64,000 bases of DNA from Eledone cirrhosa. Its lineage: Eukaryota. The notes below the pieces were generated by a model that was not told where the DNA came from, did no database searches, and saw nothing but the letters and a program-made list of their open reading frames with translations. Positions 1 to 64,000 of the stretch are shown here, piece by piece. Where the stretch lies: assembly GCA_964016885.1 (NCBI GenBank), contig OZ024741.1, positions 359,414,001 through 359,478,000 of the forward strand. Direction: 5' to 3'. The translations under genes were made by a program, and so were the position numbers. How positions within the stretch are numbered: position 1 is the stretch's first letter; the number at the start of each line of letters is the position of its first letter.

Positions 1-125
1 ATGCTCATTGCTAGAATAATTTTGATTCTAACTTTGTACAATAAAGGTTGATCTAGATGAGCTAAACATCCAGATCAACCTTTATTGTACAAAGTTAGAA
101 TCAAAATTATTCTAGCAATGAGCAT
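1..125. repeat. Near-perfect palindrome (59-bp arms, 7-nt loop); may extend left of the window
   Basis: 1-59 is the reverse complement of 67-125 with one mismatch; loop agctaaa at 60-66. Confidence 0.95.
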
Positions 126-569
126 CCCAAACATCATCATCTGCTTTCCCTGCTAGCAAGGGTTGACAGATCTACATAGCTCAAGTCAACACTGAAGCAG
201 GGCTACTGATCTCCCAATCAGGCCAGGAATCTGCATCTTGCTTATATATGGTCTCAGGTTCTACAAAGTGTACAGGGGAGGTTTTCATGTCTTTGACACA
301 ATTGAAGGGTCCTCCCAATCCTTTGTTTGGCTAGCTTTCTATGGCTTGATGCTCTCAACAAGATCTGGCATTTGTTTTTGATTGAAAGACAAAATTAATT
401 CATCAGCAGAATCTTAACCCTTTTGTTACCATATTTTTAATGAAATACACTGCTTGTGATTTTCAAATCATTTTGAAAATAATCAAGAATTTAGAAGGAT
501 TTAGTAAAATAACTAACTTTTACATTATTAAGCTGGTTTTTGGAACATAGAATTACAATGGAAGGGTCT

Positions 570-1425
570 CCTGCCGGTTGGTTTTTGCCTGCTAAATCTG
601 TCCAGTGATTCTTTCCTGAGACATTTTAACCACATGCCCATAGTATCAGAGCTGTGATCTCTCGATTCGAAGATGTAGCAGCTCTACCTGGAGCAACTCT
701 CTGATCTCCGAGCTACGCACTCTATCGAGTAATGTTACTCCAAAGACCTTTGGAGGAACTCGATTTTGGCTGCTTGTATTCACAATTGCATCCTTTCAGT
801 CATAACACAAGATTCATGACCATAGGTAAGGGTTGGCACAAATACCGAATTGAAGATAGTGAGTTTGGCTTTTACACCTACCTCCTTTCTGATTACTGAT
901 GCTGAAGCTGGCACTTTACTGCAGCTCCTCTTGTAATTCTTGCACTTAAGTCAGCCTCCTGCCTTCCATCACTCATGAACACAGCCCCGAGATACTTGAA
1001 TTTCTCCACCTGCTTCAGTAGAATTTCATTCACATGTAGCATGCACTGTGTTGGCTTCCTTGAAAGGATGAGAGTCTCAGCTTTTGCAACACTGATTTTC
1101 ATTCCAGCCATACAGCCCTTGGCATCAAACCTACCAATCCAAATCAGAGAGCACTTTTTGTCGAGTTAAGTAACACCATGTTGTCTGCAGATTCCAGCCA
1201 ATTGATATTACTTCCAACCAGGCTGAGTATTTCAATCCTGTTCATGTAAATAATGAACAGGAGAGGTGACAATACGCACTCTTGGCAGAGTTAAACTCCT
1301 ACATTGAACGGTTTTGATTTAGCACCATTTATCCAAACACAAATACTCAGGTATTCGAATAGAGACATCAGGGCAACAAGAAGCTCACTATTGATCCCAT
1401 GCTCCTGCAGAACCTTCCACAGCTG
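570..1425 (-). mobile_element. Decayed RTE-type non-LTR retrotransposon RT fragment
   Basis: ORF 893..1111 reads GMKIS..K.E...QVEKFKYLG...DGR, typical of the RT C-terminal region; flanks are broken by stops and frameshifts. A related copy lies at ~52310-52720. Confidence 0.8.
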
Positions 1426-1505
1426 TTTTTTTAAATTAAATATAAACACTTAAAAACAAACAATATAGCATTTCAGAACCAGTGGTTTGATATAAAAAGT
1501 ATTAA

Positions 1506-1754
1506 CCTTTTTATTACCATATTTTCAATGAAAGATTCTGTCTATGATTTTCAAATAATTTTGAAATTAATCAAGAATTTGGAGGGATCTAATAATAATA
1601 ACTAACCTTCTCTTTATTATGATGGGGTTTAGAACTTAAAAAAGATCTTATATAAAATTATAATCAAAGACTTTTAGATGAATATAAACACATTCAAACA
1701 AAGTTTTATACCATAGAACCAGGGTTGAGTTCATGTAGTTTGGTATCAAAAGGG
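1506..1754. mobile_element. piggyBac-like MITE, family 2
   Basis: TTAA|CCTTTTTATTACCA ... TGGTATCAAAAGGG|TTAA. Degenerate relatives near 415-560, 3070-3240, 9350-9550, 11460-11845, 12295-12410, 12830-12965 and 14200-14440. Confidence 0.7.
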
Positions 1755-1758
1755 TTAA

Positions 1759-1966
1759 CCCTTTAGCATTTAAACCGGCTATATCCAGCCAAAATTATCT
1801 CACTTCTTTCTGTTCAAACCGGCATTAACTGGCAGCTCATACTGACGCTAAAGTATTGTTCTCAAAATAAATAATATCAAAATCTCATAGATTCAATATC
1901 ATATGAGATAAAGTCTTTACCATGAAAATATAATAGTAAATATAGAATAATGTAAATGCTAAAGGG
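1759..1966. mobile_element. piggyBac-like MITE, family 1
   Basis: TTAA|CCCTTTAGCATTTA ... TAAATGCTAAAGGG|TTAA: 14-bp TIR with TTAA TSD. Shares TTAA 1755-1758 with the adjacent family-2 MITE. Confidence 0.85.
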
Positions 1967-2359
1967 TTAAAATATACCTAGTTATGAGGAAATAGGCTGT
2001 AGAATTTTTAGTCAAGTTTCCCTTTGATAGTCTAGCATCCTATCAAAAAGTTTGTTATTGTATCATAGAACCAGGTGTAGTTTCCGATACTTCAGCATCA
2101 AAAGGGTTAAAGCAGGAATGAAATAAAATCTTTAGACAATACAAACAATATGTTACATCATAAATATATTGATCTAATTATTATTTTAACAACAGATATT
2201 ACATGATCAGTTCACTGATTTCAATCTATAAATTTATTGAGACTTAAATTCTAAGCTATTGTTTCTTTCCCTCCATTATTAGCTGACTGGCACCATCACA
2301 TTTCAGTTTTAAAAATAACTCAAAAGAATGATTCCATTTTCAATGATATATTTTTATAA

Positions 2360-2552
2360 TAATTGTTTCTACTTTTGGCACAAGGCCAGCAATTATCCCA
2401 GTGCATTACTGGTACTTTATTTTATCGACCCCGTAAGGATCAAAGGCAAAGTTAACCTCGGTGGGATTTGAACTCAGAATGGCAAGGGCCGTAACTCTAT
2501 GCGTCAAAACATGGTTTCCGATCCTCTACCGATACTGCCAATCCACAGCCCT
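2360..2552 (-). mobile_element. tRNA-derived SINE
   Basis: Reverse-strand homologue of 12435-12630, with A-box and B-box-like motifs and a conserved GCCTTT..ATCCTTACGGGGTCGATAAAATAAAG core. Confidence 0.8.
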
Positions 2553-4047
2553 AATAATAAATAATAATAATCATTATTATTGGCAACAGATTGAACTGGA
2601 CACGTTTCTAGATAAGGTTGTACTGTAGAGGGTTGTGTTGATTAGAATAGTAGTAGTAGTGGTGGTGGTGATAGTGTTAATGGTAGTGGTGAAGGTTAAA
2701 GCAGTGCTAGTTCATGATAATGACTGGTATTGTTGATGGTTATGTAGTGTATGAAATGTGATCAGAATTTTCCATAATATAAAAATAGTCAGTCTGTGTA
2801 CATGTTTGTGTGTGCATGTTTGTGTGTGCATGTGTGATTTTGAATGTGTGAATCTGTAGCAAGGTTTTTTGAACATCTGAAGTTGAAAGACATTTTTAGG
2901 TGCCCTAGTCTTAACATTTTCATACCAATCCAGCTGGAACCACTCCTGATTCTATGATACAATACTGTTTGTTTTAAATTGTTTATACAGGGTGTCCCGA
3001 AAAAATATATACACACTTCAATAGAATTCTAATAAATGTGTATACATTTGGGGGGGGGGGGGGGACATCCGGTATTTATCTAAAACCCTTCCATTGTGAT
3101 TTTATGTAAGAACCTTTAAGTTATGTTTCAAGCACCAATTTAATGAGAAAGTTATATTACTAAATCTCTCCATTTTCTTGATTATTTAAAAATTATAGAC
3201 AGTATCTCTCTTAAGAAATATGGCAACAAAAGGGTGACTCCTTTTGATATTAAACCACATTAACACTTTAGCATTTAAACCGGCTGTATCCGGCCAGAAT
3301 TTTCTCACCTTTTTCTTTTCAAACTGGCCATAACCAACTGTTCATACTTATGGTAAGGTATTGTTCTCAAAATAGATAATATCAAAATCTTGTAGATTCA
3401 ATATTATGTACATACACAATCAAATGTTTTGTGTTCACATGTTGTTTTGTTTAGCATGAGTATAATGCTTAAAAATACTACAGAATTTGCTGACTAAAAC
3501 ATTTGATTAATTTTTTATTGTATGTGACACGCCAGAAGAGATAATATTTCATTTGAAATTATCTGTTATATTGTAATCCTACTGTAGCCACACTTCTAAT
3601 AAAAGACACTGTCTATAATTTTACACATAAGTTTGAAATAATAATTTAAGGGATTTAGTAATGTAACCAACTTTCTCATTATCAAACTAGTGTTTGGAAC
3701 ATAACATAACAAAAGTTCTTAATAAAATTGTGATAGAAGGTTTTTAGATAAATATAAACATTGTAAAACAAACAGTACTGTATTTCAGAACTAGTAGTAG
3801 TTTAACACATTAGCATTTATATTACTCTATATTTACTATTAAATTTTCACAATATAGGCTTTACCTTATATAATATCTCACATAATATCGAATCTATGTG
3901 ATTTTGATATTATTTATTTTGAGAACAATACCTTAACATCAGTAAGAGCAGCTGGTTATAGCTGGTTATAGTTTGATCAGAAAGAGGTGAGAAAATTCTG
4001 GGTGGATATGGCTGGTTTAACCCTTTAGCATTTACATTACTCTATAC

Positions 4048-4216
4048 AATGAAATTCCGTTATAACGAAATTCATTGGGTATAAAAAAAATTTGTTGTAA
4101 CGAAAATTCTTTATAACAAGATCGACCTGACACATCGACTGTGTGGCTGGGGATTGAAAAAAAATTTGTTATACTGAAAAATTTGTTATGGTATTTGCTA
4201 TAACGGAATTTTACCT
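4048..4216. mobile_element. Tc1/mariner(pogo)-like MITE
   Basis: TA|CAATGAAATTCCGTTATA ... TATAACGGAATTTTACC|TA imperfect TIRs, inserted at a TA inside a piggyBac-like MITE. Confidence 0.6.
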
Positions 4217-4572
4217 ATATTTACTATTGTATTTTCATGGTAAAGGCTTTATTTCACATACTTATCTCACATAATATTGAATCTACAAGATTTTGATATT
4301 ATCTATTTTGAGAACAATACCTTACCATAAGTATGAACAGCTGGTTAAGGCGAGTTTGAACAGCCGGTTTAAATGCTAAAGTGTTAATGGTTTGATATCA
4401 AAAGGAGTCACCCTTTTGTTGCCATATTTCTTAAGAGAGATACTGTCTATAATTTTTAAATAATCAAGAAAATGGAGAGATTTAGTAATATAACTTTCTC
4501 ATTAAATTGGTGCTTGAAACATAACTTAAAGGTTCTTATATAAAATCACAATGGAAGGGTTTTAGATAAATA

Positions 4573-4646
4573 CAGGATGTCCTCCCAAAAATGTATACAC
4601 ATTAGAATTCTATTGAAGTGTGTATATATTTTTTCGGGACACCCTG
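4573..4646. mobile_element. Tiny Tc1/mariner-like MITE
   Basis: TA|CAGGATGTCC ... GGACACCCTG|TA; mirror copy at ~2988-3071. Confidence 0.7.
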
Positions 4647-6577
4647 TATAAACAATTTAAAACAAACAGTATTGTATCATAGAATCAGGAGTGGTTCCAG
4701 CTGGATTGGTATGAAAATGTTAAGACTAGGGCACCTAAAAATGTCTTTCAACTTCAGATGTTCAAAAATCCTTGCTACAGATTCACACATTCAAAATCAC
4801 ACATGCACACACAAACATGTACACAGACTGACTATTTTTATATTATGGAAAATTCTGATCACATTTCATACAAAATAAAGCCTTTACCATGAAAATACAA
4901 TAAATTTTTCAGTATCACAAATTTTTTTTCAATCCCCAGCCACACAGTCGATGTGTCAGGTCGATCTTGTTATAAAGAATTTTCGTTACAACAAATTTTT
5001 TTTATACCCAATGAATTTCGTTATAACGGAATTTCATTGTATAGAGTAATGTAAATGCTAAAGGGTTAAACCAGCCATATCCACCCAGAATTTTCTCACC
5101 TCTTTCTGATCAAACTATAACCAGCTATAACCAGCTGCTCTTACTGATGTTAAGGTATTGTTCTCAAAATAAATAATATCAAAATCACATAGATTCGATA
5201 TTATGTGAGATATTATATAAGGTAAAGCCTATATTGTGAAAATTTAATAGTAAATATAGAGTAATATAAATGCTAATGTGTTAAACTACTACTAGTTCTG
5301 AAATACAGTACTGTTTGTTTTACAGTGTTTATATTTATCTAAAAACCCTCTATCACAATTTTATTAAGAACACTAGTTTGATAATGGGAAAGTTGGTTAC
5401 ATTACTAAATCCCTTAAATTATTATTTCAAAATTATGTTTAAAATTATAGACAGTGTCTTTTATTAGAGGTGTGGCTACAGTAGGATTACAATATAACAG
5501 ATAATTTCAAATGAAATATTATCTCTTCTGGTGTGTCACATACAATAAAAAATTAATCAAATGTTTTAGTCAGCAAATTCTGTAGTATTTTTAAGCATTA
5601 TACTCATGCTAAACAAAACAACATGTGAACACAAAACATTTGATTATTTTTCTAAACAAATTATTTCCTGAAACTTCAAGAAGGTGACTATAAATAAATG
5701 ATGTAAACAAATAAATAAATTGATTAATATTATTATCTTTTTTGTGGAGAGTACAAGTGATAACTACAGACATGTTTAAGTCTTATTCTGACCTCACCAG
5801 GTGCATGACTAGTGGTTCATTAGGTTGTGGGTTCAATTTTTGAGCAGGCAGAGCAATTGTACTCTTAAGCAAAATGCTTCATTTCATGTTACTTTTCATT
5901 ATAGAATAGGGGTCCACACCATTAAAACATTGAAGAATCCCCCCCCCCCCCCCTATAAGACACAACTTTGCTGGAGGCCAGCTAAATCTACATAGGTGTG
6001 AGCTGTAGATTTATTACAGTCACTGTAATTGCCAAATAGTGATGTAGGAACCATGAAGTAAATGTGGAAGGAGTCAAAGGGTTAATATACTAATGGTGAT
6101 TAGGGTAGTGCATCAGATAAATATTTCTAGTAAGAATAATGTTATGTCACAAAAGGGTTGACATTTTTATAGTTATCTTCTCATTCTCCTCTACATTTCT
6201 ATTTCTTCTTTTATTTCACATTCTATCTTCTGATGAAAGATTAGCGTCCGAAACGTTAAGACACTTTTATACTACTATATCAAGCATTAAACTAATATTT
6301 ATATATCTTCATTCTACTGTGTTGTTTGCTTTAATGCTTTCTGATATATAGAATAAGAAAATGTGAAGTAATTTCAGATATTAAAGTCCTTTATTGATAA
6401 AGCCATGATACATATTTTGATGACGACAATGGCCACGTGATTCTGCATACCCAGTGCCAAAGATGTGGAGGGGGGCTCACAAGGGAACGGGCAAAGGCTT
6501 CAAGACCATCATCTTTGTCCGTTCCCTTGTCATTTCAATTTGGATGGCTTCGGGAACATAACTTTATTATGTAAGAA

Positions 6578-6652
6578 GCTGTCTGATGAGATCATGGCAC
6601 TGGTTAGGCGGAATCGCGTGGCCACTGTCGTTATCGAAATATGTATCACAGC
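6578..6652 (+). ncRNA. Type I hammerhead ribozyme motif with intact core
   Basis: Stem I GCTGT/ACAGC; CTGATGA 6583-6589; stem II GAT.ATGGC/GTCGT.ATC with G-C closing pair; GAAA 6636-6639; minimal stem III; ATC triplet 6645-6647. Overlaps the right arm of an inverted repeat (~6350-6460 / 6595-6705). Confidence 0.75.
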
Positions 6653-6756
6653 CTTATTAATAAAGGACTTTAACATCTGAAACTACTTCGCATTTTCTTA
6701 TTCTGAATATACTCCGTCATTCTTATGTGGAAGAAGTATGTTGAGTATATTTACCG

Positions 6757-6800
<44 letters not shown>

Positions 6801-6996
6801 TTTAAACAATGAAATAAAAATTCAAGTCATTAGAAATATACTTCACTGCTTTACGATCGTTTCTAGGTGATGATAATACATCGTAACCATATTTTGTTAT
6901 AGATCTATGTAAGGTTAGTTACAAAATATCAGATAAGGAAAATATTTATTTACATATATATCACCAGCTGTTGTCAAAAGCAACTTACCGTGGATA

Positions 6997-7027
<31 letters not shown>

Positions 7028-7089
7028 GAAAATGAGGGGGTTTTTTAAATAAAAAAACCAGATGTCCTACACAAGTGAAAATATAAGGG

Positions 7090-7283
7090 AAAGAAATCGA
7101 AAATGCAACTGGAGTCTATTTAAGAGTATTTATTTATTTCCTTTACCGGTTTCACATTTCTTATGCTTTTCAAACCAGAGACCCTCCATCTCATTCTACT
7201 TTTGAAAAGCATAAGAACTGTGAAACCGGTAAAGGAAACAAATTATTCTTAAAAAGACTCCAGTTATATTTTCGGTTTCTTTT
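7090..7283. repeat. Fold-back Penelope pLTR-like remnant with minimal hammerhead-like motif
   Basis: ~85-bp inverted arms (7090-7175 / 7200-7283) between (TA)n tracts; right arm reads TTGAAAA-GCAT..CTGT-GAAACCGGTA-AAGG. Confidence 0.65.
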
Positions 7284-9091
7284 ATATATATATATACATA
7301 TTATATATATATTATATGTATATGTGTGTGTGATTATTTATATGTACATATATATGTGTGTCCATATCTATGTTTGTTTATGTTCTTTAACCTAGTAGTT
7401 TGACTAAAGGAGATCGATAAAATAAGTATCAAATGTGAACAAAATAGATAACGTGGTTGATATGATTAACTAAATCTCTTAAAGCTATTATGGCTGCAGT
7501 CTCATTACTAAAAATAATAATAGAATATAACAATCCAATTCCTTCTCCAAACATTAAATCAGTGTTATCAATTATGTATGACATCATGACATTGTTAACT
7601 AATTAAACACGAGTTTGGTAAATATATATTCTACCCTATCCCCCACCTCATGTCCTAGAATGATTGTAAATATTTATATATATATACAGTATAAATATCT
7701 ACATGTGCGTTTGTTTATTTACATTCACTCTAGTGGAAGACACGCTGACAACATTTGGAGAATATATATCTGTAAGTGTTTACATATTCAACAATGTGTA
7801 TTCTACATAACCACATGTAAAGTTGATAGTTGGTATATTTTGTATGAGTTTTAGCTGGTTTTCAATCAACGAGATCGATGTGATTGATTTACTAGAAAAT
7901 TATAATCTCAATGATCATTTTGATAGACAATTCAAAGTAGATTTATTAACTCTTTTGATCCTGACCCCAAAATGGCTTTATTGACCCTTTTGATTTTAAC
8001 CCATTCAAAACTGCATCTGGTTTTATGAAACGAAACCATCCGTTTCAAAGGGATTCCCATTTAAATTAAAACCTTCCAATAACATTTTATGTGGGAAATG
8101 TGTTAAGTTACTGTCTTAGAAATGAAATAATTATTTGAATAAATCCCTTAAAATTCGTCATTAATTAATTAAAATAGAGTGCAAGTCATTAAAAGTATAA
8201 TCATGAAAAGGTTAACATTTTTATAGGGTTTTTTGGGGGAAAATTTATCATGTTTTGTGTATAAGATCCTTATTTATTCATTTCATAAGGTATTTATTTT
8301 ATGGTCAATTGATAGTTCACAAAATATATTCTGTTGATTTTAGGGTACAGACAAATCACACTTTGTGTTTAACCAAATTTTGTTTTTTACAAACCTTTAA
8401 AACCTTTAAGAGATTGTATTCTCCATGCACCTACCCATAGTTAAATGTTGGCAGGGAAATTTCAAATATATTTGTAAATTATTATAAGACAACATTGTAC
8501 AGTTAGACAAAAAAAATGTTTAATGAAACAAAAAGGGGAAAGAAGAAAAAGAAAACAGAGAATGAAGTAACAAAGGAACGGGAGGGAGGGAGAATCAGAC
8601 ACTACACCCCAGTCTGAGTGGTGATCCGGCCATGCCCTACAGACCGAATGGTGAAGGCATTGCTATGGAGAATGGCCAAGTGTTTTATGGTAAACCAATA
8701 GCATATATTCTTTATTCTTAAACAAGTTTCAATCATTTGACTATAGCCAGGCTGGAACACCAGTCTTAAAGTCGATCATATCAGCCACAGTACCTATTCT
8801 TTTTAAATCTGGTACTTAGTTGATACCTTTTTGTCGACATAAACATAGATAAAGACACTAAGATACACACACGTACAAACACACATACATCATCATCATC
8901 ATCATCATTTTACGTCCGCTTTTCACACAAACAAATACACACACAAATACACACACAAATATATGAAGTTTCTGTCTATGAAATTTCATTCACCTAACAT
9001 TAGTCAAACTGAGGCTGTAGTTGAAGACTTGCTTAATGTGCGACATAGTCAAACTGAACCAAGAGCCATGTCATTGTGAAGCAATCTCTGA

Positions 9092-9300
9092 AACCATACA
9101 ACCATGTTCTCACCTATACAGCCATGTTTACACCTAAACAGCCTTGTCTGCATGTATACAGTCATGCGAGCACCTATACAGCCATGTCTTCACCTATTCA
9201 GCCATGCCTGCAGCTATACAGCCATGTCTGCACCTATACAGTCATACCTGCACCTATACAATTATGCTTACACCTATTCAGCTATGTCTGCATCCACATG
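9092..9300. repeat. 21-bp minisatellite, ~10 copies
   Basis: Unit approximately CACCTATACAGCCATGTCTG(N), degenerate. Confidence 0.85.
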
Positions 9301-12300
9301 ACTTATATTAAGGTGAAAATTTTAAGGTGAATTCATAATGATTTTATGTTTAACCTTAAAAGATTTGTAGGAATTTAGTAACAATAACTAACTTTCTCAA
9401 TATTAAACTGGTGTTTGGAGCATAACTTAACAAAGGTTCTTACATAAAATTGTGAAAGAAAGCTGTTAGATAAATATAAACACTTTAAAATAAAGTTTTG
9501 TATAATAGAATCTGAGGCAGCTTCAGTCAATTTGTTATATAAAAGGATTAAAACAGGAGTGAAATAATCTCCAGACGATATTAACATGTTACATCATATA
9601 TAAATATATACTCAAGGACCAGTGCAATCAATAACAGTGGAGATATTTAATTTTTGGAGTCCAGGATTAGTGTTCTATATATATATATCAGGATTACTGG
9701 ACATATGAACAATCATAGAAACTGGGAAATTTGCGTTTTGATAAATTTATGGTTTGTATAAGAGAAACCCTATAGTTTATGTTGATTACTGAGACATGGA
9801 AGTGATTAAAGATAATAATAATATTTTAATCATTTATTTCTAGGATATGATTACATAAATGTTCAGGATGTATGTACAAATGAAATACAGAATTAGATAT
9901 ATGAGTAACTTTTGAAAAAAAAAAATATTTGCAAGGACAAATATGATTGCAGCAACATGCCTGATATAGAAAATGCATTGTGTCTATGTGTGTGTATATT
10001 TGTGCAGGTACATTTTAGAGAATTACAGATGGCTTATAGCTACAATCAAAATACAAAACTCAAAGCCAGGTTAACTGTCTTGAAATATTTATTAACATGA
10101 TTGCTTACAGATTACAAACTGTTTCATTCCAAATTGAAATTTTCAAAGATCTAAAATTTTTGACACAGCTTAAGAGTCCTCCAGACCATTTGCTAGCAGA
10201 TTTTCTTTGGCTGGATGCCCTTCCTATCACCAACCTCTTTACAGGGTTTACTGAGTGCATTTTTTCTTGGCACCTGCACAAGGGAGGTTATCAGGCATAG
10301 ACTTAACTGAAGGGCCCTCTCTTCCCTATGGGAAGTACTGTAGGGTGGGAATAGGATGGGTGAGGTAAGAAGGATGATAAGTATATCATAGATCAATGGC
10401 AAGAGGTGGAGGAAGTGGCAACTGGTAGTGTTAGAGTGAGAAAGTATATCATGGGTGTGAGACAGATGTGGTGGAGTTTGACTGTGATGAGAGTGTGGGG
10501 ACAGGTAGAAATGATCCTGGGTAGAGTGAGAGTGTACAGTGATGGTGAGAGTAGTTTCTAAGTGATGCAAAAGGGACAGATCACACTATTATGCTAGCAG
10601 GCAAGTCTTCTCTATTACTGCATGTTGCCAATCCTCACGGTCCTTTGTCATCTCTGTTGTGAGGTTCAAGCTCTTATCATTGGCCTTCATTGCTTCATTC
10701 CTTCTCTTCATAGGTTTACCACTTCCAAATCCAATCCAGTGGAATTTTTCTGCTTATATTATACAGCTGTCATCTTCCATAAGTATTACATGTCCATACC
10801 ATCATATTCTTTTCTCTTGCATGTGACATTAGAACCTGCTTATACAGAGTTTTTCTCTCAGTTTGCCTATGCTTCACCGTTCCTGGATACTATTATTCCA
10901 TATGAACTGGAGTATACTCACTTCATTTCTTTCTAGGCTTTATTGGTCTTCATATACCCATGTCTCACTACAGTTCACACATATACATCATACATACAGT
11001 CTACCCTTCATCCCAAGAAGCCCTTTGAATATAATCATCATCATCATTTAATGTCCACTTTTCTATGTTGGAATGGTATGGCTACATGTGTGTATAACTG
11101 TATAGGTGTGTACATGTGTGTATATATATATGTGTGTTTATGGGGATGTGCTGTTGAATCCTAAAAAGGAATGTAACTCTGGTGAACCTAGTCATCTGAT
11201 ATATAGAGATTGGTAAAATTAGTACAAGGCTGGGTTTGATATAATTGACTACAACTTATGAAGGTATCCCAACATAGCAATAGTGTAATATCTGAAACCA
11301 GTAGGAAAGTAAAAGAATATATCATTCCATGGAAACAAGAGTCAAATCGTCAGCAATCTAAGTTGATGACAACAAAAAAAAAAGAAATTATTTCATTTGT
11401 TTGGCAATAGTTACAAGCTTTCATTGTTTGATTTCCTCTGATACTGTTAGCCACTACATATAGTAACAATAACTAATTTCCTCACTATTATGTTGGTGTT
11501 TGACAAATAATATAACAAAATGTCTTACATAAAATCATGATGAAATATTTTTAGATAAATACAAACTCTATATAGCAAACAACCCAGTTTGTAGAGCCAG
11601 GGGCAGTTTCAGGTAGTTTGGTATTTATAATGAAAAATATATTTTCAAATCATTTAAAAAATAATAAAGAATTTGCAGGGATTTATTAAGATATGTAACT
11701 TTTCATTATTAAACTGGGTTTTGGAGCACAACTTACATAAAATTATGATGAAAGATTTTTAGATAAATATAAATACTATAAACAAACAGCTTTGTATTGT
11801 AGAACTAGTGATGGCTTCAGGCAGGCTGGTATCGAAAAGGATAAAAATAAAATAATAACTAACCTGGCCAGGAAAAATATTATCCTCGGTTACTTAGAGA
11901 GAGTGAGACAGAAAGATTGTGTGTACCTGGAGAATATCATTCTCGTGTTCAAGAAAATGAATAAATTTACCCTCATATTTTGAAAGCAACTATTTTAACA
12001 TGTTCTTTTCACGAAATACTCTCCATAAAATCATTTAAAATAATGATATATATTTCTCAGTACTAACTGTCAAACAAAGTGAAATTAAATATTTTGAACT
12101 TCACACGATGTAATGAACATTGCTCTTGATAAGTAGAAAATAGGAGAGATTCATATTGATTATATTGTTGAAATTAAAGTTCATAGAGAATTTGGAACAA
12201 ACAATTTTATCTGCATTATCTAGTTATTTTGACAAACACCTAGGAACATTAACAAAAGTCTAAAACTTTGTTATAGTACTATCAAAATCATTTCATTACC

Positions 12301-12434
12301 ATATTTCTAATGAAAGAATCTGCCGATGATTTTCAAATTATTTTGAAATTAATGAAGTATCTCAAGGGATTTAGAAAATTAACTAAGCTTCTCTTTTATT
12401 TTAACACACTTAGTTATTTTAGAAAAATAACTAC

Positions 12435-12630
12435 GGGTGGTGGATTGGCAGAATCGGTAGAGGGTCCGACGCCCTGCTTTTCAGCATATAGAGTTACGCC
12501 CCTTTACAGTCAGAGTTCTAATTCCGCCAAGGTTAACTTTGCCTTTCATTCTTACGGGGCCGATAAAATAAAGCATCAGTAATGCACTGAGATTGTGGCT
12601 GGCCTTGTGCCCAAAGTAGAAACAATTATT
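12435..12630 (+). mobile_element. tRNA-derived SINE, near full length
   Basis: A-box-like TGGCAGAATCGG, B-box-like GTTCTAATTCC, conserved core and AT-rich tail. Other copies at ~14040-14110, 35721-35819, 51680-51865 and 57110-57295. Confidence 0.8.
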
Positions 12631-14565
12631 AACTCTTACCACTCTGTACCACATGAAAACACATTTGCAAGACATTCTTGAAAAGTACAAAAGAACACTA
12701 TAACTGCATCATATTACAAACTGAAGTTTATTGCAAATTTTCATGGTTTTTCCACTAGTAATGATATTATAAAAATTTGAAATAACAAACCCATTTTTAG
12801 TTATTTTTTTACTGAACCATTACAAAATGTTGAGTTAATGAGTTAATCTGATATCTGGAACATAATTTAACAAAGGTTCTTATAAATAAGATGGAACGTT
12901 TTTAGATAAATATAAATACTTTAAATAAAAGTCTTGCATTGTAGAACCAATAGTCAAAGTGGTTACTGTGTTACCTCTCCATCAGTTCCAACGATGAATA
13001 TTCTAGTTGTTTAATCAATAGATTAACCTACTCATGAAATTAATGGCTGAACATTCTATAGACAGGTGTGCCATTAACATAGTCCTCAGGAAGATTCAAT
13101 GTAACTCACTGTGTAATAAAGCTGGCTCTTTGAATTACAGCTACAACTCATATTTGTCAACCGAGAGGACTGGAACAGCATGAAATAAAGTGTCTTGTTC
13201 AAAGGCATGCCACTTTGAATCACAACATGCCACTTTGAATCAAACTCATGACCTTACGATTGTGAGTTAAACATCTTAACCACTAAGCCACATACCTTCA
13301 CACAGTATATTTACTGACTCAATAAAAATAAAATTAGGTTAATTACAGGAAAATTCCAAGCCGATAGCCTCATTACATTATCATAAAAACCTCTGTCATG
13401 TCACCTGATTTTGATAATTGATATCACTACAGCTATGAGGGAAATAAATTTTAGAGGCTAAGGTTATGCAAAGAGAGAGCCATAAGACTGAGGTTGGGAA
13501 AGAAAAAGGAACCCCCAAAAACTGAAAAATAGGAGAACACCATCCCTTTGTATAACTTACACCCTATTTCCATCAAAATTACAGCTGAAAGAAGCAGTGT
13601 CATTTAATACTCCAGCATAGAAAAGTGGATATAAATCTAATAATTTATTGTTATTTACTGTAACAGCAACAATAACAGTGTGATTGTTGTTATGTCTATT
13701 TTAAATGTTTCTTTTTTGAATATTGTCTAGACATGTATGTGTATGTATGTAGTGGCCAATGGTAACAGCAAGAATCATTTGGTGAAAGGTTATCAGTGCC
13801 CTTCATCCTCCCGGTTTGTCAGCTCAACCTTTCTGATGTGCAGAACCCCAGATGTATACTGACTCGTGACCCCAGTGAACAGAATAGAGAAAGCATTACC
13901 CTAGAAGACAACTTAGGAGACATGCTGAAAAAGCCATTCAAATGTGTAGGACTCACTCATGCAGGTAGCAAACTGGATCCTAATAGCAGCAATGGTTCAG
14001 ATAGAATGCTTTGCGATATTTGTTGTGGCTCTTTGTAATTTTAGTTCAAATCCTACTGAAGTCAGCTTTGCCTTTCATCCATTTGGAGTTCATAAATAAA
14101 ATACCAGTTAAATACTAAAGTCATGGCTTCTTTCTTTCTTTCATGGAAAGAAGGCAGCTGCAGTCAAATCTAGAGAGAGATAGGCTCCAGCAGATTTAAT
14201 TTTTTTTAATATTAGACTGCCCATGATTCTACAATACAAAACTTTATTTTTAAAGCGTTGATATTATTTTAAAATCTGTAATTTTCTTTATGAACCATTG
14301 TTAAGTTATGCCCAAAATATCAGCTTAATCATGAGAAAGTTGATAATATTTCTAAATCTCTCCAAATTCTTAATATTTTCAAAAACTATTTGAAAATCCT
14401 ACGCAATGTCTTTCGTTACAAATATAGTAACAAATGGTTAACTGCCCAAGAAAATCTCTGTCATTATGGTGTCCCTACGATGTTATTGGTAGTTAAGGAT
14501 CCAATGAATATATTGAAATATATTGATTCAATGTTTTTTGTTGTTTTTTTTAAACATAGATCAAA

Positions 14566-14736
14566 ATGTTAACAACACTAGATCCTGAGATTGAAAAATG
14601 CTTAAAGCAATGTGAACTGCAAAATTCTGCTAGTCCTATGACTAAGCAGTACTTGAAGCTTAATATCCTGACAAAAAGATATGCCAAAGGACTGAACCCA
14701 ATTAATATTACGTTTACTGGAGAGAAAAAATATGAA
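14566..14736 (+). CDS. ATF3/Fos-family bZIP gene, first identified coding exon
   Basis: Polypyrimidine tract and acceptor ..aaacatag at 14559; ATG 14566; SPMTKQYLKLNILTKRYAKGL resembles the ATF3/JDP2 pre-bZIP P..KEEL...I...R motif; phase-0 donor GTAAGT at 14737. Confidence 0.75.
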
Positions 14737-14817
14737 GTAAGTTTTATTGGTTTCTAAGTTTGGGATAATATCAAATATTTGGTTGGAGGGAATATATATA
14801 TATATATATATATATAT

Positions 14818-15759
14818 GGGGAGGGTGCTCTGAAAGTACTGTAGCTAGAGTCAGAACTGGTTGGAAAAAGTTCAGAGAGCTTATACCACTATTAGCTGCT
14901 AAAGGGTTCTCACTAAAAATGAAAGGCAGGTTGTACGATGCCTGCATACGAACAGCAATGCTGCATGGCAGTGAGACCTGGGCATTGTGTGCAGAGGATA
15001 TACGCAGACTAGAGAGGAACGAAGCTTGCATGCTCCGCTGGATGTGTAACAGTAATATACGTGAACGGCAAAGCATAAACGAACTAAGGAAAAAATTAGA
15101 GATAAGAGGGATCAGATGTTGTTTACTCGAGAAAAGGCTACGTTGGTATGGACACGTGATGCGCATGAAAGTCGATAGCTGTATAACAAAGTGCAGGGCA
15201 ATAAAGATAGACGGTAGTCACGGAATAGGCAGACCTAGAAAAACCTGGGACGAGCTGATAAACTCCGACATCACACACTTACACCTCTCCAAGACAATGT
15301 CACTGGACCGAGACCTTTGGCGGTACTCAGTAACAGAGAAGACCCGCCTTACCTAAATATATAGTAAAACCTACTCCAGCCAGTAGGCATCTCTAACAAA
15401 ATACACCCCGTCCCACCACCACCACCCCCACCCCATCCACACCACCCCGTTCTATGTAAAGTTATGTTGGTGCCGCGCCATCGAGGCCGAAACAAATGAG
15501 ATCGTGTAGGTGTCACGACAAAAAAAACACACAGTCCACGCTGTAATGTGGCCGTGTAGGCAACACGGTAAAAACCTCCCAGACCCACACTGTAAATGTG
15601 GTTGGTGTTAGGAAGGGCATCCAACTGTAGAAAACCTGCCAGACAGTCCTATGCGAGCAAGACAATCACTCTTGCCTCAAGTGGGACTACCCCCGTCCAA
15701 ACCCATGCAAGCGTGGAACACGGACGTTAAACGTTGATGATGATGATGATGATGATGAT
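14818..15759 (+). mobile_element. RTE LINE, 5'-truncated copy 1 (intronic)
   Basis: ORF 14919..15356 is near-identical to the end of 28554..30998; (GAT)n tail; inserted in (AT)n. Confidence 0.95.
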
Positions 15760-16239
15760 ATATATATCATCATCATCATCAGCATAGCACACTCTGTAAG
15801 GAGGTAATGTTGGTACCATGATAAATTGTACCCAGTCACCCTGAAGTGGTAGTACTTGTGCCACAATAAAATATACCCAGCCAACTCTGTAATGGAGTAG
15901 TGTTTGTGTTGTGATACAATGCACCCAGTCCACCATGTAAAGTGTTAATATATGCTGTAAAGTAGTTGGTATTAGGAAGGACATCTAGCCATAGAAACCA
16001 TGCTAAATTGGAATGTATGAGCATTGACATGGTTCTCTGACCTGTCTATTCTCAGAACATGACAACTTGTCCAACCCATGCCAGCATGAAAAATTGACTT
16101 AAAATTGTGATGATAATGATGTAAGCATGTGTATGTGACATAATTCTGATTTCAATGATAAACAAGATGATAGATGATAGTGGAGAAGCAAATGAGATAT
16201 TCCTTGTGTTAACCCTAATACTTTTGTCTATGTGAACAG

Positions 16240-16347
16240 TTGAGACCTGAAGAGGAGCTAAAGAAAGAGAAACGACGTGAACAGAACCGGAGAGCTGCTG
16301 CTAAATGTCGCAACAACAAAAAATGGGAAGCAAACCTTTCTATAGCT
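16240..16347 (+). CDS. ATF3/Fos-family bZIP gene, basic-region exon (108 bp)
   Basis: aacag|TTG...GCT|gtgagt; encodes LRPEEELKKEKRREQNRRAAAKCRNNKKWEANLSIA with the N-x7-R basic motif; same 36-codon phase-0 exon as in Fos/ATF3 genes. Confidence 0.9.
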
Positions 16348-16410
16348 GTGAGTAGTTTATACTTTACTTTTACTATTTTCACTATTTCAATACTGCTTTG
16401 ATCTTTTTAA

Positions 16411-16600
16411 CCCTTTAGTACCCGGCCAGAATTCTCTCACCTCTTTCAGTTCAAACCAGCTGTAACCGGCCTCTCATACTGATGTTAAAGTAGTCTTCTC
16501 AAAATAAATTATATCAAAATCTCATAGATTCGATATTATGTGAGGTAAAGCCTTTAACATTAAAATATAGTAAATACAGAGTAATGTAAATGCTAAAGGG
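16411..16600. mobile_element. piggyBac-like MITE, family 1, in bZIP intron
   Basis: TTAA|CCCTTTAG ... CTAAAGGG|TTAA; homologous to 1759-1966. Confidence 0.85.
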
Positions 16601-16918
16601 TTAAATAGTGATTTGTTCTTAATTGAAAATAGTTAATTTTGACTGAATTAAACTAGTGATATATATTTTCATGAGCATTTTTTTTTTTTTGTTGAAGGTT
16701 TGCATATAGGCAACTTTTGTCCCAACAGTATTATAAATTGAGATAACTTAATCCCTGTACTGGCTGGTTCAATGGGTTGATATGATTAAAACATCAATGG
16801 GATTGTTCCCTGTCGTCAGTATTTAAGAAAGGAAGAATAAGGTACGACAGTTTGAAAACATTAACACATGATATACTGTAACCTATTTTAATGGATTACA
16901 TTTTGTTTTGTTTTTCAG

Positions 16919-19150
16919 AATCTCTTGAAAGAAGAAGAAAAACAAAGAAGTTTACAAAATGACATATTCAAATTAACAGATCTGAAAGAAAATATGGTAA
17001 ATCTTCTGTCTTGTTACACATATGAGGACAGAGACAGCAACAGCAATGAATTCTGGGACCATTCTAGCTGCAGTAATATCAATCAAAACTGGGAAATGCA
17101 GACTTACAGAGAAAAGGAATTGTATAAAACACAGTACATTATTGATAATTCCTTGTTTAACACACAACCTTCACATTCAAATACATTGAACAGTCATCAG
17201 CAGCAGATTTATTATCCATCAGTTTCCGTTGAAGCAACCTCTTCTGTAAATGTTTCTTTTCAGAAATATAACCAATCTCAAAATTCTTCAAACTTTAATG
17301 ACATTTATTATTTTCCTTGTCCAGCTAATTTGGATAATAGTGGAACTTCCAATATCTACAGCAACATTCCAAATGCTTCTGCCTCTAGTTCTATGTTTGA
17401 TTCAAAGCACAGTCTTCATTGTTATGAATCTGTTGGTTTGGGGACTGCTTTTGATGGCAGTATCTATGAGAATTTCCAAACATCTGCCAATATAAATAGC
17501 AACATCAAACAGAATGTATCTACTATTATAAATAGCAACATTAATGTTAGTGCACCTGTAAATGATAACAGCAACATTGATTTTGGTGCACCTGTAAATG
17601 ATAACAGCAACATTGATTTTGGTGTACCTGTTGATGTAAATAGCAACATTGATTTTGGCGCACCTGTTGATGTAAATAGCAACATTGATTTTGGTGCACC
17701 TGTTGATGTAAATAGCAACACTTGTTTTGGTGCACCTGCCAATGTAAATAGCAACACTTGTTTTGGTGCACCTGCCAATGTAAATAGCAACACTGGTTTT
17801 GGTGCACCTGTTGATGTAAATAGCAACATTGATTTTGGTGCACCTGTTGATGTAAATAGCAACATTGATTTTGGCGCACCTGTTGATGTAAATAGCAACA
17901 TAGATTTCAGTGTACCTGTTGATGTAAATAGAAACACTGGTTTCTGTGTACCTGTTGATGTAAATAGCAACATTGATTTTGGTGTACCTGTTGATGTAAA
18001 TAGCAACAATGGTTTTGATGCACCTGCCAATGTAAATAGCAACACTGGTTTCAGTGTACCTGTTGATGTAAATAACAACATTGATTTTGGTATACCTGTT
18101 GATGAAAATAGCAACACTGGTTTCAGTGTACCTGTTGATATAAATAGCAACATTGATTTTGGTACACCTGTTGATGAAAATAGCAACACTGGTTTCAGTG
18201 TACCTGTTGATATAAATAGCAACATTGATTTTGGTACACCTGTTGATGTAAATAGCAACATTGATTTTGGTACACCTGTTGATGAAAATAGCAACACTGG
18301 TTTCAGTGTACCTGTTGATGTAAATAGCAACATTGATTTTGGTACACCTGTTGATGTAAATAGCAACACTGGTTTCAGTGTACCTGTTGATGTAAATAGC
18401 AACATTGATTTTGGTATACCTGTTGATGTAAATAGCAACATTGATTTTGGTACACCTGTTGATGTAAATAGCAACATTGATTTTGGTATACCTGTTGATG
18501 TAAATAGCAACACTGGTTTCAGTGTACCTGTTGATGTAAATAGCAACATTGATTTTGGTATACCTGTTGATGAAAATAGCAACACTGGTTTCAGTGTACC
18601 TGTTGATGTAAATAGCAACATTGATTTTGGTATACCTGTTGATGTAAATAGCAACACTGGTTTCAGTGTACCTGTTGATGTAAATAGCAACATTGATTTT
18701 GGTATACCTGTTGATGTAAATAGCAACACTGGTTTCAGTGTACCTGTTGATGTAAATAGCAACATTGATTTTGGTATACCTGTTGATGTAAATAGCAACA
18801 CTGGTTTCAGTGTACCTGTTGATGTAAATAGCAACATTGATTTTGGTACACCTGTTGATGAAAATAGCAACACTGGTTTCAGTGTACCTGTACCTGTCAA
18901 TGAAAGTATTGAAATCAACTTCAATTCACATAAAAATATAAATAGCAACATAAACTATGACACATATGGTAATGTAACTAACAATAAATTTGCTGATAAG
19001 AACAGCAACATTATCTTTTGTGTAGCAGCTGTCAATGACATGCAGTTAGAGAACATTGGTTTCAATTTGAATGAAGTCAATTATTGCAATCAAAACATGA
19101 ACAAAATATTTGATCTACTACCATTTGATAGATCCTGTGTCTCGAATTAA
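16919..19150 (+). CDS. ATF3/Fos-family bZIP gene, last exon: zipper plus repeat-rich C-terminus
   Basis: Acceptor ttttcag at 16918; NLLKEEEKQRSLQNDIFKLTDLKENMVNLLSCY aligns with the Fos zipper; in frame with ORF 16925..19150; candidate AATAAA at 19239. Spliced product 836 aa from Met 14566. Confidence 0.85.
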   Translation, partial: NLLKEEEKQRSLQNDIFKLTDLKENMVNLLSCYTYEDRDSNSNEFWDHSSCSNINQNWEMQTYREKELYKTQYIIDNSLFNTQPSHSNTLNSHQQQIYYPSVSVEATSSVNVSFQKYNQSQNSSNFNDIYYFPCPANLDNSGTSNIYSNIPNASASSSMFDSKHSLHCYESVGLGTAFDGSIYENFQTSANINSNIKQNVSTIINSNINVSAPVNDNSNIDFGAPVNDNSNIDFGVPVDVNSNIDFGAPVDVNSNIDFGAPVDVNSNTCFGAPANVNSNTCFGAPANVNSNTGFGAPVDVNSNIDFGAPVDVNSNIDFGAPVDVNSNIDFSVPVDVNRNTGFCVPVDVNSNIDFGVPVDVNSNNGFDAPANVNSNTGFSVPVDVNNNIDFGIPVDENSNTGFSVPVDINSNIDFGTPVDENSNTGFSVPVDINSNIDFGTPVDVNSNIDFGTPVDENSNTGFSVPVDVNSNIDFGTPVDVNSNTGFSVPVDVNSNIDFGIPVDVNSNIDFGTPVDVNSNIDFGIPVDVNSNTGFSVPVDVNSNIDFGIPVDENSNTGFSVPVDVNSNIDFGIPVDVNSNTGFSVPVDVNSNIDFGIPVDVNSNTGFSVPVDVNSNIDFGIPVDVNSNTGFSVPVDVNSNIDFGTPVDENSNTGFSVPVPVNESIEINFNSHKNINSNINYDTYGNVTNNKFADKNSNIIFCVAAVNDMQLENIGFNLNEVNYCNQNMNKIFDLLPFDRSCVSN
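17554..18890 (+). repeat. Coding 33-bp tandem repeat, ~40 copies (PVDVNSNIDFGx / PVDVNSNTGFSV)
   Basis: Visible in the DNA (cctgttgatgtaaatagcaac...) and in the translation, with no frameshift or stop across the array. Confidence 0.97.
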
Positions 19151-20904
19151 AACATCTTGTGTACATCTTTATTGTGGATCACACTATGTTAGTGCTATTG
19201 CTAATTTATACTAATTGGTCAAGCCTACACTATATGTAAATAAACTTTCACCAAGAATAGTTTGTTTACAAAATCCATAAGAACATATTATCTTCCATGC
19301 CACATCATATGGACATAAGTGCTGATGATGAGTAATGACTCTGAAATACAAGCATACACAACTCCTAGTTCAATGCTGATGTAGCTGTGACATGATCACG
19401 GTGATAGTAAATGTATGTTTACTGCATTAAACATGTCAAATATTGGTTTATATGCACCTTTATTTTATAAAATTATGGATATGTGACCATCCCAAACAGA
19501 TGACAATGGTTTGGATTTCTAAAAGTACCAAATAGCAAGAGAGGAAATTTACACAAAAGATATGTGTATATCCTGGTTTTTAGAATAGATACATCGTATC
19601 CCTGTATGTTGCAAGAGGCGATTAATAGGGTTGGTGTCAGAAAGGGTATTTAGCTGTAAACATTGCCATAAAACAGCCCATTCAACCCATACCAGCATAG
19701 AAAATTGGACTTAAAAATGATGATGATATGGATATGTACCTGTCCCAATGAACACAAACATATGACAATTTCTGTCTTTTACAAAAATAGAACTCTAAAA
19801 GTATCAAATAGCAGGATAGGCAGTCAAGAAATTTGCTCAAAAGATATAGGGAAATACTAATCTTTCTCTACAAAAGACTTTTATGTGTTCCACATCTCAA
19901 ACATATTTATGGAATTACTTTGGGAAACATTTTACTAGAGCCTGAAGGAGTACACGAAAGCTTATGTAAGCATGTGGTTTTGTGTTAGGGTGTTTATGTC
20001 ATGAGTTTGATTCCTAGCAATATATTTCCCTAAACAACACTTATTTCATGTTGCTCCAATCCACTTAACTGTAAAAAAAAAAAACAGTCAGCCAGTACTT
20101 CAAAGAGCCAGTCATGTCTCACACCGAATTTCCGAGATGAAGACGGATTGTGACAGAAAGCTGTGCTGCAGAAGACATGTCTGACTCATGCAAGCATGGT
20201 GAGGTGGATGTAAAAATAATGATAGTGGTGGTGGTGTTATTGTTGTTAGTGGAGGTGATGTTGGTGATGATAATTATGACTAATATGCTTTTGAGTCACT
20301 TACAGATTATAGCAATAAAAAAAAAGCTGAAAACAAATGCAAAATAGTTAACAGAAACTATTTGTATGTAACCCTAAATTATTTAATGTATGTATTTATT
20401 TTTGTTTTACATAACTTATTAAAATTTTTTTGATAAACAATATATTTATACAGTTTTATTTATTGTTTTAATTTATTTCTTTATTTCCACACTGTAAACA
20501 TAGTTGGTGTTAGGAAGGGCATCCAGTTGTAAAAACCCCATCCAAAATACAGTTCCATTTCAGCAAGGTACGGCATGGCCAACAGGCCAGACTTGTATCA
20601 TAACCTGGATGACCTATCTAACCCAAGCAAGCATGGATAAATAGACGTTAAATGGTGATGATGATGATTTATGTTATTCCCAGCTGAAAATAGACAGGTT
20701 TGTCTCTCCGGTGAAAGAGAAGACAACATTGCATAAAACACAAGTAAACATTGTAGTGCTGCGGTATACAAAGATAGGTTGTAAACAGAGCTGGCACCTG
20801 GGTATTTAGCGCCCTAGACTAGCTCTACGATGTGACACCTTATTCTTGTCACCAACGACGATACATCCAACTCTTGGTAGAAGGGAGAATGGACGTAAAC
20901 TGAT

Positions 20905-21135
20905 GCTGATGATGGTGGTGGTGGTGGTGATAGTGGTGATGGTGGTGATAGTGGTGGTGGTTGTGGGCATAATGGTGGTGGTTGTGGTGGTAATGGTGCT
21001 GATGGTGGTGGTGGTAATGGTGCTGATGTGGTGGTGGTAATGTGTTGATGGTGGTGGTAATGGTTCTGATGGTGGTGGTGGTGATGAGAGTAATAGTGTG
21101 TGTGTAGGGGGCGATGGTGATGATGATGATGATGA
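20905..21135. repeat. (GGT/GAT)n low-complexity tract
   Basis: Trinucleotide-rich run. Confidence 0.9.
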
Positions 21136-21872
21136 TATAAAGTCATTGATCAATAACTGAATGTCATTTTAAAATAAAGTAACATTTAGCAAAAGGTGAA
21201 TAAGGGCAACAAGTTGGCAGAATCGTTAGCTCGCCAGATAAAACGGCTTGCAGTAATTGTTCTGGCTGTCAGTGTTCTGAGTTCAAATCCTGCTGAAACG
21301 CTTAATAAATAGCACACCAGTCTGTTGGTGACGGTCATCCTCTTGCTCTCTCTCTCTCACCCTCTTTCTCTCTAGAAAAAATCAGTTGTGTTCAAAACTG
21401 GTGAGGAATGGGTTCTGCCACACCAAGTTTAAAATGCCTAAGACATGTCATACACTATGATAGTGCTCCTATGACTACATCAGAAGATATGGGTCTGAAG
21501 AAATATTTAAAATAAAAAGACTGGAAATTGTAATGTAACTGGCTGTTTTTTATTAACGAAACTGAACTATATTTACTGACTCAAAGTTGACAATATTTCA
21601 GTGGTAGTGAAACAGAAATTACTGAGAGGTGAAGACAAATCACAAAATGTGGTATTCCTTCCAGAATATGGTACTCCTATATATAATAGGTTGACGGAAC
21701 TAGCATGTGTATCATTGCTAGGACCGGTTGCATAATATATATATGTGTGTGTGTGTATAGCACGATTAAAAAGTTTAAAACTAGTTAGCTATTATTCAAC
21801 AGAGTACATGATACCTGGGCAGTAGAGTGTGACTATATTAGAAAGAGTCTTTCTAATATATATATATATATA

Positions 21873-23021
21873 TCTGAAAATGTTCAAGACCCCGACAGCA
21901 GAGCTGGAGTTGCTCCTATCTTGTTCGGCAAGTGGGGAAAAGAAGGATGTTGCAGCCATTGTCTACCCACCCGGGTCATGAGGAGGTTTGAGGGGAGGTA
22001 AGTCCTACGCAATCAGTGTTTACATGCAGTTACAAGTTCGTCTTTTTTGTTTAGTAGTTGGTCCTTCGTAAACAGCATTTGTATTGTTTCCTCCGAGCAT
22101 AAGTTACACGGACGGCGTCCTCCCATGTAGGAGTTTGCCTTGGACAGTAAGCTCCAAGTAAGATGGAATGTTATGTTATTATCTTGGAGGTCCCAGATGT
22201 GGCCTGAAAGTGTAGTGTCATGTCGTCGGGCTGGGTTTCTGAACTTACATAGGTAGATGTACTTCTTTTCTTTTTTCCCTTTATCTCTTCTTCTCACTTC
22301 CTTCCACTCCCTCTCCTCTTCTTTTTCCTTTTTTCTCCTACCCTGAGACAGCCCATAGGGCTTTTGTAGCCTCAGTATTTACTGGGGTGGGGGACCCCAG
22401 TAAATTCTATATCGCACTGGCCGAAAACGCAATACCAGCTAAAAATATAGCAGCTGCTTTAGACTCGTTTTTTTTTATTATTTTTAATTTTTTTTTTTTT
22501 TATTATTTTAATTTTTAATATTATTATTTTTATTTATTATTTTTTAATTTTTTAATCTTAATTTATTAACCTTTTAATTTTATAACTTCCCACTCTCAGA
22601 TTCCTCCAGAATTCTTTGTCGCCTGCTTTCTACCTAGCCTAATTTCTTACACACTCCTTAGAATTTGCTGTATAGAATTCACTTTCAACGCTTGACCGGC
22701 TACACCCACTCCCTCATTGTTCTTCCGGTTAAGTTCAGCCACCCCCACCTTTCCACCCATGAAAGATTTAATTATGTTTACAAGAAATTGTGACCAATCC
22801 TTTTGACAACTACAATCTTCCCATATAAGGAATTACCCCCTGAAAGGTTCGGCTATTTATTACCACGCTATAAATTCTAATTTAGTCCAGAAATACCCGT
22901 CGAAACGGCTTGAGCTCTGCCGTCGGGGTCTTCAACATTTTCCTATTACCCACTCTACTACCCTAAGTATTGAGTACTCTGGTACGTTATGGTCCATCTG
23001 GTTCCTTACCATACTTCCTTC

Positions 23022-23023
<2 letters not shown>
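21873..23023 (-). mobile_element. Rearranged Naiad-type Penelope-like remnant (GIY-YIG C-terminus plus inverted pLTR)
   Basis: ORF 22013..22297 has TTLSGHIW.L...W.....Y.....CNLC.EE....LLNKKDELV..CKH, homologous to 25913..26701; inverted segment 21876-21905 / 22912-22941; (TA)n on both sides. Confidence 0.8.
22835..22929 (+). ncRNA. Hammerhead-like motif with variant core
   Basis: Stem I ACCCC/GGGGT; CTGAAAG (deviates from CUGANGA); stem II CGGCTATTT/AAATACCCG; GAAA; stem III ACGGC/GCCGT; GTC triplet 22922-22924. Confidence 0.55.
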
Positions 23024-23075
<52 letters not shown>

Positions 23076-23264
23076 GATAAATCTACCAAGAGTTTACGGT
23101 AGTGTCCAATCCGTATGAAGAACTCAATGTAATCCGGATATCATGGAAAGAAGAGATGCAAAATCACTTTCGGTGAAAGATAAACGGAATACAGAGTCAA
23201 GATAAAGTATTAAAAAAATAATGAATAAAACAATGAAACAGTTCCTTATATTAAACAAAAAAAG

Positions 23265-23407
23265 TTCATTATTTAACGATCGTTTCTAGGACATATATGT
23301 GTTAGAATTGGCATGCATATTCAACAGATCTATGTACAAAATTATACAAACTATCAAATTTAATATACATACCAACACATACATATGCCGTCTTCAGAAA
23401 TAATGAA
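23265..23407 (-). ncRNA. Type I hammerhead ribozyme motif with long stem II (sense to the Penelope ORF)
   Basis: Minus strand: TTCATTATTT-CTGAAGA-CGGCATATGTATGTGTTGG...CTAACACATATATGTCCTA-GAAAC-GATC-GTT-AAATAATGAA; 10-bp stem I. Confidence 0.72.
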
Positions 23408-24515
23408 ATATATTTATTGATAATAACAACAATTCAAAATTACAGGTCTGTTTGGGAACAGAGTTCAAATTGACCAATGAAATACACAAAAATATATCAA
23501 GAAAATACAGTTAGGTGTGTGTATATATGTAAGTAACTTCGTTCACAGATATGCATAAAAATATATGTTCACATGCATACGCATGTCGAAAAAATGTATT
23601 TAAATACAAAAATTCAGGGCTAATGTCTCTGTATGTTTATAATCTACAGACAAAATACACATACGTATATAAACATATATACATTCATATATACACACAT
23701 ATACATACATTCACACACACACGCGCATATACACATAAACATACACATAATCACGAACATACACACACACACATATGTATATATTATTATTATAAGCATA
23801 TGGACATTAAGGCGCACACATAAGCACTGCCACATATATTTACATCTAGATGCAGAAGTAGGTAAGGGGGTCAGTAATTACTACGGGTGTCAGACAACTG
23901 CCTATTTAGGAAATGTATCTATAAATTTAGAAATAAAAAGAAATATATTAAAAAAAATATATAAACAAGTAAAATATAAAATACACATCGATATACATAT
24001 ATATATATATACACATATATATACATATATATACACACACATATATATAGAGACACATACATATATAAATACATAGACACATATACATACACACATATAT
24101 ATATATACATATATTCACAACACACATATATATATACACACACATATGTACATACACATATACACATAGATACCCATATATATATATACACATACACACA
24201 CATATATACACACACACATATACACAGATATATATATATATATATACATACACACACACATATATATAGACACACACACATACATATACGTATATATACA
24301 CATACACACATCCATGTATGCATATACACATACAACCACATGCTCACACAACTCAGACATACATAAATAAAGAGATATATATATACACATATACATATAT
24401 ATCTATATCTATATATATATATATATATACATACACATAAATATATACACACACACACACACACACATATACATACACATATACATATATATATATATAT
24501 ATATACATATATATT

Positions 24516-24551
<36 letters not shown>

Positions 24552-24575
24552 TACACACAGTCAGACAATTATGCA

Positions 24576-24606
<31 letters not shown>

Positions 24607-24728
24607 ACACACATCTCTACAAATATATATACTCACATACACATGCACACATACATATATACAAACACACATATACATATAGACATATATATACACATAT
24701 ATATACACATATATATATATACATATAT

Positions 24729-24765
<37 letters not shown>

Positions 24766-25411
24766 CAATCATACACGCTTATTTACATGCGCACATATGT
24801 ATTTTTATACTCACATACAAACACCCAAACATACATACCTACATACATACACATACATACATCCACGCTTACAAATACAAATAATTATAGGGGGGGGGGG
24901 GATTAAAATTATTAGTAGGAAATAGTAAATATAGGTTTCAAGGAACATAGAATATTAATCTGCATTTAGATCATAATATGTGTTTACATAGTAGTTTCAG
25001 TATTAGGAAATGTAAGAAAGAAGGCAAAATTATGCATTTTAATATAAGTAGACTATTAATTATAGGTTAACTAAATTAAAAATAGTTAATATATTGATTT
25101 CTAAGGTGTATACTACTTAGGTTTATAATATTTGAAGTGGAATTTTGAAGTTAAACAGTAGTAGAGTATTAATTATAGCATAACTAAATTAAAAATATTA
25201 ACATTATGGTATCAATATTAGGAAATGAATTTAGTAATAGGGAAAACCAAATCAAGTATTTCATCGGTAGTAGAATATAAATTATAGGTTAACTAAATTA
25301 AAAATTATATATTAATTTCTATAGTATATGTTAATTAGGTTTATAATAATTAAAGCAGATTTTGTATTTTATCTATAGTAGAATATAATTATAGGTTAAC
25401 AAAAATTAAAA

Positions 25412-25453
<42 letters not shown>

Positions 25454-25912
25454 ATTGTAAAGAATATATTAATTAGGTATATATTTAAAAATTTATCTCA
25501 GTTTATGATTACATGATATTCTGCAATCCATCTGTATTAGAATTTTAATTTTAAGCTAATTAAATTAAAATTATAGGTTAACTAAATTAAAATTAATTTA
25601 TAAATAAATTTCTAAATTGTACATTAATTAGGTTTATAATATTAAAAAATATTTTTCTGTCATTGATTACACAATATTTTGTTATATTTCATGTAAAGGA
25701 ATTTTAATAAAAGGTTAAATAAACCAAAATTAATCTATAAATTAATTTACAAAGTATATATTAATTATGTTAATAATATTTAAAAGTTTTTCACAATTTA
25801 TGATTACACAATATTTTATAATCTCATCTGTAGTAGAATTTTAATTAAATTAAATTTATAGGTTAACTAACATTTAAATTAAATTATATATTAATTTCTA
25901 AAATATATATTA

Positions 25913-28276
25913 TTAATTAGGTTTATAATATTTAAATGTTTTTCTCAGTTTATGATTACACGATATAATTAATTCCTGTCGCTTATTTAATAGGATATCC
26001 TTAGATTTCATTATTTCAAATAGTTCATGGGAACATAATCTACATTCATTTTTATTATTTTGATAAGGGGTGGCTCTTTTGAGCACACTCCAGGTCATAT
26101 CATATTCTATATTCTTATTTCTATAACTATTAATTTTTTCTGCTAGAGATGTTGTATTAGCCAGTGCGGCATTTTTAAAACTATGTTTGTGGGTATTAAA
26201 CCTTACCTTAAAATTGTTAGAAGCAGCTCCTATATATGAGCAAATAGAATCTTTAGTTTTAACATTACATTTATAAACTATGTTGTTAACAAGACAATTT
26301 CCTTTTAATGGGCAGTTTGCTTTGTTTCTACAGTTACAACCTTTCGTTAATTCTGTATTTGAGGAGATATTATGGTTAGTTTGATGTATTGGTGGTATAC
26401 TTATGGTATTTTTACATTTATATGCATTATAGGCACCTATATCTTGTTTTATGTTTTTGGTTGTTGAGTATGAGAATTTAACTGTTGACCTATTTAAGAT
26501 TTGATGGTATTTGTGGTTTGGCGGGAAGTTTTTCTCTAGGATATAAAAAAATTTTTTAGCAATATTATCCTTAATTTGTAAATTAAATGGAGCATTATAC
26601 CAAGTAACTCGTCTATTACGGTTTCTATGTTGTTTATTATTTTTATAGGTTGTATCGTGATGTTTACTAGGAGGATTAATGTTAATGACCTCACCACGCA
26701 CATTTTTAGTTAGATTTATTGATTTAGGTGTTTTATCTTGTTTATTAGGAGTTTTATTATTAACATTTATTAGAGTTGTATGATGAGTAGTTTTTTGAGA
26801 GTTACTATACTTTATATTAGAGGAGTTGTTGGTATTTTAGGGTATAGTGTGGGTGGCATTTAGGTGTGTACTTTTCATTTGGTGTTTGTTGGTAATATTA
26901 GGTTGTATGTTTATAGTATTTTTAGTAGAAGGTATATATTCTAATCTATTTTTGTGGCCACTTCTATCTAGAGCTTCGTTATAGAAGGTCGCATTTTTAT
27001 CAAATACATCTTGGTTAGACGAAAGGTTAGAAATTCTAAGTGATATATTATATGCAAGGTTTTTAAGGATAGATTTAGGGTGATTAGATTGTGAGTGTAT
27101 GTAGTGTAAGTTTTGGTTGGGTTTATGGTAAGGTTGGTAGATACCCGTAGCTAAGTCTAAAGTTATATCTAGGAAATTAACTACTTTACTTGTGTTTTCA
27201 AAAGTAATATGAAGACTATAATAGTCTTTAAGGAAAGTTCTAATAAGCTTTTTGTTTTTTTCTATTTCTGAAAGGCTAAGGTTGTTGGAAAGAAGAAGAC
27301 AGTCATCACGATATAAACCACCTTTAAGGTGGGGAAAGGAAGCATTTATGTTGAAAAGAAGAAAGAGGCCCACAAGATCAGTAATTTGGGCGGAATCGCT
27401 TGAACCCATAGTAATATCAAATAGATTACTATATGTGTTTCTGGTCCAGTATTCATTCTGAAATTCAATAAGTGTTAGTCTAGCATGTGTAATAATATTA
27501 ATGTCATCCAAAGTTAAGTTAGATCTATTTTTAGCAAATATCAAAGCTTTGTTCAGGAGTATAGGTGATATAGAAGAATAGTAATTATCTATATCAAATT
27601 GTAGAAATGAAGCAGAAGATTTACATCTAATATTTTTAAACCAGTTAATTACCTGGGAAGTGTTTTCCCAGAGTGGTAAATTAACATGTTTTCTTATTTG
27701 TGGGATGACTCTATCCAAAATTTTTTTGCTAATTATTCCAATATCAGATTTGGAGGGACATATAAGTCTTATAGAAGGATTTGAGTTAAAGTTTGATTTA
27801 TGATCCTTCAGGTTGAAGTGTGGTCTTTTCAATGCCAAAGGTTCAGTTCTATCTTCAATGTTTAGTTTTTTTACTATGTTGTGTGTTTTGTTGTTGATGT
27901 TGGTGAGTGACGCATTATTAGATTTTTTATAATTTTTCTTGAGTTCTTTATATATGAACTCATTATAATCTTCAATATCCATGTGATACAAGTTTCCAGT
28001 TTTGTCCGAGTGGACATGGATTTTTTTAGACTTTTTTAGGTCCAATAGGGTAGAATCAAGGTCCTTTTGAAAGACAGATTTATACTTCTTAAATTTGAGG
28101 TGTTTAATTAAATTAAAAAGGTCTTCCTCAAAGTCTTCAAGTAGAGAGTTGTGTGGTGGATTCTTGTAAGTATTGAAATCATACATATATTTCCTATCTG
28201 CATATTTAGATTTTTTATCGAAGTGGTAGGCCCTCCATCTAACTCTTCTGATAAATTGGTTAGTTTTCTGTATCAT
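25913..28276 (-). pseudogene. Penelope-like RT-GIY-YIG ORF with one in-frame TAA and an N-terminal truncation
   Basis: RT motifs FDI..YYSSI, MGS, GLYRDDCL, NFLDITLDL, PYHKPN; linker CNC..CPL.GNCL; IVYKC...YIG endonuclease. The two ORFs share a frame, and the 45 codons between them are open apart from TAA at 26837-26839. Confidence 0.9.
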
Positions 28277-28560
28277 AAGGAGTAAGAAGTAAAATGCATA
28301 ATTTTGCCTTCTTTCTTACATTTCCTAATACTGAAACTACTATGTAAACACATATTATGATCTAAATGCAGATTAATATTCTATGTTCCTTGAAACCTAT
28401 ATTTACTATTTCCCACTAATAATTTTAATCCCCCCCCCCCTATAATTATTTGTATTTGTAAGCGTGGATGTATGTAAGTGTATGTATGTAGGTATGTATG
28501 TTTGGGTGTTTGTATATGAGTATAAAAATACATATGTGCGCATGTAAATAAGCGTGTATG

Positions 28561-28605
<45 letters not shown>

Positions 28606-28750
28606 ATATATGTATATATATATATGTGTATATATATGTGTATATATATGTCTATATGTATATGTGTGTTTGTATATATGTATGTGTGCGTGTGTATGTG
28701 AGTATATATATTTGTAGAGATGTGTGTATGTATATATATATATATGTGTG

Positions 28751-31395
28751 GAAGCTAAAGGACCCCACAGCCAGGAATAAATTTCAAAGCATATTACTTG
28801 ATGCTTTCGACAGTAAGGAAGAACATTTAGAGTCGGACAATATAGAGGGAGAGTGGGAATTTCTGAAAGCAAACCTGCTGTTGGCGACAGACGAAGTCTG
28901 TGGCTGGAGCAGGCCTGTAGGCAGAAGGAGAGTAACATGGTGGTGGAACAGTAAGGTGGAGGGGTCAATTAAGGCCAAAAAGCAGGCTTGGAAAGTATGG
29001 CGGGATGGGGGAAGTAGAGAAGACTATCAAGTGGCCAGGAGGGAAGCTAGGAGACAAGTGTACTTAGCAAGAAGGGAAGCTGAGGAAAGAAAGTTCAAGC
29101 ATGTTCTACAACGCGATGACCAAAAACGTGAGGTGTTCAGGATTGCTAGGCAATGCGTCAAGGAAAACCGTGATATTGTCGGGGAGAAGTGTGTACTAAA
29201 CGACGATGGCACACTTGCCATCACCGACGCTGATAAGAAGGTAGCTTGGAAGTGTCACTATGAAAGGCTACTAAATGAGGAGAATAAACGGGAGAAAGAC
29301 AGTCTCCCCCATATCGACCCAATAGAGGGACCAGCAGTGTTAGTCGAGGGGAGTATAATAAGTAAGGCAATCAAGGATATGAAGACGGGTAAGGCGGCTG
29401 GGCCTTCGGAAATAGTTGCTGAGATGCTGAAGGCATCTGGCACGGTGGGACACACCATGGTCACCCGCATAGTTAACCAAGTCGTACAGAATGGGGTTGT
29501 TCCGAAGGACTGGCATAGCAGCATCATCGTTAACTGTTATAAGGGTAAAGGAGACGCCCTAGATAGGAGTAACTATAGAGGCATTAAATTAATCGACCAG
29601 GTCATGAAGGTCACGGAAAAAGTAATAGCGCAACTAATCAGAGAGAGAATTGACCTAGATGAAATGCAGTTCGGGTTTGTGTCAGGCAAAAGTACCACAG
29701 ACGCTCTTTTCATAGTACGACAACTACAGGAGAAGTACCTAGCTAAAGGTAAACCCTTCTACTTAGCTTTTGTCAACTTGGAGAAAGCCTTCGACAGAGT
29801 CCCCCGCTCCATTATCTGGTGGGCTCTTAGAAAACTAGGCGTTGACGAATGGCTTGTGAGGGCTATACAAGCCATGTATAAAGAAACAGTCAGCAAGGTT
29901 AGAATTAACAACGAATATAGTGAAGAGTTTAGCGTAAAAGTTGGCGTCCATCAGGGCTCTGTTCTCAGCCCCCTACTATTTATTATTGCCCTTCAGGCTA
30001 TAACAGAGGAGTTCAAGACAGGCTGCCCATGGGAACTCCTATACGCAGACGACCTGACACTCATAGCGGAATCAATGGCCGAGCTAGAGAAGAAATTCCA
30101 AACATGGAAGCACGGCCTAGAGTCAAAAGGACTTAAAATTAACCTGGCTAAGACCAAAGTTCTAGTTTGTAGGAAAGAAAACAAGGCGGCGATCCCTTCT
30201 GGGAAATGGTCGTGCTCGGTGTGTAGGAAAGGCGTAGGTAGAAACTCCATTTTATGTCCTAAATGCAAAGTATGGGTGCATAAAAGATGTAGTGGGATCA
30301 CAGGTAAGCTAACTAAGAACATAGATTTTACATGTGGCCGGTGTTCTGGTGCAATAAGTAGCAGCAAGTGCCCACAAAATACTAGCTCTTTCAATTGCGC
30401 AGAGGGTTCTATAGAAATAGTGGACAGCTTCCGTTACCTGGGCGATAAAATCGGCAGTGGGGGAGGGTGCTCTGAAAGTACTGTAGCTAGAGTCAGAACT
30501 GGTTGGAAAAAGTTCAGAGAGCTTATACCACTATTAGCTGCTAAAGGGTTCTCCCTAAAAATGAAAGGCAGGTTGTACGATGCCTGCATACGAACAGCAA
30601 TGCTGCATGGCAGTGAGACCTGGGCATTGTGTGCAGAGGATATACGCAGACTAGAGAGGAACGAAGCTTGCATGCTCCGCTGGATGTGTAACAGTAATAT
30701 ACGTGAACGGCAAAGCATAAACGAACTAAGGAAAAAATTAGAGATAAGAGGGATCAGATGTTGTTTACTCGAGAGAAGGCTACGTTGGTATGGACACGTG
30801 ATGCGCATGAAAGTCGATAGCTGTATAACAAAGTGCAGGGCAATAAAGATAGACGGTAGTCACGGAATAGGCAGACCTAGAAAAACCTGGGACGAGCTGA
30901 TAAACTCCGACATCACACACTTACACCTCTCCAAGACAATGTCACTGGACCGAGACCTTTGGCGGTACTCAGTAACAGAGAAGACCCGCCTTACCTAAAT
31001 ATATAGTAAAACCTACTCCAGCCAGTAGGCATCTCTAACAAAATACACCCCGTCCCACCACCACCACCCCCACCCCATCCACACCACCCCGTTCTATGTA
31101 AAGTTATGTTGGTGCCGCGCCATCGAGGCCGAAACAAATGAGATCGTGTAGGTGTCACGACAAAAAAACACACAGTCCACGCTGTAATGTGGCCGTGTAG
31201 GCAACACGGTAAAAACCTCCCAGACCCACACTGTAAATGTGGTTGGTGTTAGGAAGGGCATCCAACTGTAGAAAACCTGCCAGACAGTCCTATGCGAGCA
31301 AGACAATCACTCTTGCCTCAAGTGGGACTACCCCCGTCCAAACCCATGCAAGCGTGGAACACGGACGTTAAACGTTGATGATGATGATGATGATG
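28751..31395 (+). mobile_element. RTE LINE, 5'-truncated copy 2 (RT with inserted PHD-like Zn finger)
   Basis: NYRGIKL, QFGF, KAFDRVP, GVHQGSVLSP, LLYADD, FRYLGD, RLRWYGHV; (GAT)n tail; TSD ATGTGTG at 28744-28750 and 31396-31402. Confidence 0.95.
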
Positions 31396-31424
31396 ATGTG
31401 TGCATAATTGTCTGACTGTGTGTA

Positions 31425-31521
<97 letters not shown>

Positions 31522-31968
31522 GTGTATGTATATGTGTGTGTGTATATATATTTATGTGTATGTATATATCTATAGATATATATGTATATGTGTATATATA
31601 TATATCTCTTTATTTATGTATGTCTGAGTTGTGTGAGCGTGTGGTTGTATGTGTATATGCATACATGGATGTGTGTGTGTGTGTGTATATACGTATATGT
31701 ATGTGTGTGTCTATATATATATGTGTGTGTGTATGTATATATATATATATATCTGTGTATATGTGTGTGTGTATATATGTGTGTGTATGTGTATATATAT
31801 ATATGGGTATCTATGTGTATATGTGTATGTACATATGTGTGTGTATATATATATGTGTGTTGTGAATATATGTATATATATATATGTGTGTATGTATATG
31901 TGTCTATGTATTTATATATGTATATGTATGTGTCTCTATATATATATGTGTGTATATATATGTATATC

Positions 31969-32031
<63 letters not shown>

Positions 32032-32616
32032 CGATGTGTATTTTATATTTTACTTGTTTATATATTTTTTTTAATATATTTCTTTTTATTTCTAAATTTA
32101 TAAATACATTTCCTAAATAGGCAGTTGTCTGACACCCGTAGTAATTACTGACCCCCTTACCTACTTCTGCATCTAGATGTAAATATATGTAGCAGTGCTT
32201 ATGTGTGCGCCTTAATGTCCATATGCTTATAATAATAATATATACATATGTGTGTGTGTGTGTATGTTCGTGATTATGTGTATGTTTATGTGTATATGCG
32301 CGTGTGTGTGTGAATGTATGTATATGTGTGTATATATGAATGTATATATGTTTATATACGTATGTGTATTTTGTCTGTAGATTATAAACATACAGAGACA
32401 TTAGCCCTGAATTTTTGTATTTAAATACATTTTTTCGACATGCGTATGCATGTGAACATATATTTTTATGCATATCTGTGAACGAAGTTACTTACATATA
32501 TACACACACCTAACTGTATTTTCTTGATATATTTTTGTGTATTTCATTGGTCAATTTGAACTCTGTTCCCAAACAGACCTGTAATTTTGAATTGTTGTTA
32601 TTATCAATAAATATAT

Positions 32617-32769
32617 TTCATTATTTCTGAAGACGGCATATGTATGTGTTGGTATGTATATTAAATTTGATAGTTTGTATAATTTTGTATAATTTTGTAC
32701 ATAGATCTGTTGAATATGCATGCCAATTCTAACACATATATGTCCTAGAAACGATCGTTAAATAATGAA
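32617..32769 (+). ncRNA. Type I hammerhead ribozyme motif (inverted pLTR copy)
   Basis: Mirror of 23265-23407; CTGAAGA 32627-32633, GAAA from 32748, GTT 32757-32759. Confidence 0.72.
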
Positions 32770-32825
32770 CTTTTTTTGTTTAATATAAGGAACTGTTTCA
32801 TTGTTTTATTCATTATTTTTTTAAT

Positions 32826-32857
<32 letters not shown>

Positions 32858-32861
<4 letters not shown>

Positions 32862-33226
32862 GCGAGAGTACTGGATTGTATGAATGTAACAAAACGAGAC
32901 ATGGTTTGTGTGTATAATATTTAATTAACAATGGTTGATAGTATACTTGACATGTCAAAGATAGATGTTAGAATGAAACAAAGTTAGTAGTTACCGTTTT
33001 GATTGCCAGGCAAACGCGGCTGGCAGAGGACGCCTGGCTAAAGCCAGGCGCCTGTTGGCCAAATGAATGGCGGAGCCCAATGAGAGGCTCTTGATCTGGT
33101 GCCGAAAAGGCAATGAGGGTTAGAAAGCTTAAAGTTGTTAGTTTTATAGGGCTCTGACCGGAAGTTGCAGAAAGGGTTCTACTTCCCGTCTAGATCCCAA
33201 TCAAAACAAGGGAGACAACCGCTACA
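32858..33226 (-). mobile_element. Solo LTR (family L1)
   Basis: TATAGCG...CGCTACA termini with 4-bp TSD TATT; homologous to 42499-42872 and 48707-49064. Confidence 0.88.
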
Positions 33227-34040
33227 TATTCGACAATATTCCAACCTCATTCGCTAAACCGAGTGGAGGGGAAATCATTCAATCGGACCAAGGAAACAAT
33301 GTTTCCATTACTGACACCATCTATCGGTCGCAACTCCTGGCAGAAAGAGCATCGTGAAATAAAGTATTTTGCTCTAGGACATAATGCATCACCCAGTCCG
33401 GGAATCGAAATCGCAACCTCACGATATGACTGTATTGTATTAGAAATATAAAATTAACTCATGTAATAATTAACTTAGAAAGTAGTGTAAGTTTATATGA
33501 GTTAAAAAATAAATATAACATTATTTTTATAGAAATAAACAATAATTTGAGTCCAGTGATCTTTTCACACTAAATAGAAATAATAAACACAGGTGAAGAA
33601 TGTAAAGAAAACATTTTTTCATAACAAAGTGTTGTAGTTTGTTTGAAGCATTGTGGAATAAGAAATACAAGTTTAAATAAGTTTAAATATTTGAAAGCCC
33701 GAGAGTGCACGCACTTATTTAGATTTGTATTATTTATTGTTTTCATAATTCTCATACAATTTTGATATGCAAACTAGAAGAAAAATTAAATTAGCTTCCT
33801 TTCAAATAATATACCTTAAGATGCAAGTGTTTATTTTAGTCCATGCACGGATTCAGCTTTATAAAATTAACAATAATTTACACATACCTAGATCGAATGT
33901 CATCGATATCGATAATTATCTCGTAAGATAAATTCCATAAACATCGGAATGTTTGCATGTTTAATTGTCGCAGAATAAAGAAAAGTTATGTAATATTCCT
34001 TACGAATATTCTCATACATTTCATTTCTTGGTGGTGATTT

Positions 34041-34988
34041 TTATTGAATTAATCCAGTAAGTTTTTCACTGTAGTGCCACAACTGTTTCGCAAGTAGCTT
34101 GTCTAATACCGCTGGGGCCCACGCCCCTCTCTTACACTCACTGTAGTAATAACCAGATTCATTCTTCGTCTCTTCACTCACAGCACAGTAAATAACTGTC
34201 TGACAACCTTCACGACAATTTTTCATTCCTAATTTCAATACAGAAGCTATTGATCTTAAAACACTTGATTTTAGAAGATGCCTACTAATTTCTGTATTCA
34301 CTACTCCAGGGTGTGCATAGTAGGTCTTAATATGGTTGTCTTTCATCTGATTACAAAATTCACGGCAAAACAAAGCACAGGCTAACTTGCTGTTACAGTA
34401 AGCATTGTGTTCAATAAAGTGTTTTCTTAAATTCATATTGTTAAAATCTATTTTACCGAATCTGTAAATAAAACTCCCGACAAAGACAACTCGGGGTGAT
34501 TCAGACTTTTTTAGTAAATCTAATAGAAGATATGTCAAAAGAAAATGTCCAAAATAATTCACACCCATATGCATTTCCAGTCCATCTTCGGTCTTAGCAT
34601 AGGGATGGTAGTAAACACCCGCATTGTTTATAAGGATGTCCAAACTGGAGATATATTGCTTGATATTCTTGCAGAATGTTCGGATAGAATCGAAACTAGA
34701 AAGGTCAAGTTTTTCAACAAGGACAAGACCCGGGTTTAATTTATTCATTTCTTCGGAGACAGATTTAGCTTTGTTTACGTTCCGACATGCGAGGATTACC
34801 CGAGCTCCTCGTTGCAACAAGTTACGAGCTGTTTCTAATCCAATCCCGCAGTTAGATCCAGTAACAATAACTGTTTTACCACTCAGTCTAACAGGACTTG
34901 TGCAAGTGGCTCCTTTCATAAAGTAGCGAAAACATAACAGTGAAATAATCGTTATGGCTACACCTGTAAAAATTGTTGATAACATCAT
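34041..34988 (-). CDS. Retinol dehydrogenase 11-14-like short-chain dehydrogenase/reductase, single exon
   Basis: N-terminal hydrophobic anchor, TGSNCGIG Rossmann motif, LINNAG, VNYFGHFLLT, YCNSK catalytic motif, HPGVVNT; first ATG at 34988 gives 315 aa. Confidence 0.93.
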   Translation of the reverse strand: MMLSTIFTGVAITIISLLCFRYFMKGATCTSPVRLSGKTVIVTGSNCGIGLETARNLLQRGARVILACRNVNKAKSVSEEMNKLNPGLVLVEKLDLSSFDSIRTFCKNIKQYISSLDILINNAGVYYHPYAKTEDGLEMHMGVNYFGHFLLTYLLLDLLKKSESPRVVFVGSFIYRFGKIDFNNMNLRKHFIEHNAYCNSKLACALFCREFCNQMKDNHIKTYYAHPGVVNTEISRHLLKSSVLRSIASVLKLGMKNCREGCQTVIYCAVSEETKNESGYYYSECKRGAWAPAVLDKLLAKQLWHYSEKLTGLIQ

Positions 34989-35500
34989 TAATATATTGAG
35001 ATTTACACAGAATACAAAATTAGTGCGGCTCTTCACGGCAGAGATTCTAATTTCTGTCGTATATATAACACACGTGAGCGAGAAACTGCTATCACTACAT
35101 ATGTATCTTCAGACACCGGTCACAATCCGCAGGCTTCATTCATAAAATATAAGTATGGAAGAATATAAGTGATATAATCGGTAGTAAATTTGAATGAATT
35201 CATGTGTCAAGCTTCACTAGCGGCTCGCCTAACAGAGGTAAAGTAAAAACGATATATTGTCAATGAACGGACAACACATCGTCTTACTTATGTACAATAA
35301 TAACTTCAGAAGGGCTTTAACAGTCGAAATAAACAATCCTTTATTAAATGATACATTTAATAAACTCTATACAAAAGTTAATTAAATCCCTACATACCTT
35401 GCGGATTAACAGAAATGGCTTAATTATTATTTTATGGACAGAGCTAAACGAAAGGATATATGTGTATGCAGGAGACGAGGCGTCACAAAGTCTTTGGTTA

Positions 35501-38418
35501 TTTAGCAGGGTAGAATGATTAGTCGTTAGTGTGGCAGTGTCCAGTGGTCACAGTGTGGTAAAGTGATAGTATCCTCGTTGGATTGTCTTGTCGACATAGA
35601 CGTGAGGGAAGGTCCCTCGATCTATTTACCATCTTTGTATTTACAATATTCCTTTCGTCAGGTCGCCAATTCCAACAGCATGGATTATAGATGTTATTGA
35701 GACACGAGCAACATAATAATTGTTTCTACTTTTGGCACAAGGCCAGTAATTACCCAGTGCATTACTGGTACTTTATTTTATCGACCCCGTAAGGATGAAA
35801 GGCAAAGTAAACCTCGGCGGAGTAACATAATAATGATTTCAACAGCAGAAATTAGAGATGAAATGTATGTTTATTTTTGATGTAGCACAAACAATGTTTG
35901 TTAACTTATATGGTTGAAATTACATATTAAAAGAGGTTACAAAAGGGAATGTGCCATTGCGCCGGAAAGCCGGCGAGGCTAGGGTGCAAAATCTCACCGT
36001 TACATTATGCGTGTTGCTGGTTCGAAGTTCCTGGTACAAGAGACAGATTCTTCAAATCCTCGCGGGGAATTTCTTCCTCAGGGCGCGTAGGGATACATCC
36101 TCTTCTACTGGCGCTGATTGGCTGAACTGAGCCAAATCACGCACAGAGAATGTATGTGAGCCCGCGGAATGTAGGTCACTACAATATCCCCGAGCAGATT
36201 TTTAGCCGAAAATCGTAAACGAAGAAGCCAAGGACCCACAAGGAAGTCGATACAGATTATTGAATCAGCAATAACATATGCTGAAAGAGCACATCAGTGA
36301 AAAAATAATTGAGCAGAAGGCTGCATGCAAGAAAAAAAAATGAGGCGCTACGGGCCGTGTTGAGCCGCTGTGTCAAATGACCAGCTGTTTTGTTGTTTAT
36401 ACGTGACCAGTAAAGGTCTAACAAAAACGGATAAAGTCTGACATGGGCGAAGTTGCTGTTCTTGCATTTAATGTTAATGGTAAGTGCTGTACCAGTAGCT
36501 GTGGACGAAGCTATTAAGGTAGTTTACCAGTGCTGGCAAGAAGATGATGGGTAGGCGAGAAAATGTTGGCCTCCCAGATGTATTGCCGAATGTGCTAGGG
36601 AGCCAGGAAAAAAATGGCTGGTTGCTTTGAAAAGAAAAAAAAAGCAAGTTTAATCTGTAGGTGGGTTGCAGTGTAAATTCCATAATTCGGGCGAATCCAC
36701 AGAAGTGGCCGAAATGCTGACAAGTCCAGTTATATTTGCTGCTTTCCCAGCGAATCGGGAAAAAACAGCAAGACGAAGGCCGTCATGGACGATCAGTGCG
36801 CAACGAGATGCAAAACTGTTTGAGCTCAGCTGCAACTAGTATTCTCGTGTTGCGGTGCCTGTTTGAATCCAGTGGATTAAGCTCAATGAGCTGCTAGCAT
36901 GTGACAGCACCTCAACCAGGTGAAAAGGGACTCGCAGAATATTACGTTTGAAGAACATATACCAAGAACAACATGTTGGTGTGTGACAAAAAAAATGTGT
37001 GTATATGCAGGCATGTAAAACAGCAAAGTATGTGAATGAACAAAAAACCATGAGAAAGCAAATAGCAAAAGAGCACAAAACAAGTAAATATGTGAATGTA
37101 ACAAACTGATAATTCAAAGTCAATCTAAGGGAGCAGAGAAATTGCTCAATAAGTTCAAAGTTTTTCAAAGTCAAATAGTTCACACATCACCAGTGTACAG
37201 ACTTTCTGACACTAGTTCTATCTGAAAACTGAAAAAGAAGTTTGTTAATGCCGTTAGGGGTTAGATGTATGGTGTTTTTGAGAGTTTTCGTGGCCATTTT
37301 ACCGTCCTGCCACCTTGTGTGACATAAGGTTGTGTTGCTTGTTGTTAAAGCAAAGTCAATGAATCTTCTGTAGAGTAGCAGTCACCAAACATGGCAGCCA
37401 CGTCTGACGCCATAATGGTGAGAAAACTACTGTCTCAATTTCTCGAGTCCTTGTGGTAACGAAACAGAAGGTATGGTGGTTGCGTCGGTAAAGTTACAAG
37501 CCGTTTTGAAATTTTCGATGTGTGGTGGTTTGCGTCGGTAAGGCTATGAAGCTGCCATCTCACTATTCCCTGTCGCGGGTCAGTGGCTAAACAATGCTGT
37601 CGCTGCTGCTGCTGTCGTTGTTGTTGTTGTCGAGTGTAGCCAGGACTTGTCGGTAGCCATCTTCAAATTTCCTCGTGGCGAAAAGTTTTTGAAATACTGC
37701 TAATTTTTCAAAAAAAAACTTTGAAAGGAACATATTGTATTTTCGCAAGTTGCGAAAAAGGCCGGCAACGCGGCAATAAAAGTTCAACTGTATAAAAAAG
37801 GGCTGCGTTAAATTCTTACGTCGGTCACCACTTTAGCAGTGTAGCAGAATGCTTGGTCGTTAGTGTGGCAGTGTCCAGTGTAGCTGTGGCCAGTGGTCAC
37901 AGTGTGGTAAAGTGATAGTATCCTCGTTGGATTGTCTTGTCGACATAGACGTGAGGGAAGGTCTCTCGATCTATTTACCATCTTTGTATTTACAATATTC
38001 CTTTCGTCAGGTCGCCAATTCCAGCAGCATGGATTATAGATGTTATTGAGACACGAGTAACATAATAATGATTTCAACAGCAGAAATTAGAGATGAAATG
38101 TATGTTTATTTTTGATGTAGCACAAACAATGTTTGTTAACTTATATGGTTGAAATTACATATTAAAAGAGGTTACAAAAGGGAATGTGCCATTGCGCCGG
38201 AAAGCCGGCGAGGCTAGGGTGCAAAATCTCACCGTTACATTATGCGTGTTGCTGGTTCGAAGTTCCTGGTACAAGAGACAGATTCTTCAAATCCTCGCGG
38301 GGAATTTCTTCCTCAGGGCGCGTAGGGATACATCCTCTTCTACTGGCGCTGATTGGCTGAACTGAGCCAAATCACGCACAGAGAATGTATGTGAGCCCGC
38401 GGAATGTAGGTCACTACA
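35501..38418 (-). mobile_element. Non-autonomous LTR element (LARD/TRIM-like) inside the Gypsy A LTR
   Basis: Near-identical LTRs 35501-36183 and 37832-38418; TSD GTTA; PBS TGGTGACCGACG at 37819-37830; PPT-like GCTCGGGGATAT; no recognisable coding domain inside. Confidence 0.88.
35721..35819 (-). mobile_element. 5'-truncated SINE inserted in an LTR
   Basis: Absent from the sister LTR; flanked by a ~15-bp TSD GAG(C/T)AACATAATAAT. Confidence 0.85.
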
Positions 38419-41400
38419 GTTACAAACGAAGGCATTCTATAGAGTACACCCACCAAGTCGGGCCGTCATAATCTGAGAAGAATATTTGTACGTCCGCTTT
38501 CCATTGTAGCCAGCATGGAAGAGAGAGATCAGCTACCCTTTTCACTCAATAGCCTCTCCTATATTATGGATAGTGCCGATACAAGGGAAGTAACTCGCTA
38601 GTCACTACATCACCTCTGGGCAGATTTTTAGCCGAAAATCGTTAACGATGAAGCCAAGGACCCACAAGGTACAGTTTACAAAATGTGGAAGCATGTTTCA
38701 AAACGAAGCATCGGAAAGAGAAATAGGTTCAAGCATGCAAGCATTAACACAGAAAAATGTACAGCAATAAATGCAAAATGCATTAAAAGATACCATTCGC
38801 AGTAAAGGGGCCCCATATGCGATAAACAAAAAAATTGTGCTAGGCAATGAAAATGCCATATGTAGCAAGGTTACAAAAATGCACTGAACAATGAAATGCA
38901 TTTAAACTGGCAACAGCCGTAATGTTACGGGATGTAACGAAAAATAATATATATTGATACTGCCGTAGGCAGTCAGGAGTCAAAAAGCAACACAATGAAA
39001 TATACAGCAAAAACAATTGGAAGAAGAAAAGAATACAATTCAGTTTATATTACCGCATAGCTTACGGGGCCAATGCACCCTTCGCCCAGAACGGGTCGTA
39101 GTTCTGTATGTTGATGGGGGGGGGGGGAAGAAATAGGCGTATGTGGCAAAGAAAAAGAAGGGGGCATTTGAGTTTCAAGTGTCATTGTCCAGGTTTGCTC
39201 GTTTGAGACGATCAACGGAAACCGTTTCCCCGGAACCCCGAATGTCCAGTGTGAAATGTTTGTCTGTGCGAGCAAGCACACGATAGGGTCCAGAGTACGG
39301 CCGTTGAAGAGGGGGTCTCACGGCGTCGTCTCTAACGAACACATGTGTCCACAAGGCAATATCCCTTGGGACGGCAGTTTTTATAGTCTGCTTCCTAGTG
39401 CCCATCGGTGGTAGATCCTTGAAATAAGAGTGAAACCGGGACACGTAGGAAGCGGGGTCCTGCGAAGTCAGGTCAAAAGGGGCCAGCATTTTCCCCGGTA
39501 ACGCCAGAGGAGTACCATAAACTAATTCGGCAGAGGAGAACCCAAGGTCAACCTTTACCGTCGACCGAATACCCAACAACACAATAGGTAGGTACTCGCT
39601 CCAACGTGAAGAGTCCATGGAAGCCCTTAAGGAGGCTTTGAGTTGCCTGTGGAATCTTTCCACCATTCCGTTTGAGGCTAGGTGGTAAGCCATGGTTCTT
39701 ATTCGAGTAGCCCCCAAGATTTGGGTTAATTCTCGGAAGAGGTTAGACTCAAATTGACGACCACGATCCGTTGTTATGGTGGTTGGTACACCGAAACGAG
39801 CGATCCATGAAGATACGAGAGTACGGGCTGTGGTTTCAGCGGTGATATCTGTTATAGGAACGGCTTCAGGCCAACGCGAAAAACGGTCAACAATCGTCAA
39901 AAGATACGAAAAACCACGACTAACCGGCCACGGGCCGACGATGTCCACATGAATGTGACGAAATCTTGCATCCGGGCAGGTGAAGGTTCCGAGAGGAGCC
40001 TTAACATGTTTATGAACTTTCGCTTGTTGGCAAGCGACACAGGAACGACACCAAGCAGCAATGTCACATCTCATATCAGGCCAGAAAAATCTGGCTGTTA
40101 TGAGTTTTACTGAGGCTGATACTCCTGGGTGAGAAATGCCATGTAAAGAGAGAAACACAGTTCGTCGATGTTCCACTGGGACTAGAGGTCGTGGTGAGTC
40201 CAACGAAACATCACACAGTATTTGTCCGTCAGCAGTTGAGATCGGAATGTATTTCAGTTTGCAATGTACAAACTCTGGCGATGTAACATCCAACGATTCG
40301 AGAGTGGGTTGAGCAGCTGCCATTCGATGTAAATCTATCTCCTCGGAAGACGAAATCGATGCGATCGGCAGGCGAGACAGCGCATCGGCCGCTGTATTCA
40401 AAGAACCCGGAATATGTTGAATGTCGTTCGTGAACTGTGAGATGAAGTCCAGATGTCTCGTTTCTCTGGGCGAGTATTTGTCTGCTTTAGTTCGAATAGC
40501 AAACGTCAAAGGTTTATGATCAGTGAAAATGGTGAATGTTCTACCTTCAAGTACATGAGCAAAATGTTTCACTGATAAATAAATTGCTAATAGCTCCCTT
40601 CCAAAGGTGCTATAGCGCTATAGCGAGTTTCGGCAGGCTTTAACTTTCCCGAAAAGAACTCGAGTGGTTGCTGTAACCCATCACACTTCTGCTGTAAGAC
40701 TGCGCCCACGGCGCTATCCGAAGCATCAACACAGAGCGACAGCCCGGCGTTGGGCATGGGGTGGGCGAGCAAAGATGCAGTCGCTAACGCTTTCTTCACT
40801 TTCTCAAAATCCGCCAGGTGCGTTGCATTTAATGAAATGTTCATATTCTTCCGTCGACAGTTTTTAAAAATTTCTGTCAACGTGGACAGTAAGCTGGAAC
40901 AATTAGGCACGAATCGCCTATAAAAATTCACAAGGCCCAAGAATTGCCGTAATTGTCGAAGCGAACTTGGCGGAGGCAAATCCTGAATTGCCTTAACTTT
41001 TTCCGGAAGGGGCCGAATACCATCGGCATCAATAAGATGGCCCAAACATGTTAGCGATGTCGAGCCGAAAACACACTTAGCGGCATTAACACGAACATTA
41101 TATTTCTGTAAACGCAGAAATAAGATATCCAGATGTTTGGAATGTTGTTCAGGAGAAGAACTAGCAATCAGTACATCATTGATATACGTGTAAACAAAAT
41201 CGAGACCACGAGTGACATCATCCATGAATCGTTGGAAGGTACTTGCAGCATTTCTAAGTCCGAAAGGCATAGTGAGGAACTCGAATGCTCCGAAAGGAGT
41301 AGCAATAGCAGTCTTTGGAATATCCTCCTTTTTAACCGGAATTTGATTATAAGCGCGGATCAAATCAAGCTTAGAAAAGATTCTGCAACCCTGCAATGAC

Positions 41401-42498
41401 GATGCAAAATCCTGCAAATGCGGGATTGGGTAACGGTCAGGCACAGTAATCGCGTTTAAGCGTCGGTAGTCACCCGTCGGTCTCCAATCACCAGAAGATT
41501 TAAGTACCATATGTAGAGGCGGTCAGGCACAGTAATCAGAACGTGCAGCCTTCAACCTCTCTGCAGACAATCTTCGAGGACGTGAGACAACGGGTGGTCC
41601 TGTAGTCGATATGAAGTGTTCAATCGCATGATCCGGGCTAGTAATTCGTAACTTTCCTTGCGTCAACTGAGGGAATGAATGTAACAGGCTGTGATACTGG
41701 TTGCCCACTTCAGCCAAGAAAAAAGAAGGGCTGACTGTGACGACCTCCGGCTTCGAACCCTCGAAAGAAAGGCCTGTTTCAGCATCAAAAAGGCGTTGTC
41801 TGCGGATGTCCACCGACAAGGAAAAATGGTGGAGGAAATCAGCTCCCAAAATGGCATATGGCAAGTCGGCGATAGTAAACTTCCACTTCAAATCACGACG
41901 AAGATCTTTAAACCTAAGAGGAAGAGAAATTTGCCCGTAAGTTCGAATCGCCGTATGGTTAACTGCTCGTAAATTGATAGTGGATTCAGACGGGGTTTTT
42001 TCGAGATAACCGACTGGCCAAATACTCAGTGACGGGCCAGTATCGACGAGGAAAAATTTTCTCGACCGCAGGTCGTACACGAAAAGATGGCGGTTCGGTC
42101 GATTTTCCCAGAGCTCACTAGCCGCCCCTAGTGGCTCTGATTTGCGTTTTCCGACTTCCTGTAATTACAGGGCGCGCGACAACGTTGCGCCCGACTGCCA
42201 AAGTTAACATGATACCAACAAATCGAAGAATTACTGCTGCCTGGAGTGTAGTGTTGGCGAGGAACAGAAGACGGAGGCGAACGGTACCTCAAACGTTGAG
42301 AAGGCTCTCTGTGTTGTACGGTCAAATCCTCCTGTTGTATGGACTGGGAATCGAACTCACAACCTCATTGTTGTATGGACTGTTGAATTCGTTTTATTCA
42401 ATTTACACGTGCTCACACATTTGCATATGAATCACGTGACCTGGGCAGTCAGTCAGCGAATTAAAAGAGAAAAAACTCGGTCACAGACTGCTTCACTT

Positions 42499-42872
42499 TA
42501 TAGCGAGGGAACTGGGTTGTATGAATGTAACAATTTATACATTGTTTGTGTGTATTATATTTAATTAACAATGGTAGATAGTATAGTTGAAATGTCAAAG
42601 AAATAGATGATAGAATGAAACAAAGTTAGTCGTTACCGTTTTGATTGCCAGGCAAACGCGGCTGGCAGAGGACGCCTGGCTAAGGCCAGCCAGGCGCCGG
42701 AAGGCCAAATGAGAGGCTCTTGGCCTGGTGCCGAAAAGGCAATGAGAGGCAGAGCCAAATGAGAGAGTGAGAACTTAAAGTTGTTAGTTTTATAGGGTTC
42801 TGACCGGAAGTTACAGAAAGGGTTCTACTTCCCGTCTAGATGTTAATCCAAACAAGGGAGACAACCGCTACA
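42499..42872 (-). mobile_element. Solo LTR (family L1) inside the Gypsy B 5' LTR
   Basis: TSD ACTT at 42495-42498 and 42873-42876; absent from the 3' LTR. Confidence 0.92.
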
Positions 42873-43077
42873 ACTTACTTTATGTTATTCTGCTACTGTA
42901 AGGAGGGGCGTTTTGGCTGTTTCGTACAATACACAAATTATTTGATATAACTCGTTGTGTATTGTACGAAACAGCCAAACGCGTCGCCGATAGGATTTAC
43001 CTACATTGCCGATAGGATTTACCTACATTGCCGATAGGATTTGCCTACATTGTTGGGAGATTGTTTGTCATAGGGAC

Positions 43078-46000
43078 ATGGCGGAACAACAAACAGCGGA
43101 GCTAATAAAGTTGTTTAGAGAACAGATGGAACAACAGAGTTTATTGGCGTCGCAACAAATACAACAACACAAGAAAGATATGGACACTCTGATAAAACTG
43201 TTTGGTGCTCGAGATTCTGAACAACAGAGTTTATTGGCGTCGCCAGTTGCTTCGACACCAACAGCATTCATCCCACCATTTGCTGCTTTTGATTCAACAA
43301 CAGAACTATGGCCTGATTACTGGTCAAGATTCTGCACGTTTGTGGCTGCTAACGCTGTACCGAGCAACGCATGGCACAAGTGTTCCTGACTAATCAGACG
43401 GCTGCTATCTACAAACAACTTGCAAATCTGGCTGCTCAACAAAATCCGCCTAAGGATATCAACAAGTTGACAATGGACGAAATTGTTGACTTCATGAAAG
43501 AACAGTTCGACCCAAAACTTTTCATTGTGAGAGAACGTTTCAAGTTCTGGAGTGACATGCAACGGAAGCCAGGCGAAACTCTCCAGGAGCTGGCAGCACG
43601 TATACGTCAGGATGCAGCTACCTGTGATTTTCCTTCGATCACAAATCCACAAGATGAAGCTCTAAGACAGAGATTTATATGTTCTGTCAATAATGAAGCT
43701 GTGTTGAAGGCTATTTTCAAGATCAAGGATACAGAACTAGATTTCGCCCGTGCTGTCCAAGTTGCCATCGGGACCGAAGACGCAGTAAAGGTTGCCAAGG
43801 AAACTGTTTACGGTTCCAAAACCAAGCAAGTCTACAAGGTCCAGCAGAACAAGAACAAGGGTCCTCGAAAGAACCATCAGCAGTCTTATTCCACAGACCA
43901 GGAGATGTGCTACCGATGTGGAAAGGCCCACAAAGCGACAGACTGCCCCTTCAAAGAAGCCAAATGTCATTTTTGTGACAAAAAGGGACATTTGCAAGCG
44001 GTGTGTAGAAAGAAACAACATCAGCAACGTAATCATCGCTCACAGAATTACGTGAAAAGAATTACAAAAGCTGAGCTAGTCAAGGCGATCCTTGGTGAAG
44101 TTCCCCACGATACTCATAGTTTGAATGTGCCAATAACAATCCAGAACAGACTTTTCACAATGGAATTGGACACAGCTACTACAGGTAATTTTGTTTCCTT
44201 GTCAGTTTGGAAACAATTAGGAAAACAGAAGCTGCAAGATGTCAAACATCGGTTGGAATCTGCCAGCAAGCACGACCTGCCCGTTCTGGGAACTTTCATG
44301 GGCCAAACCAAGGATCCAACGACCGGTAAACGGAATTCAATACCCTACATCGTCACCAAGATCCCTGATCTTAATTTGCTGGGACGAAACGCTATCCAGA
44401 CTCTGGGAATTTCCGTGGACAATGCTCTAGGATTGAAAAGCATAGACAGCCAGGCCAAGAGTGAGGGTGCAGAAGTGATGCATCCAAAGACCTCAAATGA
44501 GCCCTATATTTCCATGCAACGAGATTGTCACAATATGTGTGATGAATTCCCAGATCTCTTCAAGCAAGAATTGGGATGTCTTAATGACTTCGAACTGGAA
44601 GTGAAGTTCAAGTCGGACGCGACACCGGTCTTTCACAAGGCACGCCCGGTCCCGTTTGCTCTTCGTGATGACCTGGCCAAAGGTTACGAAGAAGGCATCG
44701 CCAAAGGAATCTGGAAGCCAGTACAGTTCAACGAATACGGAACGCCAGTGGTACCGATTCGTAAAGCACATACTTCAGGCAACCTGAAGCCCAAACTACG
44801 GATTTGTGGTGACTACTCTGTGGGAATTAATGACCAACTTGCAGATCATCGTCATCCAATGCCACTCCCAGAGGAACTGATGCAGAAGCTCGGAGGTGGA
44901 TTCGGATACACAAAGATTGATCTTGCTGATGCCTATAATCAGATCAAGCTGGCTCCAGAAAGTCAACGCAGGCTTGCACTCAGCACTCACCGTGGGGTGC
45001 TCCTGCAGGAACGACTCCCTTTCGGAATCAAGTCAGCACCTGGTTACTTTCAGGAGATCATGGAAAACCTGACTCAAGATCTACCTGGTGTGGCCGTCTT
45101 CCAGGACGACATGCTCGTCAGTGGGAAAGATGCAAACGATCACCTGAACAACCTAAAGTGTCTGCTCACACGTCTGTGCGACAAAGGACTCAGATGTCGC
45201 CGTGACAAGTGCCAGTTTGTACTACCCAGTGTGGAATACCTTGGACACACCTTGTCGGCTGAAGGGATTGCGAAGGGATTCAAGGTCGAAGCAGTTTTAA
45301 AGATGCCACCTCCAACGAACGTCTCAAGCTTGAAGTCTTTCCTGGGTTCAGTTCAGTTCTATGGAAAGTTTATCCCAAACCTGGCCAGCATGGCAGAGCC
45401 ACTCTATTGCCTTACGAAAAAAACGACTACTTGGAAGTGGGGAGATGAAGAACAGTCAGCTTTCGATCAGTTGAAAAATGTGCTTTCATCGGATCGAGTT
45501 CTGATACACTTCGATCCAAACAAAACTTTGGGACTGGCTTGCGACGCGTCAAACGTTGGTATTGGAGCAGTCCTGTTTCATCGCTATCCTGATGGAAGCG
45601 AACGCCCAATATCCAATGTGTCCAAGACTCTTACTTCTGCACAGCGTAACTACGGCCAAATTCAAAAGGAAGCCCTGGTCATCATATTTGGCTTGCAGAA
45701 GTTCTATCAGTATCTGTACGGACATCAGTTTATACTCGTAACTGACCACAAGCCACTGACATCACTGTTCAGTCGGAGGAAAGGGACGCCACTTCTCGCT
45801 GCTAACCGACTAGCACGGTGGGCCCTGTGGCTGAACCAGTTTGACTACACCATCGAATATCGGAAAACAGCGGATCATGGCAATGCAGATGCCCTCAGTC
45901 GCTTGTCATTTGGTAATGACATCGACTTTGACAGGAAGGAAAATGGTGAAGACATGGACATGGTGTGCGCCATCAAAGCTCTCAGTCTTCAAGTCCAACC

Positions 46001-47228
46001 TATCGATGCTAACGTCCTCCGTCAAGAGTCAGGGAAAGATCCAGTGATATCTACAGTGATACGCTACGTCCGTGAAGGCTGGCCACCAAAGAATACTGAG
46101 ATCAATGACGAAGTCAATAAGTTCCGGAAGTTATCGGATTCACTCAGTATCTGCCATGGATGCCTTATCCATGGATCGAGAGTTGTGATTCCACATAGCT
46201 TACAGCCAAAGATCCTCAATCTTCTGCATCTCGGACACTTTGGCATGGAGCGCATGAAACAATTGGCAAGAACTGCTGTTTATTGGCCTGGTATCGATGC
46301 TGCTATAGAGAAAACCAGTCGACAATGTGATTCGTGTGGTGAACATCAAAACCAGCCATGCAAGTCTCCAGTTCACCCATGGATGTTACTTAAAAATCCG
46401 TGGAGCCGCTTACACCTGGACCACGCAATAAATTTCATGGGCAGTAATTGGTTGGTGATCACGGATGCTTATTCCAAGTATCCATGCATTCATCCTACGT
46501 CATCCACGTCCTCCAGAGCCACTTTAGATCTGCTTGAAGAAGACTTTGCGCACTTCGGATTTCCTCACACGCTAGTCACCGATAACGCACCGACTTTTAT
46601 TTCTGAGGAGTTCCAGAGCTGGTGCAAAGAACGTGGGATCACGCACCTGACAGGGGCACCTTACCACCCAGCTACCAACGGAGCAGCGGAACGTTTGGTG
46701 CAGACCTTCAAACAAGCTCTGAGGAAGACTTCTCTTCCGCCGAAGAGAGCACTTCAAGAGTTCTTGATGCAGTGCCGGAGAACACCGACATCCAGTGGAT
46801 TCTCTCCGAGTGAACTTTTGAATCACCGGCAGATACGGACAAGGATTGATTCTCTGCTGCCCTCGCCAGCACACATCGCTCAAGGCAAGCAGTCTAAGGA
46901 AGCACATAAGTTTCAGATGACTCCGGACTCGGCAGGTGTCGCTAAGGTTACCAGGCAGTACAAGGCTGGAGATCCTGTGTATGCACTGTACTACGGACCT
47001 CGCCGAGACAAAGATCCCCGATGGGTACCAGCAATCATTAAGAAGTCATTGGGTACTCGCTGCTTCAACGTTAAGGTCATACCTCATGGCCCGGTGTGGA
47101 GACGACACTGGGAACAGCTGCAACCGCGGTACATTACTGAGGAAGACAATGAAGCTGGTGATGCAGTAGACACTGTTTTTGAATTTGAACAGATCACCCG
47201 ATGGAGATCTCGGAAATCGTGCCACTAA
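43078..47228 (+). CDS. Gypsy B gag-pol (2x CCHC-type knuckles, PR, RT, RNaseH, IN) with a frameshift near 43360
   Basis: MAEQQ.. start; CYRCGKAH and CHFCDKKGH knuckles; LDTATT; LPFGIKSAPG, FQDD; CDAS, TDHKPL; HHCC and TDNA..GAAER integrase motifs. Confidence 0.9.
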
Positions 47229-48592
47229 CTCCAAGACAGACCAGACCCAAGACCTTGTTGCCTGTTCCAGAGTATGGACCAGACAATCGAAGACGGTCCA
47301 AGAGAACTCGTAAACCCCCAGAGAGACTTTGCTGTTGATACTTCCTTTGTCGCATCAATTTCGGTGGGGAGGTGTTGTATGGACTGGGAATCGAACTCAC
47401 AACCTCATTGTTGTATGGACTGTTGAATTCGTTTTATTCAATTTACACGTGCTGACACATTTGCATATGAATCACGTGACCTGGGCAGTCAGTCAGCGAA
47501 TTAAAAGAGAAAAGACTCGGTCACAGACTGCTTCACTTACTTTATGTTATTCTGCTATTGTGAGGAGGGGCGTTTTGGCTGTTTCGTACAATACACAAAT
47601 TATTTGATATAACTCGTTGTGTTTTCTCTGCGAGTACCGAGAGGAATACAACACCTCCACTTTTTTGGTGAGCGCTTCGATCATCTCCAACAGTTTGCTG
47701 TCGGCCACAGAAGAATTGCGTGGGGGAACAGAAGAAGAAGCCACACAAGGATTATGCCGACTGCTGTTAGAGTCCACCTCTAGTATTCTATCCGCGGATG
47801 CGGCAAGTTGATCTAACGACTCCCTCTCTAAATTATTGACCAAGACCATTTGCGCACTTGGCGGTAAACGGGAGAAAAATAGTTGTTTGTGGAATGGGGT
47901 GTCCATCCCCTGAGAGTCGCTCAACTCCCGCAGATGTCGCAAATAGGAGCTTGGCGTCCTGTCACCCATTTGCGCATCATCTAACAATTCCCGAAAACGA
48001 CTTTCCACTGACTTGGTATTCCTCCGAAGAATTTCCCCTTTCAATGAGCCATAAGTAACGTCTGTGGCTAAATTGGTTACCACATCCTTCACGGAATATG
48101 CCAACGACACAGGCAAGCCACTAACTAGTACCTTCAGTTTATGCTGTTCTTTCGTTTTGGTTAAATCGAAATAGCATTCAAGCTGCGAAAACCAGAGCTT
48201 AATATCGCCCGCAAATATCGGCAAATTATGCGAATTCATGATGGCCAGAGACCCGATGAACCCTTAAAGAACGGAAGTGTTTCTCCGCAGCGGCCAAACA
48301 GCGAAAAGTTGACACTGGATATCAAAATCTCATTCAGGCGAATCTACTGGAAATGAGTGCGCCAATCTGTCGCCGGTCAAAATTAACTCGAATAAAACCA
48401 CCAAAAAAAAAATTATTGTTCTCCATGAAAGTTAGTCAGTCTTAAAATTCGAAGATGGCGTCTCAAAAACTTTGTTTTCCCGCGTCTAGCTTGTCTTCCT
48501 CATTCTAAGCGATTGGATTGGCTGTGTCGTGTCACATGACGTCTTCTTCATCCAAAGTTAGTTTCTTAATCGGCCATCCTGGAACCTTATCG

Positions 48593-48706
48593 CAAGTTTT
48601 CCAGCAAAAGTTAAAATCCGAAGAAATCCTTTCCCTTTGTTTAAAAAAAAAAAATATAACAAAGGGAAAGGATTTCTTCGGATTTTAACTTTTGCTGGCA
48701 AACTTG
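48593..48706. repeat. Fold-back duplication (~48-bp arms) at the truncated 5' end of Gypsy A
   Basis: CAAGTTTTCCAGCAAAAGTTAAAATCCGAAGAAATCCTTTCCCTTTGTT and its near-perfect reverse complement at 48658-48706. Confidence 0.9.
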
Positions 48707-51493
48707 TATAGCGAGAGTACTGGGTTGCATGAATGTAACAAGGAATACATTGTTTGTGTGTAGATAATATTTAATTAACAATGGTAGATAGTATAGTCGA
48801 AATGTCAAAGAAATAGATGAAAGAATGAAACAAAGTTAGTCGTTACCGTTTTGATTGCCAGGCAAACGCGGCTGGCAGAGGACGCCTGGCTAAGGCCAGC
48901 CAGGCGCCGGAAGGCCAAATGAGAGGCTCTTGGCCTGGTGCCGAAAAGGCAATGAGAGGATGAGAACTTAAAGTTGTTAGTTTTATAGGGTTCTGACCGG
49001 AAGTTACAGAAAGGGTTCTACTTCCCGTCTAGACGTTAATTCAAACAAGGGAGACAACCGCCACATAACCTCCCGCCAGAATTTTAGGATATAAAAATCG
49101 AAATGAAAATATGTAGCAAGTTGGCGAGAATGTTGTAACAGGCATGAAAATTACGACAAAAGAATGTTTGCAAAAATCAATGATAGATATCAAGGTAGCC
49201 AACCGCTCTTGGCCAGAGAACGACTGGACATCTATCTATCCATCACCCAAAGATACAATGTAATAAAGCAAGAGAAGGGCTCAAAGTTCAAATGTACAAA
49301 ATATAGTTCACAGGTGTGCAATCACTTGACAGCTGGAAAGAAAGTGTGTTCCAGAGAATGAATGCAGGTGGTCTCTGTTCTGTGGTATATCGTGAAATTT
49401 CCAACCTCCGAATGGATTTTCTCACAGGAAGAGTGCTGCAAAAATAAATTCTCTGGCTTTGGTTGTTGGTGAAGCTGTGTTGATGTATTGCTGTTGCTGC
49501 TGCTGTTGTCTCGCTGAGTGAGCGTATTCGGTGTTTAAATTCACAGTAAAAAAAGATTTTTTTTTTTAGAAAAAATGAGTTGCGCAAAGTGCTAGAAATA
49601 GCAGCCGAAGTTGATGGTCGATGTTGAGAATGCGTTGACCTGGAAGGGTCAAGAGAGCGGCTGGCAGAGGACGCCTGGCTAAGGCCAGCCAGGCGCCGGA
49701 AGGCCAAATGAGAGGCAGAGCCAAATGAGAGAGTGAGAACTTAAAGTTGTTAGTTTTATAGGGTTCTGACCGGAAGTTACAGAAAGGGTTCTACTTCCCG
49801 TCTAGATCCCAATCAAAACAAGGGAGACAACCGCTACATAACCTCCCGCCAGAATTTTAGGATATAAAAATCAAATGAAAATATGTGGTGGTTGGCGAGA
49901 ATGTTGTAACAGGCATGAAAATTACGACAAAAGAATGTTTGCAAAAATCAATGATAGATATCAAGGTAGCCAACCGCTCTTGGCCAAAGAACGACTGGAC
50001 ATCTATCTATCCATCACCCAAAGATACAATGTAATAAAGTAAGAGAAGGGCTCAAAGTTCAAATGTACAAAATATAGTTCACAGGTGTGCAATCACATGA
50101 CAGCAGGAAAGAAAGTGAGTTCCAGAGAATGAATGCTGGTGGTTTCTGTTCTGTGGTATAACGTGAAATTTCCAACCTCCGAATGGATTTTCTCACAGGA
50201 AGAGTGCTGCAAAAATAAATTCTCTGGCTTGTTCTGCTGGTTTTGGTTGTTGGTGAAGCTGTGTTGATGTTGATGTTGTTGTCTCGCGGAGTGAGCGTAT
50301 TCGATGTTTAAATTGACAGTAAAAAAAATTTTTCAAAAAAAATGAGTTGCGCAAAGTGTTAGAAATAACAGCCGAAGTTGATGGTCGATGTTGAGAATGC
50401 GTTGACCTGGAAGGGTCAAGAGGCCAGCGACCAAAGAAATAAGCATTCTGAATAAATGCGCAGTTTTCAACGGCAAATTTACGTGGTAAATTTTTAAACC
50501 GGCAAATAGGAGAATATAGCTTAAGGCTGGAGAATCCTTGGCGAGAAACGTTATGTCTGGCGTGTGGTTATCTCCGTGAGTCGAGAATGGTGCTGCCTAC
50601 ACGTGCCAAAACAAGGTTAAGTTGAAAAAAAATATTTCTATTGCGCGAGAAAATGGCGCGAAAATGATAGTGCAATAGGTCGTTGGCAGCCATTTTGAAA
50701 AATTTGTGTGTGAAAGTGACAATATGATGAAAAAGAAAGAAAGGCTTCACTTAGTATAACAAATATGGCGAGTTCAAATTTTTTTTGTGAACGATGAAAA
50801 AAACTTGAACGATGAAGAAAACGATGAAAAAAGGCAATAGTTGAGATTCATCGAAAATAAATGTTCATGTTGAAATGTGTAAAAAAAAAATCAAATTTCT
50901 TTTTTTGTTTGTTTGTTTTTAAAGTGTTCGTTGTAAGAAGAAACGAAAAACATATATATATATATACAGTGAAATGCGACAGTTAGTTGATGCGAGAGAG
51001 AAAAAGAGTCTGTCTGAACGAGAATTTCACATGTGCATGTGTTCGTTTCTGTGTCTGCGTATTTTCTTAGTTTGTCAATAAAATTTGCTGCGTATTCGTA
51101 ATGTTACTCACACAACACCAGATTCTGCTATTTTTTTCTTTTTTTCGGGGTCACCACTTATAACAAAATACTAGTGTGTATGAATATAACAAAAGACGTG
51201 GTTTGTGTGTATAATATTTAATTAACAATTTGTGGATATATAGAACAGTATAGTTGACATGTCAATGAATAGATGAAAGAATGAAGCAAAGTTATTAGTT
51301 ACCGTTTGGTTGCCAGGCGAACGCGCCTGGCCGAAGGCTAGGAGCCGAAAGGGCAAATGAGAGATAGGGAGCTTAAAGTTATTCCCTTTATAGGGTTGGA
51401 ACGGAAGTGACAGAAAGGGTTCTACTTCCTATCCAGAGAACGTTAATCTATTGGTGATGTGAGTGTCACAACAAGGGAGGCAACTCCTGCTAC
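48707..51493 (-). mobile_element. Non-autonomous LTR element (family L1) in partial tandem
   Basis: Diverged 5' LTR ~51159-51493; PBS TGGTGACCCCGA (tRNA-Trp type) ~51143-51154; non-coding interior; PPT GGCGGGAGGTTA; partial LTR 49657-49838; duplicated interior 49065-49656; LTR 48707-49064. Confidence 0.8.
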
Positions 51494-52309
51494 AGTGCTC
51501 TCTGGATTTGTGGGGTTCCTGAGTCGCCCCTGGGTGGTTCTCTTCCTTATTGGGGAATTCTGTTGTTTATATTTTCTTGTTAATTGCCATTACAAAATCG
51601 ATGGTAGTGCCAATAGAAGGCAAAGCTGTAATTTGACTCCAGGACAGCTGGCCGTGTGTGAGAGGAAAGAGAGCTGGGGTGGAGTGGGTGAAGTCGGTAG
51701 AAGGTCGGACGCCATGCTTTGCAGCATAGAGTTAGGATCCTTTATGGTCTGAATTCAAATCCCGCCGAGGTTAACTTTGCCTTTCATCCTTACAGGGTCG
51801 ATAAAATAAAGCACCAGTAATGCACTGAGATAATTGCTGGCCCCTTGTACAAAAAGTAAAAATAATTCTTTGTCCACTTATTCCTGGGAAGGTATAAGGG
51901 GGGGGGGGGGGAGAGTCCTTAAGCACGCCATCTAGTAGGTCCTGTCAGAAACAATTGTCTCCAATTGTTTCGGCTAGATCGAAGTAACGGCCTTTATTGT
52001 TGATTGAATAGTGCTTATGGCATTTTCACTTTCAACATTCAATTTTCAATGTAAATAATATTATAAATTGCTCGCAATTCGTTCAGAAAGATATTGCAAA
52101 TATAATGTCTAAACCATGTATAATAACACAATAATATAAATTCATTGAACACATCTCGACTCACACACAATTCATTTGCCATGACTCACAAATATCTACA
52201 CAGTATTGTCACACGACTATGAACAACCGACCTCCTTAACCATTTATATAAATATCTTAGTCAACAACAAACAATCTTGTTAACCGTCGCTACATCTGAT
52301 GATCCCCTT

Positions 52310-52720
52310 CTTAACAGCAGCTACAGCTCTACCTAGAGCGACTCTATCGATTAACTTCCAAAGACCCTTCGGAGGAACCCCATTTTGACCGCTTGCATTC
52401 GCGATCATATTCTTTCGGTCATTACCCAAGATTCATGACCTTAGGTAAGGGTTGGCACGAATACCAAATTAAAGATAGCGAGTTTGGCTTTTACACCTAC
52501 CTCCCTTTTTCTGATGACTGAATGCTTAAGCTGGCGCAATACTGCACCAGTTCCTACAAATCTTGTACTTAATTCGGCCTCATATCTTCCATCACTCGTG
52601 AACACTGCCATGAGATGAGCTTCTCCACCTGCTTCAGTGGGAATCCACTCGCATATAGAATGCACTGTGCAGGCTTCCTTGAGAGGACTAGTGTCTCGGT
52701 CGATGCTGCATCGGTTTTCA
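52310..52720 (-). mobile_element. Decayed RTE-type fragment
   Basis: Homologous to ~680-1110 (..SDGRYEAELSTR....AKLAIFNLVFVPTLT). Confidence 0.75.
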
Positions 52721-53084
52721 TTCCTGCAATGCAGCAAATTTATCAAGTTCATGTTGGGGATCACCTCGTGAATTGTAATGGCTATTTCAATGTGTCTCCT
52801 TCGCCATCCCCCGGGGCAGCGTTCTCGCCATTCTGTATACTGGGACCACAGGGCAGCTTACGACTTGTGTTCTACACGCCAAAAAACGTTCCCCCACACT
52901 GTCCGAGCCCGCATCATCATACACTCTCATGCATATACATATATTTACGTACAGTCAACTCTTCCATATTTGTGAATTATCAACGTTAATTTTTCGGGAC
53001 CATTATTCACTTAATCTTTTATTGTTAAAAGAAATATATGTATTCACATGTCAGGTAATTAGGTCATCGGTATATCACAATTTC

Positions 53085-53320
53085 GGCACTACAACGCTAT
53101 TAGCTGTCAGTCGAAGCAGCCGATGAAAGCAGGCGAAGGTGACGTCATTCGTCAAACATCGTTTATTTCCGTATTACTACCACGCGTAAGTGGAGTTACT
53201 TAAATGAAATTTTTTTTTTTCACGCGTTTTTTCTTTTTTTTGCGTGGTAGTAATACGGAAATAAACGATGTTTTACTTTCATCGGCAGCTTCGACTGACA
53301 GCTAATAGCGTTGTAGTGCC
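53085..53320. mobile_element. MITE with long TIRs (Merlin- or MULE-like)
   Basis: GGCACTACAACGCTATTAGCTGTCAGTCGAAG ... CTTCGACTGACAGCTAATAGCGTTGTAGTGCC; 8-bp TSD ACAATTTC/ATAATTTC. Confidence 0.8.
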
Positions 53321-53521
53321 ATAATTTCTTCTATATTTTATCAGCATGCCACTCTGGTATAGAAAATTGATTTATTTACCATTGTATAAATTTACTGTTG
53401 AATAACATTACATATGTAAATGCCAACCTCTTCCAATTGAGCTTTTTTTTTCACTATGCTAGAAATGTGTTTATTTCTGATATTTTAAAAATATTTGTGA
53501 GGCGTTAAGTTTTATTCTATA

Positions 53522-53970
53522 CTAGCTGAGGTATCCGGCTTCACCTGTGTAAACAGATGATAAGATAATACCGGTAGAAGAGAAAACAATTGTATTGGGT
53601 GTGTTGTCTGGTTTACAGAATGGGGTAAGACCATGGAGCGACAAAAAGAAAACAGTAAAAGAAATCTTCCAGATATACCAGATTATTCGTTTTACCGTTC
53701 GTGCATAGTATATGAAGATTTTTAGGTGTTCCCACTCATGAACAACCTACATATAACTGCCCATTGGTAAAAACCAATTCTCTCATATTTAATCCTACAA
53801 CTTCGAGAGTCTGACCCTGAGATTTATTTATGGTCATAGCAAAACTGTAACAGGGAACTAAAGTCTTGAGAACTTGAATGGCAGTTCGGTAGAAGAAGGG
53901 ATGAGAGGAATCTTGTGAATAAATACATTTTCTACTTGTATTTCCTTAGAGTTAGTCCCTCTTATTAATT
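53522..53970 (-). mobile_element. Helitron 3' fragment (Pif1-like helicase end, hairpin, CTAG)
   Basis: IPLIPSSTELPFKFSRL, FAMTINKSQGQTL and GQLYVG motifs on the minus strand; terminus CAGGTGAAGCCGG...CAGCTAG|T. Confidence 0.85.
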
Positions 53971-53974
53971 CTCG

Positions 53975-55290
53975 TCGTCTCTCCAACGCTTCGACGATCT
54001 TATATTCAGTGAGCTCGAGGGTTTGGTTAATGTCCGACTCTCTCCAGAGTCCCACGACCAGGCTGCTTTACCCAAACGGTTTGGAGGTCTCGGTTTGCGT
54101 AAGTGTACTTCGTTGTCTCTACCTTGCTTTCTTTCCTCCATCCACCGCTGCTCTCCTTTGGAGAATGTTACCAACTTGGACTAGTTACACCAGGGAGTTG
54201 GATCAAGTTTTACTACAGTGGAGAGAGCTGGAATTGACAGTCCGAGTTACTGATGAGGATAGACGGAAGCAGAGAGTATGGGACAATATGCGTTCGAGGG
54301 AAATTTCCAATTCTCTCTTTGATCTTTCCGATCAATTTTCTAGGTGCCGCTTACTTTCTGCTAGAGCAAAGTTCTCGGAGAACTGGATTGATGCCCTGCC
54401 TGTGGCCAACATTGGTGGCCTTCTCAGTCAGAACGAACTCCGCATCTCCATTGCACTTCGTGTGGGAGCTGACGTCTTTTGGGGTCTGAGATGCCGCTGT
54501 GGAAGGTCCCTCGACTCCACACATTTACATGGTTTTTCCTGCAGCCTGAATGCTGGTCGTGTTGCCCGTCAGACCGAGCTAAACCTGATCATCAAACGGG
54601 CCCTGGTTCGGGTTAATATGCCCACGGTGCTGGAGCCGGCTGGTTTATCTAGAAGTGATGGGAAGAGACCAGACGGTTTTACCCTTTGTCCCTGGGTGAG
54701 AGGTAGGTGTCTCATCTGGCACGTCACAGTCAGTTACTCTTTTGTCTCTTCCCACATCATGGACGCCACGGTGAATGTGGAGGGAGGGGCCATTGCTTCC
54801 GCTGCCGAACGGTATAAGATTCTGAAAGACCAGGACTTATCAAATAATAATTTTTTCCATCCTATGGCGTTCGGTGGGCCGCTGACAGCGAAGTTCTTGT
54901 CTTCACTGGCGACTCGCCTTACTGAGGTGCCAGGTGATGCTCGTGACGGTGCCTGGTTATTTTAGCGCCTTAGCCTCGCCATCACCCGTGGTAATACTGC
55001 GAGAATGTTGGCTTGCTTGAAAGTATGCAATTAACCCCCAAGGTGTGAGGTGTTGCATATTGGCACACTTGGTGGTGAATTGCTCCCTTCCGCTTTTCCC
55101 CTTCTTTTTTCTTTGCTTAATAATTTTTGTTCATGAATTTATATTATTGTGTTATTATACACGGTGTTGACATATTTGTCCTTCTGAACGAATTGCGAGC
55201 AATTTTGGGTGTTATTTACGCATTTGTTATGTTATTTATGTATATATTTAAAACGTTATTCTGCTGGAAATTTATACAACTGTAATAAAA
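53975..55290 (+). mobile_element. CRE-like non-LTR retrotransposon 3' part with restriction-like endonuclease
   Basis: ORF 54009..54965 has CRC...H...C....R, LEP.GL.RSDGKRPDG..L.PW..GR.L.W(D>H)VT; A-rich end. A related inverted remnant lies at ~52065-52150. Confidence 0.78.
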
Positions 55291-56254
55291 GAAAAAAGGA
55301 AACAGCAAGCAGAAAAATGTCGGAAGAAGACATGTATACTCAATTACACGCCATGACAATGTTTGGGGTAATCTGATATTGCCACGAAGGCGCTAGAATA
55401 GCCAAGCATCCTCGAGGGTATCACCTAACACCTCGGTACGGTGTACCACCAACAATGACAAGAACGTTGTTGTCAGCAGCCAAGCTCTCCCAAAATGTCT
55501 CGAACGCCACAGACTGAAAAAAAAAATAGTTTTCCGATAATTCCTGGTATTTAATTTTTTTCCCCGTTCGATTTCTCTTTAGTTTACTGCAAACGATCGG
55601 TCTACTAATAAAAGTACTATAAATATTTCAATTAATAAACCCATTTTAGATATCAAATGTTAAACGTTAAACAACCATGGGAAGTAATTCCCAAATAAAT
55701 ACAAAGATGTGTGGAAGTTATTTCCCTTACATACAGTGAAATTATAGTAAATAACTATATTTGCCTACATATAAATGTCATACACATCATGTAATGGTAT
55801 AAAACGACGTGAAAATTGTATAGCAATAATAGGAAAATAACAATTAATTAGTGTAAAGGAATTGGAGTGCCCTTCAGCTGTGTCAACGATATAATAAACT
55901 CCCTAATGCTGGTATCTCGATAAAATGCACTCAGTAGAGCGCTGGATAAGTGAGAGGTCAAGTAGCCTCGCTTGAGTACTGACTCACTTTTTAGCATGGA
56001 TAACGGGCTTATGACGACGATGATGATGAATGATTTAATTTAAAATTTAAAAAATTATAAATATTTCATTTCCAAATAGCGTAGTGCTGCACATATATAA
56101 TATAGTGAAATGAATAACTTCGTCGTGGTAGTGATGATGGTGATGTTGATGGTGGTAGTGATGATGATGATGTTGATGGGGGTTGTCATGGTTGTGGTGC
56201 CGATAGAGATGGTTATGGAGGTAAAAATGGTGAGGTGGTGATAGTGGCGGCGGG

Positions 56255-57873
56255 GGTGGTGGTGGATGAAGGTAGTGGGAGTGGTGATGATGTTGATGGC
56301 GGTGATGATAAATACAGTAGAGTCTCCCATGTGTAATATAAAGACTTGAGAAACTTCATGAATTTCTATGATCAACTGATCAACTTCACCGTTACTTATC
56401 ACTGTTTCTTGTGGATAACGGAGAAATCTCTTAGTTACTAGAATACATGTTTTCCCTACTGGAGGAACTTAATGTTTACCAAATATACCAACAAAAAACT
56501 TGCCAATGTTATCCGTGATAAATTATTCTACTCAAAATAGAGCTAAGCGGGTTTATCTATTGAGGGTTAAATGTCTTGAACAGAGATATGAACCTGTAGA
56601 AACACAATCAAAACGTTTATTGTAAACATTTAGAATACCTCTCATTAGAATCATTCCAAATATCATAAAAATGTCTAGTATTTTATGTAAGAAACATACA
56701 ATCTCTCCAAGGTGATTTATGATGTCTGTTCATTTTTTAAATCAGAGTCTATTAAACACAGGTTCAAATAATATCTGAGACAATGAACAACATACTGTAC
56801 ACCACCTAGTTTCTCAATTTACTTTCTGCACCATGTCTACTGATCTCAAATAAACCACATACATTGCACTCAGTTCTATCCACTTCACACACATTCTTAG
56901 TTACTCAAATCCAATTTTTCCCTACTAGAGAAACTTAATTTTTACCCTACATACCAACACAAAACTTGTCAATGTTATTTGTGGTGAATTATTCTACTCT
57001 TCTGCTGTCCCAAAATAGAGCTAAGTGGGTTCGTCTACTGAGGGTTAAACATCTTGAACAGAAATATGAACCTCTAAACCTCTTAACTTGCTGGTTTGTA
57101 ATTAATTCTTTGTAACATTGGCACAAAGCCAGCAATTTGAGGGAATGGTAAATATTGACACCAGTATATGACTGATACTTTATTTTATAAAGGCAAAGTT
57201 GACCTTGGTGGGATTTGAACATAGAATGTGAAGGGCCGTAACTAAATACCACTAAGCATTTAGTCTGACACTCTAATGATTCTGTCAATCCACTGCTTCT
57301 CCCTTGTTTGTAATTAATATAAGAACTTTAAATGAGCATGCAGACTTCTTTGCATCAACAACCTAAAATCATCTTGGATTCCTCTTACTGTGAAACACTT
57401 TTGGGGAGACAGAAACTGTGTGGAAACCTGTTACTCATCTTACACTCCCCAATAGACATAACTCCTCTTTTTTTTTTATTTTATCTTATACTAGACCACC
57501 TGTGACACGTTGGTTCACGTTCACTTCCAAATATTTTTTAAAAATCATGTTCACTTAAAAATAATTTTTAAATAATTAAAATATACACAGACATGTATAT
57601 AATGTGAAATGAAACTGGAAGGCCCATATATATATATACGTGTGTGTATGTATATATATAAATGCGTGTGTTTGTATATATGTATGTGTGTGTATATATT
57701 TATGTGGGTGTCTGTGATCTATATACACTGGTCACAGACACACACATATATATATACACACACTCACATATATATATACACAACACTACCAGTTCTCTCT
57801 CTTCCATTCTACTTCTCTGTCTCCTCTCCCTCTCACTATGTCTCTATTTCAATCTACTCTCTCACAACCACTA

Positions 57874-57932
<59 letters not shown>

Positions 57933-58957
57933 ATGAAGGTACCCGGAAAAACCCCATATTTTTTACGCGAAACTTGTTTTATTACGCGAAACTTGTTTTA
58001 TTCCATGTGTATCCCCCTTTCAGGGTCAACATCCTTTCAAAGTATTTTCCCATTATGGCTGTATTACATAACAGGCAAGCAAGCAAGCAATCACAAACTT
58101 TTAGTATTATATAGATAGATCACATGGAAATGTGTAGTTTAGTGGTTAGGGTGTTTCAACTCACCATCGTACGGTTGAGTTTGATTCCCAGCAGTACATT
58201 GCATCCTTGAGCAAGACACTTTATTTCACATTACTCTAGTCCACTCCGCTGGAAAAAAAAAGTTGTACCTCTAATACAAAGAGCAAGCCTTGTCACATAC
58301 GATGCTGAATTCCCCTGAGAATTATCAGCCACTTATACATTAATTTCATGAGTGGGCTGTTCCATTGATTAAATGACTGGAATACTTATTATTGAAACCC
58401 ACAGAGGTCTATTCCATATATCAGAGTTATGTATTTCTGATGGTGGTGGTGGTGGATGAAGGTAGTGGGAGTGGTGATGATGTTGATGGCGGTGATGATA
58501 AATACAGTAGAGTCTCCCATGTGTAATATAAAGACTTGAGAAACTTCATGAATTTCTATGATCAACTGATCAACTTCACCGTTACTTATCACTGTTTCTT
58601 GTGGATAACGGAGAAATCTCTTAGTTACTAGAATACATGTTTTCCCTACTGGAGGAACTTAATGTTTACCAAATATACCAACAAAAAACTTGCCAATGTT
58701 ATCCGTGATAAATTATTCTACTCAAAATAGAGCTAAGCGGGTTTATCTATTGAGGGTTAAATGTCTTGAACAGAGATATGAACCTGTAGAAACACAATCA
58801 AAACGTTTATTGTAAACATTTAGAATACCTCTCATTAGAATCATCCCAAATATCATAAAAATGTTTAGTATTTTATGTAAGAAACATACAATCTCTCCAA
58901 GGTGATTTATGATGTCTGTTCATTTTTTAAACCAGAGTCTATTAAACACAGGTTCAA
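56255..58957. repeat. ~515-bp direct duplication (56255-56770 and 58442-58957)
   Basis: Near-identical copies; the mirror ORFs 56055..56402 and 58389..58592 share their N-terminus. Confidence 0.9.
58130..58385 (+). mobile_element. Second SINE family (CORE-like)
   Basis: tRNA-like head TAGTGGTTAG...GTTTGATTCCC and TCCTTGAGCAAGACACTTTATTTC core; relatives at ~5810-5890, 12980-13300 (-) and 19965-20220. Confidence 0.6.
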
Positions 58958-59663
58958 TTAATAATATAAACCACCTAGTTTCTCAATTTAATTCCTGTAC
59001 CATGTCCACACACACAGTTGCTCTATTACTCCATTATTTTATAAAGAGGTGAAACCTGATACATATTCATATATAAAGTAAACATGAACATATAACAGCT
59101 AATCCATGGTTTTGTTCAATCAGACATTTGATCATATCTACAAGTCTCAGAAAAAAAAAAGGATTAATAGCAGTTTAACTTTTTTGTTACCATTATTCCT
59201 AATAAAATACACTGCCTAAACAGTTATAAAGATTATATATATATCTAAAGTAAATTTTCCAGTCAAGCCTTCTGTTGTTGTTTTAATGTCATCATCATCA
59301 TTACCGTTTTACGTCCATTCTTCCACGCTAGCATGGGTTAGACGGGTTGTCCTGTTGTGGGCAGTGCCCGGTCGGCCGACATTGTCTTTCCCATACGGGA
59401 ACTGATTTTGGCTCAATTTCTACAGCTGGATGCCCTTCCTAACACCAACCTCATTTATATAACCTTATATATATATATGCATAATGGTAATTCAAGGTGA
59501 CGTAAGTACTAGCGTAGTTATAGTAAATGAACAGGCCAAAAATTCCATTAGATTTTACTTTAATAGCACTGGCTAATAGGCTAAATGTGTATATTCGGGA
59601 TCTAAATGCATTTATTTTATTTATTTTAATATTTATTTACATTTATTAATATTTATATATATT

Positions 59664-61065
59664 CCCCCTACTATTTATTATTGCCCTTCAGGCTATAACA
59701 GAGGAGTTCAAGACAGGCTGCCCATGGGAACTCCTATACGCAGACGACCTGACACTCATAGCGGAATCAATGGCCGAGCTAGAGAAGAAATTCCAAACAT
59801 GGAAGCACGGCCTAGAGTCAAAAGGACTTAAAATTAACCTGGCTAAGACCAAAGTTCTAGTTTGTAGGAAAGAAAACAAGGCGGCGGTCCCTTCTGGGAA
59901 ATGGTCGTGCTCGGTGTGTAGGAAAGGCGTAGGTAGAAACTCCATTTTATGTCCTAAATGCAAAGTATGGGTGCATAAAAGATGTAGTGGGATCACAGGT
60001 AAGCTAACTAAGAACATAGATTTTACATGTGGCCGGTGTTCTGGTGCAATAAGTAGCAGCAAGTGCCCACAAAATACTAGCTCTTTCAATTGCGCAGAGG
60101 GTTCTATAGAAATAGTGGACAGCTTCCGTTACCTGGGCGATAAAATCAGCAGTGGGGGAGGGTGCTCTGAAAGTACTGTAGCTAGAGTCAGAACTGGTTG
60201 GAAAAAGTTCAGAGAGCTTATACCACTATTAGCTGCTAAAGGGTTCTCCCTAAAAATGAAAGGCAGGTTGTACGATGCCTGCATACGAACAGCAATGTTG
60301 CATGGCAGTGAGACCTGGGTATTGTGTGCAGAGGATATACGCAGACTAGAGAGGAACGAAGCTTGCATGCTCCGCTGGATGTGTAACAGTAATATACGTG
60401 AACGGCAAAGCATAAACGAACTAAGGAAAAAATTAGAGATAAGAGGGATCAGATGTTGTTTACTCGAGAGAAGGCTACGTTGGTATGGACACGTGATGCG
60501 CATGAAAGTCGATAGCTGTATAACAAAGTGCAGGGCAATAAAGATAGACGGTAGCCACGGAATAGGCAGACCTAGAAAAACCTGGGACGAGCTGATAAAC
60601 TCCGACCTCACACACTTACACCTCTCCAAGACAATGTCACTGGACCGAGACCTTTGGCGGTACTCAGTAACAGAGAAGACCCGCCTTGCCAGTAGGCACC
60701 TCTAACAAAATACACCCCCGTCCCACCACCACCACCCACACCCCATCCACACCACCCCGTTCTATGTAAAGTTATGTTGGTGCCGCGCCATCCAGGCCGA
60801 AACAAATGAGATCGTGTAGGTGTCACGACAAAAAAACACACAGTCCACGCTGTAATGTGGCCGTGTAGGCAACACGGTAAAAACCTCCCAGACCCACACT
60901 GTAAATGTGGTTGGTGTTAGGAAGGGCATCCAACTGTAGAAAACCTGCCAGACAGTCCTATGCGAGCAAGACAATCACTCTTGCCTCAAGTGGGACTACC
61001 CCCGTCCAAACCCATGCAAGCGTGGAACACGGACGTTAAACGTTGATGATGATGATGATGATGAT
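59664..61065 (+). mobile_element. RTE LINE, 5'-truncated copy 3
   Basis: ORF 59770..60705 is near-identical to copy 2; (GAT)n tail; lacks the 28-bp segment at the ORF end. Confidence 0.95.
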
Positions 61066-61875
61066 TTCATAAACAAAATCGTTATATAAAACGTTTTCTT
61101 TTAAAATATATCTGTGCAAAGTTTCATTTTTTAAAATACAAATTATTAAGAAAGTCAAGGATTAGCTTCTTTAAATAATATCCAATATCCTCAACTTTGT
61201 CAACATTGTAACAATAACATCTATCATTGTCTTTTTAAGTGTGTGTGTAGGTGTGTTGATGAACAGGCTGGCTGTTACTTGTTTTTTCAGATAGCTAACA
61301 AATAAGTTGTCATTTCTTTGACATATATTTCCTATTCAGTCAACTTGGACAGTCCTTTGATTAGGGTGATTTGGTGCCAGGATTGATGCCAATTCTATAG
61401 ACTTGTTGTCTGAAGGTTGTGATAACTATGCTTGGGGACAGACATACACACACTAATATTTTTTCTTAATAAATATAATTCCACCTCCTCTCCATGATTA
61501 TTCTATCTCAAGTTAACCTGGCAGATACACTTGGATGCGCACATAGACACACACATACATATAAACACTCGCTACGCCAGGTATCTACACATACAACCAC
61601 TCCCTAAACATAATATAAAATTAACACTAGTCTGGAACTAGCTGTTGACACAGCAAGATCTCAGCCATCAGAGTCTCAACTTTTTATAATATAACCATGC
61701 TCTACTACTCCAAGTATCGAGTACTTTGTTGAGTAATGATCTAACCAGATTCAAACTAAATCCATCTTGATTTATATAGCTCCTACCTAGTAGTGGAATA
61801 TTCTTCAACCCATACCAGACCCCCTATCCTGGTTCAAATTAACATGTACTTGTTCCAAACTTGGTTACTGAACTC

Positions 61876-63992
61876 ACCATCTGATGACACACCATGTGAT
61901 GACACCCATGTGATGACACATCATCTGATGACACACCATGTGATGACACCCATGTGATGACACATCATCTGATGACACACCATCTGATGACACACCATCT
62001 GATGACACATCATGTGATGACACCCATGTGATGACACACCATGTGATGACACATCATCTGATGACACGCCATGTGATGACATACCATCTGATGACACACC
62101 ATCTGATGACAAACCATCTGATGAAACCCATCTGATGACACACCATGTGATGACACACCATCTGATGACACACCATGTGATGACACACCATGTGATGACA
62201 TACCATCTGATGACACACAATATGATGACACACCATCTGATGACAAACCATCTGATGAAACCCATCTGATGACACACCATGTGATGACACACCATGTGAT
62301 GACACACCATCTGATGACAAACCATCTGATGACACACCATGTGATGACACACCATGTGATGACACACCATGTGATGACATACCATCTGATGACACACCAT
62401 CTGATGACACACCATCTGATGACAAACCATGTGATGACACACCATCTGATGACAAACCATCTGATGAAACCCATCTGATGACACACCATGTGATGACACA
62501 CCATGTGATGACACACCATCTGATGACACATCATCTGATGACACACCATGTGATGACACACCATCTGATGACACACCATCTGATGACACACCATGTGATG
62601 ACACACCATCTGATGACAAACCATCTGATGAAACCCATCTGATGAAACCCATCTGATGACACACCATGTGATGACACACCATGTGATGACACACCATCTG
62701 ATGACACATCATCTGATGACACACCATGTGATGACATACCATGTGATGACACACCATCTGATGACAAACCATCTGATGAAACCCATCTGATGACACGCCA
62801 TCTGATGACACACCATGTGATGACACACCATCTGATGACAAACCATCTGATGAAACCCATCTGATGACACACCATCTGATGACACACCATGTGATGACAC
62901 ACCATCTGATGACAAACCATCTGATGAAACTTATCTGATGACACACCATGTGATGACACCCATGTGATGACACACCATGTGATGACACATCATCTGATGA
63001 CACACAATATGATGACACACCATGATCTGATGACACACCATGTGATGACACACCATGTGATGACACATCATCTGATGACACATCATCTGATGACACACAC
63101 CATGTGATGATACACCATGTGATGACACACCATCTGATGACACACACCATGTGATGACACAACATGTTATGACACACCATGTGATGACACACACCATGTG
63201 ATGACACACAATATGATGACGCACCATGATCTGATGACACACCATGTGATAACACACCATCATCTGATGACACACCATGTGATGACGCACCATCTGATGA
63301 CACACCATCTGATGACACACCATGTGATGACACCATCTGATGACACACCATGTGATGACACACCATCATCTGATGACACACCATCATCTGATGACACACC
63401 ATGTGATGACACACCATCTAATGACACACCATGTGATGACACACCATGTGATGACATACCATGTGCTGACACATCATCTGATGACACACCATGTGATGAC
63501 ACACCATCTGATGACACACCATCTGATGACACACCATGTGATGACACCATTATTTGATGACACACCATGTGATGACACACCATCTGATGACACACCATCT
63601 GATGACACCATGTGATGACACACCATCTTATAACACACCATCATCTGATGACACACCATGTGATGACACACCATCTGATGATACACCATGTGATGACACA
63701 CCATCTGATGACACCATGTGATGACACACCATGTGATGACACACCATCTGATAACACACCATCATCTGATGACACACCATGTGATGACACACCATGAGAT
63801 GACACACCATGTGATGACACCCATGTGATGACACACCAGGTGATGACATACCATGTGATGACACACCATCTGATGACACCATGTGATGACACACCATCTT
63901 ATAACACACCATCATCTGATGACACACCATGTGATGACACACCATCTGATGATACACCATGTGATGACACACCAATCTGATGATGCACCATC
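61876..63992. repeat. ~15-bp satellite (CCAT[C/G]TGATGACACA)n
   Basis: More than 2 kb of tandem units with 13-18-bp length variants. Confidence 0.97.
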
Positions 63993-64000
63993 TTTTGAGA

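Follow-up and report, generated by a model that had tools for sequence, protein, structure and literature searches.

How does a transcription factor gene come to encode a protein made largely of one short unit repeated end to end, and has that repeat become a new functional domain? The question is raised by a locus on the forward strand of Eledone cirrhosa, which we analysed within a window of 64,000 nucleotides (the whole stretch of DNA examined).

Gene structure

A sequence-only reading had joined three canonically spliced, phase 0 exons into an 836-aa protein, and this model holds. Exons 14566-14736 (171 nt), 16240-16347 (108 nt) and 16919-19150 (2232 nt) splice into 836 codons with one terminal stop, every exon has AG/GT ends and phase 0, and the same joints occur in the orthologue of Octopus bimaculoides (XP_014786529.1, UniRef A0A0L8FVJ6; 435 aa). 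The ATG at 14566 lies 6 nt after an acceptor at 14559/14560, and matches to the Octopus sequence suggest that the earlier model probably missed an upstream exon ending at 7771. In a tblastn search of 54.6 kb, the N-terminus of the O. bimaculoides model P0152 matched 7703-7783 (48% over 31 aa, E 1.8e-5). The reading frame is kept when the GTAAGT donor that follows 7771 is spliced to acceptor 14560, giving FGEYIS/IKM (the slash marks the joint) against FGNIS/VKM in the orthologue model; the donor scores 5.2 and falls outside the 12 best of the 432 GT sites between 6500 and 14500. Translation from an in-frame ATG at 7703 would lengthen the protein by 25 aa, to 861 aa, and if the TATAAA at 7690 sets the transcription start, 7703-7771 would be a 5' UTR exon. 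Another candidate for the first exon, a frame of 90 codons containing ESFGE (13766-14035), has no Pfam match, and 7703-7771 is preferred.

In exon 3, the frame is open beyond chance in both non-repeat flanks of the array: dinucleotide shuffles were stop-free in 0 of 5000 cases (160 codons) and 4 of 5000 (87 codons). Three sequence runs from one sample behave as DNA contigs, covering the introns and containing no splice joint of the model among the matches listed.

Table 1. Features of the repeat-bearing bZIP gene, in window coordinates
Feature	Position	Strand	Remarks
Exon 0, candidate	7703..7771	+	5' end unsure
Exon 1	14560..14736	+	57 codons from ATG 14566; molluscan Fos/ATF3 N-terminal motif K.xL+xxILxKRxxxG
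Exon 2, 108 bp	16240..16347	+	Carries the basic region, its N, A, A, C, R signature unbroken, and the first heptad of the zipper
Exon 3, start	16919..17017	+	Remaining zipper, 33 aa
Exon 3, linker	17018..17554	+	Ser/Asn-rich, 179 aa; two worn repeat units at end (17483, 17519)
Exon 3, minisatellite array	17555..18886	+	37 exact 36-bp units
Exon 3, tail	18887..19150	+	Asn-rich, 87 aa, stop TAA; worn in-frame unit copies at 18893, 18929, 18989
Candidate polyadenylation signal AATAAA	19239..19244	+	89 nt after stop; sequence only

A divergent AP-1-type bZIP factor

The earlier assignment to the Fos/ATF3-type bZIP factors is borne out by the basic motif and the upstream K..L...I..KR..KG motif, which are common to the C14 paralog. 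All five basic-region residues of the bZIP signature (Asn13, Ala16, Ala17, Ser/Cys20 and Arg21; PMC4736632) are present in N-R-R-A-A-A-K-C-R, and a K.EL+..IL.KR motif, common to the C14 ATF3 and its relatives, stands directly before the 108-bp, phase 0 basic-region exon. Exon 2 equals that of the C14 paralog in length and phase, and exon 1 matches its counterpart at 36% over 33 aa, both ending YE/GT. A family HMM built without the E. cirrhosa gene scored exon 1 alone at 34 bits and the spliced N-terminus at about 100 bits. The AAAKCRNxKK basic region matches the human ATF3 row of PMC4736632 Table S1, with which, by eye, the zipper residues L, I, L, K, L/M, L also agree.

The zipper is more divergent. 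Where the signature has leucines at 31, 38, 45, 52 and 59 (PMC4736632), the protein has S, E, L, L and M (two Leu and one Met of five), the same as in the orthologue; in full, the d positions read S-E-L-L-M-Y in E. cirrhosa and S-E-L-L-M-V in O. bimaculoides. The first two zipper leucines are thus absent in both species, and several molluscan relatives also lack the first. Unlike vertebrate ATF3/JDP2 and Fos, the E. cirrhosa protein has Ser and Glu at these two positions and carries a long repeat tail. Pfam bZIP_1 scored 25.3 bits on exon 2 alone (E 1.7e-5) and 22.9 on the full orthologue (E 9e-5), both below the gathering score of 27.6, and 19.4 on a Gigantopelta ATF-3-like protein.

The best PDB matches of exon 2 were FosB and c-Fos (E 0.07-0.5). 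The zipper fragment alone matched no bZIP in the PDB, with one Homer coiled coil at E 0.2, and scored only 3 against the last exon of octopus ATF3. Placement of the zipper rests not on such fragment searches, but on the alignment with the orthologue and on an acceptor test with a family HMM built without the E. cirrhosa gene and its orthologue, in which 16919 ranked first of 125 AG sites (101.0 bits; next 97.4, read-through 89.6).

The gene is most likely an intact, divergent AP-1-type factor. Its product would dimerize, probably with Jun, and bind AP-1/CRE-like sites through a weak three-heptad zipper. ATF3-type factors act as weak activators or competitors of canonical AP-1, and the E. cirrhosa protein may do the same. 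AP-1 sites within the window are not above chance (7 against 10.25). A separate Fos-like exon is present on C28, as compared by eye with FOS rows.

Orthologues and molluscan relatives

The gene had been called hidden, but two Octopus species already have annotated orthologues of it, although the names mislead (database entries read ‘homeobox protein 2-like’, ‘bromodomain and WD repeat-containing’ and ‘BZIP domain-containing’). The annotation is corrected here to a second cephalopod ATF3-like gene, named ‘homeobox 2-like’ in databases. The orthologue was found by a full HMMER search, and one complete orthologue, that of O. bimaculoides, was available; the O. vulgaris orthologue (CAI9730595.1) is a model without the matching last exon. 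Word-based homologue searches with exon 3 residues 1-215 (408-1301 aa) and with exon 2 returned 0 of 1066 and 0 of 7 candidates, blanks that carry no weight because both searches missed the orthologue found with HMMER.

Identity to the O. bimaculoides orthologue is 84% in exon 1 (48 of 57 aa), 81% in exon 2 (29 of 36), 52% in the zipper start of exon 3 (17 of 33), 57% in the linker (90 of 157 aligned) and 51% in the tail (39 of 76 aligned), and the orthologue's C-terminus is about 27 aa longer. Quick trees were built from 40 and 25 of 146 rows and held molluscan-type matches plus Jun only; ATF3 of vertebrates and arthropods and canonical Fos were not among them; P0001, P0004 and P0005, whose last exons look mis-predicted, and five matches too short or without a usable motif were left out. 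The Octopus orthologues are sister to the E. cirrhosa gene with full support, and its branch is 0.08 long, compared with 0.26-0.28 for the orthologue.

The canonical cephalopod ATF3-like set (the C14 gene and proteins of O. sinensis, O. vulgaris, Argonauta and Sepia) shares with the E. cirrhosa gene three coding exons, phase 0 introns, the 108-bp LRPEE exon, the K.EL..IL.KR N-terminal motif and an exon 3 that opens with Asn. These proteins differ in being 178-211 aa long, with a short tail and the first zipper leucine kept. They form their own clade (99), although the AU test does not reject a clade uniting the cephalopod sequences (p 0.31). More broadly, the gene resembles a molluscan Fos/ATF3-like expansion in Gigantopelta, Haliotis, Lottia, Magallana, Pecten and Biomphalaria, variously named ATF-3-like, c-Fos-like and Fra-1-like. 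Its members share the N-terminal motif and the bZIP, have long low-complexity tails with occasional tail repeats, and have often lost the first zipper leucine. Tails exceed 150 aa in 41 of 142 molluscan relatives and 300 aa in 19; the E. cirrhosa tail, at 710 aa, is longer than any of these (maximum 596 aa). The expectation that ATF3/JDP2 proteins are small fits canonical cephalopod ATF3 (178-190 aa); it fails for the molluscan family at large and for the orthologue with its 309-aa tail.

The repeat array and its origin

The array spans aa 306-749, or 444 of 836 aa (53%), in agreement with the earlier statement that a frame-preserved repeat makes up more than half of the protein. The unit had been counted as 11 aa in ~40 copies; it is 36 bp, or 12 aa (PVDVNSNIDFGx has 12 letters), in 37 full units. 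TRF reports 37.9 copies with 0% indels, and 18 distinct units occur among the 37. There are two unit types, A (..NIDFG[AVIT]) and B (..NTGFSV), and the 3' half alternates A/B as a 72-bp higher-order repeat, an alternation typical of minisatellite turnover. P1, N5, N7 and F10 are invariant in all units, hydrophobic and polar residues alternate strictly (V, V, S, I/T, F and V/A/I/T at even positions), and in 8 of the 37 units a position that would face the core is occupied by a charged or polar residue. FoldIndex (charge-hydropathy) is +0.08, slightly on the folded side. Given the strict alternation, the invariant residues and this value, the array is not a plain disordered spacer.

A 24-nt unit pattern has 20 matches in the 3-Gb genome, all of them inside the array, and all 17 protein-level unit matches fall at the E. 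cirrhosa locus. Among the proteins found, no other locus or lineage has the array, and it is the largest and most regular in the molluscan set compared. The O. bimaculoides orthologue has no array but about four worn NxI[DN][FY]-like motifs, one of which matches the unit at 8 of 12 positions, which indicates that, in the E. cirrhosa lineage, a single local motif was multiplied in situ. Both the lineage-specific status and the minisatellite-expansion origin proposed earlier are thus upheld; the alternative, an array lost from Octopus, is the less likely history. Worn unit copies lie in frame on either side of the array, and those in the tail match the unit at 21-24 of 36 nt (background maximum 22 in 61,600 positions).

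The worn motif would have grown to 37 in-frame copies by slippage or unequal crossing-over. Such growth could be accommodated because 36 bp divides evenly into codons and because, in the coding frame, no single substitution turns any codon of the consensus unit into a stop. An uninterrupted frame through the array is unremarkable in itself, since three of the six frames are open. Indel-free, open-frame minisatellites also occur outside known genes in the E. cirrhosa genome. Silent changes account for 7 of 22 distinct unit variants against 21-27% expected (P 0.17-0.39), which is not a clear excess; the count is crude, was made against one consensus without a tree, and has little power. A Pfam DUF7415 match on the array (summed E 7e-16) has no single passing stretch and was set aside as a repeat artefact. 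The best ESM Atlas look-alike of the array scored 0.86, and exon 1 had no usable match there; a literature search of openly accessible papers on octopus, cephalopod or mollusc ATF3 or the array repeat found no paper on the gene.

The gene is probably a single-copy member of the Fos/ATF3 bZIP family with an intact reading frame, in which an array amplified in place has lengthened, near-neutrally, an already long low-complexity tail. The expansion is likely recent, tolerated DNA repeat growth rather than a new functional domain. Because the orthologue manages without it, the array would be dispensable for the main function of the factor, although it may tune stability or partner binding. Zero effect is nevertheless a strong assumption for 444 added aa that double a transcription factor.

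Has the array become a functional domain?

Recruitment of the array as a new structural domain is unlikely; on this view its alternating pattern with Asn ladders would fold or stack into a beta-solenoid or cross-beta arcade, and self-assembly would compensate for the weak zipper. The even-position hydrophobic pattern, the invariant P, N, N and F, the positive FoldIndex and the missing first two zipper leucines fit such a domain, and AlphaFold2 (AF2) places one strand per unit, the pLDDT of blocks within the A/B region reaching 78. However, AF2 also models a solenoid from the antisense frame of the array DNA, at a mean pLDDT of 65.5 compared with 45.0 for the array, and is known to produce solenoid models for near-perfect repeats (PMC11795689). 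The solenoid proposed earlier thus finds neither a confident model above the non-coding control nor a structural match: the top Foldseek row, curli CsgA at E 0.31, is the weakest of the favourable evidence, and nothing matched at E <= 0.001. Each unit also brings one Pro per 12 aa, seven units place Glu or Asp at an inward position, and the weak zipper is already present in the array-less orthologue. The more specific proposal, a weak-zipper Fos/ATF3-type factor whose 37-unit amphipathic Asn-ladder array self-assembles (solenoid or amyloid-like) into zipper-independent, copy-number-tuned oligomers, is quite unlikely; if it were true, the Octopus orthologue would be the natural before-state.

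That the array never enters the protein, being spliced out, bypassed by early polyadenylation or part of a decaying allele, is improbable. Weak GT donors recur in the units (scores 3.8-4.0, and one used C14 donor scores 3.8), a donor of 5.8 lies at 16996 and an AATAAA at 18983. Yet the orthologue's last exon is one coding stretch through the same region, the amplified motif included; both array flanks are stop-free beyond chance in the same frame; and the branch of the E. cirrhosa gene, shorter than that of its orthologue, shows no sign of decay.

The earlier suggestion that the array serves as a multivalent acidic-aromatic domain for activation or condensate formation, which would make a strong activator of an ATF3-type factor, is distinctly improbable. 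The 446-aa repeat segment has a net charge of -60, with one Phe per unit. The rule of PMC10550315 for acidic activation domains (acidic exposure class) takes 39-aa tiles with charge <= -9 and W+F+Y+L >= 7 (the CITED2-VP16 line). By this rule none of 406 array tiles and none of 798 whole-protein tiles pass, whereas 18 of 145 other family members have passing tiles. Array tiles hold only 3-4 W/F/Y/L at charges of -1 to -8, and the array has no Trp or Leu. According to the same source, the predictor often returns false negatives and overlooks domains regulated by phosphorylation; every unit contains a Ser. An assembly error in array length, by collapse or over-expansion, is extremely improbable: short-read contigs cannot span the array, but the 18 distinct units follow an ordered pattern, short-read contigs from a single sample agree with both flanks letter for letter, and the array is 1.3 kb within a 416-Mb scaffold.

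The two species form a clean before-and-after pair, with about four worn motifs in O. bimaculoides against 37 fresh copies of one in E. cirrhosa and the protein doubled. The pair is well suited to asking whether large minisatellites in the coding tails of transcription factors alter activity or simply ride along. As it stands, the array is a curiosity rather than a new mechanism, and tail repeats recur in scallop and snail models of the family, with a 16-aa unit in scallop XP_069118038.1 and an 8-aa unit in Physella XP_059178182.1.

A divergent Fos/ATF3-family gene

The exons proposed in the sequence-only reading hold: all have AG/GT ends, phase 0 is kept throughout, and they join into an 836-aa protein whose sole stop is terminal. 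The gene is single-copy in the 3.0 Gb genome. Of 125 AG sites, 16919 scored highest as the acceptor with a family HMM that included neither this gene nor its orthologue, and the two non-repeat parts of exon 3 lack stops well beyond what chance would give (0/5000 and 4/5000 shuffles stop-free). At 25.3 bits (E 1.7e-5), the match of exon 2 to Pfam bZIP_1 falls below the 27.6 cut-off; the exon's best PDB matches, FosB and c-Fos, are both weak. The five DNA-contact residues listed in PMC4736632 are all present.

Scanning 1.84 billion representatives with a profile gave 515 matches at E <= 0.001, and the best 150 were used. Among the matches listed are the orthologue, a 435-aa protein of Octopus bimaculoides (XP_014786529.1), and an incomplete model from O. 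vulgaris, both of them predicted. The O. bimaculoides protein has the same splice joints and is identical at 48/57 aligned residues in exon 1, 29/36 in exon 2, 17/33 in the zipper, 90/157 in the linker and 39/76 in the tail. The closest paralog within the genome, on C14, is the canonical short cephalopod ATF3-like gene. Its layout agrees: the acceptor lies a few bases 5' of the ATG, one exon ends YE|GT, the LRPEE exon has 108 bp, and exon 3 opens with Asn. The first coding exon of the genome's ATF3 has 80-86% identity to Octopus and Argonauta proteins, as expected of an octopod-like cephalopod. With the splice layout matched in orthologue and paralog and the DNA-contact residues intact, the proposed Fos/ATF3-type bZIP identity stands: this is a real, divergent gene of that family. 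Orthologue names in the database ('homeobox 2-like', 'bromodomain and WD repeat-containing'; entries among Octopus models P0005, P0006, P0001 and P0004) are misleading, and for the two ATF3-like genes three Octopus models seem to carry wrong last exons.

In trees, the gene and its orthologue are fully supported sisters on a long branch amid gastropod and bivalve proteins, separate from the C14 clade, but a joint cephalopod clade with the C14 genes was not rejected (AU p 0.31, 25 rows). The trees covered molluscan-type matches and Jun, so the label 'ATF3-like' is putative and draws on the exon layout, the motif and the names given in databases. The Fos/ATF3-like family is expanded in molluscs and often long-tailed: among the matches listed, the tail after the zipper exceeds 150 aa in 41/142 measurable relatives and 300 aa in 19/142. 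The earlier statement that ATF3/JDP2 proteins are small fits the canonical cephalopod ATF3 but not the molluscan family. Predicted scallop (16-aa) and snail (8-aa) proteins carry tail repeats of their own; the near-perfect 16-aa repeat of ~7 copies in the Argopecten irradians model XP_069118038.1 (P0131) would be an independent gain within the family. No paper on the gene was found in the literature covered (bioRxiv supplements and subscription papers fall outside it), and the accessible parts of PMC8369891, PMC10027321 and PMC5849342 hold nothing specific to it.

Of the five leucine positions in the zipper, the first two hold Ser and Glu; the other three are two Leu and one Met. Since the orthologue shares Ser and Glu and several molluscan relatives also miss the first leucine, the loss is a conserved trait, not decay; such a zipper points to dimerisation that would be weaker or more selective. 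Jun is a partner of ATF3-type factors, which often dampen AP-1 output, and the Drosophila Atf3-Jun pair is reportedly the topic of one paper.

An additional exon probably lies upstream: the stretch 7703-7783 is similar to an N-terminal extension in the other O. bimaculoides model (E 1.8e-5), and a GTAAGT donor after 7771 joins acceptor 14560 with the frame kept. This exon would add 25 aa or be 5' UTR, and TATAAA at 7690 favours the latter. Directly upstream, TGACATCA at 7579 (3 copies in the window), presumably a CRE/AP-1-like variant, forms with TATAAA a possible stress-inducible promoter.

Features of the window
Feature	Position	Strand	Details
Candidate promoter	7579-7695
Probable exon 0	7703-7771	+
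Exon 1 (coding)	14566-14736	+
Exon 2	16240-16347	+
Exon 3	16919-19150	+
Array (TRF)	17529-18891	+	period 36, 37.9 copies, 86% matches, 0% indels
Inverted duplication	23202-32832		23202-24580 / 31396-32832, 89%; 24589-25041 / 28290-28745, 98%
Open frames, two	25916-28315	-	within the inverted duplication
RT/PHD non-LTR retrotransposon	28548-30995		further copy near 59650-61065
Short-chain dehydrogenase gene	34044-35108	-	intron-less; N-terminal hydrophobic stretch; adh_short E 3e-32
LTR-retrotransposon pol regions, two	39178-48263	opposite	RT, RNase H, integrase
15-bp minisatellite	61875-63993		140 copies, 4% indels, long partial open frames

Probable amplification of a tail motif

The repeat, first described as about 40 copies of 11 aa, proved in register to be 37 full 12-aa units (17555-18886); it does make up more than half of the protein (aa 306-749, 53%). 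The 37 units comprise 18 distinct ones of two types, with a 72-bp higher-order alternation in the 3' half. As had been proposed, the array is lineage-specific: the orthologue lacks it and has 309 aa after the zipper, against 710 aa here. Gain in this lineage would be simpler than loss in Octopus, judged from one complete orthologue.

The orthologue has four worn NxI[DN][FY]-type motifs, one agreeing with the unit at 8/12, and worn in-frame copies of the unit flank the array on both sides (21-24/36 nt; background maximum 22 over 61,600 positions). All 20 genome matches to a 24-nt unit pattern, and 17/17 matches at protein level, lie within the array. Because of these worn motifs and flanking copies and the confinement of the unit, a single motif from an old series, otherwise degenerate, appears to have been amplified in place. 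The suggested origin by minisatellite expansion is upheld by the same confinement and flanks and by the 72-bp alternation. One worn tail motif would have expanded in frame to 37 x 12 aa and then been tolerated in the low-complexity tail.

Coding status, structure and activation

The uninterrupted frame through the array proves little, because three out of six frames are open, and not one of the 108 single-base changes to the consensus unit creates a coding-frame stop. Minisatellites without indels or with open frames also occur distant from known genes in this genome. One 39-bp example, apparently outside any gene (L020:6577-9285, 5' of the canonical ATF3 on C14; 44 copies, 0% indels), has a 586-codon open frame; such frames therefore arise easily here. 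Silent changes account for seven of the 22 distinct unit variants, where 21-27% would be expected (P 0.17-0.39 in a crude, low-power test). The array probably arose through minisatellite turnover and is tolerated because it lies in a tail of low complexity.

That it is instead a self-assembling repeat domain seems unlikely. Hydrophobic and polar residues alternate within the unit, P1, N5, N7 and F10 are invariant, and charge-hydropathy places the array slightly on the folded side; however, the would-be core position holds a charged or polar residue in 8/37 units. The solenoid raised earlier fared poorly: the AlphaFold2 beta-solenoid has a mean pLDDT of just 45.0 (other models 28-39), Foldseek found no match to the array model at E <= 0.001, and an antisense-frame control of the same DNA gave a solenoid at 65.5. 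A bias of AlphaFold2 to solenoids in such repeats is described in PMC11795689. Exclusion of the array from the mRNA is improbable. Slightly more doubtful still is the acidic-aromatic activation domain of the sequence-only reading: none of 406 array tiles or 798 whole-protein tiles passes the rule given in PMC10550315 (39-aa tile, charge <= -9, W+F+Y+L >= 7), whereas passing tiles occur in 18/145 relatives among the matches listed. The rule overlooks many domains, according to that paper. An assembly error is very improbable.

Other elements in the window

The intron between exons 1 and 2 holds a 940-bp piece (14818-15757) that would be a young retrotransposon insertion, because it shares 99.7% identity with the 3' part of the RT/PHD element at 30460-31398. 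The pol region at 43353-47225 (+) appears nested in a (-) element with parts at 39178-42164 and 47550-48263. The two open frames in the inverted duplication had no Pfam match; we take them to be Penelope-like. The 15-bp minisatellite looks non-coding. The dehydrogenase, presumably retinol-dehydrogenase-like, is possibly a retrocopy.
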